Virus record (IMG/VR): IMGVR_UViG_3300002835_000017
Direction: 5' to 3' (one strand)
Source of the DNA: a virus
Length of the DNA: 64,000 nt
Shown: positions 1-64,000 of the stretch, one piece after another
How positions within the stretch are numbered: the first letter of the stretch is position 1
Layout of the letters: each line of letters starts with the position of its first letter
Position numbers and translations under genes: made by a program
The notes under the pieces: model-generated
Databases searched by the model: none
What the model saw: the letters and a program-made list of their open reading frames with translations, nothing else
What the model was told of the DNA's origin: nothing

Positions 1-167
1 GCTTTACCATGTAATAACAAATGTGGAATATCATTATTGTCCAAATATTGTTGAATGGTTTCCTTTACGGTTTCATTACCAACATATTCGGAAAGTGTTT
101 GTGGGCGGTATTTCTCCACCCACAAACTATGTTCTCTCTTACTAATATCGTTTTCAAAAAAGCTCAT
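1..167 (-). CDS. Clamp loader AAA+ subunit (RFC small subunit/T4 gp44-like), 5' part, runs off window
   Basis: Not in ORF track. Manual translation from ATG at 167 gives MSFFENDISKREHSLWVEKYRPQTLSEYVGNETVKETIQQYLDNNDIPHLLLHGKA: WVEKYRP RFC motif followed by PHLLLxG leading into Walker A. Confidence 0.9.
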   Translation of the reverse strand, partial: MSFFENDISKREHSLWVEKYRPQTLSEYVGNETVKETIQQYLDNNDIPHLLLHGK

Positions 168-173
168 AATAAA

Positions 174-473
174 TTAATTATTTTCTTTAGATTTTTCTCT
201 TTCTAATTTTGATTCTTCTGAAATTGGTCTTGGGAAGATTGTGAACTGCATTCCATTTTGTTGAAAATTTAATCCTTGTCCTTCTATTGGTTGAATGATT
301 AATGTTAGTGGCGATGGTTCTGAATTTTCATCTGCCCATGCAAATACTACAGGTTCATTGTTGAAAAATTGAAAACACCATTCAACATCTTCAATTGGTT
401 GTGGTTCTGAAATACTAATACTACCTTGTGGTTGCAATTCCTCATTTGGGAATAATTCTAATTGTTTTTTCAT
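174..473 (-). CDS. Hypothetical protein
   Basis: 99 aa ORF tightly packed in the operon. Confidence 0.6.
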   Translation of the reverse strand: MKKQLELFPNEELQPQGSISISEPQPIEDVEWCFQFFNNEPVVFAWADENSEPSPLTLIIQPIEGQGLNFQQNGMQFTIFPRPISEESKLEREKSKENN

Positions 474-511
474 TTTATATAGTTTATTTTTGATAATATA
501 ATTTATTTTCT

Positions 512-1258
512 TTAAATTTCAAAATTTTCTTTAATATATTTGTATAGATTTTTTGCGTATGTTTCGTTTTCAATGAAAGATGCATGTCTATGTTCATCTG
601 GTAAATTTGGATACTCTCCATCAAATCTGTTTTCATCGGTGTATTCGGTTCCAACAAATGTTCCATTCCAAATAAATGGTATTTCTTTTTCTTTCAAAAA
701 ATTTGTTATCAGTAAATGATTTTTATACCAATTTATAAAATCTTCACTTTTATTAGATAACGATATCAAATTTGCCCAAGCCATTCTTCCCTCCGTTTCT
801 TCATCGAAATATCCCCAAGGATTTGGATGGTATGGTTCTACTTCACCATTTTCCTTATAGTATTCTCTTCTATGTGGGTATGTATACATTATTAATACGA
901 TTGATGGTTTTAACTCATCTACCCAAGTTATAATACTTCTGGCAATATAATCATTACTTCTACCACTTATACCTAAATTTAAATCAACACCATTTGGTAT
1001 CATTCTAGATAAGTAATGTGACCAAGTTTGTCTATCATGCACACCTATCCCTTCAGTATGAGAGCACCCAACCGACATTATTTTTAATCCTTTCTTTTTA
1101 GGAGAATCACCTCTAAATCCTAACTCATTAAATGTGTAATAACAAGTTCCAGTATCGGACCCATTTCCTAATATTTCTTTATTTTTTCTTTCTTCTAATA
1201 ACCATTTGTAACTTGCTATATCAAATGTTTTAGGATTCCAAAAATTTAAACTTTTCAT
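512..1258 (-). CDS. SGNH/GDSL-like hydrolase-fold protein
   Basis: VGCSHTEG (block I-like), NLGISGRSN (block II-like), C-terminal His in DEHRHAS. Confidence 0.55.
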   Translation of the reverse strand: MKSLNFWNPKTFDIASYKWLLEERKNKEILGNGSDTGTCYYTFNELGFRGDSPKKKGLKIMSVGCSHTEGIGVHDRQTWSHYLSRMIPNGVDLNLGISGRSNDYIARSIITWVDELKPSIVLIMYTYPHRREYYKENGEVEPYHPNPWGYFDEETEGRMAWANLISLSNKSEDFINWYKNHLLITNFLKEKEIPFIWNGTFVGTEYTDENRFDGEYPNLPDEHRHASFIENETYAKNLYKYIKENFEI

Positions 1259-1260
1259 AA

Positions 1261-3822
1261 TTAAAATGTAAAAAACTTTTTTGCAGTTTGTGTTTCAGTT
1301 GATGCTTTTTCCCATTTCAATGCTTTGTAAAAATCATCTAACTTATTTTCCAACTCTGCTTTGAAAATCATATCTCTATCTACATATTGCTCTACAAAGT
1401 CCATAATTTCTTTTGGGTCATTGTAATCTTTAAATGCAACTGTATCTAATCCTAATGGGTTTTGTCTTAAATACACCCACTTAACCTTATCACCATCTCT
1501 AATTGGTTCATGCTTAAACGGGCAATCAAAGAACTTTAATAATCGGTTGTACGATATACCCGCTTTAACGTGTGCCGGAGTTCCTTTCTCAAAATTTGCA
1601 ATAGCTAACCCACTATCTTTTCTCCATTTTCCGTTATCGTATTTACTCAATTCCTTAATGGCTCCACCTTTTGCTATTTTGTTTACAGGTAGATTAACCA
1701 TACTAGCTTTAAATGCTAATAACTTTGTATCAACATACTCATTATCTTTACCCATAAGAATATCTTTCAACATACCTGACATATATTCCTGAAACGCTTT
1801 TGGGAAAGATGAACGAACTACATCCAAACCTTTTACATCCAACTTATCACATTTGATACCGTTCTTCAATACCATCCATTGTGCGTATCGTTTCTTTGCT
1901 ACCCAAAATCCTGCTTTGGAGATATATTCCTTTTTGATTTCAAATCTGTGTTTATCTTTTGGAATACAAAAGAATCTTTCAGCTAATAAATCATAAAATG
2001 AATTTAAGAATGTTTGTGTTTCTTCAGCAATTATGTTAACTTCACTTGCCATTCGTTGCTCATCAAACTCTTTGTATTCTGGATATCTATGTTTTACCAA
2101 TGGCTCTGCCATCATATAAATTGAATCCGTATCGATGTATACATTGTAATCTACTTTTGTACCTAATTCCTTATTATACTTGATATTTGCCATTTCAGCA
2201 GTTTTCTTAATCACAGTCTGACCTGTTATTGTAACTGCTTCTGCATTATCAATATCATAGAAACGAAATGCGGGTAATCCTAACACCCCATACATTGAGT
2301 TTAAAAGAATCTTTTGTACTAACTGGCGTTTGGCATAGAATTCATATTTTTCAGTATCACCTGCTTCACCATATTGTTTTTCTAATTTACGGAATTCAAC
2401 CCTTTGTTTGAACCATGTATCCAAAATATCTGCAATCAATCCTGGTTTATCTTGATTATATAATACACCATTTGCTGCTACCCCTAAATTACTATCTTTA
2501 ATAACTTCGGTTAATTCTTGTTTCGTATATTCGTATTTATCTCCTCCAGAACCTACAATTGTATAACTAGCATCTCCACCTCTAACCCAATGTTCTGCAT
2601 CCCAATTCTGAATTTTACCAATCTTCGTTTCAGGTGAGATATTCAGAGTCATAATGATTGATGGATATAGTGATGTTAAATCCAAATCATAAATCCAATC
2701 ATACTTACCAACAATCGGTTCTTTTACATAAGCTCCGATGAACTTCTCTTCGTTATTATCACGAAGTGCTTGCATCTTCTCTTTCCTATCTTTTGGTTTA
2801 TTTGGTGCTACTAACCCTTTGGTTTTTAGATATGCTAAACATGCTCCTTCCAAATATTTTGATGAGAACATATAATCTTCATACGGAACGAATCCTGCGT
2901 GGCAAATCGCTCTACATAACTCAATGAATTGAAGTTTCTCATCCATTGATACAACCAAGTCCACATCGACAATGTTATATTCAATAAACTTCTCCAAATC
3001 GTTTTCGAATAAATCATCCAAACTTCCCTCATACTCAACCTTACCTCTACCTAATTCTTTAGTAGCAATGTGATTTAGAGTATAGGATGATTCTAACCCA
3101 TAGTTATAGTTCTTATATAGATTAATATAATCCAAAATAGATACACCAGCAAAACTCCACTTCTGTCTGTAAGGTGAATAAAAGGTTTGTCCAATTGGAG
3201 ATAATCGTTTTGCATGTCCTTCCCCACATACGTTCTTAATACGATTGTAAAGATATGGAATATCAAAGAAATCAATGTTCCAACCTGTTAGGATTGTTGG
3301 ATTAACTTCTTCATAATAATTAAGAAATGCAATTAGAAGATTTTTCTCATTATCAAAAATATGCAGTTTTACATCTCTACCATCTTTACTGAATTGTTTT
3401 GCATTGTTTTTAACTTTTCTTGCTTTATCTAATACAAATACATCGTACAATTTAGTAACACCATCATGTGATGCTATTGCAGTAATTTCATTTTGTGCAA
3501 ATTGAGTGTTAGGTAATCCACTAACCATTTCAACTTCTATATCAAAAGTCATTGTTCTGTTTCCTTTTGATGGAATATCGGAATCGTATATATCAACTAA
3601 TACTCTAGTGGTTTCGGGTACATCTGATTCAAATAAATCTTCAGCTTCATCCTTTTCCCACTTTGAAATACGAGTCAATCTATCACCATGCATTGATGTA
3701 TGTTGTCCATACGGGTCTTTCTTATACGCATACTTTCGATATGGAAATGTTTGATAACCATTTTTATCATCCCATAGGTGGATAAGATTTTGTGCTCTTT
3801 CGTAAAATATGTTTTGATACAT
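1261..3822 (-). CDS. Family B DNA polymerase (T4 gp43-like)
   Basis: Exonuclease FDIE and GWNIDFFD; polymerase DLTSLYPSII, KILLNSMYG, YIDTDS, KKRY. Confidence 0.97.
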   Translation of the reverse strand: MYQNIFYERAQNLIHLWDDKNGYQTFPYRKYAYKKDPYGQHTSMHGDRLTRISKWEKDEAEDLFESDVPETTRVLVDIYDSDIPSKGNRTMTFDIEVEMVSGLPNTQFAQNEITAIASHDGVTKLYDVFVLDKARKVKNNAKQFSKDGRDVKLHIFDNEKNLLIAFLNYYEEVNPTILTGWNIDFFDIPYLYNRIKNVCGEGHAKRLSPIGQTFYSPYRQKWSFAGVSILDYINLYKNYNYGLESSYTLNHIATKELGRGKVEYEGSLDDLFENDLEKFIEYNIVDVDLVVSMDEKLQFIELCRAICHAGFVPYEDYMFSSKYLEGACLAYLKTKGLVAPNKPKDRKEKMQALRDNNEEKFIGAYVKEPIVGKYDWIYDLDLTSLYPSIIMTLNISPETKIGKIQNWDAEHWVRGGDASYTIVGSGGDKYEYTKQELTEVIKDSNLGVAANGVLYNQDKPGLIADILDTWFKQRVEFRKLEKQYGEAGDTEKYEFYAKRQLVQKILLNSMYGVLGLPAFRFYDIDNAEAVTITGQTVIKKTAEMANIKYNKELGTKVDYNVYIDTDSIYMMAEPLVKHRYPEYKEFDEQRMASEVNIIAEETQTFLNSFYDLLAERFFCIPKDKHRFEIKKEYISKAGFWVAKKRYAQWMVLKNGIKCDKLDVKGLDVVRSSFPKAFQEYMSGMLKDILMGKDNEYVDTKLLAFKASMVNLPVNKIAKGGAIKELSKYDNGKWRKDSGLAIANFEKGTPAHVKAGISYNRLLKFFDCPFKHEPIRDGDKVKWVYLRQNPLGLDTVAFKDYNDPKEIMDFVEQYVDRDMIFKAELENKLDDFYKALKWEKASTETQTAKKFFTF

Positions 3823-3831
3823 TTGTTATTT

Positions 3832-5403
3832 TTAAGGTTTGTAGAAAATAAAGATTGGTTCATATTTGTAAACCATATCACCTATCTTCATACTATTTTT
3901 CACTCCACTCAAATCAACACCCGTCATAGGACTCATTGTCATTTTAATCTTACCCTTATATTCACACCCCAACTCTGTAAGAATATCAATTGAATCCTGC
4001 TCCAATGGGAAAAACTTATCCTTACCCACTTTAATATCCGCAATGTTCCAAAGAATGTATCTATCATTACGAAGATATTCAAATGCAGTTGTTAGTGTAG
4101 GTCTTAAAAATCCATCTCTCCAACTATCGTAGTTATTGAATTTCTTAAATGATTGTGTTTCATCATTTGAGTATCTTTCTCTATCAAAGTATGGTGGAGA
4201 TGTAAATGCAAAATCTAACTTACCCTTATACTTTTGAAAATTACCATCTAAATGAATTATCTCCGAACCTGTTGTAAAGATTTCATAAGTATTTTGATGT
4301 CCCCAAAAAGGATTACTTGCACCTGGAATCTTATTGTTAAAGAATTCTGCTAAATACTCATATCTCGTCTTACCAATTTCAGGTATTTGATTTTCAGTAT
4401 TAGGGTCATTACCAATGTAGTGAATGTTTCTATCATCTACTGATAATGCTCCTAAAATTCTACCACCCCAACCTGCCGATGGGTCATAAATGTTTATAAC
4501 CTTTTGGTCTTTGATATGTTCTGTAAATCTCTGATACAGATACTTTGCAGTTAATGGTGGAAAGTTTACTACTGCTTGCGTTCCCATACCAATACGGAAT
4601 GCCGCAGTTGCTTCTGGGAAGATAGTTTGACCAAACGGATATGTTTTAATCTGAATTGGTTGTTTTGGAATATCAATTAGATTATCAATATTCTCACCCC
4701 AATCCGCAGTTTTAAGTGATGAAATATTCTCATACTTCAATATCCCTGCTTTATACAAATCCTTTACCTCTTGTGCAGTAATTGGTGGAGATGGTACTTT
4801 ACTATCTGCCTGTGATAAACAAAACCCATGTCCTTGTTGTGTATCTCCTGCTGCCCATTTCTCAATCCATTCTTTACCAGTTTGAATATGTGAGTTGTGG
4901 AAATCTGGATGATTTAAGTGTAGAGTTTTAGAAAAACGATACATACCATCCTGACGAGTTAAACGATTCATCTGTTTAATGAAATCAGGTAAGTACGCAT
5001 CATCTACAAAAATATCGTAGATTGATGGTTTTGGTTTATCGTATGCAGAACCACCGATACCTGTTTTGTACATTGCAGGAAAGAATTGATTTACACAAGT
5101 GGCAAATTTGTTAAAGTTAAAAATAACTTCATCACCATCTTTGTCTACCTTACTAAACTCATTAACTTTGTATGTTTGTAGTTTAGAAAAGTTTTCAATA
5201 ATTTCAGCTTCGTCCATACCAATCCTCGGTGGTGCATCCGTTCTGTTCCACTGCTCAATGGCAGTTTTACGAAAGAAATCAACCCACTTACCAAACTCCG
5301 GAAAAGGCATCTTTAATACATCTTCGTATTTAAGATTTATTTCTGGAGAGTAAATCCAATCGTTTCTTTCGTAAAAATACTTCTTTTTATAATTGAATGC
5401 CAT
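3832..5403 (-). CDS. SAM-dependent amino-DNA methyltransferase-like protein (paralog 1)
   Basis: Motif I YDPSAGWGGR, motif IV FTSPPYF, long N-terminal extension. Confidence 0.8.
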   Translation of the reverse strand: MAFNYKKKYFYERNDWIYSPEINLKYEDVLKMPFPEFGKWVDFFRKTAIEQWNRTDAPPRIGMDEAEIIENFSKLQTYKVNEFSKVDKDGDEVIFNFNKFATCVNQFFPAMYKTGIGGSAYDKPKPSIYDIFVDDAYLPDFIKQMNRLTRQDGMYRFSKTLHLNHPDFHNSHIQTGKEWIEKWAAGDTQQGHGFCLSQADSKVPSPPITAQEVKDLYKAGILKYENISSLKTADWGENIDNLIDIPKQPIQIKTYPFGQTIFPEATAAFRIGMGTQAVVNFPPLTAKYLYQRFTEHIKDQKVINIYDPSAGWGGRILGALSVDDRNIHYIGNDPNTENQIPEIGKTRYEYLAEFFNNKIPGASNPFWGHQNTYEIFTTGSEIIHLDGNFQKYKGKLDFAFTSPPYFDRERYSNDETQSFKKFNNYDSWRDGFLRPTLTTAFEYLRNDRYILWNIADIKVGKDKFFPLEQDSIDILTELGCEYKGKIKMTMSPMTGVDLSGVKNSMKIGDMVYKYEPIFIFYKP

Positions 5404-5404
5404 T

Positions 5405-6124
5405 CTATGCGGTTAATTGTACTTCTACCAAGTAATAGTTTGCAGTGAAATCATCAATTTTGAATTCAACATGCGCTAAACCTGAAGTAGATATTTTTAA
5501 TACTACCGAATTGGCTTCTTTGTTTGCAGAGAAAATCTCTTTGAGATACTTTGCAGAGAATGAAATAGGTTTAACTTCTTCTGTATAATCTTTGTTAACA
5601 GAAAATTCAATCAAAGTTGAATTTACATTCGAATAACCTAATACAAGTTTCAATTCACTATTCTTTGTAAGAACGGTAAATGTATCTACATCAGATAATG
5701 CGTTTTTAGCTTTAATAAATTTGTCAATAAATTTACCATCAAATGCAATTTCAATATCAAATTCTGGTAGAGATTTCAAATCCGGAACTGATGGGATAAC
5801 TGCCAAATCCGCTAATTGGAATTGAGCCTTTGTATCATCACTTTTGATAAATAAACTTACAGCCTTTCCTTCAACTTGCTGAACATCCAATTCAACATCG
5901 TCACCTACAACTGATAACAATTTTGTTAATTGTGATGTTGTGTAAATACCTAAATTAGGTGTTGTTTGAGTAAAATTATCTAATTGAATTTCACCTAATA
6001 CTGTCTTATCATCGGAGATAAAACGAGTAACCAATTTGCCATCTGCTGCTTTCCATGCTACAGATTCTACTAATCCTGCCAAATTATACTTTTGGATAAA
6101 TCTTGTAATTCTTGTTTTGTTCAT
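5405..6124 (-). CDS. Sliding clamp (gp45/PCNA-like)
   Basis: 239 aa, beta-rich, PCNA-like FSAKYL and C-terminal YYL; lies beside polB and the clamp loader. Confidence 0.75.
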   Translation of the reverse strand: MNKTRITRFIQKYNLAGLVESVAWKAADGKLVTRFISDDKTVLGEIQLDNFTQTTPNLGIYTTSQLTKLLSVVGDDVELDVQQVEGKAVSLFIKSDDTKAQFQLADLAVIPSVPDLKSLPEFDIEIAFDGKFIDKFIKAKNALSDVDTFTVLTKNSELKLVLGYSNVNSTLIEFSVNKDYTEEVKPISFSAKYLKEIFSANKEANSVVLKISTSGLAHVEFKIDDFTANYYLVEVQLTA

Positions 6125-6146
6125 GTTTTTTAAATTTAATTGTTTA

Positions 6147-6177
6147 CGAATATACTATATTTTTTTTATATTTACAA
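6147..6177 (-). promoter_or_regulatory. Bacteroidota sigmaA-type promoter (TTG-N20-TATATTCG)
   Basis: Matches -33/-7 consensus TTG...TAnnTTTG with 20-nt spacer, upstream of clamp gene. Confidence 0.65.
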
Positions 6178-6181
6178 GTCA

Positions 6182-7411
6182 CTATGGTTTTTTCCATATC
6201 CATACTGGCTCACAAAATGTTTTATTTTTTGCTTCTTCCGCTTTTAATAGAGCTTCTTCTGTGTATCTTTCCTCATCCCCTTCTATAATTGCACCTGCTC
6301 CTGCTGAACCTGGTCTCTTTGCCATTTCCATCCCCAAGCAACCCTCATATTCTCCACCTAACGAAGCAATATAATCGTTCATAGGATTTGTTATCTCTTG
6401 ATACCCCTTACCATCTCCTTTGGAAGATGCATATACATCGGCAATATTGATTGCTAAATACCCACCCTTTCTAATAGTCGGCCAAACCTTTTCGATTGTT
6501 TTGTGTAAGAATAATTTATTCCATGCATCAATGTTGTTGTATCGAACCCAACTTTGGGTATCGTCATAAGAATATCGTTCAACATTGAAATATGGGGGTG
6601 AGCTGAAAACAATGTCAAAATAATTGGTGTACTCACTATAATCCATGTCTTCAGCTGGTGAGCAATGGAATGTAGTTTTTTTATCGGTTTCAAACCATCC
6701 GTTGTGTTTTTTGTAGAATTCTGATTGTTGTTCATAAATTGGGTGATTTTCTTTTCTCGGGTCAATGCCGACATAATGTTCTCCTTTTTCAGATGCCATA
6801 AATCCACACAGCCTATCTCCCCACCCTGCCGAAATGTCTAATACATTTTTTGCATCAACCATATCATAAAGTGCTTTGGCAACATTAGGTTTGAATTGGG
6901 AGCAAATGTATTTTCTCAAACCTAAACAAACTCTTAATTCACTTCTACCTACTTCATCAAATTTAAGAGTATATAATCCCCCCATTAGACTCGTCATAAA
7001 CTCCTTCGAATTCCACGTTCTATGAGGACCTGGCGAAACCGTCCCGTCTACACTCCATCTATTAGATTGTTGAAAGAAATTGGATGCAGAATTGCCAGTA
7101 TTCAACCTTCTTACAAATTGTTGTTTACCTCTGAAAGTTAAAGGATAATTGCTCTCCGATGCTTTACGAGGAAACCACTCACCTTCGGTTAGGAGTTCGT
7201 GATAGCGAGTTCCTTTGAGAGCAAGGTATTCTTTTCTAGCTTCTGTTTCTGTTATTTCTGCGTATGGTAGTTCGTATTCCATACACACTTCTGCAAGAGA
7301 GTCTTTTACATCATCTCTATCAAACGTGGTTTTAATATAACTCCACTCTTCACTATTGATGTGAAGATATGGAGTCATACCTTTGAACTTGTCAAAGTGC
7401 TCTAAATACAT
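6182..7411 (-). CDS. SAM-dependent amino-DNA methyltransferase-like protein (paralog 2)
   Basis: LDISAGWGDR, FSSPPYF; shares F.P..AK.LY and ERYS.D.TQS with 3832-5403. Confidence 0.8.
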   Translation of the reverse strand: MYLEHFDKFKGMTPYLHINSEEWSYIKTTFDRDDVKDSLAEVCMEYELPYAEITETEARKEYLALKGTRYHELLTEGEWFPRKASESNYPLTFRGKQQFVRRLNTGNSASNFFQQSNRWSVDGTVSPGPHRTWNSKEFMTSLMGGLYTLKFDEVGRSELRVCLGLRKYICSQFKPNVAKALYDMVDAKNVLDISAGWGDRLCGFMASEKGEHYVGIDPRKENHPIYEQQSEFYKKHNGWFETDKKTTFHCSPAEDMDYSEYTNYFDIVFSSPPYFNVERYSYDDTQSWVRYNNIDAWNKLFLHKTIEKVWPTIRKGGYLAINIADVYASSKGDGKGYQEITNPMNDYIASLGGEYEGCLGMEMAKRPGSAGAGAIIEGDEERYTEEALLKAEEAKNKTFCEPVWIWKKP

Positions 7412-7426
7412 AACTTATTGTTTATT

Positions 7427-7939
7427 TTAACTACCAAAAAATACCTGAACTTCTGTTTTATCTCCGTTCTGAATAACATCAAAACTTTCTACAAACAAAT
7501 GTTCCGTATCTCCAATCTTTTTATATAAATTATCAGCTGCTGCCCATAACTCTAACCAAGTTAATTCTTTATTTTCCAATTGGATTTGAGTAGCATCTAA
7601 TCCGTTTGTCATATAATCGGCAGTAATACCAGATAGTTCATTTATATTATCAACTTCATATACAGAAAATACTGTTTCAAAACCATTCAGTTCTGCTAAA
7701 TCAGCAAACTCTTCTATTTTAGATGTTATAGCATCACCATCTTCAATTCTTTCATCTCTCATATAATCTTCTACTAATTTTCGTTCAACATTTGGGGTAT
7801 TATCTATCAGCATCTTTGCCATCTTCATAATATCATCATACGGAACTCCTTCTTCTGTCATATCCATAATCATTTTACCAATAATAGGATTTGAAATTTC
7901 ATCTCTCATCCATTTTTCTACTTCTTCTTTACTTTTCAT
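7427..7939 (-). CDS. Hypothetical acidic protein
   Basis: 170 aa ORF, packed in operon. Confidence 0.6.
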   Translation of the reverse strand: MKSKEEVEKWMRDEISNPIIGKMIMDMTEEGVPYDDIMKMAKMLIDNTPNVERKLVEDYMRDERIEDGDAITSKIEEFADLAELNGFETVFSVYEVDNINELSGITADYMTNGLDATQIQLENKELTWLELWAAADNLYKKIGDTEHLFVESFDVIQNGDKTEVQVFFGS

Positions 7940-7949
7940 AACTTTTATT

Positions 7950-9065
7950 TTACATCTTTTTAAGCAAAAATAACAACTCTTTTACTTTATTATTTCTTTT
8001 ATTACTTTTTATATTACCACCTCTAAATACAACATAATCTTTTTCAAACATTTTTACTTTACCGTGTTTATTCATAATTTCATAAAAATCTTCTTCTGTC
8101 AAAAATCCTTCATTATTATATGAAACTAATATAAATTTGGCATTTGTATTTTCAATTAATTTAGAAAATGTATCTTTAATTGTCGATTTCTTATTCCAAT
8201 CTGATTTGTTCCAATCATTTGGAATTCCTGATACTTTTGATAATATTTCTGGATTTATATTATTACTCAATATTGAGTTTAACATAAAATAGTTAGAACT
8301 ATATGGATGCTGATTATACGGTGGGTCAAAATATGCCAAATCCAATTCGGGTATATTTTTAACAATTTCGGCAGTATCACCTTTATAAATACTATAATCA
8401 CATTCATAATTAGAAAAAATTGGATATGGTAAAATTATTTCATCTGTAATTCTATTCATAGCATCACTATTAGTTCCACCAAACTTACCAATTTGAGTTG
8501 TTTTATCTTTATAAAAGCCTTTAAAAACTCCACTTGTATTATTATTTACAGATGCTTTATACAAAAGTGGTGCTAAATATAAATGTTTATTATTCATATT
8601 ATCAATATTATAGCGTATTGAATCTATAATATTTGCATTTTGGTTTGTATAAAAACATCTATCATCTTTTTGAATATTAGAATCATCTTTTGGTGAATAG
8701 TATTCACGAATAATTCCATTTTTTACATTATTTTGTCGTATACTATTTAAATAATCTATACCTCCCTTAATTTCAATTTGATTTAATTCTGATATGTTTG
8801 AAAGATAACATTTATTTATTGTTTCAACATAATCTTCTAAATCATTTGTATATAATTTACTGGAATGTTGTTTGAAAAATCTGGATACTACACCACTACC
8901 CGCAAACCCATCTAATATTGATAATTTATTTTTATTTAATTCGGATTTAACCTCATTCAATGGTTGCTCTATAAATGATAATAATTTTCGTTTATTACCA
9001 ATATATGTAATTAGTTGAGATGAAAGATATAGTGGATTTTCTACATCTATAAATTTTTGTATCAT
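7950..9065 (-). CDS. D12-class N6-adenine DNA methyltransferase
   Basis: YIGNKRKL, DGFAGSG (motif I), YFDPPY (motif IV). Confidence 0.9.
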   Translation of the reverse strand: MIQKFIDVENPLYLSSQLITYIGNKRKLLSFIEQPLNEVKSELNKNKLSILDGFAGSGVVSRFFKQHSSKLYTNDLEDYVETINKCYLSNISELNQIEIKGGIDYLNSIRQNNVKNGIIREYYSPKDDSNIQKDDRCFYTNQNANIIDSIRYNIDNMNNKHLYLAPLLYKASVNNNTSGVFKGFYKDKTTQIGKFGGTNSDAMNRITDEIILPYPIFSNYECDYSIYKGDTAEIVKNIPELDLAYFDPPYNQHPYSSNYFMLNSILSNNINPEILSKVSGIPNDWNKSDWNKKSTIKDTFSKLIENTNAKFILVSYNNEGFLTEEDFYEIMNKHGKVKMFEKDYVVFRGGNIKSNKRNNKVKELLFLLKKM

Positions 9066-9076
9066 TATATAATTTA

Positions 9077-9796
9077 TTATAAATATTTAGCAATATAGTA
9101 TTCCAATGATTGTTCGGAAGTGGATTTAAAAACTTTTACCATTTCTTCATAAGTCCAATCGGATGAACCATATAATGCTTCATTATATTTGTGTCCTCGC
9201 ATGTAATATGTTCCAGCTCTATTAAATGAATCTTTAAATAAATTAATTGTGTTTTTCTTTAAACCTTTAAAAACCATCACAACACGAGACCCAATTGTTT
9301 CACTCTCATCAAAATCACATCCTTGTAAAAAAGTAACAAACGGTAAAATACGTTCTTGTGAAAATAACAAATCTAAACAATTGTAATTTTTACCCAATCT
9401 TTCAACTGCGTTTCCCAATGCTTGTTTTGATTTACCTTCTGCTAGTCTTTTATCATTTGTTCCTTGTGTTTTTTGTTCTCCAACTAATATAAACCGTTTA
9501 ACACCATTAATTATTACATAAATAAATCCACCATCTGGTGTTAAAAATGTACTATCTTTAACTGATTCCAAATAAATAGAATCTCCTAACCCATAATCGT
9601 TTCTTAATATTAAATATATTTCGTTTATAGATAATTTTTTTTGAAATCCAAATGTGTATTTTGGATATTTCTTTTTTAGAAATTTTAAAGTATCATTAAC
9701 GGATACAATCATTAATTTTTCTTGTATTTTAGAAAATGTGTTCTTTTCTGAATGTTGGTTTTTACGATTTCTAATTGATTCTGATAAGTTTGTCAT
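9077..9796 (-). CDS. EcoRI-family type II restriction endonuclease
   Basis: PDGG...ILVGEQKTQG (PD-ExK) and GNAVERLGKN...PFVTFLQG parallel EcoRI PDGG/AEAKHQG/GNAIERSHKN/PYVLFLEG. Confidence 0.8.
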   Translation of the reverse strand: MTNLSESIRNRKNQHSEKNTFSKIQEKLMIVSVNDTLKFLKKKYPKYTFGFQKKLSINEIYLILRNDYGLGDSIYLESVKDSTFLTPDGGFIYVIINGVKRFILVGEQKTQGTNDKRLAEGKSKQALGNAVERLGKNYNCLDLLFSQERILPFVTFLQGCDFDESETIGSRVVMVFKGLKKNTINLFKDSFNRAGTYYMRGHKYNEALYGSSDWTYEEMVKVFKSTSEQSLEYYIAKYL

Positions 9797-9891
9797 AACT
9801 GATTTGTTTTAAAGTTTAAAGTTGAATAGCTCTCACCGAACTATACAATAAAGATACACAATTCCGCGCAATAATCCTAGCACTTTCGTAA

Positions 9892-10656
9892 TTATTTTCC
9901 AACATTCCAAAATAAAGTATCTTCACTAATTGTTGCCATCTCCTGAATATGTTTCCATGCTTTACTATCGTATGTTAATGATGATGGAAATGGTGGTCTA
10001 TCTTCCATTTTGCAATCTTTGTGGAACGGCATTCTTTTTGGTATTGTGGTTGCTCTACCTTGCTGAACGATTGATGTGTTGTGTCCAATTTGAACTCCAT
10101 ATACTTTTGCATCAGGCCAAGCTAATTGTAAACCTCTACTTAATGTACCAGAACTCATTACACTCCAAACTTCTTTTGGTGTAAATGGTAGCTTTCTTGC
10201 CGTTTCTACGATTGTGTTTAGAATGATTGGGTCATCAAATCCGAATGGAACTAATTTAATCTTATCCCATCCATGTCCTTGTCTATCTTTTGCCTTTCGA
10301 TTTAAGTTAGTTAGGTATCCCATAGGAACTTCGTTGATTTCTGCACCCACCATTTCTGCTTCTAATGTAAGTTCGGTTCTTTTACCTTGTGGAACATACA
10401 CAATTGCTTTCTTTCCTAAATCTCTGCAAGCGTATGCTAATGCAACTTGTCCGTATCCTTGTCTGGGGGATGCGTAAATCCATTGTTCTACCTGTGGATA
10501 CGCCAACATATATGAATATGCGAATCTGCGTTTACTACCGCCAGGTAAAAGGTCATCTCTTACAACCTTTATACCTGCGATAGTTTGAACTACGATAGGT
10601 GGTAAATTCACCTCATAGTTATATCTTTCTAAATGAAAATCTAAATGTTTATACAT
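9892..10656 (-). CDS. PLP-dependent fold-type II enzyme (ACC deaminase/D-cysteine desulfhydrase-like)
   Basis: VRDDLLPGGSKRR PLP-lysine motif, SSGT phosphate loop, TYDSKAW, LFWNVG; ATG at 10656 preferred over the track start. Confidence 0.8.
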   Translation of the reverse strand: MYKHLDFHLERYNYEVNLPPIVVQTIAGIKVVRDDLLPGGSKRRFAYSYMLAYPQVEQWIYASPRQGYGQVALAYACRDLGKKAIVYVPQGKRTELTLEAEMVGAEINEVPMGYLTNLNRKAKDRQGHGWDKIKLVPFGFDDPIILNTIVETARKLPFTPKEVWSVMSSGTLSRGLQLAWPDAKVYGVQIGHNTSIVQQGRATTIPKRMPFHKDCKMEDRPPFPSSLTYDSKAWKHIQEMATISEDTLFWNVGK

Positions 10657-10659
10657 AAC

Positions 10660-10690
10660 CAAATTTACGAAAAAAAATCCAATAAAACAA
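10660..10690 (-). promoter_or_regulatory. Bacteroidota sigmaA-type promoter (TTG-N20-TAAATTTG)
   Basis: Exact TAnnTTTG with TTG 20 nt upstream. Confidence 0.7.
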
Positions 10691-10692
10691 GT

Positions 10693-10959
10693 CTATTGCG
10701 ATATTTGTTCGTTTATTAAATTAACATAAGCAAGTTTGGATTGAACGCCTACAAATCTACCTACTTCTTTACCATTTTTTTCTATGATAACAGTTGGTAC
10801 TGAACGAATTGAGTATTTAGTAGCTTCAGTATATGCTTCATCTACATCATAATCTTCAAATTTTACATTTGAAAATTGAGTTTTAACTTCGTTAATTATT
10901 GGTGCTAATACTTTGCATGGTCCACACCAAGATGCACTAAATTTCTTTACTGTTAACAT
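10693..10959 (-). CDS. trxA: Thioredoxin
   Basis: WCGPC active site, SVPT cis-Pro loop. Confidence 0.95.
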   Translation of the reverse strand: MLTVKKFSASWCGPCKVLAPIINEVKTQFSNVKFEDYDVDEAYTEATKYSIRSVPTVIIEKNGKEVGRFVGVQSKLAYVNLINEQISQ

Positions 10960-11128
10960 ATTTTTTATTTTTTGAGTTTCCCTTTAATTTTTCAATTAAT
11001 TTAAATTTTCTAACTTGCTTCAATTTTCTGTCTAATGGATTCTCATTTTCTTCAACTCTATTTAACTTTTTTTCTAATTGAAGTAGTTTTTTAGCTACCT
11101 TTGCTTTGTCAATCTTGTTTTCACTCAT
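10937..11128 (-). CDS. Small basic hypothetical protein
   Basis: 63 aa Lys-rich ORF filling the nrdA-trx gap. Confidence 0.45.
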   Translation of the reverse strand: MSENKIDKAKVAKKLLQLEKKLNRVEENENPLDRKLKQVRKFKLIEKLKGNSKNKKYVNSKEI

Positions 11129-11146
11129 AATCTTGTTTTTTAATTT

Positions 11147-12928
11147 TTATCCTTCACAACTTACACATTCGGCATCCATTGCTCTTGCTGCAATATCACC
11201 TCTTAAAACTGATTCTGTTCTCATGTAATATAATGTTTTTACTCCTTGTTTCCAAGCTTCCATGTGGATTTGATTAATCCACTTTGGTTCTGCGGTTGCA
11301 GGGAATGCTAAATTTAATGAAACTGCTTGGTCAATGTATTGTTGTCTTACACCAGCTTGTCTTACTAAATCTAACTGATTAATTTCTTTGAATGTTTTGA
11401 ACACATCTTTAACTGAACTACATCTATGTGCTCTTTCATCAATCGATACTTCTTTACATTCAACTAACTTACCATCTGAAAAACAATATTCATCCAAAAA
11501 GTCCAAATCTTGTACTGAACCACCATCTGCTAAAATCTTATCCCATACTTCTTTGGTGTTTTTACCGATTTTCTTTAAAACTTTTTCTAACTCTGGGTTC
11601 TTACGAATGAATGTTCCTTTTGCAGTTTGTTCGGTAAATACGTTAGCTGCCCAAGGTTCAATACCACTACTTACATTACCACTCAATTTAGAGTTTGATA
11701 CCGTAGGTGCTACTGCTCTCAAGTGAGTATTTCTGAATCCACTCTCTTTACACCATAGAGGTTCACCATATTCAGATGCCAAATCTCTACTTGCTCTTTC
11801 AGATTCAATCTTCATTTGAGAGAAAATCTTACGAGTTTCAAATTGAGCCTGTAATCCTTCAAATGGCAATCCTTTTTGTTGTAAGTAAGTGTGCCATCCT
11901 AATACACCCAATCCCAATGCTCTACCTCTTTCTGCCGAACGAACTGAATTCTCAAATCCTTTCATATTCTTTGCTCTCTGAATGAACTCTTCTAATACAC
12001 CATCCAAAAAGATAGTAGCAGTATATATCAAGTCGGTATCTTTCCATTCATCGTATTTAGCTAAATTCAATGATGATAAACAACAAACAAATGAGTGTTG
12101 CTCATCGGTATGTAAAACGATTTCAGAACAAATGTTAGTCATGTGGACCTTCAATCCGTTCTTCTTATACATTTCAGGATTTGCTTTGTTTACATTTCCT
12201 TTATACATAATGTAAGGTTCACCAGTTGCTTTTCGTTTCTGAAGTAATTTACCCCATTTTCTACGAGCATCCGAATCTCCTTCTTCCAACTTCTTCATAA
12301 ATCTATCACTAACTACAACACATTGATGTAAGTTAAGTGATTGACGATTAACATCACCTTTAGGTTCTCTAATCTCTAAAAAATCTTCAAAGTCTTTGTG
12401 TTCAATTTTAATGTTCACCGATGCTGCTCCTCTTCGTACTGAACCTTGATTTGTTGCAAGGATAGTTGAATCATAGATTTTGGCAAATGGAACAATACCA
12501 TCCGATGTTCCATTACCAGTAATTTTACTACCAGCAGGTCTAATCATATTGATACCAATACCAACACCACCACCATGCTTTGCCAACAACATCAATTCTA
12601 AATTCTTTGAACCGATTTCAAAAATACTATCACCCACATCAATACCAAAACAAGAGATTGGTAATCCCCTATCTGTACCTGTGTTTGATAATACTGGTGT
12701 TGCTAAACACAACCAACCTTTCCAAATGTAATCAAAGAACTTTGTTGCCAATTGTGGTTTATCCAATCGTTTAGCAACTGCCGTAGCAACTCTCCAATAT
12801 GCATCTTTTGGTTTTTCTCCTGATTGTAAATATGTTTTGGATATAGTTTTTACATATATCTCATTATTTCCCCACGAAGGAAAGTCAACATCAACTTCCC
12901 ATCCGTATTCTTCTCCAAAATTTTTCAT
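11147..12928 (-). CDS. nrdA: Ribonucleotide reductase class I alpha subunit (short, no ATP cone)
   Basis: ATPVLSN, ISCF, TNICSEI, APTVSNS, KTLYY, C-terminal CVSCEG. Confidence 0.95.
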   Translation of the reverse strand: MKNFGEEYGWEVDVDFPSWGNNEIYVKTISKTYLQSGEKPKDAYWRVATAVAKRLDKPQLATKFFDYIWKGWLCLATPVLSNTGTDRGLPISCFGIDVGDSIFEIGSKNLELMLLAKHGGGVGIGINMIRPAGSKITGNGTSDGIVPFAKIYDSTILATNQGSVRRGAASVNIKIEHKDFEDFLEIREPKGDVNRQSLNLHQCVVVSDRFMKKLEEGDSDARRKWGKLLQKRKATGEPYIMYKGNVNKANPEMYKKNGLKVHMTNICSEIVLHTDEQHSFVCCLSSLNLAKYDEWKDTDLIYTATIFLDGVLEEFIQRAKNMKGFENSVRSAERGRALGLGVLGWHTYLQQKGLPFEGLQAQFETRKIFSQMKIESERASRDLASEYGEPLWCKESGFRNTHLRAVAPTVSNSKLSGNVSSGIEPWAANVFTEQTAKGTFIRKNPELEKVLKKIGKNTKEVWDKILADGGSVQDLDFLDEYCFSDGKLVECKEVSIDERAHRCSSVKDVFKTFKEINQLDLVRQAGVRQQYIDQAVSLNLAFPATAEPKWINQIHMEAWKQGVKTLYYMRTESVLRGDIAARAMDAECVSCEG

Positions 12929-12936
12929 AATCTTTT

Positions 12937-13950
12937 TTAAAATATATTATCCCAATTTTCACCTTCACCAGCTTTACTATAATCGGTAGGTCTCATAGCG
13001 AAGAAATCCGTATGAGTTACACCACCTGTAAGATGGTAAAACCAATCTAATTCAGATGCTTTCTTTTCGTTAAACTCAAAATAGTCATCTCCACCTTTAA
13101 TTGGGTTATATCCTAATTCTACTAACTTTTCATTAACTCTTTTTGTAATAAATTCCTTCAGGTCATCTTTTTTAAGATTCTCCAAATCACCCATTTCAAA
13201 AATCTTATCAATAAATTTGTGTTCTAAATCTCTAATGATTTCAGCTGCTTCATAAATTGCAGGTTTTGCTTCTTCTAACAATTCAGGAAACTCATCACAC
13301 ATGTGCCTAAATAATTGGCAACCCATCTTTGAGTGAAGTGATTCATCTCTTACACTCCACTTCATTTGCTGGCCAATTCCTTTCAATAGATTTCTCATTT
13401 GGAAAGAATATAGGACAGCAAATGAGGAGTATAGAGCTACACCCTCTGCAAATGCAGAAAATATTGCCAATGAACGTGCTACCTCAACTCTTGCTTTATG
13501 ATTAGTATCCAAATCTTTTGGAGTCCAATCTGCAGTAGTGTTGGTTAGTAATTCAAATCTCTCCTTCATTGTTTCATCATGTAAGAAACCTGCGAAATCA
13601 TCTAATCCTAATGTTTCATTTAGGTAAGAATACGCAACTGAATGTATTGTTTCTTGTGAACCAAATGCCATTGCCATTTGTCTAATCTCATGCTTTGGAA
13701 ACCATTTGGTAACCATACCTGTCCAATAATCGGATACCGCACATTCGGTTTGAGCAAATCCTAAAAGTATGTTTCCTACTAAATGCTTTTCTTCAGGTGT
13801 TAAATTTTCATTCCAATCTTTTACGTCCATCTGCATAGGAATTTCAGTATGCAACCAAAATGCTTGCATCTGCTTTAACCAGCCTTCATTGTAATAATCA
13901 GGATATTCAAATGGTTTATATGGAATTCTTTCTGTAAATAATTTGCTCAT
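12937..13950 (-). CDS. nrdB: Ribonucleotide reductase class I beta subunit
   Basis: QETIHSVAY, EGVALYSSF, RDESLH, DFFA.RPT.Y. Confidence 0.95.
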   Translation of the reverse strand: MSKLFTERIPYKPFEYPDYYNEGWLKQMQAFWLHTEIPMQMDVKDWNENLTPEEKHLVGNILLGFAQTECAVSDYWTGMVTKWFPKHEIRQMAMAFGSQETIHSVAYSYLNETLGLDDFAGFLHDETMKERFELLTNTTADWTPKDLDTNHKARVEVARSLAIFSAFAEGVALYSSFAVLYSFQMRNLLKGIGQQMKWSVRDESLHSKMGCQLFRHMCDEFPELLEEAKPAIYEAAEIIRDLEHKFIDKIFEMGDLENLKKDDLKEFITKRVNEKLVELGYNPIKGGDDYFEFNEKKASELDWFYHLTGGVTHTDFFAMRPTDYSKAGEGENWDNIF

Positions 13951-14038
13951 ATTTTTAATTTATTTATGTTTTTAATTGTAGGTATAACTATGAAGTAAAG
14001 TCGGAAATTCCGATTTTTCTTTAGAAAACTTTATACAA

Positions 14039-15397
14039 TTATCCCATATTTTCCACATACTTTTTGTGTAATAATTTTTTCTCCAAACCTTCACCATTTT
14101 TGCTATCTTTTGTAGAAGCCATACCATCAATAGATGTTGCTGCGAACACATCCATAATACCATGAAACGTATCAATCTTTGCTGGAAAGGTCATTCCATC
14201 AGGTCCAAATCGATTTTTAACGATATGAATACGACCTGTGTTTGATAACTTATCCTTTGTTTTTCTACTAACACTCATAATGAAATCAGCAGTTTGAACT
14301 TTCTTGTACGAATCTCCAACCGAATCGGCTTGAATAACTTCGTGGTCAATTGCTGCTCTATTAGTCTGTGTTGCAGTCCATACTGGTATCTGTGCTTCAC
14401 CACTCAATCCTCGCAACTCCTCATAGATTCCACCCAACTCCGCATACAATCCATCTCTATTACTATTGCCAGATTTTAATAAATCCGCATAATCAATAAT
14501 AATTAATTTAGGATTGAACCCAACTTGTCTTACTTTTTCAATATGAGCTGCAATTGTTTTTGCAGATGCGAATTGTGGTGGATAATATTTAATACGAACT
14601 CTACCTGGAATCTTTTTAATTTTGCGGATAATTTCATCTTTCCTATCCTTATGTTCGGATGTTTGGATACCAGTAAGAATTGTAGTATATCTCTGTCCTA
14701 CATAACTTTCTGATAACTCCAAAGTATAATGTAATACATCAATACCCTTTTCTAATGCAGAACACGCTATTTTAGATAAGAACCAACTTTTACCAATACC
14801 GGAGGGAGCCATTACAACACCCAATTCACCAGGCCCCAAACCACCATCCATTAGTTCATCAACAACATCCCATCCAGTTGGACACGAATCTCGTTTAACA
14901 TCTTCCATAATGGATTCAAAGTTTTCAATGTAATCTAATCCTAAATCAGATTCTACACCCACCTTTGATGCTGCCATCATCGTATCTATAATCTTATCGT
15001 AGTTTCCTGCTTTGAGTAAATCTACCGATTTTAGAAGGGCATCTTTTACTTTTTGGTTTTTACAAAAAGTTAAATATTCTTTTTTAACATAAGGTAAATC
15101 TTCGGAACCAACTTGTAAATAAACATTTTTAAGTTGGTCAACTACGGTTTGTTTTAAACCTTTATCATCTATAGAACTTACTTTGATTTTGAACACCTCC
15201 ATTGTAGGAGTTGCTCTAAATTCATTAAAGTAATCTAATAGAGAATTTATAATCCATTGATTTGCCTGTGATTCAAAGAATGTAGGTTTAGTGATTTCGT
15301 TTACCTGTTCAAGAAACTTAACATCTGTTATAAGAGAAGCAACAACTTTAGATTGATACGATTGTCCATATTTTACCAATGTATCTACTGCTTCCAT
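14039..15397 (-). CDS. Replicative DnaB-like helicase (gp41-like)
   Basis: APSGIGKS Walker A, TLE, IDYADL, TATQTNR, KNRFG. Confidence 0.93.
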   Translation of the reverse strand: MEAVDTLVKYGQSYQSKVVASLITDVKFLEQVNEITKPTFFESQANQWIINSLLDYFNEFRATPTMEVFKIKVSSIDDKGLKQTVVDQLKNVYLQVGSEDLPYVKKEYLTFCKNQKVKDALLKSVDLLKAGNYDKIIDTMMAASKVGVESDLGLDYIENFESIMEDVKRDSCPTGWDVVDELMDGGLGPGELGVVMAPSGIGKSWFLSKIACSALEKGIDVLHYTLELSESYVGQRYTTILTGIQTSEHKDRKDEIIRKIKKIPGRVRIKYYPPQFASAKTIAAHIEKVRQVGFNPKLIIIDYADLLKSGNSNRDGLYAELGGIYEELRGLSGEAQIPVWTATQTNRAAIDHEVIQADSVGDSYKKVQTADFIMSVSRKTKDKLSNTGRIHIVKNRFGPDGMTFPAKIDTFHGIMDVFAATSIDGMASTKDSKNGEGLEKKLLHKKYVENMG

Positions 15398-15609
15398 TAT
15401 TTTTTACGTTTCTTTCTTGCTAATTTTTTTTCTTCAATCGATAATTCCAACACCGTTTCCGATACTTCAACTACTTTTTGTACTGGTTTACGAAGTGCTT
15501 TCCACTCCGATTTGGGTACGAAAACCCAACCATATTGAAATACTTTTAAATCTGCTTCTTCTTCTTTTACTCTGCGGATTTCTCCATCTTTACTTTTGAT
15601 ACACTTCAT
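15397..15609 (-). CDS. Small basic hypothetical protein
   Basis: 70 aa; stop overlaps helicase start. Confidence 0.6.
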   Translation of the reverse strand: MKCIKSKDGEIRRVKEEEADLKVFQYGWVFVPKSEWKALRKPVQKVVEVSETVLELSIEEKKLARKKRKK

Positions 15610-15632
15610 CTGTTCCGTGTTTAAATTTAAAA

Positions 15633-15938
15633 TTATTTAACTACCATTAAAATTTCTGATTCTCTTAATAGAATATATTTGTTACCACCTACTTTGATTT
15701 CTTGTCCTTGATGGTACGGAGGGAGGATTACTTCATCACCTACTTCAACACTCATTGGAATTAATGTTCCACTCTGTGTGTAAATACCAGGTCCTACCGA
15801 TTCTACTTTTGCTCTTTTTACATCTTCACTTCGTACTGAATCAGGTATAATAATACCACCTGCAGTTTGTGAAACTTCTGGTTCTAATTCTGTTAGAAGA
15901 ACTCTATCTCCTAACGGTTTTACTAATTTGTTTGACAT
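15633..15938 (-). CDS. groES: Co-chaperonin GroES (capsid folding, gp31 analog)
   Basis: KPLGDRVL, TAGGIIIPD mobile loop, VGPG, VEVGDEV, LRESEI. Confidence 0.93.
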   Translation of the reverse strand: MSNKLVKPLGDRVLLTELEPEVSQTAGGIIIPDSVRSEDVKRAKVESVGPGIYTQSGTLIPMSVEVGDEVILPPYHQGQEIKVGGNKYILLRESEILMVVK

Positions 15939-15942
15939 TTTT

Positions 15943-17001
15943 TTAAAATTTTGCTATGTGAGAAAATGTGGATTGTAACCAGTCCGTAACATTTGGAAAC
16001 GAATCCAATATACGAGCTTTCAATCCTACTTTTAAAAATTCTTGCTTACTAAACTTTGGTACTGATTCTTCAAATCTATCTATAATTTTCATTCGAAGAT
16101 TACCACTAAATGTTGGTTCAGAAAGTTGAAACAATTTACGATTTCTTTTTAAGATTTCCAAATTATTTTCAAACAATTCATGCCCCTTTACTTTTTTTGG
16201 TTGAGTTTTAATATACTCTAACATAGAATCGGTAGTATGAACTTCCTCATCTGCTAATATTGGAAATGCTTTAAGAATTGTTTTTAATCCTAATCCTGTA
16301 ATACCCTCTACATTATCAGATTTATCACCATCAATTATTCTAAAATTAATAAAATTGTGTGGGTGAATACCAAACTCCTCAATAACTTCTGGAATATTGT
16401 ATATTTTCTTTTTAGATGGTGAATACACACTCACATCTTTATTTACCAATTGAATGAAGTCCTTATCGGAACTCATTATCACAACTTTTTCGTTTTCTTT
16501 TTTTAATTGAGTAGCAATGTACGCCATTACATCATCCGCTTCAATTCCATCATATATCATAATAGTGACAGGTAGAACTGAAAGTAGTTCACCTAATGCC
16601 GTCATTTGACGTTTCATTGATGCACTTTCTTCTTCAGGTGTCATTTGAATAGATGCGGCACGATTCAATCTCATTTTGATTTTATTCTTGCCTCTTTCCG
16701 ATTTGTATCCGGAATATATTTCTTTCCTACTATTCGAACCACCTTTACCATCAAATACGATTACAACTCTGGTAGGATTGATTGTTCGGATGGCATAGCC
16801 GATACTTTTTAAAGTACCGACTATTCCTCCAATATGGTCACCATTCTCATTAAGATTAGGTGCAGTTGACCAGGAACGAATGAAGGTATTAAGACCATCA
16901 ATAACTAATGTTTTAGAGTTACGATGTAAATCTCCAAAATCATTATGTTCCCTATCTATTTGTTTTAGTATATCTAAATACTTTTTGTTAATCTGACTCA
17001 T
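15943..17001 (-). CDS. 5'-3' exonuclease/RNase H (FEN family)
   Basis: IDGLN, VFDG, EADD, SSDKDF, GDKSDNVEG..GLG.KT. Confidence 0.92.
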   Translation of the reverse strand: MSQINKKYLDILKQIDREHNDFGDLHRNSKTLVIDGLNTFIRSWSTAPNLNENGDHIGGIVGTLKSIGYAIRTINPTRVVIVFDGKGGSNSRKEIYSGYKSERGKNKIKMRLNRAASIQMTPEEESASMKRQMTALGELLSVLPVTIMIYDGIEADDVMAYIATQLKKENEKVVIMSSDKDFIQLVNKDVSVYSPSKKKIYNIPEVIEEFGIHPHNFINFRIIDGDKSDNVEGITGLGLKTILKAFPILADEEVHTTDSMLEYIKTQPKKVKGHELFENNLEILKRNRKLFQLSEPTFSGNLRMKIIDRFEESVPKFSKQEFLKVGLKARILDSFPNVTDWLQSTFSHIAKF

Positions 17002-18091
17002 TTCCTTCGTCCGTTGTTATTTCAACTTCATCCGATGATGCTGCTTTGTATAATAAAATTGTTGCTTCACAAATCCTACGATAGATTTGGTCTTTAAGTT
17101 CTTCGTTTTCTAATAATTTAGCGAAGTCCTTTGATTGAAATTTCATAATTTCACCTGTATCAATATCAGTGTATTCATACCATGCTCCACCTTGCTTTAG
17201 AAGTTTAGCATCTTTCATAACTGCTAACCAACCTCCGAAATTATCAATACCTCTATCAAAGAAGATATCGAAATCCGCGTGTCTCAAAGGAGGACCCATT
17301 CGGTTTTTAATAACCTGTGTTCTAACTTTGATACCTACGATTCTATCACCTTGTTTCAATTGCCCCATATTCTTCAATCTCAATCTAACAGATGCGTGGA
17401 ATGCAAGTGCTTTACCACCCGATGTTGTCCACGGGTCTCCGAACATTGCGTTCATCTTCTGTCTTAATTGATTTGTGAATACTAATGCAATAGATTGTCT
17501 ACCAATCATATTGGTAATCTTTCTCATTGCTTTGGAGATAATAATTGCCTTATCGGTTGCGTAACCATCTTTACCATAATCGGCTTCTAACTCCTTATGT
17601 GTTGATGCTGCTGCTACTGAATCCACAACGATTGTTACCAATCTATCCTTATCACCTTTACGAACTTGCTCAATAATTGTTTCACATGCTTCAAAAATAC
17701 CTTCAACAGTATCAACTGAAACATATAGGAGTTTTGAGATATCTACTCCAATTGCTTCTAAAAATTCTCTACTAACTGCGGTTTCGGTATCAATCAGAAC
17801 TGCAACACCACCTTTACGTTGTGTTTCAGCTAATAAATGGGCAGAGAGCAGAGATTTTCCACTCTGCTCTAAACCCGTTATTTCTGTTATTCTACCAACT
17901 GGCAATCCACCATAAGGTCTGTTTGAGATTGCAACATCCAACATAGCGTTTCCGGTAGATACCCAATCCTTTACATTGGTAGGAGCATCACCACCCTCAT
18001 CTGTTAGAAAGTAAGCAATCTTACCATCCTTATTTTGTTTGTTTAGAGAATCGGCAAGTAAACTTGCTAAATCTTCTTCTCTTTTTGCCAT
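16988..18091 (-). CDS. recA: RecA/UvsX recombinase
   Basis: GLEQSGKS, IDTE, VDSVAA, NQLR, TSGGKAL.F.AS.RL, KNR. Confidence 0.95.
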   Translation of the reverse strand: MAKREEDLASLLADSLNKQNKDGKIAYFLTDEGGDAPTNVKDWVSTGNAMLDVAISNRPYGGLPVGRITEITGLEQSGKSLLSAHLLAETQRKGGVAVLIDTETAVSREFLEAIGVDISKLLYVSVDTVEGIFEACETIIEQVRKGDKDRLVTIVVDSVAAASTHKELEADYGKDGYATDKAIIISKAMRKITNMIGRQSIALVFTNQLRQKMNAMFGDPWTTSGGKALAFHASVRLRLKNMGQLKQGDRIVGIKVRTQVIKNRMGPPLRHADFDIFFDRGIDNFGGWLAVMKDAKLLKQGGAWYEYTDIDTGEIMKFQSKDFAKLLENEELKDQIYRRICEATILLYKAASSDEVEITTDEGNESD

Positions 18092-18103
18092 TTATAACTA
18101 ATT

Positions 18104-18964
18104 TTAGTTGTTAAATAAATCATCGAATGCCGATGCTACATCTTCTTTAAGAGGAGATGCTTTTTGTGTAGATGCCTTTGGTTCTTCATCATCCCAAGGT
18201 AACCCACCACTTTCTTGAGTACCACCCATATCAGTAGATACAGTTGATTGTTTAGGTTGAACTTTTGCCGATGCCAATTCCTCATTAATTGGGTTTCCAC
18301 TACCATTAGATGGAGCAGATGGGTTTAACCAATTTTCCAATACACCCTTCAATTCATCGTAAGATAATTCAGAATATAGTTCTGTAATCTCTTTTTGTGC
18401 GTTCAATAATTCAGTTACTGCCTGTGCGTCATCCAAAATTTTAGATACGGCAGGTTTAACTCTGATTGTAGTTGTTGGGTATGCTGCATTTGATTCTTCA
18501 GCTGATACTACTTCTAATACAATATCACGTCCTGTGTGTGGGTCTGTAATATCACCATAATCAGGGTCAGCAATATATCCTAAAATATCTTGATATACTG
18601 TTTTACCAAATCCCCAAAATTTAACTCCTTCACTTTCTTTACCTCTTACGATAACTGGTGCGAATGTTCTCAATTTTGGTTCCATTTTTTTCCCGGCCTT
18701 CCAGTCATCAGTGTCTCCTGTACGCTTTAGCTTTTCAGCAAACTCTACGATAGGGTCAGGTCTTCCAAATGAAATTGGAGATAGATACGTTTTGTTGTTA
18801 ATATTGTAGTGAAAATACAATTCAATGAAAGGATTATCCTTATTGAATTTGTAAGGTACTAAACGGATTTGAGATTTTCCGTTTGCTGGCTTCCAAATGG
18901 AATCAGACTTCTTTGTGTTGTTTTGAAGAGAGCTAAATCTCTTGAGTGCTAATGAAATGTCCAT
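18104..18964 (-). CDS. Single-stranded DNA-binding protein (gp32-like)
   Basis: Aromatic core, GDITDP..GRD motif, acidic tail ending AFDDLFNN. Confidence 0.8.
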   Translation of the reverse strand: MDISLALKRFSSLQNNTKKSDSIWKPANGKSQIRLVPYKFNKDNPFIELYFHYNINNKTYLSPISFGRPDPIVEFAEKLKRTGDTDDWKAGKKMEPKLRTFAPVIVRGKESEGVKFWGFGKTVYQDILGYIADPDYGDITDPHTGRDIVLEVVSAEESNAAYPTTTIRVKPAVSKILDDAQAVTELLNAQKEITELYSELSYDELKGVLENWLNPSAPSNGSGNPINEELASAKVQPKQSTVSTDMGGTQESGGLPWDDEEPKASTQKASPLKEDVASAFDDLFNN

Positions 18965-19062
18965 TGCTTTTTAAGTTTTAAGTGTTAATAAATTGTTTTA
19001 AGTTTGAAGGTTTTATCGCGATTTCCTTATATCTAAATATAACCTTTTTACTTTTCTTGTAA

Positions 19063-19093
19063 CAAATATACAATAAATTTGTTACATTTCCAA
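19063..19093 (-). promoter_or_regulatory. Bacteroidota sigmaA-type promoter (TTG-N20-TATATTTG)
   Basis: Exact consensus upstream of SSB operon. Confidence 0.7.
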
Positions 19094-19096
19094 GTT

Positions 19097-19453
19097 TTAT
19101 TTTGCCCACTTCCCTCTACTCACTAATTGAGAAATTACGGAGTAAACTGCTAGGTCTTGATAGGTATCTTCGATAGTTTCAGACACTTCATCGGGATGTC
19201 CTAATACTACCAATTGCTTTAATCTGTTGATTTTATCGTTCTTTCTGAACCATAGGCCATTCAATGATAATTTAACATCTTCTTTAGTTTGAAGTGATGT
19301 ACCTACTGAAATATTACCCGGTCCGTAGTTTCTTTGTTTTTTACAAAAAGTAGTATACATTTCATCCAGAATATTTTTAAATTCAAAAGTCATTTCTGGA
19401 TAAGTTTCTTCACAATATTCGACTGCGGATTGTTCTTTTTTGGTATCTAACAT
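19097..19453 (-). CDS. DUF1599/nucleotide-modification-associated domain 1-like protein
   Basis: KQRNYG...R.NDKINRL...EDTYQDLAVY pattern. Confidence 0.65.
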   Translation of the reverse strand: MLDTKKEQSAVEYCEETYPEMTFEFKNILDEMYTTFCKKQRNYGPGNISVGTSLQTKEDVKLSLNGLWFRKNDKINRLKQLVVLGHPDEVSETIEDTYQDLAVYSVISQLVSRGKWAK

Positions 19454-19773
19454 AACTTATTTTTTAAAAGTTTTTTATTTATTTTATTTTTTAATTTGAT
19501 TCCTAAAGCACACATTTCATACTCCTCATATTCTACGAGGGTTTCGATGTTTTCATCTAATAAATTTATGAATTCTTTACTATCAATTGAAAGTGTAATA
19601 ACAATCGAATGTTTGATTATTACATGCGCAAAATCAACGCGAGATTTATTGTTTCGAATTCCAAATGAAATTGAATCAATAATTGCTTTAGACATTTCCA
19701 TTCTATAAGTTTGGAAAACATCTACAGGGTCTTGAACGTAAATTTGAATAGGTTTGAATCTATTTCTTTTCAT
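19447..19773 (-). CDS. Hypothetical protein
   Basis: 108 aa ORF with C-terminal EEYE.CA helix; promoter-like TTG-N20-TATATTAG at 19778-19808. Confidence 0.6.
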   Translation of the reverse strand: MKRNRFKPIQIYVQDPVDVFQTYRMEMSKAIIDSISFGIRNNKSRVDFAHVIIKHSIVITLSIDSKEFINLLDENIETLVEYEEYEMCALGIKLKNKINKKLLKNKLC

Positions 19774-19802
19774 ACTACTAATATATGAAAAAAAAATCAG
19801 AA

Positions 19803-20204
19803 TTACAACTCCTCTGTATTAAAACTTTTAAAAACTTTTGTAGGAATTTTTTTATATCCAATTGAAGATGTTGTAATAATACAATTTTTAAATTCATCCC
19901 AATCAATCATATACGAACTATCCAATATCCCACCCGTCTTTGATTTAACTACTTCATTGAGTGCGTTGATGGTGTATATTGTATTTGACTGTTTTTTTCT
20001 ATGAACTAAAATTGTTTTCCAATCGGATGGTATTGCAGAAGAACCTTTTTTAACATTGAATGTAATGTATAGTTCTCCCTCATTTATTTTATTTTCTAAT
20101 ACAAATACGTTTGGGTTTGTAAGTATATACTGATTTAGAACAAATTCTAACGATTTATCTAACTCTTCTTTTATGGTAAAAAGACATAATAACTGTGTAT
20201 TCAT
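19803..20204 (-). CDS. Hypothetical protein
   Basis: 133 aa ORF; late-type motif at 20230-20238. Confidence 0.65.
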   Translation of the reverse strand: MNTQLLCLFTIKEELDKSLEFVLNQYILTNPNVFVLENKINEGELYITFNVKKGSSAIPSDWKTILVHRKKQSNTIYTINALNEVVKSKTGGILDSSYMIDWDEFKNCIITTSSIGYKKIPTKVFKSFNTEEL

Positions 20205-20261
20205 CTATCTTTGCTTTATTAACTTTACCGATAAATATAAAATTACAAACGAAAAGTGATT

Positions 20262-22493
20262 TTATTTACGACTTTTCCTAGAATCCACTTTAGAAGCAAT
20301 ACATTGACTCAATCCATCTCCTAATTTTTTCTCAACTTTTTTACTTTCACCGGAAGTTCTCCAGCTATCTTCTACCAATGAAACATTCCCATTTGGATTT
20401 GTAATTTCAATATATCCAGTAGTTGCATTTATTTTACACTTCTTTAATAGATGTTGATTCAATTGGTCTCTTCCTTCTTTTGAGTTAATATCTCCTTCAA
20501 ATCCACTTAACTCCGCTAAACATCCTCTAAAATCTTCAGGTCTACTTCCTCTGATACCAGTCACTGCCGATAAATTTTTATCGAAGTTTTCAACCATTAA
20601 ATCAAAGTGCATTGAATGCATTGCAGTTGCTATGTATGCCGATGTGTGAGGACCATTATTTCCATCCTTATCTGGAAATCCTTTTTCTCTATCAGCTTTA
20701 GAAATTTCATTTACCATATCACGATGCACTGCTCCAACTAAATCTTTTTCATCATTTTTATTTTTAACTGCCAACGCAATTGATTCTGAATTAAAATCTA
20801 TATCAGGATATTTTTGTTTCGTTTTTGTTTCTTGTGCAAATTCACCAACTTTTGTGAGAATTTTACCAAATTTTTTATAAGAAACTTTTTTACCCCTTGC
20901 CTCCTCTGATTTCATATATTGTTGAGCAGCTTGTAATAATTCCATATTATTTTTAGGCTTTACATTATTTTGTTGCATCCATTTATTGAATTCTGGTTGT
21001 TCTTTTAAAGCATCCATATATGGTTGCATTTCTTCGATTTCGCTAATTTTAACAAAATTTTCATCAATTTTCATAGATGCAAACGCTCTATTAGTAGCCT
21101 GTTTTCCATCTGCACATTTATCAATGCCATCTTTTGCAAAAGTTACTACTGCTTCGGATACTTCTGGACCAAACTGTTTTATGATACTAGCTAACATATA
21201 TTCTGGAGTTGTATTTGCCCACATATCTTTCAAATCATTTTGTTTTTTATTTGTAATGTGTAAGATAGTAGTTCTTCCATTTTTATCTTTACCAATTGCC
21301 ATAGTATCATGGAATCCTAATTTATCAAATGCTACGATTTCCCTTTCGTAATGTTCAACATCTTCTGCATTTCCAGATTTTTTTGCTTCTTCCAATTTAT
21401 CTTGTAAGTGTGTCCGAATTGATGCATCTGCTCCACCAGCTTTTGGATTAGATTGAATTATATGATACGGTTGTGATGTATCAATATTACTACCATTTTC
21501 AATCTCGTATAAAGTAGCGTGTGCACCATCAAATTCAGCATCAGCCCAGTCTCTGAACGCCTTTTCTTTTTTGGCTTCATCGGGTTGATTAAAACCTTTA
21601 GTACCTTTATTATACCAAAGGGAGTTAGGATTGGCTTTTAATCTTTCTAACTCCAAATCACCATATACTTTTCTTTCTGCTAAATATTGTACTGCCTCTT
21701 CTGCTGAAACTCCCAATTGTTCTGAAATCGCTTTAACTTTTCTAGCATTTGCTTTTGAGTTTGCAAGAATATTTTTCTTTTCTACTTCAATTGCTTCTTT
21801 ATTAGTTTCTTTAAATTTAGAATACCCGTCTCCTTTTAAATCATTTGCAGCACGTGTCAATGCCGATTCACCGTATGATGCAACCGAACCACCTGCTCCC
21901 GCAATACCTTTATCTCTCAATGCATTTACCTCATCTGATGCTTTAACAAGTTCTGAAAAATCTCCTTTGTTTAAAGATTGTGTAATTTCTTCTTGACGAG
22001 GTGTTAATTTTCCAGGTTCAGATTTTGGTTTCGAAGATTTAGTTGGTTTTTTTGATTTTTGTTGTGCGTTCTTTTCAGCACTACTAACACCAATATCTGC
22101 TTTTGGTGCAGTTTGTGGTGTATCTGCTTTTGGAGATGGTGTTGATGTATCTTGTGTAGGTAATTCACCACCATTACTCGCTTTCGCTTTCTCTATTTCA
22201 GCAGGAGTTGGTTTAACGTGTTTATCTGGATTAAATGTTTTAACGGTGTAAACATTACCGGAATCTTTACCTTTTACAACTTCATCTTCTTTGATAACTC
22301 GTTTCGATTTTGAGGTGTATTCCTTTATATACTTAAATACAACAGATGCTCTATCTACGAGTTGTTGAGCAGAATCAATATTTCTTTCTCTTAAAAGTTT
22401 TACTAATATTTGTTTATGAGATTCCTTTGTTAAGTCAACAATTCCTACCTTAACTGATAAATCATCTAATGCTTCTTCAAAATCTGGATACAT
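20262..22493 (-). CDS. Large hypothetical protein, possibly virion-internal
   Basis: 743 aa, Pro/Lys-rich linker, late-type motif at 22519-22527. Confidence 0.6.
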   Translation of the reverse strand: MYPDFEEALDDLSVKVGIVDLTKESHKQILVKLLRERNIDSAQQLVDRASVVFKYIKEYTSKSKRVIKEDEVVKGKDSGNVYTVKTFNPDKHVKPTPAEIEKAKASNGGELPTQDTSTPSPKADTPQTAPKADIGVSSAEKNAQQKSKKPTKSSKPKSEPGKLTPRQEEITQSLNKGDFSELVKASDEVNALRDKGIAGAGGSVASYGESALTRAANDLKGDGYSKFKETNKEAIEVEKKNILANSKANARKVKAISEQLGVSAEEAVQYLAERKVYGDLELERLKANPNSLWYNKGTKGFNQPDEAKKEKAFRDWADAEFDGAHATLYEIENGSNIDTSQPYHIIQSNPKAGGADASIRTHLQDKLEEAKKSGNAEDVEHYEREIVAFDKLGFHDTMAIGKDKNGRTTILHITNKKQNDLKDMWANTTPEYMLASIIKQFGPEVSEAVVTFAKDGIDKCADGKQATNRAFASMKIDENFVKISEIEEMQPYMDALKEQPEFNKWMQQNNVKPKNNMELLQAAQQYMKSEEARGKKVSYKKFGKILTKVGEFAQETKTKQKYPDIDFNSESIALAVKNKNDEKDLVGAVHRDMVNEISKADREKGFPDKDGNNGPHTSAYIATAMHSMHFDLMVENFDKNLSAVTGIRGSRPEDFRGCLAELSGFEGDINSKEGRDQLNQHLLKKCKINATTGYIEITNPNGNVSLVEDSWRTSGESKKVEKKLGDGLSQCIASKVDSRKSRK

Positions 22494-22532
22494 ATTTTAT
22501 TTGTGTTTCTGTATATCTTATAAATATATAAA

Positions 22533-23798
22533 TTATCCTAAATGAACCAAATTATTGTAACTGGTTCCTTCATCAATTCGAACGGGAAACCCACCCTTTT
22601 CCATAATGGTCGGTAAAAGTTTTAAAATCCCTTCCCTCTCCATCGGATGTGTATCTATGAGAAACGCATCATAAGTGTATAGAATCAATTTCGATTTCAT
22701 CCCACTCATTTGGTTTAGGATATCACTCATCTTTTTATAGTTCACTTCCGTTTCGAGGGCTTGTAGGAGATAATTAAATACCTTTTGTTCAGTCCCTCCT
22801 TCTATTTTAGTGAAATGAATTTCCCTTCCGTATAGGGGTGTTTTCAGAACTCCGGAGATTACGAACTTTTGGTAAACCTCTTTGATGTATTTATCAACGG
22901 TTTGATAAAATGGTATCTCCCTTGCGAACGAATCCAACCCCCCATAGAGATACTTAAAGGTTAGAGCCTTTGCCGTTTCGTAATCCGTTCCATAAAGATT
23001 GGCAAGGTGTTGGTGAGCAGTTTCTCCTTTTGGAAATTCATACCCTACGATTTTCGCAATCAAACGGATGTGATACGATTCATAATCAAATTGAAGGAGA
23101 GTACCCCCATCAAAACGGCTAACAAAACAATCTCTACTACCATCGGATTTGTTAAGAGCAGAGTAATTTACATTAAGGTGTCTATTGGATGGTCTACCCG
23201 TAGTTGTGTATGGATTGTATTTGGTATACACTTTACCCTCATATATGTGATTGGGAGAGAAGCTAAATCTATCAATAAATTTTTCCTCTTCGACTTTCAC
23301 CCCAGCCCCCTCCATCCTCCCTAACTCTTTTATAGAATCTGAATATATACGATACCAACTCTGTCGATTTTGTATATCAGGGATTGATTTTAAGAGTTCG
23401 TACCACTTCATTAGTGGGATACAATCATTCAACTCATTATAATCGGACCTATACCCCTTAAAAAGAGTTTCTGCCCATTCAGAGAAATTAAATGGTTTAC
23501 CATATTCTTCGAAGTAAACCCATTCATAATCCAACCCGTCTGATTGAATATATCGGTTTCCTAAAACAAGAGTATTTTCGTTACAAAGTTTATGTATTGG
23601 AAAAATTGGTAAGGTTGAAGCATCAACATGATTGAAATTTATTATACCATCATCGGTTTCAGTTCGATAATACACAAATGATAGGTGTGTACCAAATTCG
23701 TGTGCTTTGGGTGAACCCCACACTGGTATCAATAATCTAATGTTTGGATTAGATTGGACAAAAAAATGTAGGGTATCCCTATTTTCTATTAAGTTCAT
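22533..23798 (-). CDS. Divergent, short family A DNA polymerase-like protein
   Basis: TTGRPS, motif A DYESYHIR, motif B AKALTFKYLYGG, NYLLQ, motif C TYDAF. Confidence 0.85.
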   Translation of the reverse strand: MNLIENRDTLHFFVQSNPNIRLLIPVWGSPKAHEFGTHLSFVYYRTETDDGIINFNHVDASTLPIFPIHKLCNENTLVLGNRYIQSDGLDYEWVYFEEYGKPFNFSEWAETLFKGYRSDYNELNDCIPLMKWYELLKSIPDIQNRQSWYRIYSDSIKELGRMEGAGVKVEEEKFIDRFSFSPNHIYEGKVYTKYNPYTTTGRPSNRHLNVNYSALNKSDGSRDCFVSRFDGGTLLQFDYESYHIRLIAKIVGYEFPKGETAHQHLANLYGTDYETAKALTFKYLYGGLDSFAREIPFYQTVDKYIKEVYQKFVISGVLKTPLYGREIHFTKIEGGTEQKVFNYLLQALETEVNYKKMSDILNQMSGMKSKLILYTYDAFLIDTHPMEREGILKLLPTIMEKGGFPVRIDEGTSYNNLVHLG

Positions 23799-23804
23799 AC
23801 CCTA

Positions 23805-23835
23805 CAAATATATAAAATTTATTTCAATAATCCAA
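23805..23835 (-). promoter_or_regulatory. Bacteroidota sigmaA-type promoter (TTG-N20-TATATTTG)
   Basis: Exact consensus 6 nt upstream of PolA-like ATG. Confidence 0.7.
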
Positions 23836-23836
23836 G

Positions 23837-24616
23837 TTATTCTCCCCAATGGTTTTTACGAAGTTCATATACATCGATTGGCTCACGTTTCATGTGATTA
23901 CCTTGATTAAAGTATGCTCCTTTTTTTAGATATCCACCCAAAAAGTTTCGTCTAAATCTATTTGATTTATTTGGTTCTGAACCATGAATTGTGTGTGAAT
24001 GAAGTAAAACAACTTCTCCTTTACGAAGGTATCCTTCTACTTTTCTAAAATCATGTCCTTCTGGCATAACACACGGCTTACCTCTTTCGTTTCTCCAAAA
24101 CTTTGGATTACTCTTTGCTCTTTCCTCATCAATTTCAATAGGTAAGACTGGTAATCTATGTGAACCTTCATAATTCCATACTGCACCATTTTCTGGATCG
24201 TGATTATCTAACGCTAAAGCAGTATTGATAATTTCGTTATGTTTGCAACCTGTATAGAATCCATTTTGATGTTGGTCTCTACCCAATTGTCCTGGTGGTT
24301 TGAAATATGCCCAAGTTTGTAAGCCTATCAACTCTCCCTCCATCAAAAACTCCATTGCTTCAATCAACTTTGGATGGACAAATAATTTTTCTAATTTTGA
24401 TGATAATTTGTGTGGATATGCAAATGGGTCCCATTCTCCCCATTCTTCACCATTATCTTTAGTAGTCAATGACCGTTCTTGACGTAATTTTTCTAATTCA
24501 TTATTAATTTCATCACATTCTTCCTCTGTAAGGAGTTGTAATACGGTCCAACCTCGATATCTCCAATCGAAGGTCATTTGTTGAATTTCTTCTTGTGTAA
24601 GATGTTTAAATGCCAT
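23837..24616 (-). CDS. PhyH-family 2OG-Fe(II) dioxygenase
   Basis: KPPG..HQN, ALD...PENG...GSH, GEVVL.H..TIHGS.PN.S.R.R. Confidence 0.85.
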   Translation of the reverse strand: MAFKHLTQEEIQQMTFDWRYRGWTVLQLLTEEECDEINNELEKLRQERSLTTKDNGEEWGEWDPFAYPHKLSSKLEKLFVHPKLIEAMEFLMEGELIGLQTWAYFKPPGQLGRDQHQNGFYTGCKHNEIINTALALDNHDPENGAVWNYEGSHRLPVLPIEIDEERAKSNPKFWRNERGKPCVMPEGHDFRKVEGYLRKGEVVLLHSHTIHGSEPNKSNRFRRNFLGGYLKKGAYFNQGNHMKREPIDVYELRKNHWGE

Positions 24617-24638
24617 AACTATTAATTTGTTCTTTAAG

Positions 24639-24669
24639 TAAATATACTATAAATATTTTTTATTTCCAA
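24639..24669 (-). promoter_or_regulatory. Nested host-type (TTG-N20-TATATTTA) and late-type (ATATTTATA, 24648-24656) promoter motifs
   Basis: Both motifs visible upstream of the PhyH gene. Confidence 0.5.
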
Positions 24670-24683
24670 ATTTTTAAATAATT

Positions 24684-25085
24684 TTATGATTTGTAAAATT
24701 GTGTTACATTTGGTAAATACAATCCTATATTTTTTAATGTAGTAGATGCAATAAACAAAGATGCTTTATTTGAATCAATGATTCCCTTATCGGTAATATC
24801 ACCTTTTTCATTATAAACTGCATTCAATGGTCCTGATATTCTCCATCTAACTATTTCAACATTCCAATTTGGATTTTCATTTAATTTTTGAAATGTGTTT
24901 AACGAAATTTCATAAACAAATCCGTTTACATCGTTTGCTTTTTGAGCAAAGTATCTATCTATACTCCCAATAGCGTAATCATCTTCAGTTGGAGATGGTA
25001 CAATCGTACTAGGAATCGATAGTGAATAAAATGTTTTATTTTTAATTAAATCTTTATACATATTAATTGTTTTCTTTAACTTCAA
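24684..25085 (-). CDS. Hypothetical protein, baseplate region
   Basis: ORF follows baseplate genes; true start may be ATG near 25061. Confidence 0.55.
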   Translation of the reverse strand: MKLKKTINMYKDLIKNKTFYSLSIPSTIVPSPTEDDYAIGSIDRYFAQKANDVNGFVYEISLNTFQKLNENPNWNVEIVRWRISGPLNAVYNEKGDITDKGIIDSNKASLFIASTTLKNIGLYLPNVTQFYKS

Positions 25086-27318
25086 TTCTATACCCAGCTA
25101 CAATTGTAGTTTTCCAACCATTTTCATCTAATCCATGTTTTACATTTGTAATTTGAAAATATCCATTTCTATTGTATATTTCAGGAACACCATCAATGAG
25201 AAAATATTCTCCAGCACTCAATCCAGCAATTCCATCGATTGCGAGAGTTATTTCTAAAAATGTTAGAGCAGTAGTTCCTTTTGGTTGCTTTCCTATTGTA
25301 GATTGTATTAAACTGGCATCAGTGTAAATTAAATTATTACCAGAAGTTTTACTATCTTTATTTGATTTGAATTTGACAAAATTTTGAGTCAAAACTTCAT
25401 TCATATTTGTTTTTTCCTTTTCACCGTCTCCTTCTTTATCTTGCTCTGTTACACTTCCTGAAGGGTTTAGAATTTTATTCCATTCTTCTGCTTCTTCAAC
25501 TAATTTAATTTCAAGAGCATTTATTGAATAATACCCATCTGCATTTTTTGTTCTGTAATTATTAGCCTGTTTATATGCTCTAGTTGTATTTGTTTCTTTT
25601 TCTTCAGTTTTATCTTTGTTAGCACTATCTATGGCAAGTTGTGTTGAATATAATGCCTGTGATTGCGCTAATGCATCCAATTCCATATCAAACTGAAATT
25701 CTTTTACGATAGAACCCTTTGCACCTATTTTAAATCTATATTTTTCATCGGATGATGTTGATGTAGATGTTGATGTAGATGTTGATACTGATGTTTTTAA
25801 TTTTCTATCAATTATAGTATTAGTTGAAGAAGCGGATGGAAAATCATCAGGTTTGCCAATTTCTAATTTACATAAACCAAACATAAATTCATTAATCACA
25901 CCTATTAATCCATTTACAATATCAGCTTGTGCGTATGCTTGTGAATAAATTCGTGCAAATGTATCCCATTTAAAAAATACATTTAATAAATTTCCACTAT
26001 TGGATGATAATGAAACAGTTTCAGATGGGTCAAATTTACTCGTTAATGTTGTATTTGTAGCTGTTTTTTGATTTGAAATATTAAAACTATATCCATTTAT
26101 AGGTGAATCTACCGATTCATCTTCTTTAATTATTATTTTTTCTTTGTTATTAGTGTCAGTTACTACTTTTATAGATGGTAATTGTCCTGGTAGTATAAAA
26201 TCACGTGTGGTTGATATAATAAGTGGTGATGAACTTATTGGTATAATATCCTTACCATCTAATGTGTAAGCTGCCTGTAAATTATTTTCAGATTGTTTAT
26301 ATACTACTATATTATTTAATATTTTCATTAACAGTCTAAATGAAACATATAGGTCTTTACTAAATTTAGTATCTTCCTGCTTTTCGTTTATAACACCCCA
26401 GTTAAAAAATTCATTCTTATCATCTTCTTCTTTTATTATGTTTGCAAGTTCTGGTACATTCATATCCGCCGCTACTTTATTTACCCAAGATTGAAATGGT
26501 TTTACTTTGGTATCGTTAGAACCCTTGTCTGCTTTTGTGCTTGAATTTGCCTGTTTTACAGGCATCCATAATTGCAATTCATTTCCTGCGGATACTTCTA
26601 ACATTATATCGTATGTACCATCTTCGGTGGGACTAAATGTATAATTAGTAACCATTCCAGCCATATAATCATACTCATAATTAGTATCTTGTATGGTTTG
26701 TAAATATGCTTGTTTTGCTTTTATATATGCGTTTTCTTTATGAGAAAATATATTTAGATAAGCATTTACATAATCATTAAAATTCTTTTTTGCAAATAAT
26801 TTAGAACCTATTATGTATTTATTAGTTTTATTTTTAATATCAGTGTTCCATCCCCATTCTATTACAACTTTAGTAGCAGGTCTTAAAAAAAACAATTCAA
26901 ACATTTCCAATTGCTTTAAACTAAATACTTTTATTTGTAATTGTGCAGTCTTTAATGTATTATTATTACCATCAGTATCCAACTCCATTGATGTTATAAT
27001 TGGAGTAGATATTCTTCTATTTGTTTCATCTACAACTTCTATTGGTTTTCCATTTAAGTCATAACCAACAATTGTTTTGCCAGTTTGGTATAGATTTTTT
27101 ATATCAGTAGTATTTGCAACCACACATCCACAAAAAGCATTTATATAATCTTTCTGTTTTATTATCTGTTCGGCTGATTTTCCGTTGTTTGTTACTACGG
27201 TAGCAGAACTCAACATGATAAATGGTGATAGAGAATTTACATAACTAATATCATTTTCTCTTTCTGTTAATTTTTTTACTATACCCGGTTTTAAAGGGGC
27301 TAAAAATGGAAATCCCAT
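25063..27318 (-). CDS. Putative baseplate hub protein
   Basis: 751 aa; C-terminal IDGIAG...YFQITNVKH...WKTTI typical of hub proteins; synteny. Confidence 0.55.
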   Translation of the reverse strand: MGFPFLAPLKPGIVKKLTERENDISYVNSLSPFIMLSSATVVTNNGKSAEQIIKQKDYINAFCGCVVANTTDIKNLYQTGKTIVGYDLNGKPIEVVDETNRRISTPIITSMELDTDGNNNTLKTAQLQIKVFSLKQLEMFELFFLRPATKVVIEWGWNTDIKNKTNKYIIGSKLFAKKNFNDYVNAYLNIFSHKENAYIKAKQAYLQTIQDTNYEYDYMAGMVTNYTFSPTEDGTYDIMLEVSAGNELQLWMPVKQANSSTKADKGSNDTKVKPFQSWVNKVAADMNVPELANIIKEEDDKNEFFNWGVINEKQEDTKFSKDLYVSFRLLMKILNNIVVYKQSENNLQAAYTLDGKDIIPISSSPLIISTTRDFILPGQLPSIKVVTDTNNKEKIIIKEDESVDSPINGYSFNISNQKTATNTTLTSKFDPSETVSLSSNSGNLLNVFFKWDTFARIYSQAYAQADIVNGLIGVINEFMFGLCKLEIGKPDDFPSASSTNTIIDRKLKTSVSTSTSTSTSTSSDEKYRFKIGAKGSIVKEFQFDMELDALAQSQALYSTQLAIDSANKDKTEEKETNTTRAYKQANNYRTKNADGYYSINALEIKLVEEAEEWNKILNPSGSVTEQDKEGDGEKEKTNMNEVLTQNFVKFKSNKDSKTSGNNLIYTDASLIQSTIGKQPKGTTALTFLEITLAIDGIAGLSAGEYFLIDGVPEIYNRNGYFQITNVKHGLDENGWKTTIVAGYRIEVKENN

Positions 27319-27322
27319 AACT

Positions 27323-27625
27323 TTATTTATTTATTTTTTCTAAATCACTTAATACCGTAGATATATTACCTGGAATTCTTAATTGAGTTCCTGGATTAAT
27401 AAAAAACGATGCTTCATTTAGATTGTTTGCAACTGCTATTACCCACCACAATGCTTTATCTCCAAAATATTTAGAAGCGAGTATATCCAATCTATCAGAT
27501 GCTTCTGAAATAATATAAAAATCATTATCAGACGGTTTTATTTTCGGATATATAGTACTACTTATATACTGTTTTTTAGTATCTTTAGTTGATAAGGTTT
27601 TGGAATACAAATATCTACTTGCCAT
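27323..27625 (-). CDS. LysM-like baseplate wedge protein (gp53-like)
   Basis: DRLDILA.KYFGD..LWWVIA.AN, G.QLRIP. Confidence 0.75.
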   Translation of the reverse strand: MASRYLYSKTLSTKDTKKQYISSTIYPKIKPSDNDFYIISEASDRLDILASKYFGDKALWWVIAVANNLNEASFFINPGTQLRIPGNISTVLSDLEKINK

Positions 27626-28998
27626 TATTCTTTTGTTTCGTTTATTTTGCTTGCATTGGGACTTCCATCAAAATTATATTTGTATTTAGTAATACCACCT
27701 GCAGTGGTTTCGGTTTTATGATTTTCAATAATTTTCATACCAATTTGTACATCTATTACAGATGGATATAAGGTATTGGCAAGATTTGATAAAAGACCGC
27801 TGAATGCAGTACTTCCAGACGTACCACCATTAGGGTTACTATTAGGCCATACGGTATTGTCATCTATTTCAAATGATAAACTTTCTATATACCCATATAC
27901 ATTTTTATACATATCACCAATTGTTAAGTAAATTAAATTTGGAGAAAATGCGTATTGTGATGTTTGAGTATCTCCTCCGTATTTCATTTCTGAAATTTCT
28001 TCATAAGGAAATGCCAATGATTTAAGATAATTTACCTTTTTTATCATTACACCTTTTTCTTTAACGGTTGTGTAATATAATTTTAAAGTAAATTGTAAAG
28101 TGCGTTCCACTCCCAAATATCTATTCACTTTAAATGGTGAACCTAAATATCTAAAATTTGTCCATTCTGGACTTATATTTTCAGATAATCCTGTTACAGC
28201 TCCTGCAAATGGAATTATTGATTTGTTTCCTTCTTTTCTGAATAATACCCAAATTTGATTTACATCTCTATGATTCAGTATATCAGTAGTTAATTTTGAT
28301 TCATCATCATATTTTTCCGTTTGGTTGATAAAATTATTTGCACCATCCCATCCAGCTTTTTCAACTGGATTTCTCTCTTCGGTTTTAACTTCTATTGAAA
28401 ATAAATCAGTAATGGTTTTATCTCCTACTGTAGTGTTGTTGTAAATTTGTTTATACTTTGAAAATTTTGTATCTTCTCCCATAGTTTTACCTCCCAGTTG
28501 AGTTCTTCCAAATTGGGGTGCAAATCCTTGAGGTTTTCCATTATTTCCTTTTAATTTTGTTGCTAATTTTTTTAAATCTTTTGCTGAACCAAATTTGTTT
28601 AATCCTTGTTGTACCACTAAAGCTGCAGCGGATGCAGGAGATTGTCCATCCAATAATCTCTTAATAATTGAATTGGGTGCAGGTGTATCTTTTACATAAT
28701 ATGCTCTATCAGCATCTACTGCGTTTCTTAATTGAGCTTGAGTTAATGCAATGAGTGTTAATGGTTTCGCAAAAGGAGCTTCACTTCTGAATATAGTATC
28801 TGATGGTCTATTTGCAAACCCACCTAAAGCACCTCCAACTTGATTTCCAATTGCATCTGCTACCTTACTAGGAGATGATGTTAATAATGCGGCACTACGG
28901 GCTACATCAATAAATCCTTTACTTTCAATTCGGATTTCTCCTAATTTTCCATAAAGGTCTTTTTTCTGTGATTTGAAAAGGTCTCTAATTTGTGCCAT
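27625..28998 (-). CDS. Putative baseplate/tail tube initiator protein
   Basis: Tube-like C-terminal domain (SENISPEW...ERTLQF...GYIESLSF); lies between TMP and LysM genes. Confidence 0.5.
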   Translation of the reverse strand: MAQIRDLFKSQKKDLYGKLGEIRIESKGFIDVARSAALLTSSPSKVADAIGNQVGGALGGFANRPSDTIFRSEAPFAKPLTLIALTQAQLRNAVDADRAYYVKDTPAPNSIIKRLLDGQSPASAAALVVQQGLNKFGSAKDLKKLATKLKGNNGKPQGFAPQFGRTQLGGKTMGEDTKFSKYKQIYNNTTVGDKTITDLFSIEVKTEERNPVEKAGWDGANNFINQTEKYDDESKLTTDILNHRDVNQIWVLFRKEGNKSIIPFAGAVTGLSENISPEWTNFRYLGSPFKVNRYLGVERTLQFTLKLYYTTVKEKGVMIKKVNYLKSLAFPYEEISEMKYGGDTQTSQYAFSPNLIYLTIGDMYKNVYGYIESLSFEIDDNTVWPNSNPNGGTSGSTAFSGLLSNLANTLYPSVIDVQIGMKIIENHKTETTAGGITKYKYNFDGSPNASKINETKE

Positions 28999-29050
28999 CT
29001 ATAGTTCCGTATTTACTATAAATATCTCTAATGTAAATTTATAGGAATTA

Positions 29051-32000
29051 TTAAGTTCTAGCTACTCCGTAAGTCTTGTTATTAATATCAAATAGTTTTT
29101 TGCTCAAAACTTTACCATCCAATGAAAATTCTTTGCCCGCAGCAGTAGTGGTTGCCCATGCTATTTCTTCTAATAATGCAGCACTAGCTCCAAGTAACGC
29201 TACCATTTTGCTTTGTGCATTTCCAGTATATGTCATCTCTTTCTCCATTGCAGCTTGGTGTGCAGCGGATTCTTTTGCTACTTTGGTATTCGCAGTGGTA
29301 GCCACTACAACTTCTTTATTAGCTTCTACTGCTGCTGCTTTTTGTTGTTCAACTGCTACTGATTTTTGAACAAGACCTTTTTCCTCGGCCATTTTTTCTA
29401 ATGGTGTACCCTTAACTGCCTCACTTATATCCGGTAAATCCATTTTACCCAACCCTAGTTGCTCTCCTATCCAAGAATCAGCTATACCATTCCAAAATGT
29501 TGCAAATGCAAAATGAAGCATTGTGAATGCATCTTTAAATGGAGAAAATATACCAGATAGCATATCCAAAAATCCGTTTGACAACGTATCCCACGCTCCT
29601 TGAAAATCTCCACTTAACAATTGACCAAATGCACCTACTATATCAAATAAAAATCCAAATATAGAAAGTAAAGCAGTGAAAGGTTGCATTAATGTAGTAC
29701 CAACATATTCGGCCATCATTGAGAATATAGACCCCAGTCCTTCATCAAATCCAATTGATTTTAAAAAATTATCCACATTCTCAATTACAGGCCTGAACGC
29801 ATCACCTATGGCAGAAAATTTCTCACCAACACTATCCCACAATTTGCCAAAGTTTTCAGATACACCTGGTGCGTAATCATTTATCCATCCACCCAACGTA
29901 TCTCCCAAAAATCCACCAACCATCATACCCAATGGTCCACCAAATGCAGCTCCCAATGCTGCTCCACCTGCTGCTAATCCACCTTGTAAAAGAGCAGCAC
30001 CGGCTGCTTCACCCGTTGAACCACCTTCTTCTTTTTTCTCCATAAAAGCCATACCACCAGAAAGTAATCCACCTGCTGCGCTACCACCTACTTTGGCCAC
30101 CTTTGACATTGGACCTGTCAAACTTTTCATAATTCCACCACCTCCGGCGCCGCCAGTTCCACCTCCACCTGGCATCATCTTTTTAAAAATATCCGGTAAA
30201 AAGTTACCAAGCATTCCTCCAAGACCCGCAGCTATTGCTCCACCTAAATTTTCGCTAAACATTCTTTCTATATCCAATTGAGCCAAATCGGTTAGATATT
30301 GCTTATATGCATCAGAACTTTTAAGAGTAACATCTTTTATTGCAGATAAAGCAGCATCTTGAACTGCTTTTTGTCCAGAAATCAGTGCTTCTTGAGTTGC
30401 CAATGCAGCTGCTGAATTTTGTTTTAATGCTAAAAAGGCCTCATTCGATGCTTTGGCACTTTTTTCTTCCAACGTACCCACTGTTCCAACTCCTTCTTGG
30501 AATCCAGGAGTTGCTATTTTTTTTAATGTATTTAAATCCATTCCACCAGTTGCTTGTTGCAATTGTTGTTGTTGGAACATATTCATTTGGGAAGGGTCTA
30601 ATCCTTGAGCCCGTAATGATTCCAATGCACCTTCGGTATCACCACTTGCAAATTTAGCTCTAACTTGAGATAAATCTACATTCTTACCCAACATCGCTGA
30701 TAAACTCATTTCGGCTTTGATACTATCTTTATAGTTCAACACCATATCTTGCCCAGCTTTAGCTACTTCATTGAAACTAACACCTAATGATTTTGCATAA
30801 ACTACTTGTCTAGCTAATGCGTTACCACTTTGTATTTGATAACTTAATGCCATTTCAGATGCAGATGCAACTTCATTCATTATATCACCAACATTTAATC
30901 CAGCCTGGTCTGCCATTGCTCTAGTACCTTCCGCCATATTTAATGCAGTACCAGCCGATACTCCATCTAATAATTTAAATGCCTGTTGTACGTTTGCAAG
31001 ATTATCAACCGATATACCACTTCTTTCAGAAAATATAGCCATATCGGCTGCTAATTTTGTAGAACCACTACCAGATTTCGATGCTGCAGCGGTAGCGGTT
31101 GCAATTGTTTCCGCTGATATTCCTGCTAATTGTAATTGAGATGCAGCGTATCCTACACTACCCAATCCTTTACCAAAAAGTGCGGTTTTTGATGCTGCGT
31201 TAAATTGAGCAGCCATACTTTGTAATTGGAAGCCAAAATCCGAAGCGGCTTGTTCTGCGGCAAATGCTAATTCATTTTGAGCTGTAGCTACAGCAAATGC
31301 ACCATCAATTTGAGCTTGTTTTACATCATTTGCTGATTTAACACTAGCTTTGGTTCCAGCCCCAAAATAATCATACGCCAATTTTCCAGCTGCTGCTCCT
31401 AATGCAGCCAATGCTGCTTTACCCAATTTACCCTCATTAACAATCCCTCCTAACGCATTACTAAATTCTTTAGCCAACGGAATACCACTACTTCCTAATT
31501 GGTCTATTGCTCCATTCATAGTATCTAATGCTGCGGTACTTCTTTCTGCAGCGTTTACAAAGGATTCCACTTCCGCCCTACCCTCTATAAATGTCTTTAC
31601 CAAATCTTTACCCGCTTGAGTACTGGTATCTATTGCAGATAATAGGTCATCAAATGATTTTACAGATTGTTTTACTATCTCATTATATTCTTGTTGTGAT
31701 ATTCTACCATTTTGTAAATTACTAGCTGCAGTTGCTATTGAAGTATTCATTTCAGCGTATGCTTTACCCGCTGCATCGATATGTTTTAGTTGTCTATCAT
31801 CAAACGTACCTGATTCAACTGCAGCTGCTACACTTCTTAATGTATTTTTTGCAGCATCTAATTTAGTATTAAATGTGTTTTGTAAAGCGGAATTGTTTTG
31901 GAGTGTATTTCCGATACTAGATAATGTATCATCTATGGAATCAAAATTTGTTAAATTCTCCTTTGTTAGTTTTTTGAGAGAATTTAAAACAGCCAACTCT

Positions 32001-32176
32001 TCACGATTTGCTCGGAGAATTAATTCGTGCTGCGCTATTCTACTTTCTAAATTTGTCCTTTCTTCTCCAGACGCAGTAGCGGCAGCTCTATTCATTTCGA
32101 GAATACGAGCATTAACGAGTTCGATTTCTCGAAGTAACGCTAATCTATCCTGTTGGTCCTGATTGGGTGTTGACAT
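29051..32176 (-). CDS. Tape measure protein
   Basis: 1041 aa Ala/Gly-rich helical protein downstream of tube and chaperone genes. Confidence 0.75.
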   Translation of the reverse strand: MSTPNQDQQDRLALLREIELVNARILEMNRAAATASGEERTNLESRIAQHELILRANREELAVLNSLKKLTKENLTNFDSIDDTLSSIGNTLQNNSALQNTFNTKLDAAKNTLRSVAAAVESGTFDDRQLKHIDAAGKAYAEMNTSIATAASNLQNGRISQQEYNEIVKQSVKSFDDLLSAIDTSTQAGKDLVKTFIEGRAEVESFVNAAERSTAALDTMNGAIDQLGSSGIPLAKEFSNALGGIVNEGKLGKAALAALGAAAGKLAYDYFGAGTKASVKSANDVKQAQIDGAFAVATAQNELAFAAEQAASDFGFQLQSMAAQFNAASKTALFGKGLGSVGYAASQLQLAGISAETIATATAAASKSGSGSTKLAADMAIFSERSGISVDNLANVQQAFKLLDGVSAGTALNMAEGTRAMADQAGLNVGDIMNEVASASEMALSYQIQSGNALARQVVYAKSLGVSFNEVAKAGQDMVLNYKDSIKAEMSLSAMLGKNVDLSQVRAKFASGDTEGALESLRAQGLDPSQMNMFQQQQLQQATGGMDLNTLKKIATPGFQEGVGTVGTLEEKSAKASNEAFLALKQNSAAALATQEALISGQKAVQDAALSAIKDVTLKSSDAYKQYLTDLAQLDIERMFSENLGGAIAAGLGGMLGNFLPDIFKKMMPGGGGTGGAGGGGIMKSLTGPMSKVAKVGGSAAGGLLSGGMAFMEKKEEGGSTGEAAGAALLQGGLAAGGAALGAAFGGPLGMMVGGFLGDTLGGWINDYAPGVSENFGKLWDSVGEKFSAIGDAFRPVIENVDNFLKSIGFDEGLGSIFSMMAEYVGTTLMQPFTALLSIFGFLFDIVGAFGQLLSGDFQGAWDTLSNGFLDMLSGIFSPFKDAFTMLHFAFATFWNGIADSWIGEQLGLGKMDLPDISEAVKGTPLEKMAEEKGLVQKSVAVEQQKAAAVEANKEVVVATTANTKVAKESAAHQAAMEKEMTYTGNAQSKMVALLGASAALLEEIAWATTTAAGKEFSLDGKVLSKKLFDINNKTYGVART

Positions 32177-32188
32177 TTAATATATAAA

Positions 32189-32446
32189 TTACTTTATACC
32201 GTATTTTTTTTGAAAATCATCAAGATGTTTAGTATCTCCTCCTCCATACTTCATCATCATGTGCCTATTCCAATCAGTACTTTTAGAAATTTTATCATCA
32301 TAATCTTTCCAAATATCCGCAAGTTCTGGACTTTTATCTCTTAATGATGATAACCACTCACTTTCTTTTCCATCGGATTTAGCTCGAAAAAAACTTTTGA
32401 AAAATCCCATTAAACCGGCTTCTGTTATTTTTATTTTTTTAGACAT
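32189..32446 (-). CDS. Hypothetical protein
   Basis: 85 aa ORF with late motif at 32470-32478. Confidence 0.6.
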   Translation of the reverse strand: MSKKIKITEAGLMGFFKSFFRAKSDGKESEWLSSLRDKSPELADIWKDYDDKISKSTDWNRHMMMKYGGGDTKHLDDFQKKYGIK

Positions 32447-32477
32447 GATAGTTCTATTATTTATTCTTATATAAATA

Positions 32478-32709
32478 TCATCTTCTTCTTATTTTAGAAG
32501 AATTATTTGATTGAGATTTACTTGTAGCTTTATTCATTGCTTCACTTTCACTTTCTTTTGCTTTCAATAATTCTCTCCAATAGAACTCCCGTAATTTAAT
32601 GGGCATAAAATATACATCATGCCAATTAAATCCACCATTAGCATAATAAACCATTTGAAATAGTTTTTGATGTAATACTATGGAATAATTACTCGGAAGG
32701 GTAAAAAAA
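32478..32709 (-). CDS. Tail assembly chaperone second part (gp51/gpT-like), probably reached by frameshift
   Basis: GGFNWHDVYFMPIKLREFY motif; overlaps the end of the upstream ORF at a T7 run; no convincing ATG before the conserved part. Confidence 0.6.
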
Positions 32710-33507
32710 GTCGACCCCGAATGGGATACGAAGAACCTCCTTTTCTCCTGTAAAAGGTGATTCGTAATCAAATTTTAAATCTAAATCTGGACTAATTTTA
32801 CCAATCTCTTTTCTCAATGTTTTGGAATCTCCTGCTAATAATCTATTTGTAACAAAGTTACTAATATATCCTAAATCCCTATTACCATCTACTTCTGTAA
32901 TAATTCTTCTGTATCTGGATGTGATTTCATTACTTCCCTTTGTAGTTTTTTGTAAAGCTTCTATATCTTTATTTATTGCAAGTTCATCACCATGTGTTAA
33001 TAATCTAAACTTTATAGGAGTTTTAGAAATAGGTAACGTATAATCATATTCATTATGTCTTGATAGTAAACTTTCGTCAATTTCTTTGATTTGAATTTTT
33101 AATAAATCTACTACTACCTTTACAGGTTCATTTTCGTTAGGGTCATTAATTGTAACTTCATATTCAGGTCCGAACGCTAACACTCTGGATGATATCAAAA
33201 TAGCATTTTTATCACCTATTAATAAATCATGTACATTTACTCCAGGTTCAACTACTACTGATTCTAAAAGTTTATCTAAATGTATTCCTTTTTTAACTAA
33301 ATTAGGAGAAGTAAGGATATCCTCTTCCTTTGCCGTCATTAATTTAATCGTAATTTCTCCTTTAGCCAATGGGGATGATTCTGGATAACACAATCCTTTA
33401 GATGGTAAACTGATAACCTCCGTTGGGAATGGATAATTTTTTTGCTCATGAGAAGGCGTTGCACCTAATCCTCTAGTAACCTGTTGTTCTACGTTTTGTT
33501 GTTCCAT
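32689..33507 (-). CDS. Baseplate hub/tail assembly chaperone (gp26-like)
   Basis: LPSKG..Y, MTAKEEDIL, L..GD.NA.L...R...G; ends PFGVDFFYP; ATG at 33507 preferred. Confidence 0.75.
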   Translation of the reverse strand: MEQQNVEQQVTRGLGATPSHEQKNYPFPTEVISLPSKGLCYPESSPLAKGEITIKLMTAKEEDILTSPNLVKKGIHLDKLLESVVVEPGVNVHDLLIGDKNAILISSRVLAFGPEYEVTINDPNENEPVKVVVDLLKIQIKEIDESLLSRHNEYDYTLPISKTPIKFRLLTHGDELAINKDIEALQKTTKGSNEITSRYRRIITEVDGNRDLGYISNFVTNRLLAGDSKTLRKEIGKISPDLDLKFDYESPFTGEKEVLRIPFGVDFFYPSE

Positions 33508-33547
33508 AAATAATAACATTTTGTTTAATTATAAGTATATATAAAAC

Positions 33548-33580
33548 AAAAAAATGGAATGTATTTCTACACTCCATTTT
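33548..33580 (-). terminator. Intrinsic terminator after tail tube gene
   Basis: AAAATGGAGTGTA-GAAA-TACATTCCATTTT followed by T run. Confidence 0.8.
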
Positions 33581-33607
33581 AGTTATTTTAAAGTTTACAA
33601 TTAAAGA

Positions 33608-34096
33608 TTAGTATTCAAGAATTGCGTAATCATAAGTTAAAGTTAATTCTATCGATAGTGGGTCGTTTGAAGCCCAATCCAATTCACCAAAGTTTGCCGA
33701 AGTAATGAATGCTCCTTTAAGAGTCCATTGTTCTACTTTATCACCAACTGGACCTAATAAGAAGAAATTGATATCTTTCTTATAAAAAGCTGCATACCCA
33801 TCTCTACCTGTCAATGATTCATGTGAACTTCTAACCCACTCCATAACTTGTTGTGCTCCAGATGGAACAATTGGGTCATAAAGAGATATAGTTATATCAT
33901 CCCAAGTTGATTTTCCCTTTATCTTACGCTTTACGTTGATATGGTCTAATTCAACTATTTCCGAAGTAAATGTTGGTCTACTTGCAGTTTTGATGATGTA
34001 TGATTCAATACCATTGATTTCCATAATAAATCTATTCCCCAATTTGGGTTCAAAATTTCTGTAGAACATCTTGTCAAACTCTAATATTTCTGGCAT
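33608..34096 (-). CDS. Tail tube protein (gp19-like)
   Basis: NRF, KGK.TW.DIT..LYD, EW, YKKD, W.LKGAF, L.YDYA; follows sheath. Confidence 0.88.
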   Translation of the reverse strand: MPEILEFDKMFYRNFEPKLGNRFIMEINGIESYIIKTASRPTFTSEIVELDHINVKRKIKGKSTWDDITISLYDPIVPSGAQQVMEWVRSSHESLTGRDGYAAFYKKDINFFLLGPVGDKVEQWTLKGAFITSANFGELDWASNDPLSIELTLTYDYAILEY

Positions 34097-34144
34097 TTGT
34101 GTATATATTTAATGTTTATTACTTATAAATATTGTTTTTTAAAA

Positions 34145-36379
34145 TTATCCGCTAAAACTTGCTCCAGTTGGTAAAATGTTGAAATCAATTTGAATGAATT
34201 CAGCAGTTTTAGTTGGTTGTAAGAAGATAGCTCCTGCTAATATGTTTCTATCAATCACATCAGGTGTGTTGTTAGTATCATCCATTACAACTCTGAATGC
34301 GTAAAGTCCTTGTCTTTGTTGGATACTATCCAAATATGGATTAACGATGTTTAAGAATCGATTTCTAGTTTCAGAAGTATTTTGTTCAAACACTAAATAT
34401 CTAGATGAAGATGCAATAAACTTTCTAACAGTCAACAACAATCTTCTTACGTTGATTCTATCCAATGCAGATGGTCTATCTTGCAATGTTTTTTGTCCGA
34501 ATACTACGATACCTTGTCCAGGGAACTGAACGATTGGGTTTACTTTGTTTTCGTATAGTTCATCCTTTTCAGATTGTGTTAATCTGTTCAACAAACTAAC
34601 TGCTCCTACTAAACCACCTCTATTCAAACCTGCTGGTGCGAACCATTCTGCTGCTACTCTATCGTTTGCTGCGAATACGCCAGGTAATAATACTGATGGT
34701 GGGATTGTGATTAGTTTGTTTGTATTAACATCAATAGTCTTAACCCAAGGATAGTAAGTTGCTACCATATTTGAATCAATTGCCGAAGCTTGAGCGGTTG
34801 CTAATGAAATTGAATCATTATACGCAGTTGTATCTAAAATGTAGAAACAATCATTTCGTTGTTCAACCATATCCAATACTGAAGTTGCTACTGATGGGTG
34901 TAATCTTCTAATAACACCAGGAGTTACTACCATATTGATATCAAACTCGTCAACATTTGATAATGCTGCGATATGTTTAGCGTATGCTACAGAACCACTA
35001 GCAGTTACCGTTGATAAATTAAATCCTTGTGAATTACCTGCCAAAATATCTGCTCCAGTCAATATTGGAGTTGCAGGGTTCATACCATCAAATCCTTCTT
35101 GGAATGCTACAACGAATTGTGCTAAAGAAGAACCTACTGATAATGTACCACCATTTGCCACATCTAATCCAAATACAGAGTTAGAACCTACACCTGCTCC
35201 TGTCGGAATTGGCTTTAAGTAAATTACGTTATCAGTATTGTTATCCAAATCTATACCACCATATTGTGCTACTGATGAAGTTAGGAATGATACAGATGGA
35301 ATCAATGCTCCAACTGCTGCTGATGCAGATACTGGCAAAGTATATGCTGCGTGTCCGAATGGTACTGCTTGTACAGGAGCGGATGTGTTTAAGTTTGCAA
35401 CTCTAACATATTTTGAGTTATTTACCCAATCACCGCTTTCAGTAATTTTACCTAATTCATCAATTGATAATTTTCTATCACCAATTACTCTACTGATATA
35501 GTTAGGAGAATTTGGGTCTAAATTTACATTAGAATAAGTTTCTAATACTACTTTCTTTTTATTTGTATCAGCAAACTCTCTCACAACTACAGTAAATGTA
35601 CCATAATCAGTACCGCTTACCGAACCTGCTGCTTTAATATTAGTGATACCAATTTTAACTTTAGTATTTGCTGCGTTTCCAGCACCAATTGTTTCGAATT
35701 GGAATAAGTTATATCTATCACCAGAGATTAATTGAGAGTTAATCATTGGTGTTAATGCTTCTTGTGCATCGAATGTAAAGAGTTGGTCACCCAATACGGT
35801 TACTGAAGAAGATGCACTGGAATTAAATGTTATAGATGAGTTTTTGAAAAATCCATACACATAAGGGTCTTTAGAACCAAATGCAGATGTTCCAAATACT
35901 GCCTCAATATCGTTTGTATCGGTTACATCCAAAGAAGCAGATACGTTTAATCCACTACCTCTTAATACGAAATCACCTGCTCCTGCATTAGAAGAAGTTA
36001 ATTGTGCGTCTGCAAAACCTCCGTTTGCACTTCCTGATGTATTGAATAGAATACCTAATGATGCTGATACTGCTCCTGAAGTTGCGGTTAACAATAATGG
36101 AGCGGTTTCGGTATATCCACCAACACCCCCAACTCTACAAATTGTAGCAGTTCCTGCTTCTCTTAAATAATTTTGTACTGCTAATGGAGTGAGGTATGTA
36201 CCATCTGCTACTCCAAATAGTCTTTCAAATTCTGCTTGTGAATTTACGATTGTAGGTACTAATGGTCCTTCTTTAAAAGGTCCAATAAATGCTGCACCAA
36301 TATCTGCTACCCCTTGTTGTAAGAATGAAAGGTCGTTTTCTTTAGTAAATACACCTGGTGATACTATTTTGTCTGCCAT
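34145..36379 (-). CDS. Tail sheath protein (gp18-like)
   Basis: SPGVF..E.D, YYPW, WFAPAG..RG, GQKT, RINVRRL, P.KTAEFI. Confidence 0.95.
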   Translation of the reverse strand: MADKIVSPGVFTKENDLSFLQQGVADIGAAFIGPFKEGPLVPTIVNSQAEFERLFGVADGTYLTPLAVQNYLREAGTATICRVGGVGGYTETAPLLLTATSGAVSASLGILFNTSGSANGGFADAQLTSSNAGAGDFVLRGSGLNVSASLDVTDTNDIEAVFGTSAFGSKDPYVYGFFKNSSITFNSSASSSVTVLGDQLFTFDAQEALTPMINSQLISGDRYNLFQFETIGAGNAANTKVKIGITNIKAAGSVSGTDYGTFTVVVREFADTNKKKVVLETYSNVNLDPNSPNYISRVIGDRKLSIDELGKITESGDWVNNSKYVRVANLNTSAPVQAVPFGHAAYTLPVSASAAVGALIPSVSFLTSSVAQYGGIDLDNNTDNVIYLKPIPTGAGVGSNSVFGLDVANGGTLSVGSSLAQFVVAFQEGFDGMNPATPILTGADILAGNSQGFNLSTVTASGSVAYAKHIAALSNVDEFDINMVVTPGVIRRLHPSVATSVLDMVEQRNDCFYILDTTAYNDSISLATAQASAIDSNMVATYYPWVKTIDVNTNKLITIPPSVLLPGVFAANDRVAAEWFAPAGLNRGGLVGAVSLLNRLTQSEKDELYENKVNPIVQFPGQGIVVFGQKTLQDRPSALDRINVRRLLLTVRKFIASSSRYLVFEQNTSETRNRFLNIVNPYLDSIQQRQGLYAFRVVMDDTNNTPDVIDRNILAGAIFLQPTKTAEFIQIDFNILPTGASFSG

Positions 36380-36449
36380 TTTATATGCTAATTTAAAATT
36401 TTTATTATCTTAATATAAATATTAAAATTATTTTCAAAACAACAAATTA

Positions 36450-38177
36450 CTATTTGTATGTTGGAGAAAAATAATCATATACTTGTCCTACCGATGTTGC
36501 GTTTTGCAATGTGTTGTAGAATAATACAGGTCCGATTTGTCCATTCCAGAATGTTGTTCTACCACTATTACATCCAATTGTTAAGAAGTTAGTAGATGAT
36601 GGTGCCGTAAATGCTGATGCAGTAAATGTTCCTACTGAAGTTTTATCTACATAAACTGTCACCGTTCCCGATGGTTGGAATGTTGCAGAAATCATATACC
36701 ATACGTTTGATGATAATGATGTTGTTAATTGTGCACTATTTCCTAATGTACTACCATAGAATTTTACTCTATTCAAAGTAGAACTATCAGATGATTCAAT
36801 TGCTAAACCATAAAATCCAGCGTAATCAAAAATATGTCGTGATGCTACACCCAATGTTGTTGTAGGTCTAACCCATACGTGAATTGTACCAGTATTAGTA
36901 TTGAATTGAGAATACCCCCCATTGATGTTGGTAGTAGTATCTTTGTACCAAAATTGGTTTGTACCATTTCCTGCGAAATATTTATCTTTTCTTGTTGCTC
37001 CGTTATTATATGATGGGTTATCACCAGTAATACCAGCTGCGTTTGCAACACCCGCAGGTCTAACACCCGTATTATATCCACTTAAATCTAACCAATCCGT
37101 TGTAACAGTTCCGTTTGTAGATGATGCTTTGGATGGGTCTAAATATAATCTTAATCCAGCAGCTGGAATTGGTGGTTGTGTAGTAGTTCCTTTGTTATGA
37201 GATACAATACCGTTTGCTAAATAAACGTCAGCATTTTCCACATTAAGTGTTACAATTTCAACATCTTCAATTATTACCTCAATATCAGTAATTTCTATTT
37301 CATTTAAACCTGTCACTGAATCGTATGTTACTACTAAATCACCTGGTAATACATCTTCAACATTTTTGAAACGATATTTTTCAATTTCACTATCCCAAAC
37401 CCAAAGAGGGTGAGTTCCAGTTGATTTGATTAAACCATTGTTTAAATCATAATATCCACTTGCAAAGTTAAAGACAATATCTGCTACATTTACTTCTTGA
37501 TATGAGCCAGATTGATTTTCTAACATATAGAATCTCCAATCAACTTGGTCTGATTCTGAATCCTGGTCTTCATCAGGTAAACCATCTGGTACCCATGCTT
37601 TAATAGTATCACCCACCGAAAGGTCTTCTACATTTACAATAGTTCCATCCGCTTTAGTTATTTTTGTTCCAAATAATAAACAGAAATCAGGTTGGTTAAT
37701 TGTGTTGTACACATCTACCGCGTATAATGTTTTTGTAGATGTTGAATTATAGCCAGTTGCTGCTAAATTATAACCATCTTCATACTTCATAGATAATACA
37801 GAAGATGCTTCTGAATATGTTGATTGAGCGATTGATGCAGGAGTTATTGGAAATGATGGAGATGCACCTAAAGTGGGTGAACCTACTGTAAAGTTTCCAT
37901 TATTAAATGTTACTGAATAGTTTGCTGCTACGTTACCAACTTTAGTACCATGCAGTGTACCCGCAGTTCCAAATGAAAATGTTGCCGCTTCTTCTGTACT
38001 TTCTACAATGTAAGTGAAAGTTGGTAAATTTGGGGTTACAGAATCTATTGCAAATGCGGTAAATGAACTATTAGATGTTCCTCCAGATAGCCCACCAATG
38101 GAAACTGCTTGAGATGTTCGGGCTGACCCGCTAACTGCTCTATATAAATTTCCTAATGATAAATTAGTTCTTGGCAT
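36450..38177 (-). CDS. Putative fibre-tip/adhesin with internal Hint domain and C-terminal LamG-like domain
   Basis: Hint: CLLFGTKI (37682), STGTHP, YLANGIVSHN (37194); then LYLD.S and W.MIS.T...YVD...IG LamG-like pattern. Confidence 0.75.
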   Translation of the reverse strand: MPRTNLSLGNLYRAVSGSARTSQAVSIGGLSGGTSNSSFTAFAIDSVTPNLPTFTYIVESTEEAATFSFGTAGTLHGTKVGNVAANYSVTFNNGNFTVGSPTLGASPSFPITPASIAQSTYSEASSVLSMKYEDGYNLAATGYNSTSTKTLYAVDVYNTINQPDFCLLFGTKITKADGTIVNVEDLSVGDTIKAWVPDGLPDEDQDSESDQVDWRFYMLENQSGSYQEVNVADIVFNFASGYYDLNNGLIKSTGTHPLWVWDSEIEKYRFKNVEDVLPGDLVVTYDSVTGLNEIEITDIEVIIEDVEIVTLNVENADVYLANGIVSHNKGTTTQPPIPAAGLRLYLDPSKASSTNGTVTTDWLDLSGYNTGVRPAGVANAAGITGDNPSYNNGATRKDKYFAGNGTNQFWYKDTTTNINGGYSQFNTNTGTIHVWVRPTTTLGVASRHIFDYAGFYGLAIESSDSSTLNRVKFYGSTLGNSAQLTTSLSSNVWYMISATFQPSGTVTVYVDKTSVGTFTASAFTAPSSTNFLTIGCNSGRTTFWNGQIGPVLFYNTLQNATSVGQVYDYFSPTYK

Positions 38178-38188
38178 ATTCGTATGTA

Positions 38189-39187
38189 TTATTCTCCGTT
38201 ATAAATATCTAAAAGTTTTTCTTTCCATACTTCTTTGTTTGAAAAGTGTTTTATCATCCAACTTTTAAGTTTTTGGAATTCTGTTTTACGGGTTTCGTAA
38301 CTATCCTCACAAATTATTTGGTAGGTTTTTTTAAATGTTTCCGCATTATTCGCTTTGTATTTGTAATCAAGTGGAACATGCCAATCTTCATGTAATATGG
38401 GAAGTTTACCCCAATCCACTGCCTCAAATATACCATATCCGAAGGGTTCGTGCTCAAAACAAGAATGAGAGATTCCCCAATCAAGTTCATAGAACCTTTC
38501 TTTAAATTTATAATCAAATTTGTAAACTTTGGATTTTTCGAATTTGAATCCATATTTCTTTTTATAGTATTTGTTGAATGTTTCTGAATTTGTAGAAATA
38601 AATCCACCTAACCCATTCATATATTCAACATTCTTTCTACCTTCTACTCTAGCGGCGTATCCTATCTCAATAGATTCTGAAAGCTCTTTATTTTGTTTAA
38701 ATTTATAAACATTTGGGATGTGATATAAATTTTCTGTTTTATATGGAAAATGATATAACCCTACCCAAACTTTATTTTTAATTTTATTAATTAATTCGCT
38801 TTCATATTCCCAATTACCATACCAATGTAAATATTCATCTTTTTCCATTTGTGCCAATAAAGACACTTTTGTTAAATTATGGAAAATAATTGAATCAATC
38901 TTTTCCAAATTTTGATGAATAGCTCTAGTTGGGGTATAATGACCATGAAGAATATGTATCCGTCTTGCACCTTCTAAATGTTTTATAATTTCATCTTCAG
39001 ATGTTTCCCAAATGTGGTCAATATCAATTGGAAATTCTTCATAGTTGTTAGGTCTATGTCTATGGAAAAGAAGAAGTGGCTTCACTTCTAAATGAGGAGC
39101 CACTTCTTTTATCCATTCGGTTACCCACATATCAGCACCGCTATTGAACCAAGGACCTCCAGCGGTGGTGTAGTAAACATCATACAT
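38189..39187 (-). CDS. GT-B (GT4-like) glycosyltransferase
   Basis: N-terminal GG...SGAD, AAR.EGRKN, EPFGYGIFEA (ExF-G-x4-EA motif). Confidence 0.8.
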   Translation of the reverse strand: MYDVYYTTAGGPWFNSGADMWVTEWIKEVAPHLEVKPLLLFHRHRPNNYEEFPIDIDHIWETSEDEIIKHLEGARRIHILHGHYTPTRAIHQNLEKIDSIIFHNLTKVSLLAQMEKDEYLHWYGNWEYESELINKIKNKVWVGLYHFPYKTENLYHIPNVYKFKQNKELSESIEIGYAARVEGRKNVEYMNGLGGFISTNSETFNKYYKKKYGFKFEKSKVYKFDYKFKERFYELDWGISHSCFEHEPFGYGIFEAVDWGKLPILHEDWHVPLDYKYKANNAETFKKTYQIICEDSYETRKTEFQKLKSWMIKHFSNKEVWKEKLLDIYNGE

Positions 39188-39190
39188 TAA

Positions 39191-41641
39191 TTATAAACCT
39201 TTATTATTTGTACAATTATTTAAATCTATTCTTAATTGCTCTATTTGTAATTGTTGTTCTTTAATACCTTCGATTAGTAATGCTACTAACTTATCGTATT
39301 TAACTGCCTTAAATCCACTCTCTCTTGTCTGAACTAATTGAGGTAATACTGCTTCAATTTCTTGTGCGATTACACCCACATCGTTTCCTTCATATCCGTG
39401 CTCAACTTTGTTTTCTTCTTTCCAATCGTATGTGTTACCACTAATCTTTCTGATTTTGTCGATTGCGTTTTCAATTGGTTTGATGTTTTCTTTGAAACGA
39501 ATATCAGAAGATGAAAATGCAACGATATCATTTGCTGCATCAATTCTACCTGCAGTTCCAGTTGCAGCCATTCCTATACCTAAAGAGTTAAATCTTACGT
39601 TATCAGATGTTGCAACTGCTTGTCCGATTGAGATAGTTACTGCTCCAGTTGCTCCACTTACCGTTACACCTGTACCTGCAACATTTGAAGTTACACCTGT
39701 GTTTGCAATTGTTACTCCAGTAGAACCATTATACGATGTTCCACTTAATCCCGTACCAATTGTTAAGGTTGCTAAATTAGAACCTAAAGCGATACCTGAA
39801 ATTGTATTATTTGTTAATCCAATTGTTGGAGTTGCACCTTCACCACTATTATTAGAAAGAGTAATGTTAGTTCCTGCTACTAATGATGCTACATAGTTAC
39901 CAGATGTTCTAGTCCCTAATGCAATATCACCCGTTGTAGATGCTACGTTAATTTGTCCAGAACCTGAAACAACCGTATTTGCATCTAATTGAGTTTTTAC
40001 ACCCGTTGCAAATCCAGTAGTTGAACCTGCGGTAATTTGTGATGAACCAGATACTAAATTTGGAATAGTAATATCAGCAGAACCATTAAATGAAGTTCCG
40101 TTTATTGTTCTTGCAGTTGCTAATGTAGTTGCGGTTGATGCGTTACCTGTTAATGCTCCCGTAAATCCAGTTGAACTAACCGAAGTTAAACCTGCTATTG
40201 TTGTTGCAGTTCCACCTAATGCAATTGCAGTTGAACCAACTGTCACTGTATTAGTAGTGATTGAAGAACCTACTACCTGTGAAGAACCACTTATAACCGT
40301 TTCTGCATTTAATCTTGTCTTAATTGTAGTATTAATAGAAGATGTAAATGTTTCTAAATTAGATGTTTCAACTTCTAATGCAGTTAATCTTGTAATTGCA
40401 CTTCCACTTGCAGTTGATAATTGGTCTAATCTACTTGTTTGTGTAGTATTAGTTGTATCATTTGAACCAGTATATGTATTTAAAGAACTCAATATACCAA
40501 TTACTTGCGAAGAACCACTTACTACACCATTTGTTGCATTTATTGCTCCATTAAACGATGTTGCAGTTGATGCTCCTATTGTTGTAAGTGAACCACTTAT
40601 TTGAACTGAACCTGTAAATGAATGTGTATCATTCCCCGCATCACCAAATCGGTTAGAACCGCTACTAAATACAACACTTGCCGTTTGATTAACAGTTGTT
40701 AAATTTATAATAGTTAAATCTGTAATACTAGTTCCACTTAATTGTGAAGAACCACTAATAGTTCCCGTTGGTAATAATGGAGTAACTTGTGCTGCTCCAC
40801 TTACTATTCCTGCTGGTATAGAACTAATACTCGCGTATGCAATTTGTGATGAACCGGAAACAACTGTATTTGAATCCAATTGAGTTTTAATCGTTGTATT
40901 AATCGAAGATGTAAATGATTCTAAATTAGCAGTTTCAATTAATAAACTTGCAGTTGTTGTGTTTAAGTTTGCTACTGAAACTGTATTTGCAGATGCAGTT
41001 AAAATCAATGAACCAGAAATAGTTGCTAATGCAGTATTTTGAGTTAATTGAGATGATGTAAATGCATTAAATGAAGATGTTTCTGCATAATTACTAGTTG
41101 AACCAACAGATGATGATTGTGCAACTGTTTGAGTTACTACACCAGTATTATCCACAAATGCAATTGATGCAGTTGTAATTTGTACATTACCAATTTGAAT
41201 ACCACCACCTGCTACTGCATTAATTGTTGTTACTACTTGATTATTTGCAGGATTAACCATTTTGATTGAACCTGTTGAGATATATAAATCTCTCCAAAAT
41301 TTAGTAGCAGAACCTAAATCAAATGCGTTTGTAGTTTGTGGAATAAGAGATGAACTCAAAGATGCTACAACATTTACAGTATCAGATGATGCATCACCAA
41401 TTGTGATAGCTCCACCTAATGTTAAATTACCTGCAATATTTGCGTTTCCGGTAATATCTAACCCTGAACCTGAAATTGCTCCGAAATTTCCAGTACTACC
41501 TGTACCAGATGAACCTAATATAATGTCTCCGTTTGGACCACCAATTAATAAAGTTCCTAATGTTGTGTTTACATACGGTTCTCCGAATGCTAACGAACCT
41601 GATTGTTGTGCGGTTGTCCCACGTCTAAATTTAAGTGCCAT
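39191..41641 (-). CDS. Tail fibre-like protein with C-terminal peptidase S74 chaperone
   Basis: N-terminal KFRRG..L.FGE; SSDIRFKENI...GVIAQE...V.Y.KL..LLIE.IKE. Confidence 0.85.
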   Translation of the reverse strand: MALKFRRGTTAQQSGSLAFGEPYVNTTLGTLLIGGPNGDIILGSSGTGSTGNFGAISGSGLDITGNANIAGNLTLGGAITIGDASSDTVNVVASLSSSLIPQTTNAFDLGSATKFWRDLYISTGSIKMVNPANNQVVTTINAVAGGGIQIGNVQITTASIAFVDNTGVVTQTVAQSSSVGSTSNYAETSSFNAFTSSQLTQNTALATISGSLILTASANTVSVANLNTTTASLLIETANLESFTSSINTTIKTQLDSNTVVSGSSQIAYASISSIPAGIVSGAAQVTPLLPTGTISGSSQLSGTSITDLTIINLTTVNQTASVVFSSGSNRFGDAGNDTHSFTGSVQISGSLTTIGASTATSFNGAINATNGVVSGSSQVIGILSSLNTYTGSNDTTNTTQTSRLDQLSTASGSAITRLTALEVETSNLETFTSSINTTIKTRLNAETVISGSSQVVGSSITTNTVTVGSTAIALGGTATTIAGLTSVSSTGFTGALTGNASTATTLATARTINGTSFNGSADITIPNLVSGSSQITAGSTTGFATGVKTQLDANTVVSGSGQINVASTTGDIALGTRTSGNYVASLVAGTNITLSNNSGEGATPTIGLTNNTISGIALGSNLATLTIGTGLSGTSYNGSTGVTIANTGVTSNVAGTGVTVSGATGAVTISIGQAVATSDNVRFNSLGIGMAATGTAGRIDAANDIVAFSSSDIRFKENIKPIENAIDKIRKISGNTYDWKEENKVEHGYEGNDVGVIAQEIEAVLPQLVQTRESGFKAVKYDKLVALLIEGIKEQQLQIEQLRIDLNNCTNNKGL

Positions 41642-41691
41642 CTAGTTTACCTTTTTTTTAGTACGATTAATTATGTTATGTGTATAAATAT

Positions 41692-43233
41692 TTATTTATT
41701 TTCCAAACTATTAACTCTTGCTGATAATTCTTTTATCGCTTCGATTAATAGTGGAATTATTTTTTCATATTGAACTGCTTTATATCCGTTATCTCTATTT
41801 GTTACAATTTGTGGAAGGATTTCTTCAATTTCTTGTGCTATTACTCCAACATCATTTCCTTTATGAGAATGTATTTCTTCATATCCTTCTTTCCAATTGT
41901 ATGTGTTACCACTAATTGATTCAACTTTTTCCAATGCGTTTTGGATTGGTTGGATATTTTCTTTTAATCTAATATCGGATGAGTAAAATGCAGTAATATC
42001 ACCCGTTGCTCTAATTTCACCAGCCGTTGTTGATGCGGTGGTTCCAATCCCCAATGAATTGAATTGTGGATTCGCATCTGTTTTTATACTTTGTGCCAAT
42101 GTCAATGTTACATCTGCACTTTCCAATCCAGAACCCGCAGCAGTTAAACCATTGGTAGTATTACCTGCAATAGTTTGAACATAATTACCAGATGTTCTAG
42201 TCCCTAATGCAATATCACCCGTTGTAGATGCAACATTAATTTGTGCCGAACCAGATACTACACCATCTGCATTTAATTTAGTTTTAACTCTAGCATCGGT
42301 ATAATATAAATTAGTACCTTCAGATAAGTTAGTTGTACTAAATCCACTTAATGAAATTTGAGAAGAACCAGATACTACCGTATTTGAATTTAATTGAGTT
42401 TTTACATCGGTTGCAAAGTTTGTAGTAGAACCTGCGGTTATTTGAGATGAACCAGAAATTACACCATCAGCATCCAACTTTGATTTAATAGTTGTATTAA
42501 TTGAAGATGTAAATGATTCCAAATTAGCCGTTTCAATCAATAAACTTGCAGTTGCGGAGTTTAAATTAGTTATAGATACTCCTTGTGAGTCATTTGTAGT
42601 TTTAGCTGCTGATGCTGAACTAATTAATGAACCAGTAATAGTTGCTAATGCGGTGTCGTAAGCAGTAAATCCGGTAGTTGATTGTAAAGTTACTTGTGAT
42701 GACCCACTTACTAACCCACTTCCACCTAATATTTGAGATGAACCAGAGATTACTCCGTTAGTTGCGTTTATTGTACCATTGAATGATGTTGCAGTTGATG
42801 CACCTATTGTATTAATTGAACCACTTATTTGAACTGAACCTGTAAATTCATGGTTATCATTACTAAAATCACCAAATTTATTAGAACCACTACTAAATAA
42901 AACACTTGCGGTTTGATTAACAGTTGTTAAATTTATAATAGTTAAATCTGTAATAGTAGTTCCACTTAATTGAGATGAACCAGAAACTACACCAGATGGA
43001 AGGTTTGAACTAACACTTCCTATTTGTAGTTGAGTCCAACCATTTTCATTTCCTACATTTACAGTATCGGTTAATACCCAAACTGTATTACTATCTTGCT
43101 GAAAAACTATTAACCCCTCATATACATTAGCAGATGATAAAGCGTAACGGGCAGTCTGGTCCGCTAATGTTATTCTAGCATCAACGGGTTCGTTGTTAGT
43201 TATGTTAAATCCACCAGGTAATATAATTGCCAT
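41692..43233 (-). CDS. Fibre-like protein with C-terminal peptidase S74 chaperone
   Basis: SSDIRLKENI, GVIAQE, coiled-coil end; paralogous blocks shared with 39191-41641. Confidence 0.85.
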   Translation of the reverse strand: MAIILPGGFNITNNEPVDARITLADQTARYALSSANVYEGLIVFQQDSNTVWVLTDTVNVGNENGWTQLQIGSVSSNLPSGVVSGSSQLSGTTITDLTIINLTTVNQTASVLFSSGSNKFGDFSNDNHEFTGSVQISGSINTIGASTATSFNGTINATNGVISGSSQILGGSGLVSGSSQVTLQSTTGFTAYDTALATITGSLISSASAAKTTNDSQGVSITNLNSATASLLIETANLESFTSSINTTIKSKLDADGVISGSSQITAGSTTNFATDVKTQLNSNTVVSGSSQISLSGFSTTNLSEGTNLYYTDARVKTKLNADGVVSGSAQINVASTTGDIALGTRTSGNYVQTIAGNTTNGLTAAGSGLESADVTLTLAQSIKTDANPQFNSLGIGTTASTTAGEIRATGDITAFYSSDIRLKENIQPIQNALEKVESISGNTYNWKEGYEEIHSHKGNDVGVIAQEIEEILPQIVTNRDNGYKAVQYEKIIPLLIEAIKELSARVNSLENK

Positions 43234-43248
43234 TTCTTATTTTTTATT

Positions 43249-46200
43249 TTATGTTAATGTATATGTTATACTACTTCCAGCACCACCTGCTTGCAAAGTA
43301 TTTATTTTATAAACTTTATATTGTCCAACTGTTGTTACACTAAATTGTCCTAATACACCAAATCCGCTTGTAGTAATGTTTGACAAATTCGATAGTGAAC
43401 TATTAAATACTATATAATGGTATTTATCTCCAGTCCAACTAATTGTTACCGATTGTCCACTTGCAGTTGTTGTTCCTTTTACAATAGTACCAATAGTACC
43501 ACCCAATGTAGTATCCCATGCTCCAATGTTTTCCAATTCTCCTGCAGTAAATGATTCTGCGGTACTTGCACCATATCTTAAACTTCTAATTTTTGTATAT
43601 GTAGTAGTTGCCGTAGATGTGGTTGTTAAATCTGGTATATTATCACCAATTGGAGATTCATAGTTTGCAGTTGCCGTTATACTAATTGAAGTAGACCCCG
43701 TTGCAGAACCTGTCACAAAGTATGGTGTACTAACATTTGTTGTAGTATTTACCAAATTCCAACCCAATGAAGGATTTGCAGATGATGATGTAAATGTGAT
43801 ACTACCAGTTGCACCTTGTTCGATTTGATTTGATGAAGCTCCTAATTGAACCGTTACCGTTGGTGATATAGTAGGAGATGCTGGATTTGATTTTGAAATT
43901 GTTCCAGTAGCCGTAGTAGAAGTTTTATATAAAGTACCATCTAATGGAGAACTTGCAGTATATTCCAATCTATATGTGTGTGAACCAGATGTTGTTGCGT
44001 TATATGATAATGATGTTCCACTACCAACTTCAGTTAATAAGGTAGAACCTTCGTATAAAGATGCACTTACTAATGTATATCCTTGATTACTCCAAGTACC
44101 ATTTACAATATATGCATCATTTACATTATTAAATCTATCAACTAAAAATCCACTTAAAGATGTTGCTATTGATGTTGGTATTGCCGGAGTTCCGAATATA
44201 AATTTTAAAGTTCCATTTATAAATGTTACCGCTACATTACTATCAAAATCTGCCACTTCAATTCCAGTTAATTGTTCTATACTATTTGTTACATAATTAA
44301 TATATCCAGATGCCGATGCTAAACCCGCTATGGAAGCAGATACGGATTCACTAAATGATGATGTAAATGATTCCAAATTATCAATTGAAATTTGAGCAGA
44401 TGCAGTAAATTGATTTAATTTAGTAAATTCTGCTGCTAAACCTGCTCCTATCGAAATAGATGCAGTATATTCCAAATCATCTAATCTAACTTCTGTTGAA
44501 GTTGTGTATGAATTTAAAGATGCTGTAAATTGGTGAATCGAACCAGTTACCTGTGCTAATGTAGTAAATCTTCCTTCTAAACTACCTGTTTCCGTTTCTA
44601 ATGATAGTAATCTACCATTTGCAGAAGATGTAAATGTATTCAAACTTCCAGTCGAAGTTTCAATTAAATCTAATCTGCCATTTGCGGAGGATGTAAATGT
44701 ATTCAAACTTCCAGTCGAAGTTTCAATTAAATTTAATCTAGTATTTGCAGAAGATGTAAATGTATTCAAACTTCCAGTCGAAGTTTCAATTAAATCTAAC
44801 CTACCTAAAGTTGAAGAACTAAAAGTATTTAAACTTCCAGTCGAAGTTTCTAATAATTCTAATCTAGTATTTGCAGAAGATGTAAATGTATTTAAACTTC
44901 CAGTGGATGTTTCTAATAATCCTAATCTAGTATTAGTAGATTGTGAAAATACGTTTAAATCTGTTAGTTGTAAAGATGATGATATAACACTATCTCCACC
45001 TGCTAAAAGAATTGTTGATTCAGAACCACTTACACCTGCTATCCATTTATCAGTTGTTGAATTCCATAATAATGAACCAGATGATAATGTGCCTGTTGCA
45101 TCTTTTGTGTAAATACCGGAAAGTGTTTGTGAACCACCATAATTTAATTCAATAATATTATCTCCAATATTAAGAGTTGTTGAATCGATTTGAGTAGTCG
45201 TTCCTTTTACAGTTAAATTACCATTAATTGTTATATCAGCACCACTTGCAGTAATTGCGGTTTTTAAAGATGATGTATATGAGTTTAATTCTGCTATTGA
45301 TGTTTTAACACTAGCAGAAGTTATTTCCAAATTATCCAATCTACCATCTTGTATTGGAAGTGAACCTGAAAATGAACCTGTGAATCCAGATAATCCAATC
45401 ACTGAACCAGTTACCGTAAGATTTTCATCTATCCTTAAACTTGAAAGTAATAATCGAGTGTCTTGATGGATATATACGTTTTTATTTGCAAAACTTTGAA
45501 CACTTAATATTGGATAAGGTACTGTATCTTCTTCATAATCAATATAAGCACCTGCAAAATCTGCTTTTAATTTTATTGCAATATCATCATTATATAAATC
45601 ATTATTATGTCTTAATTCTAAAATAGCATTTCCATCATTTGGAGCAGTTATGTTATGAGTAAAAGTTAAAGAACTTGTTAATTGCCCACTTCCAGTTAAA
45701 ATACTAAATTCACCATCAACGATATTTAAAGAACCAGTTACAATTTGATTGCCTCTAAAATTATTACTTCCAGTTGTTGCATAAGAACCAGTTAATGAAT
45801 TCAATGGTCCTAATATTCCAATTATTTGCGATGAACCACTTACTACTCCTTGTGGTAAAGATGCTGCTATTTGGGATGAGCCTGATATAACACCATTTGT
45901 TGCAGCTATTGCACCACTTATAGATGTTCCATATACATTTCTCCAAGGTGCGGAAATTGTACCAACATCAATTGCTCCATTTGGAACTAAATTAGTATTA
46001 AATTGACCTAAAGCAGAAATATTATCAGCGGAAGCATTACCTAAATAGATATTTCCACCAACTCTTACATCACCAGAAGCGGATATATTACCAACTAAAT
46101 TAATATCACCATACGATGGTACGTTTAATGGTAATAATGTAATTGGGTTATTTGAACCACTACCAAATTGAATAGAACCACTCCCCTTATGTAAATATAA

Positions 46201-46260
46201 CTCACCATCCGTTATGGATATGTTTGTATCACCTCTTCTTATTTGAAATATAGCTGCCAT
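43249..46260 (-). CDS. Ser/Thr-rich fibre-like protein with 20-aa tandem repeats
   Basis: N-terminal QIRRG..GELY; repeat LIETSTGSLNTFTSSANTRL. Confidence 0.7.
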   Translation of the reverse strand: MAAIFQIRRGDTNISITDGELYLHKGSGSIQFGSGSNNPITLLPLNVPSYGDINLVGNISASGDVRVGGNIYLGNASADNISALGQFNTNLVPNGAIDVGTISAPWRNVYGTSISGAIAATNGVISGSSQIAASLPQGVVSGSSQIIGILGPLNSLTGSYATTGSNNFRGNQIVTGSLNIVDGEFSILTGSGQLTSSLTFTHNITAPNDGNAILELRHNNDLYNDDIAIKLKADFAGAYIDYEEDTVPYPILSVQSFANKNVYIHQDTRLLLSSLRIDENLTVTGSVIGLSGFTGSFSGSLPIQDGRLDNLEITSASVKTSIAELNSYTSSLKTAITASGADITINGNLTVKGTTTQIDSTTLNIGDNIIELNYGGSQTLSGIYTKDATGTLSSGSLLWNSTTDKWIAGVSGSESTILLAGGDSVISSSLQLTDLNVFSQSTNTRLGLLETSTGSLNTFTSSANTRLELLETSTGSLNTFSSSTLGRLDLIETSTGSLNTFTSSANTRLNLIETSTGSLNTFTSSANGRLDLIETSTGSLNTFTSSANGRLLSLETETGSLEGRFTTLAQVTGSIHQFTASLNSYTTSTEVRLDDLEYTASISIGAGLAAEFTKLNQFTASAQISIDNLESFTSSFSESVSASIAGLASASGYINYVTNSIEQLTGIEVADFDSNVAVTFINGTLKFIFGTPAIPTSIATSLSGFLVDRFNNVNDAYIVNGTWSNQGYTLVSASLYEGSTLLTEVGSGTSLSYNATTSGSHTYRLEYTASSPLDGTLYKTSTTATGTISKSNPASPTISPTVTVQLGASSNQIEQGATGSITFTSSSANPSLGWNLVNTTTNVSTPYFVTGSATGSTSISITATANYESPIGDNIPDLTTTSTATTTYTKIRSLRYGASTAESFTAGELENIGAWDTTLGGTIGTIVKGTTTASGQSVTISWTGDKYHYIVFNSSLSNLSNITTSGFGVLGQFSVTTVGQYKVYKINTLQAGGAGSSITYTLT
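44581..44940 (-). repeat. 60-bp coding tandem repeat, about 6 units
   Basis: aaacttccagt(c/g)ga recurs at exact 60-nt period. Confidence 0.9.
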
Positions 46261-46290
46261 TTATTGTTATTTCTGTTTTGTATAAATATC

Positions 46291-47091
46291 TTAAATATTA
46301 AAATCTAAATCACCTGATTCTGAAATATATTTTGCCAAGTGCATATAGTTTGCAGTTATACTACCTGTTGTTACATTTATAGCAGATGAACTAACTGATA
46401 AATGAGTATTTCCGTTTACTAAAACATCAAAAGAACCAGTTCTAGCAATTGCTTGTGTATTTCCTGTACTATCCTCTATAAAGTTTACAGTTCCTGCTGC
46501 TTCTGGGTCTAAATTAAAATCAAATGTATTTGGGCCAGGCGCTACTCCTACTTCTGTTCCATTTACTAATAAGGAACCACTTACGGAAACTGAACCTGTA
46601 AATGAATGTATATCATCGGATGTATCTCCAAATTTAGTTGAACCACTTTGAAAAATTATAGATGATGAAATTACACTAATATTAAATTGTCGTGCATTTA
46701 CTTCACCTAATACGGTTAAATTGTTTGTTATGGTTTGGGAACCACTTAATATTAAACTTCCACTTAATAATGCGGAACTACCAGTGATATCACCACTTAT
46801 GTCGATATCACCTGCTCCTATAATATCATTTGTTACATATAAATCTCTAGTAATATTGGCATCTTGTGTTACTACTAATTCTCCAAAGGAACCAGTTTTT
46901 GTTAGAGTTATTGAACCTGTTGTAGTTGAATTCGTTACTACAATTCCTTCAACAGAATCTAAATTTCCCGAACGCTTAATAAACAACTTACCATCGTAAG
47001 TATTTATTGCTATTTCACCAACATTTAATGAGCCCGTATCGGGTACTTTTCCAGGTAGCGATGAACGCTTTAGTATAATACTTTGTGCCAT
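46291..47091 (-). CDS. Short fibre/adaptor-like protein
   Basis: MAQSIILKRS..GKVPDTGSL.VGE; paralog of 47183-47821. Confidence 0.65.
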   Translation of the reverse strand: MAQSIILKRSSLPGKVPDTGSLNVGEIAINTYDGKLFIKRSGNLDSVEGIVVTNSTTTGSITLTKTGSFGELVVTQDANITRDLYVTNDIIGAGDIDISGDITGSSALLSGSLILSGSQTITNNLTVLGEVNARQFNISVISSSIIFQSGSTKFGDTSDDIHSFTGSVSVSGSLLVNGTEVGVAPGPNTFDFNLDPEAAGTVNFIEDSTGNTQAIARTGSFDVLVNGNTHLSVSSSAINVTTGSITANYMHLAKYISESGDLDFNI

Positions 47092-47124
47092 ATATATGGT
47101 CTATAAATTTTTAAGTTGTGTAAC

Positions 47125-47154
47125 AAAAAAAAGGTACTATATGTATAGTACCTT
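47125..47154 (-). terminator. Intrinsic terminator
   Basis: AAGGTACTAT-ACAT-ATAGTACCTT then T run. Confidence 0.75.
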
Positions 47155-47182
47155 TATAAATATATAATATTTTTATAATTGT

Positions 47183-47821
47183 TTAAAATTCTCCCGCATC
47201 TGAACCAGATTCTAAAGCTGCTAATCTATTAGCTACTGAACCACTAAATGCTAATACATCTCCAATTCCGTAAAGTGAACCACTAAACCCATTTGTAGTT
47301 GTAAAAGTTCCTCTTACCTGTTCGTTGTATCTGAATTCAACTGCCGATGGAGTAGTTGCTACTTTGTAAAGAGAACCACTACCTTGTATATATCCGATTG
47401 TACCTGCGAATGGTTCTGAATTGAAATCAAAATCATCAGGTCTCATTGATGCGGTGATTCCAGTTAATGCACCACCATTACCTATGAATACGGATGCCGA
47501 TACAATAGATGCAGATACTGCTCCTGCTATATCAATATCACCATTTCCAACGATATCTCTAGTTACATATAAATCTTGTCCAACATTTGCATCAAATGTG
47601 ATACTAGCTTCTCCAAATGAACCCGTTCCTGTCAATGTTATTGAACCAGTGGTAATCGAATTGGTAGTAACTAATGTTTCAATTGATTGTGAAGAACCAG
47701 ATTTATGTAAATAAACCTTACCATCATATACGTTTATACCTAACTCACCTACTAATAGAGAGCCAGTATCAGGAACTTTTCCTGATGTCAGCGACCGTTT
47801 TTGTAATATTTTTTGAGCCAT
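47183..47821 (-). CDS. Short fibre/adaptor-like protein
   Basis: MAQKILQKRS..GKVPDTGSL.VGE; ends DAGEF. Confidence 0.65.
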   Translation of the reverse strand: MAQKILQKRSLTSGKVPDTGSLLVGELGINVYDGKVYLHKSGSSQSIETLVTTNSITTGSITLTGTGSFGEASITFDANVGQDLYVTRDIVGNGDIDIAGAVSASIVSASVFIGNGGALTGITASMRPDDFDFNSEPFAGTIGYIQGSGSLYKVATTPSAVEFRYNEQVRGTFTTTNGFSGSLYGIGDVLAFSGSVANRLAALESGSDAGEF

Positions 47822-47854
47822 TATATTTGATGTTTTTTGTCCATTAATAATTTT

Positions 47855-47880
47855 AAAAAACCCCCCTCATTAGGAGGGGG
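47855..47880 (-). terminator. Intrinsic terminator
   Basis: CCCCCTC-CTAAT-GAGGGGG then T6, directly after the 47889 stop. Confidence 0.8.
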
Positions 47881-47888
47881 ATTATTAT

Positions 47889-50441
47889 TTAGAATGAACC
47901 ACCATCAACTACGTTACTCATTACAAAATCAGTACCATCCCATTGTAGTAAATCTCCAGCTACACTTGCGGTCGGAACTAAATCCAAATTACCATTTGTG
48001 TTTCGGAATGCTACTCTTTTAGAACTTCCTGCTGCCGAACCTAAATTAAAGGATGAGGTAACCGCAGGTGCGATTAATGCTACTGATGAAGTAAATGCGG
48101 TTGTTGAATGTTGATATATGAAATTTGCACCTGCTCCTGCTACTTCGAATCCTGAACCATCTGCGGTTGCCGATGAAGTTGAACCACTTGCTAATGTTAT
48201 TAATTTATCTTCAACTATTAATGTTGCGGTATTTAATGTTACGGTGTTACCTTGTACCACCAAATCACCACCTACTACTACATCACCAGTCGTTGTTACT
48301 TTTGCAAATGTTACGTTATTAGAAGTACCTACGCCTTGTATTGTACCTGCACCTTCTAATGTAGTTAATCTACTTGCAGCATTTGATGCTGATAATATTA
48401 ATGAACCACTAACTACACCAATTTCAGTAAATCTTTGCTCTGCAGATGCAGTAAATGCGTTTAAAGCATTTGTAGAAGTATTAGAAGAGGTATAACTATT
48501 CAATGCATCAATAGATGTTTGTTGTGATGCCGATGAACTATTTAACGCCGTAACAGAAGTGTTTACACTAGCACTAAATGAGTTTAAGTTTGTTATAGAT
48601 ACACCTTGTGAGTCATTTGTTGTTTTAGCTGCTGATGCAGATAATATCAACGAACCACTAACTACACCAATTTCAGTTAACCTCGTATCAACACTTCCAG
48701 TATAGTTTCCTAATGTACCATTTTGAGTTAATTGTGAACCACTAAATGAATTTAAATTTGTGATTGAAACTCCTTGTGAGTCATTTGTAGTTTTAGCAGT
48801 TGATGCTGATGCAATTAAACTTCCACTAACTACACCAATTTCAGTTAATCTTGTATCAACTGAAGCAGTGTAAGTTGCTAATGTACCATTTTGAGTTAAT
48901 TGTGAACCACTAAAAGAGTTTAAGTTTGTGATAGAAACTCCTTGCGAGTCATTTGTAGTTTTAGCTGCTGAAGCAGATAATATTAATGAACCACTTACAA
49001 CTCCAATTTCAGTAAATCTAGTTTCAGCTGAAGAACTGAATGATTCGATGTTCGATAATCTAACTAATGCAGAAGAACTAAAAGAGTTTAAGTTTGTTAT
49101 TGAAATTCCAGCTCCGCTTCCCACCGATGCACTTAAAGCTGAAATTGAAGATGAAATAGAACCACTAAAATCACCAAATCCAGTTGTATTGGAAATAGTA
49201 ATTTGTGCAGATGATGTAACAACATTATCACCTTCTGCTCTTAATAATTTAGATTCAGCTCCTACTGCTCCTGCTTTCCAGTAATCATTTGTAGAATCCC
49301 AAAGTAAAGAACCACTTGCCGTATTAGGTGCAGTTGGGTCTTTAACTAATAAACCACCATTTGCTGCTCCAGTACCATTTAATTCGATGATGTTATCACC
49401 AATTTGTACGGTTGTAGAATTTACAGTAGTTTGAGTACCAGAAACGGTAAAATTACCGGCTATTGTTACATTTTGTCCATCAACTGTAATTGCAGACTTT
49501 AATGAAGATGAATATGTATTTAATTCTGCAATCGAAGTATTTACACTCGCAGAAGTTGTATTTAAATTTGTAATACTTACACCTTGTGAATCGTTTGTAG
49601 TTTTAGCAGTTGATGCTGATGCAATTAATGAACCACTAACTACGCCGATTTCAGTTAATTGAGTTAATACTGAAGAACTAAATGAGTTTATGTTTGTTAT
49701 TGAAACACCCTGCGAATCGTTTGTAGTTTTTGCTGTCGATGCTGATGCTATTAAACTTCCACTTACAACTCCAATTTCAGTAAATCTTATATCAGCTGAA
49801 GAAGTGTGTGATTCAATATTTGTTAATCTAACTAATGCAGAAGAACTAAATGAGTTTAAGTTTGTTATCGAAACTCCTTGTGAATCATTTGTTGTTTTAG
49901 CAGTTGATGCCGATGCTATTAAGCTACCACTAACAACTCCAATTTCAGTAAATCGTGTATCAACCGAACCAGTATAAGTTGCTAATGTAGCGTTTTGTGT
50001 TAATTGTGAACCACTAAAAGTATTTAATGCGGCTACAGATGTACCAATTGAACCACCTCCAATTGATGCAGATAATGCACTTATTGATGAAGAAACTGAT
50101 GCACTAAAGTTACTAATGTTACCTGTTAAATCAGGAATATCATTGGCTCCTTCACCCAACAAATATAAAGTAGAACTACCACTTGCATAGTAAGGAACAC
50201 CTTTTACTAATCCGTTGTAAGTTCCGGCAGCAAATGTATTTGGAGCCGCGTTACCTACTAGAAATCTATTTACCGCTTGCACCTGTCCATTTTCTGGAAC
50301 TGCGAATACAATAGATGCTCCATTAGTTACCGATAAGTTCGATGAGCCAGAAGCAATTACCAATTCACCTTTTTGAAGTGATGAGGTTACGGCGGATAGG
50401 GCTTCTAAACTACCGCGTCTGTGTTTAATTATTTGTGCCAT
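47889..50441 (-). CDS. Ser-rich coiled-coil fibre-like protein with internal repeats
   Basis: N-terminal KHRRG..L.KGE; TEIGVVSGSLI starts about 7 repeats, most continuing SAS.AKTTNDSQGVSITN; ends DGGSF. Confidence 0.7.
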   Translation of the reverse strand: MAQIIKHRRGSLEALSAVTSSLQKGELVIASGSSNLSVTNGASIVFAVPENGQVQAVNRFLVGNAAPNTFAAGTYNGLVKGVPYYASGSSTLYLLGEGANDIPDLTGNISNFSASVSSSISALSASIGGGSIGTSVAALNTFSGSQLTQNATLATYTGSVDTRFTEIGVVSGSLIASASTAKTTNDSQGVSITNLNSFSSSALVRLTNIESHTSSADIRFTEIGVVSGSLIASASTAKTTNDSQGVSITNINSFSSSVLTQLTEIGVVSGSLIASASTAKTTNDSQGVSITNLNTTSASVNTSIAELNTYSSSLKSAITVDGQNVTIAGNFTVSGTQTTVNSTTVQIGDNIIELNGTGAANGGLLVKDPTAPNTASGSLLWDSTNDYWKAGAVGAESKLLRAEGDNVVTSSAQITISNTTGFGDFSGSISSSISALSASVGSGAGISITNLNSFSSSALVRLSNIESFSSSAETRFTEIGVVSGSLILSASAAKTTNDSQGVSITNLNSFSGSQLTQNGTLATYTASVDTRLTEIGVVSGSLIASASTAKTTNDSQGVSITNLNSFSGSQLTQNGTLGNYTGSVDTRLTEIGVVSGSLILSASAAKTTNDSQGVSITNLNSFSASVNTSVTALNSSSASQQTSIDALNSYTSSNTSTNALNAFTASAEQRFTEIGVVSGSLILSASNAASRLTTLEGAGTIQGVGTSNNVTFAKVTTTGDVVVGGDLVVQGNTVTLNTATLIVEDKLITLASGSTSSATADGSGFEVAGAGANFIYQHSTTAFTSSVALIAPAVTSSFNLGSAAGSSKRVAFRNTNGNLDLVPTASVAGDLLQWDGTDFVMSNVVDGGSF

Positions 50442-50540
50442 ATTGCGTTGGTTAATCTTTTTTGGTTTTAGTTACGATTATACTTTAATAAATATGTTTT
50501 TTTTTACGAATAGTACGTTTGGTATATTATATTTATTTTT

Positions 50541-51056
50541 TTACCATTCACCCATATCGATGTTAATATTTGATTGTGATAATGTTAACTCCGCATCAGT
50601 TGCAAATCCATTATCCAATGAAGAACTGAATGATTCTAAATTAGTTAATCTGGTATTTACTGATGAACTTAATATTGTTATAGAATATAAACTTCCACTC
50701 AATGTAGTTGCTATTGATGAACTTATTGATGATGATATTAAAACTTGCGATGCTGATAAAGAAGAACTTATTACTGCTACTTCTATATCCGTTGCTATAT
50801 CACTATATCCAATTGTTCCACTAATGTATATTTGAGATGAACCCGATACAACCCCAGCTGGTAAAGTTGCTCCTACATTATTTGTTATAATATTTATAAT
50901 AGATTGTGATAACGATGATTCCAATGATTGAGATACTGCGTTATTTACTGCTTCGGCAAAACTACCACCAGATTGACTAATGGCATTACCAGCGGTTACC
51001 GCTGCTGCTAATTCTGTACTACCTTCTATTTGTTTTAATCTTATTAAGTTTGCCAT
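50541..51056 (-). CDS. Ser-rich structural hypothetical protein
   Basis: Shares GVVSGSSQ and LTNLESFSSS motifs with neighbours; ends IDMGEW. Confidence 0.6.
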   Translation of the reverse strand: MANLIRLKQIEGSTELAAAVTAGNAISQSGGSFAEAVNNAVSQSLESSLSQSIINIITNNVGATLPAGVVSGSSQIYISGTIGYSDIATDIEVAVISSSLSASQVLISSSISSSIATTLSGSLYSITILSSSVNTRLTNLESFSSSLDNGFATDAELTLSQSNINIDMGEW

Positions 51057-51078
51057 ATCCTATAAATATCTTTTATTC

Positions 51079-51765
51079 TTATAATCCGTAAGTCGGTTTT
51101 ATTGCATTATAATTTTGTGTTATTTCCTCAATTGATAATTTTCTATTATACAAATAAAGATTTGCAACATGTCCAAAAGGTTGAGCAACAATATCATTAT
51201 TACCCACTCCCCAATGTGTGTTTCCACCCGAACCCTCATTGATTGTACTTCCCACTTGTGAATCATTTATGTAGAATGTTTGAGATGAATTATCCCCAAC
51301 TACTGTATATTGAGTCCAAATACCCACCGAAGATGAGACATCATATCCTGAACTTACGAATGCTGTTGCCCAATATCCTAATGTACTTGTTCCATTAGGA
51401 ATAGTAATTGGTGTTATTTTACGAGTACCTTTTGTGTAAAGTAATGTTCTAAATCCTGAATTATTATTTATCAATCTTGCCCAAGTAATATAGGTATATC
51501 CCGTTGTTGGTAAAGTTGGACCTGTTCCGTTTACATCAACTCTATTATTTCCAGTTGTGCAATCAAAACATTTTATTCCACTTAATGTAGTAAATGTAGC
51601 ACCAATCAATGTATGGTTATACGAATTAGTTAAATCATAAACAGTTGTTCCACTACCAGGATAACTTGTTGAATTATTTGCATCCAATTGAAGTAATAAT
51701 CCATCCGTAACCAACATATATGGATTTGGTGTAATTGTATATCCATTTTGAAATATTATTGGCAT
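51079..51765 (-). CDS. LamG/concanavalin A-like domain protein
   Basis: GLLLQLDA.N..SYPGSGT.VYDL ... YNR.LS..EI.QNYNA. Confidence 0.8.
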   Translation of the reverse strand: MPIIFQNGYTITPNPYMLVTDGLLLQLDANNSTSYPGSGTTVYDLTNSYNHTLIGATFTTLSGIKCFDCTTGNNRVDVNGTGPTLPTTGYTYITWARLINNNSGFRTLLYTKGTRKITPITIPNGTSTLGYWATAFVSSGYDVSSSVGIWTQYTVVGDNSSQTFYINDSQVGSTINEGSGGNTHWGVGNNDIVAQPFGHVANLYLYNRKLSIEEITQNYNAIKPTYGL

Positions 51766-51768
51766 AAC

Positions 51769-53565
51769 TTATGATAGTTTTATATATCCGTAATTAATTG
51801 TTTGGGTTGTCCCACTATTATTTGTGATACCAAACTTAAATACATTTGAAGTATTTGGTGCGTATGATGTTGGAGAGGATATGAGAGTATTAGTTGTACC
51901 TATAATTTGGTCAGGCATTGCAGTTAAAACTAATGCATTACCTGCTGTGTAATACCAACCATATTGAGAACCAACTACCGGAACATTGGTATTTGATGTT
52001 GTTACAGTTGCGTTCCAAGTTATAATACCATTTGGAATATTACCATTTACCCACATTGTATATGAAGCACCAGCTTCAACTGTAAAACTTTGTGTAGATG
52101 CTCCTGCTGGTACCGACCAAGCTCCCGTTGTTTTTGATGGGAATGCAGTTGTCAATTGAGTTGAACCACTTATTACACCATTGGTTGCTGCTATTGAACC
52201 CGTTATAGATGTTGCGTTTAATGAACCTGTAATTTCTACTAATCCATTATTTTGAACATATAGATTACTACCACTTTGTAAGAATAGTGATGAACTATTG
52301 TTCGTAATTGCAGATGCAATTATTTGTCCTGATGTAACAACCATTGAACCACTAAATATTTGTGACCCACTAAATGTGTTTGAACCAGTAGTTACCAATC
52401 CATTAAATCTACTATTAAATGATGATGATATTGAAGAAAATGAACTACTTAAAGTATATCTTGCATCGTATGATGATGTCAATTGTGAAGAACCACTTAT
52501 TGTACCAGATGGGACTGCACTAACACTACCACTCAATGTATATCTTGTATCAAACGAAGATGTCAATTGTGATGAACCACTAATTACACCATTTGTTGCG
52601 TTGATTGTACCATTGATTGAATCAGTTACATTTAATGAAGAACTAACAAATACACCATTAACACCGGTAATTGTTATTGTTTGTGCACTATCATCTATTT
52701 TTAAGTAATTGGTATCGTCACCAAAGTAGTTGAAATCTGTATTACCTTTAAAGTGAATATCATTACCCGAAGGTGCTGCAGTATTATAAATTTGAAAATA
52801 TCTTGCATCATTAACATCAGGTTGTAAAAATATATTTCCAATACCTTTAATTTCATTAGTTACGATTAAAGAAGAACTTATTATTTGTTCACCTATAAAA
52901 GTATTTGAACCAGTTGTTGCAAATGAACCCGTTGGTATATTTGGAACACTACCACTCAATGTATATCTTGTATCGTATGATGATGTTAATTGAGATGAAG
53001 AACTTATTGCTCCACTTAATGATGTCAAAAATGAACCCGTTTCACTTTCAGTAATCCAACTACCACTTACACTTTCAATTGTGTTTAATCTATCCACTAA
53101 TGATGATGTAGATTGCGATGAGGTATATTCATTAAACGAAGATGTTTGTAATCTTGCAGTAATTCCGTTTGTGAATGCAGTATTTAATGATGATTGCGAA
53201 GATGTGAATGAATTTAAAGAAGTTATATCAATTGAACTACTAACAAATCCAAATAATGTAATTTGTGCAGATGAAGATATAGTTCCAGCTGGTATAGATG
53301 TAGAAGAACTAATAAATCCTAATGTAGTTATTTGTGCAGATGAACTTATTACACTTCTACCTTTGATTTCAAACGAAGATGTCACCGATTCCAAAGATGC
53401 TAATCTGTCTCTATCTAATATATTAACTCTAGAAGTAACTGCATCTGCGAGGGTATCCAACTCTATTTTATAAGTTATACCACCATCTACACCAACTATT
53501 GTTGTATTTAATGATGCACTTTCTAATGCCGTTAATTCTAATATCCTTTTTCTTACGTTTGCCAT
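51769..53565 (-). CDS. Ser/Thr-rich fibre-like protein
   Basis: ATTGSNTF, NGVISGS.QL and YDTRYTLSGS repeats. Confidence 0.65.
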   Translation of the reverse strand: MANVRKRILELTALESASLNTTIVGVDGGITYKIELDTLADAVTSRVNILDRDRLASLESVTSSFEIKGRSVISSSAQITTLGFISSSTSIPAGTISSSAQITLFGFVSSSIDITSLNSFTSSQSSLNTAFTNGITARLQTSSFNEYTSSQSTSSLVDRLNTIESVSGSWITESETGSFLTSLSGAISSSSQLTSSYDTRYTLSGSVPNIPTGSFATTGSNTFIGEQIISSSLIVTNEIKGIGNIFLQPDVNDARYFQIYNTAAPSGNDIHFKGNTDFNYFGDDTNYLKIDDSAQTITITGVNGVFVSSSLNVTDSINGTINATNGVISGSSQLTSSFDTRYTLSGSVSAVPSGTISGSSQLTSSYDARYTLSSSFSSISSSFNSRFNGLVTTGSNTFSGSQIFSGSMVVTSGQIIASAITNNSSSLFLQSGSNLYVQNNGLVEITGSLNATSITGSIAATNGVISGSTQLTTAFPSKTTGAWSVPAGASTQSFTVEAGASYTMWVNGNIPNGIITWNATVTTSNTNVPVVGSQYGWYYTAGNALVLTAMPDQIIGTTNTLISSPTSYAPNTSNVFKFGITNNSGTTQTINYGYIKLS

Positions 53566-53568
53566 TTA

Positions 53569-54123
53569 TTATATTATTATGTCTAAACCATCTTCGGTTG
53601 TTATGATAAAACCATCTTCAGTTGCAATTGGAATATCTACCAATTTACCTATAACATATATATCATTTACTGTTATGGAATCATAATCTATATAATTATC
53701 TAATAATGTAATTACTACATTATTTCCAACTTCCTTAATAGTGTAATGTCCTGGTAAATGCAATCCATAAACTAATATTTCAAAATTTTCAGGAGATGCT
53801 CCTTCAGTTCCATAATCCAATGCTACGTTATAAATCGTAAGAGTTCCAAATCCAGTATTATCAAAAGCATCAATTATTCTAGATACCGTTCTTCCACTAA
53901 ATTGTAAAATTTCATTATGAAATTCTGATATTTTATTTTTATTATTTACTAATTTAGTTGGATTTGGATTTGATTTAGAATTTGAATTAAATTTATTTGT
54001 AGTTGGTGTTTCTATATTCAATAAACTACCTGTGATGTATAAATCATCATTTAAATTATTAGGATTTATTTTTGGTATAATCCTATTTAATTTTTTCGCA
54101 TTTGAATTAAATCTATTAAGCAT
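53569..54123 (-). CDS. Hypothetical structural protein
   Basis: ORF in neck operon; ends IATEDGFIITTEDG. Confidence 0.6.
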   Translation of the reverse strand: MLNRFNSNAKKLNRIIPKINPNNLNDDLYITGSLLNIETPTTNKFNSNSKSNPNPTKLVNNKNKISEFHNEILQFSGRTVSRIIDAFDNTGFGTLTIYNVALDYGTEGASPENFEILVYGLHLPGHYTIKEVGNNVVITLLDNYIDYDSITVNDIYVIGKLVDIPIATEDGFIITTEDGLDIII

Positions 54124-54445
54124 ATCGTTCTATATCACCTGTTATTTCAATATAATCAGTAGTATCCAAACCAAATTCAAAATTATTTTTTATAAATTTG
54201 ATTAACAATCCTTCACTTCCTTCCTCTATTATATAATCTTCTGCCGATATATGTTGAGTGTTAATTATTACTCTCAATCTATCTTGCGTTGTTCTATATT
54301 CTATTTCTCTTAATAATTCAACAAACCTCCAACCGTTTGCTTCCCATATCGAATATGTAGGGTGATTTAAATCCTTTGGAGTTAATTCGGTATCAGCTGG
54401 TTTTCTACTAATTTTTTGAGTTATATCTAAAAGACTTCTCTTCAT
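54116..54445 (-). CDS. Hypothetical structural protein
   Basis: ORF coupled to neighbours; C-terminus resembles ends of 54445 and 53569 proteins (D.I.I.G). Confidence 0.6.
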   Translation of the reverse strand: MKRSLLDITQKISRKPADTELTPKDLNHPTYSIWEANGWRFVELLREIEYRTTQDRLRVIINTQHISAEDYIIEEGSEGLLIKFIKNNFEFGLDTTDYIEITGDIERYA

Positions 54446-55560
54446 TACACATTTATAAATTTACCTGTTATGGAAATTTCATCTCCACTATCAACTGCAA
54501 ATCCTAAATTTGCTTGAATAAAATTAATAGTTAAAGATGATGATGTTATACTTATAGAAAAGTGTGTATTATGGTAATATCGTGTACCATTTATATAAAC
54601 TTTAATATCGTATGTATTATCACCAACCACTATACCACCAGTAACTACTGATATTAAAGTAGGTGGAGTTTTTATTAATTTTATCCCACCGAATGTAATG
54701 GTATTAGATACTATTGGATTTTGTATTTTACTGTTATTTAAAGAAAGAAAATCAATCAAATCTTTATTATCATAATATGGTGATGGTGTAGTTAATATAC
54801 CTTCTAACCTACCAGTTCCACTTGTTACATCCGTTTCAGTTGATACCACAACTCTTTGCGTAGAAAATGATTTTTTAGTGGTATCTTCTCCGTCAAATTT
54901 TTCAGGAAGTAAATGAGCTTTAACTGATAAACTAAATTCAATTCTATTAACTCTTTCAGTGCCATCCCCAACTTCGTTTATTACATTAAAATCTCCTAAA
55001 CTTGTTCTAAATTGAAATCCATTTTTATCACCCCAATATGTACCAGTATATTGTAATTGTTCTATCACCGAATTTAAATGTTCTATGTAAGAAGTCCAAA
55101 CCATGCAATCATAGTTTAATTCTACATATTCTGGCATTTGAATTTTATATATTTCGTATTTTGGTTTATAATTATTTCCCAATAGTGTAAACCTATCATA
55201 TCTATTATCTTTAGAATATTTTGTAATACCTTGATAAGTTACATGCCGATTTTGCATTGGCATAGTATCATCTTTAGCAATAGATGTTCTACGAATCATC
55301 ATAATTGGTAATTGAAGCTTACCATTTGCATCTCTGTAAACTCCCTGTCTTCTTGCTCCATTCCATCGTTCGGAGTTTCCATATATGACAGGTATTTTTA
55401 AAGCCTTACCATTATCATCTAATGTAGGTAATGCCGTATCTTCCAAATAAGACATCATAGCATAATCAATATCAAATAAAGATACCGATTGTCTTAATTC
55501 TCCTTTTTCCTTTTTAGTTTGAAGAATTCTCTCCTGTTTTCTTAATGGATTTGTAGACAT
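54445..55560 (-). CDS. Tail completion/terminator protein (gp15-like)
   Basis: IPVIYG..ERW, LP.M...R, P.Y..L.Y....W; synteny after neck genes. Confidence 0.65.
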   Translation of the reverse strand: MSTNPLRKQERILQTKKEKGELRQSVSLFDIDYAMMSYLEDTALPTLDDNGKALKIPVIYGNSERWNGARRQGVYRDANGKLQLPIMMIRRTSIAKDDTMPMQNRHVTYQGITKYSKDNRYDRFTLLGNNYKPKYEIYKIQMPEYVELNYDCMVWTSYIEHLNSVIEQLQYTGTYWGDKNGFQFRTSLGDFNVINEVGDGTERVNRIEFSLSVKAHLLPEKFDGEDTTKKSFSTQRVVVSTETDVTSGTGRLEGILTTPSPYYDNKDLIDFLSLNNSKIQNPIVSNTITFGGIKLIKTPPTLISVVTGGIVVGDNTYDIKVYINGTRYYHNTHFSISITSSSLTINFIQANLGFAVDSGDEISITGKFINV

Positions 55561-55564
55561 ATTT

Positions 55565-56020
55565 TTATGTTATTCTCTTTTCAATATTAAGATTAGATTT
55601 ACTTACTAAAAATGCAAAACATACTATACTATAAGTATTAGCAGGTAAACCACCAATAAATTGCACTTCATTTACATTACCAATTTCATAATATTGATTA
55701 TCAAAATAAACAACATCACCTATTTCAGGATGTATATTTCGTTCTTCTAATAATCCTCTATCAAATTTAAATGTTATATCTTGAAGTGTATCAGACCCAA
55801 ATCCTTCATATTGAGTTGATTGTGCTTCTTTATCAATTAATGCGTATAGTTCTACACCAGTGTGCCAGGTTTTATTTAATGCTTCACCATAGATATTTAT
55901 CTTCGTTTCATTTAAATTTATTTTATATAAAACGACAGTATTTTCTATAACAGTATCAACCAATTCTCTGGCTATACTTTTGAAAAAATCAATATCTCTA
56001 CCTAATAAAAACTTTGGCAT
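55565..56020 (-). CDS. Neck/head closure protein (gp14-like)
   Basis: IYGE, PEIGD.VY.....YEI; synteny. Confidence 0.65.
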   Translation of the reverse strand: MPKFLLGRDIDFFKSIARELVDTVIENTVVLYKINLNETKINIYGEALNKTWHTGVELYALIDKEAQSTQYEGFGSDTLQDITFKFDRGLLEERNIHPEIGDVVYFDNQYYEIGNVNEVQFIGGLPANTYSIVCFAFLVSKSNLNIEKRIT

Positions 56021-56021
56021 A

Positions 56022-57230
56022 TTATCCTACATATATTTTAAGTGGAACTTTTCTCAACATTTCTTGCTGATGTGTTGATTCATGTGCTTTATTTTCCATC
56101 ACATTTTTCCTACTCAATTCTTCCAAATTTTCTCTTAATTGGGTTATCAACATATCCTTCTCCACTTGTGCTTCAGCTCTCAATGCTGCTCCATCCAGTG
56201 ATACTTCACCATCAGGTATCGGAACATTTGAGTATTTCTCTCTAATTGCTCCTAATAATTCTTTTGAAAGTGCTAATGTATATTTTCTAATCCATTGTTT
56301 ACCAACATCGTTTATATTTGAGTATTGAATAAAATCATACGGAATATCTGAATAATCCGAAAGTGAATCTGCTTGAACAGTTTGAGAATCATGTTCAAAT
56401 TCATCTCTACTTATGTATTCAAAATAAACTCTACTAACAGTTCCATCGGTAGGTACAGGAAATATTTCTAATTTATTATCTACTATATTAAATGTGTGAG
56501 CCGATTTACGAATATGGTCATTTAATTCAATTTGTTGCATTCTTAACACATCTTCGTAAATAGGCATCATTAAGAATTGTGCAGCAGGTGAAAAGTTTCC
56601 AAATCCTAATTCACTTATTAAATTTAAAGTACCTTGTGCTCCTACCGAATACGGGTCAAAGAATCGTGCAATAGCAGGAGTTGCTTCGTGATACACTCTA
56701 GTTACATCCACCGTTGAACTTCCTGTAAATAGTGTAGAAAACGATGCAGATGTTTCCACATCAACAGATGAACTCATTATGTTGTATTTCTGTTGTCCAG
56801 CAGTTAAATTGATATATGCTTTTTTAATTGAAGTTGAACCACCTACTCCTGCTAATGTACCATATTGTTGGGACATACGAACTGTTGTTGGTAAATATGA
56901 ACCGTCTACAAGTGTTTGTGAATAATTTGAAACCTTACCTTTTGGCTGTCCTTTTAGAATATCAAGATTATTACGAAGATTGAATTGATTTATTTGTGCA
57001 GAATATTCCGAAACGGATTCTTCAAAACAGGCCCATATTTGTTGGTTATCTAATTCAATATTTACAATAGGATACCCCAATCTCTTTGCAACCCAAACTG
57101 CCGTTTTTGGTGCATCGGTTCTAAATTCTGCATCTGAATCATATAATCCAAACGGAGTTGCTTCCGCAGATGCAGATGCCGATAAAAATGCGGATGCCGT
57201 TGAGCCAGACCAATATGTGTTTATAGACAT
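56022..57230 (-). CDS. Neck/head-tail adaptor protein (gp13-like)
   Basis: RLG.P..NIEL, WIR.Y.LAL.KE.LG..R.KY...P.....LDG. Confidence 0.8.
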   Translation of the reverse strand: MSINTYWSGSTASAFLSASASAEATPFGLYDSDAEFRTDAPKTAVWVAKRLGYPIVNIELDNQQIWACFEESVSEYSAQINQFNLRNNLDILKGQPKGKVSNYSQTLVDGSYLPTTVRMSQQYGTLAGVGGSTSIKKAYINLTAGQQKYNIMSSSVDVETSASFSTLFTGSSTVDVTRVYHEATPAIARFFDPYSVGAQGTLNLISELGFGNFSPAAQFLMMPIYEDVLRMQQIELNDHIRKSAHTFNIVDNKLEIFPVPTDGTVSRVYFEYISRDEFEHDSQTVQADSLSDYSDIPYDFIQYSNINDVGKQWIRKYTLALSKELLGAIREKYSNVPIPDGEVSLDGAALRAEAQVEKDMLITQLRENLEELSRKNVMENKAHESTHQQEMLRKVPLKIYVG

Positions 57231-57270
57231 TTCTTAAAATTTATAGGTTTACTACTATAAATATAAGAAT

Positions 57271-57304
57271 AAAAAAAGAGATAACATTTCTATCATCTCT
57301 TTTT
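57271..57304 (-). terminator. Intrinsic terminator
   Basis: AGAGATGATA-GAAA-TGTTATCTCT then T run. Confidence 0.75.
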
Positions 57305-57324
57305 CATTTTTAATAAAATTAAAA

Positions 57325-57660
57325 CTATGTTAATCTAACTTTAACCGTACCTGTAGTGTGATACAATCCACCAACTGGAACGCCAGCCGATGCTGCAGCA
57401 CCATCATTTGCAAAACTACCAGTAACATATCCAAATGAAGTATTTGCCATTTTAGTTGCAATACTACCACTCAATGAGGTAACAGAGGCATCGGTTGCCA
57501 GCCCATCACCATCCAATGTTACTTGTAAATCGGATACTAATATATATCCTAATTTACCATCTGCTTGTCTAGCTAAAATTTTGTCCGTACTTTCTACCGT
57601 ATATGTTGGTAAATCTTTTGCAGTTTCCGTTATTGAATATCTTTCTTCTGGGTATGCCAT
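57325..57660 (-). CDS. Small structural/decoration-like protein
   Basis: ATG at 57660 (MAYPEE) downstream of late motif; C-terminal AND.AA...GVPVGGLY. Confidence 0.6.
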   Translation of the reverse strand: MAYPEERYSITETAKDLPTYTVESTDKILARQADGKLGYILVSDLQVTLDGDGLATDASVTSLSGSIATKMANTSFGYVTGSFANDGAAASAGVPVGGLYHTTGTVKVRLT

Positions 57661-57704
57661 TTGTTTATGTTTTTTAGTTATTAAATGATTACTCATATAA
57701 ATAT

Positions 57705-57736
57705 AAAAAAAAAGAGGGAACATCACTGCTCCCTCT
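57705..57736 (-). terminator. Intrinsic terminator after major capsid gene
   Basis: AGAGGGAGCA-GTGA-TGTTCCCTCT then long T run. Confidence 0.85.
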
Positions 57737-57760
57737 AATTTAATTTAAAAACTCTAAATA

Positions 57761-59377
57761 TTAAAGAGTATCTAAACCGTCAACTAAAACTTTACCATAG
57801 AATTCTGGTCTTACAATCTTTTTAGCGTAACGAGTCATAACACCTCTACGTGGAGTAAAGTTGGTTGGGTCGTACACTAAAGGAGTCATAATCAATGGTA
57901 CATAAGGTGCGTAAACTGCTCCAGTCTCGAAGAAGTTAGAACCTTTGAAACCTAACAAGATTACGTTTTCAGTCATGTAAGGGTTTTTGTAAACATCGTA
58001 TCTGTTAGAGATTTGTCCGATGTTAGTTACACCTGCTGCGAAAGTTAACGCATCTTTACCTGGGTTAGCAGAGAATCCGTTCATAGATTCCAAAATTGTA
58101 GCTACGTTTGGAGAAACAACAACGAAGTTTGCTCCACCTCTCATAGTCAATTGGTGAATCTTGTTAGATACTTTTTGTAATTTGATACCCAAAGTTTGGA
58201 ACCAAGTGTTCTTCTGGTATGCTGAAGCTGCTGCCGCAGAAGAATCAATAGCGAATCCTGCACCATTCCACTCATATCCAACTTTTGCTGACCAATATTC
58301 AGTTGTGAATGCGTTCTGCTGCAACATCTCAAGGATTTCCAAATCAATCTCTAAAGAGATGTATTCAGATAACATTTGAGTTAATTCAGCTTCTGCATCT
58401 ACAGAGTGATATGCGTTCAAATCTTGCGCCAATTCAGGAGTCCAAATTGCTTTCAACTTACGTGTTTTAGCAACGATAGGCTCTGATTTCAATTCCAATT
58501 CAATTTCTGGAATTGCCAAATCTGTTCCTCTATCTTCGAAATCTCCACGAGAGATATCAGTAGGTTGTTTGTGGTATGCCAACGATACACCAACAGTAGC
58601 CAAGTTTGATAAACCAGTTACAGTTGCAACGAATTCAACATTTGAACCGTTTTTAGTAGTGTATTGAGGGAAAATTCCATTTACTGCTGAACCAGTTAAG
58701 AATGTTGGTTCGAACGCTCTAACACCATTGAAATCTGCGTCAGATGGTAATGGAACTATGATTTTCTTCAATGTGTTACCTGCAAATGATGCAGAAACTG
58801 AACCCGAAGTTAAATCAAAATCGATATCAGCTAAAGATGCTGAAGCGAATGTTGAAGTGATTTCTGCAGTAGCATTGTTGATTGTGTATCCAAAACGTCC
58901 TGCGCCATACAAACCACCTTCAGCTGCTTGAGTTGAACCTAATTTGTTACCAGCTGGGGATAATGAATCTTTACCAAAAGTACCACCATTACCGAATAAT
59001 GAAGAACCAGTAAAGTTTGGATTACCTGCTGGGTTAGTACCATATTTGAAATCCATGTAGAAGATAAGACCTGAAGGTAAGTTCATTGGTTGAACTGAAA
59101 CGAATTCTTTCGCTGCAATAGAACCGAAGATTCTTCTTACCAAAGGTAGAGCAACACCAGCCCACTCTTCAGAACCTGAAGAAGTACCAGTACGAGTTGC
59201 CTCATCCAATAATTGCTTTGCTTGGTTTTCTAACATTACTGCCATACCATGCTTTGTAGTTTCAGAACCTACTCCTTCAAGTAGTCCTGTTCTTTCCCAT
59301 TTGCCTTTCAAACCTCTGGTTTGCTCAAGCATCACGCTCTGTGGGTTCGCGCCGCTCATTAATTTTTTAATGTTCAT
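57761..59377 (-). CDS. Major capsid protein (gp23-like)
   Basis: LVRR, VQPM..PSGL.F, AKTRKLKA.WT.ELAQDL.A.H..DAEAEL, YAPYVPL, TRY. Confidence 0.96.
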   Translation of the reverse strand: MNIKKLMSGANPQSVMLEQTRGLKGKWERTGLLEGVGSETTKHGMAVMLENQAKQLLDEATRTGTSSGSEEWAGVALPLVRRIFGSIAAKEFVSVQPMNLPSGLIFYMDFKYGTNPAGNPNFTGSSLFGNGGTFGKDSLSPAGNKLGSTQAAEGGLYGAGRFGYTINNATAEITSTFASASLADIDFDLTSGSVSASFAGNTLKKIIVPLPSDADFNGVRAFEPTFLTGSAVNGIFPQYTTKNGSNVEFVATVTGLSNLATVGVSLAYHKQPTDISRGDFEDRGTDLAIPEIELELKSEPIVAKTRKLKAIWTPELAQDLNAYHSVDAEAELTQMLSEYISLEIDLEILEMLQQNAFTTEYWSAKVGYEWNGAGFAIDSSAAAASAYQKNTWFQTLGIKLQKVSNKIHQLTMRGGANFVVVSPNVATILESMNGFSANPGKDALTFAAGVTNIGQISNRYDVYKNPYMTENVILLGFKGSNFFETGAVYAPYVPLIMTPLVYDPTNFTPRRGVMTRYAKKIVRPEFYGKVLVDGLDTL

Positions 59378-59405
59378 TTTGAATGAATTTGTTTGTGTTA
59401 TTTAA

Positions 59406-60758
59406 TTATTTAATAATACCTGCTAATTTCTTAAATCTGTTAGCAAAATTAACCGATTCATTAATTACCGCTTTAGCTTGTGCAGGTTTTGTAGATTTAA
59501 CTGCTTTACTAGCGATACCTTCTGAAATGGCTCTTTTAGTTAATTTGTTAGAAGATGTTGTATATTTGAAATTCTCTGCTAATGTAGAGAACACCAATTT
59601 AACCTCTCTAACTGATTTTGTTCTATCCAAAGTTTCAATCACTTTCACTTTTTGTTCGTTAGTCATGTTGTGTGCTCTGAATAATTTGTTTGCAAATAAA
59701 AGCTTCGCATTTAAAAGATTAACTTCGTTAATAGTTTTTTGAAGAGATTTGATAGTTTTGTAAGCTTCGTTTAAGTCTGCTTTCAATTCTTCTTTATCTT
59801 CTTCTTCATCAACTTTCTCTTTGTCACCTGCCATGTCCGCTTCCATTTCACGAAGAATTTCATCCAAATCTAGTGTATCATCTTCTTCTTCAGCTTCGTT
59901 TGTTACAACAACTTTAGGAGTTTCTCCTTTGTCAGTACCTGCTTCAGAACCATCTGCTAAATTTTCTTTCAATCTTCTACGTGATTCTCTTAATCTTTTA
60001 GATTCAGTTTTTGGTTCTTCTTCTTCACTACCTTCTAATTCAGCTAATTGTCTTCTTAATTCTGCAATTTGTGCTGCGTTAGGGTCTTCTTCTTCATGCT
60101 CTTCTTCGTTTGTTTCTTCTTCGTCACCTAATTGTGATTCCAATTCTCTGATAATAGATTCTAAATCCATAGCATCTTCTGAATCTTCTTCTGAATCCAT
60201 ACCATACTCACCTTCCATTGGGTCTTCTTCTGAATCCATACCATACTCACCTTCCATTGGGTCTTCTTCTGAATCCATACCGTATTCAGCTTCCATTGGG
60301 GCTTCTTCTTCTTCACCTTCTAATTCTGCTAATCTCGCTTTTAATTCTGCGATTTCTGCTGCGTTAGGGTCTTCTTCTTCACCACCGAAGTCATAATCAT
60401 CTTCTTCGTTGATGTCTGCTACTTTTTTGTAGTCAGTACCAGCTGCTTCTGGCTTACCACTATCTTTCTTTACACCTACCGATAAATCAGTGGTTGCATC
60501 GTAAGATGGGTTTGCGCCAGGGGTTTGAGGGTATCCAGCGTCTGATTTAGAACCGATACCATCTGAACTCAATTCCTCATCCACTTTTTCAGCATCTGTA
60601 TCCTCTGCTTCAGCTTCTGCTCTCATCTTTTGAGATAAGATAGATTGAAGTCTAGGAGTAAATGCCTCTTCAAGTGCAAGTTTTGCGTTTGCTAAAGCGG
60701 TTTCTTTAACGGCTTTGGCATCAGCGATTGCTTCTTTCAATAATTTTGAATTTGCCAT
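59406..60758 (-). CDS. Prohead core scaffold protein
   Basis: Very acidic coiled-coil protein directly upstream of MCP; ends RFKKLAGI. Confidence 0.8.
   Translation of the reverse strand: MANSKLLKEAIADAKAVKETALANAKLALEEAFTPRLQSILSQKMRAEAEAEDTDAEKVDEELSSDGIGSKSDAGYPQTPGANPSYDATTDLSVGVKKDSGKPEAAGTDYKKVADINEEDDYDFGGEEEDPNAAEIAELKARLAELEGEEEEAPMEAEYGMDSEEDPMEGEYGMDSEEDPMEGEYGMDSEEDSEDAMDLESIIRELESQLGDEEETNEEEHEEEDPNAAQIAELRRQLAELEGSEEEEPKTESKRLRESRRRLKENLADGSEAGTDKGETPKVVVTNEAEEEDDTLDLDEILREMEADMAGDKEKVDEEEDKEELKADLNEAYKTIKSLQKTINEVNLLNAKLLFANKLFRAHNMTNEQKVKVIETLDRTKSVREVKLVFSTLAENFKYTTSSNKLTKRAISEGIASKAVKSTKPAQAKAVINESVNFANRFKKLAGIIK
60188..60300 (-). repeat. 39-bp coding tandem repeat, about 3 units (PMEGEYGMDSEED)
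   Basis: ttccattgg and tcttctgaatccatacc recur at 39-nt period. Confidence 0.85.
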
Positions 60759-60913
60759 TTTTTTTATTGTGTGTTGATTGTGAAGTTATTTATAAAAACT
60801 CCAATAGAATTATGTTGATTGTTCGGTCACACCTTATAGAGAAGGGTATTCATTAATCAACTACATTTGAATTAAAAAATCCTATATAAGATAGGATATT
60901 CGAGGATAAATAT
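60759..60913 (-). promoter_or_regulatory. Late promoter motif plus long structured 5' leader of scaffold-MCP operon
   Basis: ATATTTATC at 60905-60913; hairpins 60879-60897, 60814-60861, 60782-60802. Confidence 0.55.
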
Positions 60914-60930
60914 GTAAATTTTTTAGAAAA

Positions 60931-61119
60931 CTAAAGAAACCCCAAATCTTTTTGATTTTTTCTTATAGATTTTTCTTTTTGTAACCTATTTTTAACGGAT
61001 GGTTTAACAAATGTTTGTCTTTCTCTTAACTCTTCTGTTTGTTTAATATTTTGAATTTTTTTCTTATATTGTTTCAGAGCCGATTCTATATTACCGTTTT
61101 TAATATCAATTATAATCAT
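60931..61119 (-). CDS. rpsU: Phage-encoded ribosomal protein bS21
   Basis: IESALK.YKKK...ELRER..F.KPS..R bS21 signature, 62 aa, basic. Confidence 0.88.
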   Translation of the reverse strand: MIIIDIKNGNIESALKQYKKKIQNIKQTEELRERQTFVKPSVKNRLQKEKSIRKNQKDLGFL

Positions 61120-61124
61120 AATTA

Positions 61125-61496
61125 TTATTGATGATTTACTAACTTGTATTTTGTTTTATATAATAAAGATACAACAGTATCAATATCATTTTGAATCCAA
61201 CTGTCTTTTAATTTAGGATTCTCTCTTAATCTAGCTATCATATTACATAATGTATCGAAATATTTAATAATATTTTTAATATCATTATTTTTATCCAAAG
61301 TTCCAATTCCTGAAATTTGAATTAATCCTTCTTTTCCCTGATATGTTTCTACCAATCCATCAATTAATCCACCTATTGAATCATAATATTCACCTAATGC
61401 TAAATGTGCAGAATGAGAACCAATTCCTTTAACACCTAAATGAAATGAGTGAGCTTGAGTTCTACTTTGTAATAATAATGATGCTAATTCTTCCAT
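61125..61496 (-). CDS. DUF5856-like / Dps-ferritin-like four-helix protein
   Basis: H.FH...G...H.AL.EYY......D.LVE.YQG. Confidence 0.6.
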   Translation of the reverse strand: MEELASLLLQSRTQAHSFHLGVKGIGSHSAHLALGEYYDSIGGLIDGLVETYQGKEGLIQISGIGTLDKNNDIKNIIKYFDTLCNMIARLRENPKLKDSWIQNDIDTVVSLLYKTKYKLVNHQ

Positions 61497-61503
61497 ATTT
61501 TAA

Positions 61504-62139
61504 TTAATATGTTCCAGGCCTATCACCCTTTTTCATAGTATCTGCCCACATTTGGAACATTTGCTTGATATCATTTGGTAATTTTTTATCTCTTATACTT
61601 AACGTGCCATCCTTACTAATATGAGCAATTATTTTATAATCACCATATTGTTCTTCGGCTCTATTCCAAATAGTTAAACCATTTCCCATCCATCCAGAAC
61701 CGATATCGTATTTTTTAGCTTCTTGAATTGAAGTTCTACCCAATCTTTCTTTCATAACTTTTTCTGAAACATTAGCTATTTCAAAATATCTACCCAACAC
61801 ATTCCCCATATCTTCATATAGAGCTTCCAACCTTTGTTCCTGTGCACGTGCTTCTAATGATTCTTTTTCAAATGCAGATTGTAATTTTTTTAACTCACTC
61901 ATATTACGTTTAATAGTAACTCTATCAAACCAATCACCACCCTCTCTTAATGTATATTCTTGGGCAGCATCAGCGATACCACCCAAAGTTTCTGCAACTT
62001 GTCTGATATCAGATTTTCTACTCATTCCTTCTCTATGTTGTCCATAGGTAGAAATGATTTCCAAGAAATGTTTTTTCATTTCGGTTGGGAGTTGTTGTAA
62101 CTCTTCCGATTCTTTGAGTAAGTTTTTTAAACGTATCAT
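61504..62139 (-). CDS. Hypothetical head-region protein
   Basis: N-terminal MIRLKNLLKE; LYEDMG..L.RYFEI. Confidence 0.65.
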   Translation of the reverse strand: MIRLKNLLKESEELQQLPTEMKKHFLEIISTYGQHREGMSRKSDIRQVAETLGGIADAAQEYTLREGGDWFDRVTIKRNMSELKKLQSAFEKESLEARAQEQRLEALYEDMGNVLGRYFEIANVSEKVMKERLGRTSIQEAKKYDIGSGWMGNGLTIWNRAEEQYGDYKIIAHISKDGTLSIRDKKLPNDIKQMFQMWADTMKKGDRPGTY

Positions 62140-62140
62140 A

Positions 62141-62401
62141 TTATTTTTTTAATATATCGTTTTTCTTAATTTTTGAAACGTATCTCATCATTTCTTGTTT
62201 GTCAATTCCCATAGCATCGATTACCTTTGCTAATACAAGAATTTCTTTTTTACGAGAAAGACTCATTCCTTTAATTTGAGCTACCATTTTATCCAAATAT
62301 CTTTCTATAGATACTGGTAAATTGGTATCTAAATCATCCAATGCTTCTTTAACTACTTTATCGTTAATTGCTTTTCCAGGTACTAAATTTACTAGTTTCA
62401 T
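62141..62401 (-). CDS. Hypothetical head-region protein
   Basis: 86 aa ORF packed in operon. Confidence 0.6.
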   Translation of the reverse strand: MKLVNLVPGKAINDKVVKEALDDLDTNLPVSIERYLDKMVAQIKGMSLSRKKEILVLAKVIDAMGIDKQEMMRYVSKIKKNDILKK

Positions 62402-62406
62402 ATTTG

Positions 62407-62997
62407 TTAGTTTAATTCTATTATAATTTCTCTCATCAAATCTTGTGGTTTACACCACTTACCACATTCTTCTGCAACTTTTGCCCATTGCTTTGATTCG
62501 TTCATTGGTGCCATAAATGCTCCATGTGTAGATGGGTTTGATACAAAATCCCAACCTACTAATTCAAAATCTTCCTGAACCATTACAGTACCATCTCTCA
62601 ATTCCTTTACTGAACCCAAACCTCTAGATGAGATACCTAAACGGATATTGTTCTTTAGTAATTCTCTTAAAATGTTTCCTGATGGAGTTGAAAGTATTTC
62701 TACTACACCGTATACATCATCGCCTTCCCAATAAATTTCTCTAATGTTATGTGATACATTCTTTAAGTTGATAACAGGAGAATCAGGATGGTCCAACTCA
62801 CCCAGTGCTCTGCGTTCTTTGATAAGTTGTTTGTATTTTTGACATTCTCTCTCTAATATTTCTTTAGGATATCTTCTACCATTTTGGTTAGCAGCACCTG
62901 CTCTTTGCAGAATACCCTTTACCAAATAGGTTCCATTTTCTTCTTTTTGAAGTTTTGCTTCAAATAAATGGGTTTCTATTAATAATCCTTTATTCAT
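62407..62997 (-). CDS. Prohead core protease (gp21-like)
   Basis: NQNGR.YP, ALGELDHP, SH, TP.G, GISSRG.GS, DFVSNPS. Confidence 0.95.
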   Translation of the reverse strand: MNKGLLIETHLFEAKLQKEENGTYLVKGILQRAGAANQNGRRYPKEILERECQKYKQLIKERRALGELDHPDSPVINLKNVSHNIREIYWEGDDVYGVVEILSTPSGNILRELLKNNIRLGISSRGLGSVKELRDGTVMVQEDFELVGWDFVSNPSTHGAFMAPMNESKQWAKVAEECGKWCKPQDLMREIIIELN

Positions 62998-62998
62998 C

Positions 62999-63448
62999 TT
63001 ATTTTATATCTTTTTTAACTTTTTCAATTGCCGTGTCTTTATCGTTAGACCAAGCTTTCAAAAATATATTTTTTAAACCACTTTCTAAATCTGCTTTATC
63101 AACATTATCGTTATTTACTTTTTTAATAAGAGATTGAACATACGCAGATTTAACCATTTTATCTGCAGCTGCATCGTTTATTCCGTTATTCTTTTCAATA
63201 TATTCAGTAACATCACTTATAAATTTTTTATTTGATTCTAATTTATCTAATATTCCTGATATTTCTTTTTCAGTTTCTTTAGAACCATTAAAGTATTTAA
63301 TTCCTTTTTCTACTAATTCTCCTATATAATAAAATGCAATTTTACCAATAAGGATACCACTTAATGTTGCAAGTATTCCTAAAGCTAAATTTTCATTTAC
63401 ACTTTTTTTTTTCATTACTTCAATTAATATGGATTTTAACTTTATCAT
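62999..63448 (-). CDS. Hypothetical head-region protein with hydrophobic segment
   Basis: ATG at 63448 overlaps the upstream TGA; MIKLKSILIE; LALGILATLSGILIG. Confidence 0.6.
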   Translation of the reverse strand: MIKLKSILIEVMKKKSVNENLALGILATLSGILIGKIAFYYIGELVEKGIKYFNGSKETEKEISGILDKLESNKKFISDVTEYIEKNNGINDAAADKMVKSAYVQSLIKKVNNDNVDKADLESGLKNIFLKAWSNDKDTAIEKVKKDIK

Positions 63449-63999
63449 CTCCAAGTACCTCTTGCCTGCATAAGTTTTTTAAACATTTCAGGTTGTTTCG
63501 CACGGCTCTTTTCTAATTCTTGAGTTAATCTTTCTACTTCTGCTTTAAGTTTGGCTGGCCATTTATCATAATTTTCCCACGGAAATTCAAATTTATTACC
63601 AAGTGTAGTTCTTATCAATTGGCGTTGTTTATCCAATATTGCACCACTTTTAGCAAGTGATGCTTTATAATCGGCTTCCAACTTGTCTATTTCTTTTCCT
63701 TTGAATTTATCAAGAACTGGTGGCCAGTCAAATCTTTCATCTCCCGCTTCGTTTGTTTTACCAGCTCTTAATGCTGCTAAATCTGAACCTTCAATTTCGC
63801 CATCCTTATCTACATCAATTTTCTTTTGTCCTGCAGTTAGTTCTGCTTCATTATATCCTCTTAATCTACCTTCTGATTTTGCTTTATAAGCAGTATCTAC
63901 GGCATTAAAGAATTTCTTCTTATCATCGTCAGACATATCTGCAATTGATTTACCAGTTTTATCTAACATGTGCTTAAACAATTGTTGATAATCTTGCTC
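63445..63999 (-). CDS. Hypothetical head-region protein (5' end outside window) with EF-hand-like loop
   Basis: Frame open to window edge; DVDKDGEIEGSD. Confidence 0.6.
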   Translation of the reverse strand, partial: EQDYQQLFKHMLDKTGKSIADMSDDDKKKFFNAVDTAYKAKSEGRLRGYNEAELTAGQKKIDVDKDGEIEGSDLAALRAGKTNEAGDERFDWPPVLDKFKGKEIDKLEADYKASLAKSGAILDKQRQLIRTTLGNKFEFPWENYDKWPAKLKAEVERLTQELEKSRAKQPEMFKKLMQARGTWR

Positions 64000-64000
64000 C

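What the first reader, a model, noticed from the sequence alone, without database searches (positions are those of the whole stretch)
3832..10656. Candidate DNA-hypermodification set woven into the replisome operon: twin SPPY transferases plus a PLP enzyme
Seen: two divergent paralogous SAM enzymes (D.SAGWG.R, F.SPPYF..ERYS.D.TQS, long N-terminal extensions) flank the sliding clamp next to polB. A stand-alone fold-type II PLP enzyme lies just upstream, and a DUF1599-like protein (19097) and a 2OG dioxygenase (23837) sit in the same replication arm. Known: PLP enzymes and 2OG oxygenases tailor hypermodified bases in other phages. Inference: these may build a base modification more complex than a methyl group, for example transfer of a SAM-derived aminocarboxypropyl group followed by PLP-dependent processing, coupled to replication.
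Basis: inference. Interest (0 to 1): 0.7.

Follow-up and report, generated by a model that had tools for sequence, protein, structure and literature searches.

The report
Phage SAM-transferase plus PLP DNA-modification module
An abundant uncultured marine T4-like phage carries two methyltransferase-like enzymes beside its DNA polymerase and a vitamin-B6 enzyme related to proven DNA-adduct decarboxylases; the same two enzyme types are fused or adjacent in many other genomes, so together they probably put an undescribed amino-acid-derived decoration on the phage's DNA, though no chemistry has been measured.

Summary
Two paralogous SPPY SAM-transferase genes (3832-5403 and 6182-7411) flank a PCNA-like clamp gene next to polB, and a short fold-II PLP enzyme lies at 9892-10662.

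These are a low-GC EcoRI-like nuclease plus D12 methylase cassette and an acidic 170-aa protein. None of them has a counterpart in the closest relative.

Evidence for a functional link:
- **Homology.** The PLP enzyme is a full-length homologue of Pseudomonas phage M6 gp52, a proven decarboxylase of amino-acid adducts on DNA. The aldimine lysine is conserved.
- **Synteny.** In 68 related phage loci, an SPPY paralogue lies within 3 kb of the PLP gene in 44 and directly adjacent in 17, in three different gene orders.
- **Fusions.** Natural fusion proteins join this transferase family to this PLP family.
- **Missing known starters.** The amino acid:DNA transferase and the TS-like hydroxymethylase were not found.

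The link runs one way. The paralogs are core genes. In close relatives the PLP gene is replaced by AsnB+GNAT or TS-like+AsnB sets, or by nothing.

My best reading (about 0.4) is a SAM-derived amino-acid-type group on a base's exocyclic amine, trimmed by the PLP enzyme. Plain methylation is not excluded. This scan has noted the same module before on other, freshwater phage DNA.

The parts
3832..5403 (-). P1: a 523-aa SPPY SAM-dependent transferase-like protein. Residues 1-265 form a conserved orphan N-terminal domain and residues about 280-523 form the class I methyltransferase-fold domain.
   Evidence: Motifs DPSAGWGGR and SPPYF. phrog_498 'DNA methyltransferase' E 6e-9. More than 3200 homologues. 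AF2 model with pLDDT 85.7. Foldseek finds class I methyltransferases, with aTrm11 on top.
5405..6124 (-). PCNA-like sliding clamp. It is a context gene between the paralogs.
   Evidence: PCNA_C E 4.6e-4. NCBIfam DNA polymerase sliding clamp E 8e-8.
6182..7411 (-). P2: a 409-aa SPPY SAM-dependent transferase-like protein, paralogue of P1.
9892..10662 (-). Short fold-II PLP enzyme of the M6 gp52 type (TTG start at 10662; an ATG lies at 10656).
   Evidence: PALP E 1.6e-8 and phrog_7093 E 2.3e-36. 27% identity over the full length to M6 gp52. K44 aligns with gp52 K36, and 18 columns are invariant across the family.
7427..9796 (-). Inserted island that is not part of the module: an acidic 170-aa protein (7427-7939), a D12 N6-adenine methylase (7950-9065) and an EcoRI-like nuclease (9077-9796).
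   Evidence: Pfam hits. In the R-M part (7950-9796) GC is 0.22-0.30, mostly 0.22-0.26, against 0.35-0.39 in the flanks. None of the three genes was found in the 72 PLP loci or in the closest relative L008.
1261..3822 (-). Family B DNA polymerase. It is a context gene and the last gene of the string.
   Evidence: DNA_pol_B E 3.5e-35 and phrog_262 E 1.6e-183.
19097..19453 (-). DUF1599/Nmad1-like protein, a possible associate of the SPPY paralogs.
   Evidence: PF07659 E 3.7e-5, just under the cut-off. Homologues lie next to SPPY paralogs in L115, L116, L123, L125 and L129.

Best explanation
P1, P2 and the PLP enzyme form a DNA base-hypermodification module in an uncultured marine T4-like myovirus.

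Proposed mechanism:
- The two SPPY enzymes bind SAM in a class I Rossmann fold. Their (S)PPY motif addresses an exocyclic amino nitrogen of a base in phage DNA (inferred).
- They most likely transfer SAM's 3-amino-3-carboxypropyl moiety rather than, or in addition to, its methyl group (inferred).
- The PLP enzyme is a homologue of the DNA-adduct decarboxylases M6 gp52 and ViI gp226. It would form a Schiff base with the free alpha-amine of the adduct through K44 and remove CO2, leaving a 3-aminopropyl-type side chain (inferred by homology).

The paralogs are core genes of the lineage. The PLP enzyme is one of several interchangeable tailoring options; close relatives carry AsnB-like amidotransferase+GNAT or TS-like+AsnB instead. 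The R-M cassette and the acidic protein between the PLP gene and P2 are unrelated recent insertions.

What is shown: homology, conserved catalytic residues, synteny and fusions. What is inferred: the target, the group transferred and the product.
For: 1. The PLP enzyme aligns over its full length with M6 gp52. That protein was shown with purified enzyme to decarboxylate C-alpha-glycinyl-thymidine in DNA (PMC8989533). K44 aligns with the aldimine lysine K36, and R35, D37, R46, S171, G172, Y231, D232, K234, W236, W252 and N253 are invariant.
2. Of 68 IMG/VR loci with a PLP homologue (52-90% identity), 17 have an SPPY paralogue within 100 bp and 44 within 3 kb. Of the 14 loci with at least 6 kb on both sides, 12 have one within 3 kb. 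Three gene orders occur: PLP-P2, P1-PLP, and PLP-gap-P2-polB-clamp-P1.
3. Fusion proteins P0125-P0128 join an SPPY domain of this same family to a PLP domain of this family. BLASTP E values against P1/P2 go down to 1.5e-29, the SPPYF..E.Y motif is kept, and the PLP domains are 38-51% identical. P0128 also carries a 2OG Asp/Asn hydroxylase domain.
4. In Erythrobacter phage R6L gp1 the PLP domain lies between motif I and motif IV of a related methyltransferase. In Microcystis phage Mae-JY30 the two are adjacent ORFs.
5. The known installers of amino acids on DNA were not found. AADT (PF18724) and TS-fold (PF00303) are absent from the window's ORFs and from five relatives of 84-137 kb. The positive control on M6 gave E 2e-48.
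6. The alternative neighbours of P2 in relatives are AsnB-like amidotransferase plus GNAT. Such enzymes act on a carboxylate and an amine. An AsnB homologue, CmoY, does act on a carboxyl handle placed on DNA by a methyltransferase-fold enzyme (PMC12783734).
Against: 2. P1 and P2 occur in many relatives with no tailoring gene nearby (for example polB-clamp-P2, or thioredoxin-P2). That fits self-sufficient methylases.
3. The stretch between RNR/thioredoxin and P2 is a hyperplastic island that also holds dUTPase, a SAM-lyase-like gene, glycosyltransferases and, here, an R-M cassette. Part of the adjacency could therefore reflect genome architecture.
4. Strong avoidance of short palindromes suggests the DNA is not blanket-protected from restriction. 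GATC occurs once against 240 expected, and CATG, CCGG and CTAG have ratios of 0.31-0.39.
5. A SAM-lyase-family gene lies between the PLP gene and P2 in 17 of the PLP-selected loci (gene cluster 13). That is awkward for SAM-dependent chemistry.
6. In this window the PLP gene and P2 are separated by foreign genes.
Confidence: 0.4

Rival explanations
1. P1 and P2 are ordinary orphan DNA amino-methyltransferases (m6A or m4C) that protect phage DNA. The PLP enzyme works in a separate, unknown pathway or on an adduct made by an unrecognised enzyme. The genes sit together because this stretch is the lineage's variable anti-restriction and nucleotide-metabolism island.
For: - Both proteins have canonical motif I and motif IV and a class I fold nearest to amino-methyltransferases.
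- Some close homologues carry precomputed PF01555 hits.
- The paralogs occur without any tailoring gene in many relatives.
- The island's content turns over even between relatives that are 90% identical.
Against: - Four fusion architectures, plus one insertion of the PLP domain inside a methyltransferase domain, are hard to explain without joint function.
- The PLP gene keeps an SPPY neighbour in three different gene orders.
- No other enzyme that could install an amino-acid adduct was found.
Confidence: 0.3
2. The end product is the same but the order is reversed. The PLP enzyme decarboxylates free SAM to decarboxy-SAM, and the SPPY enzymes act like spermidine synthases (also class I fold), transferring an aminopropyl group to a DNA base amine.
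For: - The fusions and the insertion of the PLP domain between motif I and motif IV of a methyltransferase place the PLP site next to the SAM site.
- Spermidine synthases share the class I fold (established knowledge).
Against: - The characterised homologues gp52 and gp226 act on adducts already on DNA.
- The alternative AsnB+GNAT sets in relatives need a carboxylate on the adduct, which decarboxy-SAM transfer would not supply.
- No spermidine synthase appeared among the top fold matches.
Confidence: 0.1
3. The SPPY enzymes, with or without the PLP enzyme, modify RNA (tRNA or rRNA) rather than DNA.
For: - The best structural matches are tRNA and rRNA amino-methyltransferases: TrmN, Trm11, Trm14, METTL5 and RsmC/D.
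- JGI names several homologues 'RsmD'.
Against: - The genes sit inside the replisome gene string.
- Family members are fused to HTH domains, to PF01555 DNA methylase domains and to ParB-type methylases, and they lie next to Mrr-type nuclease-helicase genes.
- The PLP homologue gp52 acts on DNA.
Confidence: 0.07
4. The PLP enzyme is an auxiliary metabolic gene (serine/threonine dehydratase or cysteine-synthase-like) acting on free amino acids, unrelated to nucleic acids.
For: - Weak NCBIfam and PDB sequence hits to serine/threonine dehydratase and diaminopropionate ammonia-lyase.
- PHROG names the family 'threonine dehydratase'.
Against: - Those hits are far below the curated cut-offs (17-20 bits against 274-532).
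- The protein is short (256 aa).
- The 'threonine dehydratase' label of the family traces to M6 gp52, which is in fact a DNA-adduct decarboxylase.
- The family is fused to DNA methyltransferase domains.
Confidence: 0.05

Closest known systems
Thymidine hypermodification pathways of Pseudomonas phage M6 (5-NedU) and Salmonella phage ViI (5-NeOmdU): dUMP hydroxymethylase, 5-HMUDK kinase, amino acid:DNA transferase and the PLP decarboxylases gp52/gp226 (PMC5889632, PMC8989533)
   Same: The PLP enzyme is a full-length homologue of gp52, with the aldimine lysine and a further 17 invariant positions conserved. It is a phage gene that lies among replication and nucleotide-metabolism genes.
   Different: No TS-like hydroxymethylase and no AADT were found in the window or in five large relatives. 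The 5-HMUDK kinase could not be searched for by family model; no kinase family appeared among the window's Pfam hits. The constant partners are SPPY SAM-transferase-like enzymes, to which the PLP domain is fused elsewhere. The target base and the adduct are unknown.
CmoA/CmoX/CmoY pathway of Synechococcus phage S-B43: 5-carboxymethylcytosine and its glycine amide (PMC12783734)
   Same: It is a precedent for a methyltransferase-fold enzyme that puts a non-methyl, carboxyl-bearing group from a SAM derivative on phage DNA, which an AsnB-family ligase then tailors. AsnB-like genes occupy the PLP gene's slot in close relatives.
   Different: CmoX is a C5-cytosine methyltransferase with an SPPC motif and R350. 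P1 and P2 are amino-methyltransferase-type enzymes with SPPY. No CmoA-like gene was seen in the window. A PLP enzyme is not part of that pathway.
Exocyclic-amine methyltransferases of class I fold with a (D/N/S)PP(Y/F) motif: TrmN, Trm11, Trm14, RsmC/D, METTL5, PrmC and the N6/N4 DNA methylases
   Same: They share the fold, motif I followed by motif IV, and the SPPY motif.
   Different: P1 and P2 have conserved orphan N-terminal domains of about 150 and 265 aa with no detectable relatives. They have an extended motif SPPYFxxExYSxDxTQS and a GWG(D/G)R motif I. Neither reaches a curated Pfam threshold. They are core genes within a phage replisome operon.
TYW2, the class I fold aminocarboxypropyl transferase of wybutosine synthesis
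   Different: It scores no better than dozens of ordinary methyltransferases, and there is no specific sequence similarity. It acts on tRNA.

Membership tests
Class I SAM-dependent amino-methyltransferases ((D/N/S)PP(Y/F/W) type) | Rossmann-like class I fold | tested here: met
Class I SAM-dependent amino-methyltransferases ((D/N/S)PP(Y/F/W) type) | Glycine-rich motif I, the acidic residues of motifs II and III, and motif IV SPPY | tested here: met
   DxSAGWGxR and SPPYF are present in both proteins. D192, G196, W197, G198, D217, E254, S271, P272 and P273 are invariant, and Y274 is conserved in at least 90%, across 68 P2-family sequences.
Class I SAM-dependent amino-methyltransferases ((D/N/S)PP(Y/F/W) type) | Transfer of a methyl group, with SAH as by-product | not testable with these tools
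   This needs an enzyme assay. The fold matches do not tell methyl transfer from acp transfer.
Pfam PF01555 N6_N4_Mtase | Score above the curated gathering threshold | tested here: not met
   Neither P1 nor P2 matches PF01555 at E<=0.01. Only some close homologues carry precomputed hits, several of them faint. The motif order is I then IV, the reverse of the family's usual order.
M6 gp52 / ViI gp226 PLP-dependent DNA-adduct decarboxylases | Fold-II PLP domain with an aldimine lysine equivalent to gp52 K36 | tested here: met
   PALP E 1.6e-8 (34.7 bits, cut-off 35) and phrog_7093 E 2.3e-36. K44 aligns with K36 and is invariant in 15 and in 25 sequences.
M6 gp52 / ViI gp226 PLP-dependent DNA-adduct decarboxylases | Genomic partnership with 5-HMUDK, an amino acid:DNA transferase and a dUMP hydroxymethylase | tested here: not met
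   PF18724 and PF00303 were not found in the window's ORFs or in five relatives of 84-137 kb (48-78% complete). The positive control on M6 gave E 2e-48. 5-HMUDK was not searched for by family model.
M6 gp52 / ViI gp226 PLP-dependent DNA-adduct decarboxylases | Decarboxylation of an amino-acid adduct on polymeric DNA | not testable with these tools
   This needs purified protein and a DNA substrate bearing the adduct.
CmoA/CmoX/CmoY 5-carboxymethylcytosine system | C5-cytosine methyltransferase with an SPPC motif and R350, plus a CmoA Cx-SAM synthase | tested here: not met
   P1 and P2 carry SPPY, not SPPC. No CmoA-like hit appeared among the window's ORFs.
Type II restriction-modification system (the inserted cassette 7950-9796) | An adjacent nuclease and methyltransferase pair | tested here: met
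   EcoRI family E 1.1e-14 and D12 methylase E 3.4e-15, with 11 nt between the genes. The recognition site was not determined.

The most novel reading that the evidence does not exclude
An abundant lineage of marine and freshwater T4-like phages, and some other mobile elements, use amino-methyltransferase-fold enzymes to graft SAM's 3-amino-3-carboxypropyl group onto exocyclic amines of DNA bases. This would create an amino-acid handle that interchangeable enzymes then sculpt: a PLP decarboxylase, AsnB amidotransferase with GNAT, a 2OG hydroxylase, and glycosyltransferases. It would be a new class of DNA hypermodification that needs no hydroxymethylated pyrimidine precursor.
Probability: 0.3. 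Interest if true: 0.9.

Novelty: new variant of a known kind. Interest (0 to 1): 0.68.

Why it matters
All well-characterised amino-acid-derived DNA hypermodifications start from 5-hydroxymethyl pyrimidines and a kinase plus transferase pair. Here the only constant transferases are SAM enzymes of the amino-methyltransferase type. They are physically fused, in several architectures, to the family of PLP enzymes known to trim amino-acid adducts on DNA.

If the coupling is real, it points to an undescribed route to bulky, positively charged bases on A, C or G. The phage group is very abundant in oceans and lakes, with thousands of homologue clusters. Consequences would follow for resistance to restriction and CRISPR, for sequencing and basecalling of environmental viral DNA, and for enzymatic DNA labelling tools.

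One simple assay would settle the central question: whether P1 or P2 releases MTA or SAH, and the mass of the modified nucleoside.

Tried and rejected
- **Complex prediction** of P2 with the PLP enzyme gave no verdict (score 0.00, controls not run). It counts neither for nor against binding.
- **No whole genome** is held for the window. Absence of AADT and TS could be tested only in the 64-kb window and in five incomplete relatives.
- **PDB sequence searches** found nothing for P2. Profiles of three conserved neighbour families (A5 with an HD-like motif, A6, A8) gave no match or only E values near 0.4-0.6.
- **ESM Atlas feature search** with P1's N-terminal domain gave only unnamed viral clusters at 0.76-0.80, the level of chance.
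- **Megablast** of the region against cultured phages found no match. The nearest cultured polB is Microcystis phage Mel-JY01 at 48.7%.
- **The window's 248-aa ORF (512-1258)** is not related to the HD-motif family found next to P2 in relatives (hhalign probability 0.1).
- **The acidic protein and the D12 methylase** are not diverged versions of the two genes that occupy the same slot in L008.
- **Promoter and terminator scans** did not exceed shuffled controls, so operon boundaries are not defined.
- **Literature searches** found no paper on a methyltransferase-PLP pairing or on SAM-derived aminopropyl or aminocarboxypropyl DNA bases in phages.
- **PIP-box search.** I looked by eye for a PCNA-interacting motif in P1 and P2 and saw none. 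The shared C-terminal EP(I/V)(F/W)I(F/W) motif is the last strand of the fold.

Full report
**What is there.** The window is part of an uncultured marine T4-like myovirus. It encodes Gp23-type capsid, gp19 tube, sheath, baseplate, prohead protease, gp32, a RecA/UvsX-like protein, a DnaB-like helicase, RNR, thioredoxin and Cpn10.

All genes of interest lie on the minus strand in one tight string. In order of transcription they are:
- RNR large subunit
- thioredoxin (10693-10959)
- PLP enzyme (9892-10662)
- EcoRI-like nuclease (9077-9796)
- D12 N6-adenine methylase (7950-9065)
- acidic 170-aa protein (7427-7939; pI 4.2; weak Ocr hit)
- P2 (6182-7411)
- PCNA-like clamp (5405-6124)
- P1 (3832-5403)
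- polB (1261-3822)

Gaps between genes are 1-95 nt. No terminator-like site was found in the string, and promoter-like matches do not exceed shuffles.

**The observation.** They are paralogs, 31% identical over 245 aa with E 5e-27. The similarity covers the catalytic domain. The N-terminal extensions (about 265 and 150 aa) are each strongly conserved within their own orthologue group and have no recognisable relatives. The PLP enzyme, the DUF1599-like ORF and the PhyH-type oxygenase are all present.

The nuclease-methylase pair has GC of 0.22-0.30, mostly 0.22-0.26, against 0.35-0.39 in the flanks. It is absent from all 72 related PLP loci. The closest relative, L008 (PLP 90%, P2 89%, P1 96% identical), carries two unrelated genes in that slot. 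The pair is therefore a recent insertion into a hypervariable interval. The same scan has already noted it separately.

**What the paralogs are.** Neither protein reaches a curated Pfam or NCBIfam threshold. PHROG places both near 'DNA methyltransferase' families.

The fold therefore says 'SAM-dependent transfer to an amino nitrogen'. It cannot say which sulfonium substituent is transferred.

Both proteins are very widespread and well conserved. Each has more than 3200 hits in the 90% clusters. P2 matches 4596 representative clusters at E<=1e-3. Longer family members carry LAGLIDADG inserts, HTH domains or additional PF01555 methylase domains. This fits conserved DNA-directed enzymes.

**What the PLP enzyme is.** Against cultured phages, the PLP protein hits 56 records over its full length. 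Fifty-two of them are Pseudomonas phages of the M6/YuA group (27% identity), where the gene is annotated 'threonine dehydratase'.

In M6 this gene is gp52. It lies between the amino acid:DNA transferase gp51 (Pfam ADDT, E 1.4e-46) and the radical-SAM isomerase gp53. Lee and colleagues showed with purified protein that gp52 and its ViI homologue gp226 are PLP-dependent decarboxylases. They act on amino-acid adducts of thymidine in polymeric DNA and need a free primary amine (PMC8989533).

In my alignment the window's K44 is the counterpart of gp52 K36, the proposed aldimine lysine. Eighteen columns are invariant across gp52, the window protein, the marine homologues and the fusion proteins. They include the SSG phosphate loop and a C-terminal YD.K.W...WN signature.

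**Linkage between the two families.**

1. *Synteny.* Of 68 IMG/VR loci with a called PLP ORF (52-90% identity), 17 have an SPPY paralogue within 100 bp and 44 within 3 kb. Of the 14 loci with at least 6 kb on both sides, 12 have one within 3 kb, and in the other two P1 lies about 7 kb away. Most remaining loci are truncated contigs. Three different orders occur:
   - PLP then P2, overlapping
   - P1 then PLP, overlapping by 1 nt, in a cassette that ends with P2
   - PLP, a variable gap, then P2, polB, clamp and P1

2. *Fusions.* A search for longer relatives of the PLP enzyme returned five proteins. In four of them the PLP domain (38-51% identical) is preceded by a domain that BLASTP aligns with the catalytic domains of P1 and P2. 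E values are 1.5e-29, 3.5e-28, 6.6e-19 and 1.8e-12, and the SPPYF..E.Y motif is kept. One of these four, P0128, has a 2OG Asp/Asn-hydroxylase domain between the two. The fifth protein, P0129, has that hydroxylase domain plus the PLP domain.

3. *Cultured phages.* The closest cultured homologues of the PLP enzyme (38-42% identity) are Erythrobacter phage R6L gp1 and a Microcystis phage Mae-JY30 ORF. In Mae-JY30 a related methylase (motif I, then FSCPPY) is followed directly by the PLP ORF. In R6L gp1 the motif-I part (Pfam, residues 330-370) and the motif-IV part (FSCPPY at about 657) are separated by the PLP domain (394-622). The PLP domain is thus inserted within the methyltransferase domain.

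4. *Contexts of the fusions.* Both contexts are mobile-element or defence-like. One fusion lies next to a 1203-aa Mrr-nuclease/helicase and a resolvase, the other next to an integrase and CRISPR-associated genes. The 330-aa gene downstream of one fusion is 36.5% identical (E 3e-78) to a gene that follows the PLP gene in marine phage loci. Language-model features place that gene with T4 beta-glucosyltransferase/GT47-like clusters.

**Absence of the known starters.** Pfam scans of the window's ORFs found no amino acid:DNA transferase, TS-fold hydroxymethylase or CmoA-like enzyme. PF18724 and PF00303 searches of five PLP-bearing relatives of 84-137 kb (CheckV 48-78% complete) found nothing. The PF18724 search did find M6 gp51 at E 2e-48 as a positive control. 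These records are incomplete, so absence is likely but not proven.

**The reverse direction.** Loci chosen by P2 alone show that P1 and P2 are core genes, whereas the tailoring set is exchangeable.
- P2 orthologues of 81-82% identity are preceded by AsnB-like amidotransferase plus a GNAT (about ten loci; also L001).
- Others lie next to a TS-like gene plus AsnB plus a 277-aa protein (about nine loci; also L003).
- About six loci have the PLP gene, often with dUTPase and a SAM-lyase-family gene.
- Others have a 246-aa protein with an HD-like HHDLGK motif, which is my reading of the consensus and has no Pfam support.
- Many have nothing, for example polB-clamp-P2.

The PLP gene thus depends on the SPPY genes but not the reverse. 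DUF1599 homologues lie next to SPPY paralogs in several relatives (L115, L116, L123, L125, L129). The PhyH oxygenase has no homologue within the fetched flanks of any related locus.

**Mechanism.** What is shown is limited to these points:
- the fold and motifs of P1 and P2
- homology of the PLP enzyme to proven DNA-adduct decarboxylases, with catalytic residues intact
- one-way synteny
- multiple independent fusions

The rest is inference. A gp52-type enzyme needs an alpha-amino-acid adduct with a free amine. The AsnB+GNAT sets that replace it in relatives need a carboxylate and an amine. The fused Asp/Asn hydroxylase is an amino-acid side-chain hydroxylase. The only transferases always present are SAM enzymes, and SAM can donate an amino-acid moiety (3-amino-3-carboxypropyl), as the class I fold enzyme TYW2 shows.

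An acp group on an exocyclic nitrogen would put the alpha-carbon three atoms from the ring. That is the same spacing as in O-serinyl-thymidine, the substrate of ViI gp226. The S-B43 CmoX/CmoY system (PMC12783734) is a precedent for a methyltransferase-fold enzyme that places a carboxyl handle, which an AsnB homologue then amidates.

I give about 0.4 to this reading, that is, an SPPY-installed SAM-derived amino-acid adduct trimmed by the PLP enzyme. I give about 0.55 to the broader claim that the PLP enzyme and the SPPY enzymes cooperate in a DNA modification more complex than methylation.

**Against.**
- The fold matches are ordinary methylases.
- The paralogs often stand alone.
- The island is hyperplastic.
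- A SAM-lyase-family gene between the PLP gene and P2 in 17 of the PLP-selected loci is hard to reconcile with SAM-dependent chemistry.
- The genome strongly avoids short palindromes. GATC occurs once against 240 expected from a Markov model, and CATG, CCGG and CTAG have ratios of 0.31-0.39. Many relatives have no GATC at all, whether or not they carry the PLP gene. This suggests the DNA is not blanket-protected. Avoidance of GATC could equally reflect modification-dependent nucleases.

**Novelty.** I found no paper that describes a methyltransferase-PLP pairing or SAM-derived aminopropyl or aminocarboxypropyl bases in DNA. This scan has flagged the same gene family combination several times before on other, freshwater phage DNA. 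Those notes are unchecked AI readings. They gave me the lead to the CmoX paper, and I checked that paper and the synteny and fusion claims myself. I rate the finding a new variant of a known kind (phage post-replicative DNA hypermodification). It would be a categorically new chemistry only if the acp hypothesis is confirmed.

Noticed in passing
window 1-64000 (the single GATC is at 24196): GATC is almost absent: 1 observed against 240 expected from a trinucleotide Markov model. It has the lowest ratio of all 256 tetramers. CATG (0.31), CCGG (0.38) and CTAG (0.39) are also depleted. Many relatives have no GATC in 13-21 kb whether or not they carry the PLP gene (L008, L009, L011, L012, L042, L049, L067, L081, L098). 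Others are not strongly depleted (L056: 40 of 63 expected).
   Followed up: partly
window 7950-9796: A complete nuclease-methylase pair (EcoRI-fold nuclease plus D12 N6-adenine methylase) lies inside a lytic-type phage replication operon. Its GC is mostly 0.22-0.26 against 0.35-0.39 in the flanks, and it is absent from all relatives examined. GAATTC is not depleted in the window (23 against 21 expected), and the recognition site is unknown. A GATC-free phage that carried a GATC-cutting nuclease could degrade host DNA without harming itself, but this was not tested.
   Followed up: partly
window 7427-7939: A 170-aa strongly acidic protein (pI 4.2; 39 D+E against 16 K+R) has a weak match to the DNA mimic Ocr (E 0.009). 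It may be an anti-restriction DNA mimic, and it has no homologue in the closest relative.
   Followed up: partly
window 22533-23798: A 421-aa ORF has a weak, partial match to family A DNA polymerase (E 8e-9, profile positions 103-172 only) in a phage that already has a family B polymerase.
   Followed up: no
L055:3399-4046 and homologues (17 loci of gene cluster 13, including L054-L066 and L074): A 215-aa S-AdoMet-lyase-family protein (PF23780, E 3e-13) and a dUTPase lie between the PLP gene and P2. It is paradoxical to find a SAM-destroying enzyme family inside an operon with two or three SAM-dependent transferase-like genes.
   Followed up: no
L005:3822-6242 (Erythrobacter phage vB_EliS_R6L gp1): In this 807-aa protein, annotated 'DNA modification methylase', the PLP domain (394-622) lies between methyltransferase motif I (330-370) and motif IV (FSCPPY at about 657). 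It is a domain-in-domain insertion.
   Followed up: partly
L158:5486-13077 (MAG contig) and L160:1750-6177: The methyltransferase-PLP fusion genes sit in mobile-element or defence contexts, with a 1203-aa Mrr_cat-DEAD helicase, a resolvase, an integrase and CRISPR-associated genes. Each is preceded by a homologous 215-227-aa protein of unknown family (28% identity, E 8e-23). One is followed by a BGT/GT47-like protein that is also found next to the PLP gene in marine phages.
   Followed up: partly
L031:3271-5901 and similar loci (L017, L018, L026): These cassettes run P1, an unknown 514-571-aa protein, PLP, a BGT-like glycosyltransferase, a TAGT-like glycosyltransferase (PF20691, E 1.9e-11), a 246-aa protein with an HD-like motif, then P2. 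They look like larger versions of the module, with two glycosyltransferases.
   Followed up: partly
P0256, P0280, P0337 (P2-family proteins of 631-756 aa): LAGLIDADG homing-endonuclease domains are inserted in or fused to P2-family genes (E down to 1e-38). This is typical of conserved phage replication genes.
   Followed up: no
window 512-1258: A 248-aa ORF downstream of polB has a weak DUF6071 hit (E 0.005). Homologues occur next to polB or P2 in a few relatives (L081, L109, L144). It is not related to the HD-motif family.
   Followed up: partly

Follow-up and report, generated by a model that had tools for sequence, protein, structure and literature searches.

What use does a phage with a complete family B DNA polymerase have for a second polymerase, one that is reduced to a minimal family A core and carries a histidine where Pol I has its steric-gate glutamate? 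The question is raised by a locus within a stretch of 64,000 nucleotides (IMG/VR virus record IMGVR_UViG_3300002835_000017), which is referred to here as the window. The original prediction, made from the letters of this sequence alone, had read the enzyme as possibly a primase or a ribonucleotide-incorporating polymerase.

A second, reduced family A polymerase

Judged from its sequence, the gene encodes a genuine family A DNA polymerase of the divPolA1 type, strongly conserved and pared down. That a second polymerase, of family A, stands beside a full PolB, as had been predicted, was confirmed by the 421-aa ORF and by the PolB gene present in the same window:

22533..23798, minus strand: divPolA1 gene, an intact ATG-to-TAA ORF of 421 aa encoding a minimal family A DNA polymerase
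23349..23798, minus strand: exonuclease-fold domain, residues 1-150, a vestigial 3'-5' exonuclease without the catalytic DEDD residues
22536..23348, minus strand: palm and fingers, residues 151-421, with the thumb almost wholly deleted
1261..3822, minus strand: PolB, gp43-like with exonuclease domain (Pfam DNA_pol_B and DNA_pol_B_exo1; phrog_262, E = 1.6e-183)

The divPolA1 family was published by Yutin et al. 2024 (Virol J 21:200, PMC11348598), who described it from Flavobacterium phage vB_FspM_immuto, whose gene 1 is the type example, and 13 related genomes, as an extra PolA in addition to a regular polymerase, which may be of family A, B or C. According to the same report, the catalytic residues of the palm are conserved, the thumb is truncated, the exonuclease domain is inactivated, all three of its catalytic aspartates being replaced, and a conserved set of replication genes lies downstream of divPolA1. 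The window protein shares 32% identity with immuto gene 1 over residues 119-418 (tblastn E = 4e-31, blastp E = 8e-37), and we assign it to divPolA1 because this identity, the gene order and the published description all match. By the same comparisons it is a new, divergent member of the family, from a lineage outside the 14 genomes of PMC11348598. Its closest cultured relative is the divPolA1 of Microcystis phage Mel-JY01 (29% identity), which is annotated there as "hypothetical", and a nucleotide search of the gene against phage records gave no match. Among general profiles, Pfam DNA_pol_A (PF00476) was matched with 35.3 bits, marginally above its cutoff of 34.3, and phrog_17, "DNA polymerase", with E = 5e-10; a profile of the family itself, built from 106 sequences, matched E. 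coli Pol I with E = 5e-18. The family is large: one database contains 1513 clusters at 90% identity, and a second one 1039 representatives at 50% identity, of which 468 have E < 1e-30. Our literature search found divPolA1 named only in PMC11348598 and its preprint, and retrieved no biochemical data for any member. The text of PMC11348598 says nothing about a steric gate or ribonucleotides, about divPolA1 acting as a primase, or about the replacements of R754, H881 and E883 described below; the invariant His gate and the two co-inherited neighbour genes are, apparently, details absent from its discussion.

The AlphaFold (AF2) model of the 421-aa protein has a pLDDT of 96.2 and a pTM of 0.92. 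The best matches of this model in a fold search, covering residues 1-419, were all DNA polymerases: M. smegmatis Pol1 (Z 22.8), Klenow (Z 22.7, rmsd 3.2, 408 residues aligned), Pol nu (Z 22.5), phage G20c Pol I (Z 22.0) and T7 DNAP (Z 20.6). In contrast, the RNA polymerases of T7, mitochondria and N4 were matched over palm and fingers only (243-275 residues, Z 8.6-12.5). Comparison of the model with Klenow and T7 RNAP, which had been proposed as a check of the RNA-synthesis reading, places the protein with DNA Pol I (Z 22-23 over about 400 residues), while a weaker resemblance to the RNAPs is restricted to the common core.

Two structural remarks of the original prediction were borne out. It had seen no clear exonuclease motifs: residues 1-165 of the model keep the DEDD exonuclease fold, with matches to RNase D (Z 8.7) and to Rrp6 and the WRN exonuclease (Z 6.7-8.1), the matches of this group spanning Z 6.7-9.2, and P25, W27 and G80 occupy the positions of the catalytic D355, E357 and D424, the Exo III segment being absent, in an hhalign alignment to Klenow of low probability (25%). 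This low-probability alignment agrees with the description of the domain in PMC11348598. It had also seen little room for a full thumb: the family profile aligns to Pol I residues 524-558 and then to 642-909, skipping the thumb (559-641), and after motif 1 (E163) no more than about 20 residues precede the strand leading into the TGR motif. Compared with Klenow and KlenTaq, the overall fold, including an exonuclease-like domain, is common to all, and motifs 1, 2, A, B, 6 and C remain recognisable; KlenTaq likewise has a vestigial exonuclease domain. The differences from Klenow are (i) a length shorter by about 180 residues, with thumb residues 559-641 missing and the fingers shortened, (ii) the replacements E710H, I709Y, R754Y, H881Y and E883A, and (iii) a 5' nuclease encoded by a separate gene.

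The nucleotide pocket

The motifs that form the active site are located as follows:

23064..23087, minus strand: motif A, DYESYHIR, with the catalytic D238 (D705), Y242 in the place of I709 and H243 in that of the steric-gate residue E710
23070-23072, minus strand: codon of His243, inside motif A
22941..22982, minus strand: motif B (O-helix), YETAKALTFKYLYG; Y273 replaces R754, and K758, F762 and Y766 are kept
22746..22778, minus strand: motif 6, FNYLLQALETE, which retains N845 and Q849 and has an additional Glu (E349, at Klenow A852) that is invariant in the family
22662..22679, minus strand: motif C, YTYDAF, with the catalytic D377 (D882) between Y376, in the place of H881, and A378, in that of E883

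Equivalences to known polymerases were drawn from two independent alignments, a phmmer alignment to KlenTaq chains and an alignment of the family profile to E. coli Pol I. Both gave the same pairs of window and Pol I residues: D238 = D705, H243 = E710, Y273 = R754, K277 = K758, F281 = F762, Y285 = Y766, N342 = N845, Q346 = Q849, Y376 = H881, D377 = D882 and A378 = E883. DYESYHIR is aligned with DYSQIELR of Pol I, with His243 at Glu710. The motif A, B and C readings of the original prediction, with both catalytic Asp residues kept, hold with re-derived coordinates, and so does the Glu-to-His exchange at the gate, which both alignments recover.

Conservation was followed in three sets: 131 full-length representatives, a 106-row alignment, and 183 proteins from fetched viral loci, the last of which contains the immuto and Mel-JY01 proteins and extends to identities as low as 25%. 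His243 is invariant in each of them (131/131, 106/106 and 183/183); a histidine at the E710 position therefore characterises the family as a whole. Also invariant in all sets are R202 (R668), D238, K277, F281, Y285, Q346, Y376, D377 and E349, while N342 (N845) falls just short of this, with 123/131 and 182/183. Almost every divPolA1 sequence has Tyr or Phe at position 242 (Klenow I709); position 273 (R754) is mostly Tyr and almost never Arg, and position 378 (E883) is Ser or Ala. The canonical E710, R754 and H-D-E of motif C are absent family-wide, their places being taken by H243, Y273 and Y376-D377-A378. These canonical residues are typical of family A rather than defining for it. As read from the alignments, the nucleotide pocket is remodelled across the whole family, through I709Y/F, E710H, R754Y, H881Y and E883S/A together with a new invariant Glu at A852.

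Since the His lies at E710 and is invariant family-wide, an altered nucleotide pocket may fairly be inferred, and this part of the predicted change in substrate use stands; the steer towards priming or RNA synthesis that came with it is weakened by results given in this and the next section. The His gate, the Tyr or Phe at I709 and the Y-D-S/A motif C make an altered sugar selectivity possible. An explanation that goes further along this line is that sugar selectivity is relaxed or switched, so that divPolA1 would incorporate rNTPs or make primers de novo, possibly with a 133-aa neighbour protein as cofactor in the manner of CCPol-MP. It draws on the invariant His at the gate and on the Tyr/Phe that precedes it; in engineering work, substitutions at the equivalent of Klenow I709 (I614 in Taq, I616 in Tth) alter substrate specificity. 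It also draws on the loss of R754 and on the motif C consensus Y-D-S-F, which is without the DNA-polymerase Glu, like the H-D-S-F of T7 RNAP. The truncated thumb of divPolA1 points the same way, the last thumb helix being shortened in both CCPol and the single-subunit RNAPs (Bebel et al. 2020, PMC7581432). Nevertheless, the deoxyribose pocket keeps its other half unchanged, F762 and Y766 being invariant, and the minor-groove readers R668, N845 and Q849 are invariant or nearly so. Besides, His is not smaller than Glu and an open gate is not required, the fold scores (Z 22-23 to DNA polymerases, about 8-12.5 to RNAPs) favor the DNA polymerases, and Pfam RNA_pol (PF00940) was unmatched at E values up to 1. 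On balance, and with the primase and neighbour-protein results presented below, we regard the relaxed or switched sugar selectivity as unlikely. A direct comparison with the single-subunit RNAPs (T7, mitochondrial and N4) leads in both directions: the core of palm and fingers is common, the gate Glu is absent in both, and the third carboxylate of motif C is absent in both as well (consensus Y-D-S in divPolA1, H-D-S in the RNAPs), whereas the window protein seems to be without the promoter-binding N-terminal domain and the specificity loop, has an exonuclease fold as its N-terminus, and keeps the DNA-polymerase residues R668, N845, Q849 and F762.

The same substitutions raise the question of whether the protein is a polymerase at all. 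A protein that has the polymerase fold but is inactive, and that serves the replisome as a structural or regulatory subunit, would account for the absence of R754, H881 and E883, for the loss of the thumb and of the exonuclease activity, and for the marginal Pfam score. It would not account for the invariance, down to 25% identity, of both Asp residues, K758, Y766, F762, R668 and Q849, or for the near invariance of N845; such a pattern is expected of an active site under selection and not of a scaffold, and we consider an inactive subunit highly improbable. Because the catalytic and substrate-contact residues are invariant or nearly so over this range, divPolA1 is probably active. R754 and E883 are important for catalysis in Klenow, and since both are missing here the activity is possibly low, or dependent on compensation or on a partner.

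The replication block and its co-inherited genes

The window derives from a low-GC (33%) contractile-tailed phage, a T4-distant myophage, in which nearly all listed ORFs of at least 120 aa are on the minus strand. In addition to the genes discussed here it encodes ribonucleotide reductase, tail sheath and fibres, and a search for tRNAs within the window found none. The closest cultured relatives are Microcystis phage Mel-JY01 (49% identity in PolB, 47% in the sheath) and Flavobacterium phage immuto, with a 484-kb uncultured phage beside them. The genes around divPolA1 are:

14039..15397, minus strand: DnaB-like replicative helicase (Pfam DnaB_C; phrog_19, E = 1.8e-76)
15943..17001, minus strand: Pol I-type 5'-3' exonuclease, FEN (Pfam 5_3_exonuc_N and 5_3_exonuc)
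16988..18091, minus strand: RecA/UvsX-like recombinase (Pfam RecA, E = 2.8e-61)
18104..18964, minus strand: gp32-like ssDNA-binding protein (SSB; Pfam gp32, E = 2e-15), syntenic in relatives
19803..20204, minus strand: 133-aa protein, near-universal companion of divPolA1
20262..22493, minus strand: 743-aa protein directly downstream of divPolA1, its companion in most lineages
23837-24616, strand not given: PhyH-type dioxygenase

divPolA1 stands at the head of this block, followed by the 743-aa and 133-aa proteins, the gp32-like SSB, RecA, the Pol I-type FEN and DnaB, and its synteny with SSB, RecA, FEN and DnaB extends over close and distant lineages, including the two cultured phages. In NCBIfam the FEN scores best with the N-terminal domain of DNA polymerase I (E = 4.2e-43, as against 1e-30 for stand-alone 5' nucleases). 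The FEN is thus like the N-terminus of Pol I, and therefore, between them, the FEN and divPolA1 genes cover the domain set of Pol I.

A regular polymerase accompanies divPolA1 in 5/5 related genomes, being a PolB in 4/5 and a 778-aa regular PolA in immuto; in the published set it varies among families A, B and C and lies in a functionally mixed neighbourhood (PMC11348598). This variation, set beside a divPolA1 that in all lineages occupies the first place of the SSB-RecA-FEN-DnaB block, would be explained if divPolA1 were the principal replicase and the regular PolB, PolA or PolC an exchangeable accessory enzyme. A polymerase without proofreading and almost without a thumb is, however, a poor fit to the faithful and processive copying of about 200 kb, and the PolB of the window is complete and gp43-like, with an exonuclease domain and a PCNA_C-like clamp candidate close by. 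We therefore find a principal-replicase role quite improbable and presume that the PolB at 1261-3822 is the main replicase.

Neighbour proteins were surveyed in about 200 divPolA1 loci from close and distant lineages, whose ORFs were searched iteratively with the proteins of the window. Homologs of the 743-aa protein are present in 55/55, 45/64 and 21/32 of the loci with enough flanking sequence. They measure about 620-740 aa, and at the junction with divPolA1 the stop and start codons often overlap, with a median gap of -3 to +1 in the distant lineages. The 133-aa protein is found still more widely, in 123 of the 131 divPolA1 loci whose downstream flank is long enough; in the cultured immuto and Mel-JY01 alike, its homolog is the gene next to divPolA1. 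It is more conserved than divPolA1 itself, with identities of 76-84% versus 65-75% among close relatives and of 40% versus 32% against immuto, and the family has the invariant motifs QLLC.F, HRKK and YTINALN. That the 133-aa and 743-aa proteins travel together with divPolA1 is new here.

Searches for the nature of these two proteins returned little. Neither has a Pfam, PHROG or NCBIfam match, and the ESM Atlas held no usable matches for either. The model of the 133-aa protein is confident (pLDDT 92.7); its profile gave noise only against PDB sequences, its fold search yielded ferredoxin-like halves and generic beta-alpha-beta-beta arrangements at Z <= 6.4, and BFVD contained one uncharacterised homolog. 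The prediction of a complex between divPolA1 and the 133-aa protein scored 0.00, below the mark, a result that counts neither for nor against binding. For the explanation by sugar selectivity, the linkage of the 133-aa protein in 123/131 loci is a favorable point, as is the precedent of CCPol-MP, in which priming is achieved by a reduced family A polymerase together with a small partner; the low fold scores, and the absence of an OB-fold SSB of the MP type among the 50 fold matches listed, may weigh against it.

The primase reading had leaned on the statement that no DnaG primase lies near the helicase in this window. Literally this is true, as tblastn for a DnaG primase returned noise only within the window, but it is misleading, since a primase is encoded elsewhere in the genome. 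As a proxy for the whole genome we used a sister genome, an IMG/VR contig of 201,940 bp whose identity to the window is about 90% where the two align. It encodes a 313-aa gp61-like primase with the DnaG Zn-ribbon and Toprim (phrog_47, E = 2.9e-51), in a gene about 55 kb beyond the position of the window's end. Equivalent primases were found in 4/4 other divPolA1 genomes searched, namely two near-complete contigs, immuto and Mel-JY01, so that genomes with divPolA1 do encode a DnaG/gp61-like primase; no Prim-Pol domain was found. The idea of a phage without a primase was rejected on account of these genes. With an ordinary primase encoded elsewhere, the primase reading loses its main contextual support, and the steer towards primase activity or RNA synthesis is weakened both by these five genomes and by a fold far closer to that of DNA Pol I. 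The same gp61-like primases, and the lack of a Prim-Pol match, count against relaxed or switched sugar selectivity.

Probable role and relation to known systems

Altogether, we think it probable, from the sequence comparisons and the predicted fold, that divPolA1 is an active, proofreading-less, low-processivity accessory DNA polymerase of an SSB-RecA-FEN-DnaB replication-recombination module. Bulk replication would be left to PolB with its clamp, and divPolA1 would probably carry out short-patch synthesis. Most likely it would work with the neighbouring FEN to fill gaps as Okazaki fragments mature; divPolA1 could then be the polymerase half of a split Pol I, to which the FEN would supply the other domain. 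Alternatively, it might extend strand-invasion intermediates made by RecA. In T4-type replisomes a second polymerase is normally unneeded for Okazaki maturation, and the specific role proposed for divPolA1 is for that reason a guess. That divPolA1 always heads the block, whichever regular polymerase is present, would also fit a role more central than gap filling. It is tempting to speculate that the His gate, the Tyr/Phe at I709, the loss of R754 and E883 and the new invariant Glu together make the substrate range non-standard (rNTPs, a modified sugar or nucleotide, or de novo priming) and that the 133-aa and ~700-aa proteins may form a complex with divPolA1 and replace the thumb; we hold this to be rather doubtful, although, if true, it would amount to a new kind of multi-subunit family A replisome enzyme.

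Among known systems, the divPolA1 of immuto is the closest in organization: it is likewise a second polymerase with a truncated thumb and a dead exonuclease, in a block with SSB, RecA, 5'-3' exonuclease and DnaB. The window differs from it in the 743-aa gene, which is inserted between divPolA1 and the 133-aa gene. CCPol-MP of SCCmec (PMC7581432; Rice 2023, PMC10061031) is another reduced family A polymerase beside a replicative helicase, with a small conserved neighbour gene and a shortened thumb element, a likeness drawn by description only. In CCPol, however, the exonuclease domain is wholly absent and the partner MP is an OB-fold ssDNA binder (PMC7581432, PMC10061031), whereas divPolA1 of the window keeps the exonuclease fold, the 133-aa protein has no OB-fold match among the 50 listed, and a DnaG-type primase is present. 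Finally, divPolA2 of barbaviruses (PMC11348598) is also a second, divergent PolA beside PolB and without proofreading. It has an unrelated globular N-terminal domain and a variable context, in contrast to the exonuclease-fold N-terminus and fixed replication context of the window protein.

The family is of wider relevance. divPolA1 is abundant in aquatic phage metagenomes, where large phages carry it beside their main replicase, and in a phage group where that replicase is freely exchanged it is the only polymerase that stays constant. The window adds to the published family a new lineage and two co-inherited genes. A deeply conserved natural His gate in an enzyme with neither thumb nor proofreading is a ready-made experiment on sugar discrimination, of possible interest to polymerase engineers for the incorporation of XNA or rNTPs; should divPolA1 be an ordinary gap-filling DNA polymerase, it would be a tidy case of a phage Pol I split over two genes.

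Two further claims about the gene, that it looks more GC-rich than its flanks and has its own early promoter, did not hold. Its GC content of 0.368 compares with a gene mean of 0.329 (sd 0.038; z = 1.0), which ranks it 8/47. The 38-bp gap upstream of divPolA1 contains no sigma-70-like site, and the scan gave 14 such sites versus 11.7 ± 3.6 in shuffles. The only feature of this gap is ATATTTGTA (23803-23811), a one-mismatch copy of a window-wide motif, ATATTTATA; as the latter occurs throughout the window and mostly before structural genes, ATATTTGTA is no evidence for a private early promoter. ATATTTATA itself is enriched three-fold in the window (15 occurrences versus 4.8 ± 2.2), and 14/15 of its copies are on the coding strand.

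Companions of the divergent polymerase

Two further genes accompany divPolA1, the gene for the 421-aa minimal family A DNA polymerase (22533-23798, minus strand), whose reading frame is unbroken here:

20262-22493, minus strand: uncharacterised protein of 743 aa, immediately downstream of divPolA1
19803-20204, minus strand: 133-aa protein of no known family, co-travelling with divPolA1

The 133-aa protein was found at 123 of the 131 divPolA1 loci with enough downstream sequence, as well as in both cultured relatives (Microcystis phage Mel-JY01 and Flavobacterium phage immuto). Its sequence conservation exceeds that of the polymerase itself, with QLLC.F, HRKK and YTINALN as invariant motifs; its AlphaFold2 model is confident, and a fold search with this protein returned no informative match. 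The 743-aa protein combines a conserved N-terminus of about 45 aa, a low-complexity linker rich in Lys, Pro and Ala, and a divergent C-terminal part. In most lineages its homologs follow divPolA1, frequently with overlapping stop and start codons; immuto and Mel-JY01 lack one.

A Pol I domain set in two genes and a probable clamp

15943-17001, minus strand: 5'-3' exonuclease (NCBIfam)
5405-6124, minus strand: 239-aa protein near PolB, the gp43-like polymerase

The best match of the exonuclease is the bacterial Pol I N-terminal domain (NCBIfam E = 4e-43). Together with divPolA1 it makes up the Pol I domain set as two genes, with about 5.5 kb between them. The 239-aa protein, which gave a weak, below-cutoff match to PCNA_C (E = 4.6e-4), is probably a sliding clamp.

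Possible modification genes and a repeated motif

7950-9065, minus strand: D12-class adenine methyltransferase, adjoining the nuclease
9077-9796, minus strand: EcoRI-family nuclease (Pfam E = 1e-14)
3832-5403, 6182-7411, 9892-10662 and 19097-19453, minus strand: two methyltransferase-like paralogues (phrog_12517, phrog_498), a PLP-dependent enzyme and a DUF1599 protein
23837-24616, minus strand: PhyH dioxygenase

The nuclease and the D12-class enzyme may form a restriction-modification pair, located inside this lytic-type phage's replication region. The remaining genes, among them the DUF1599 protein labelled "nucleotide modification associated", are dispersed across the replication module and hint at DNA or nucleotide modification.

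The motif ATATTTATA occurs at 15 sites in the window against 4.8 ± 2.2, a three-fold enrichment; examples are:

22519-22527
24648-24656
34124-34132
36414-36422

Fourteen of the 15 copies lie on the coding strand, usually immediately upstream of structural genes. As a candidate promoter element of the phage, ATATTTATA resembles a T4-type late promoter.
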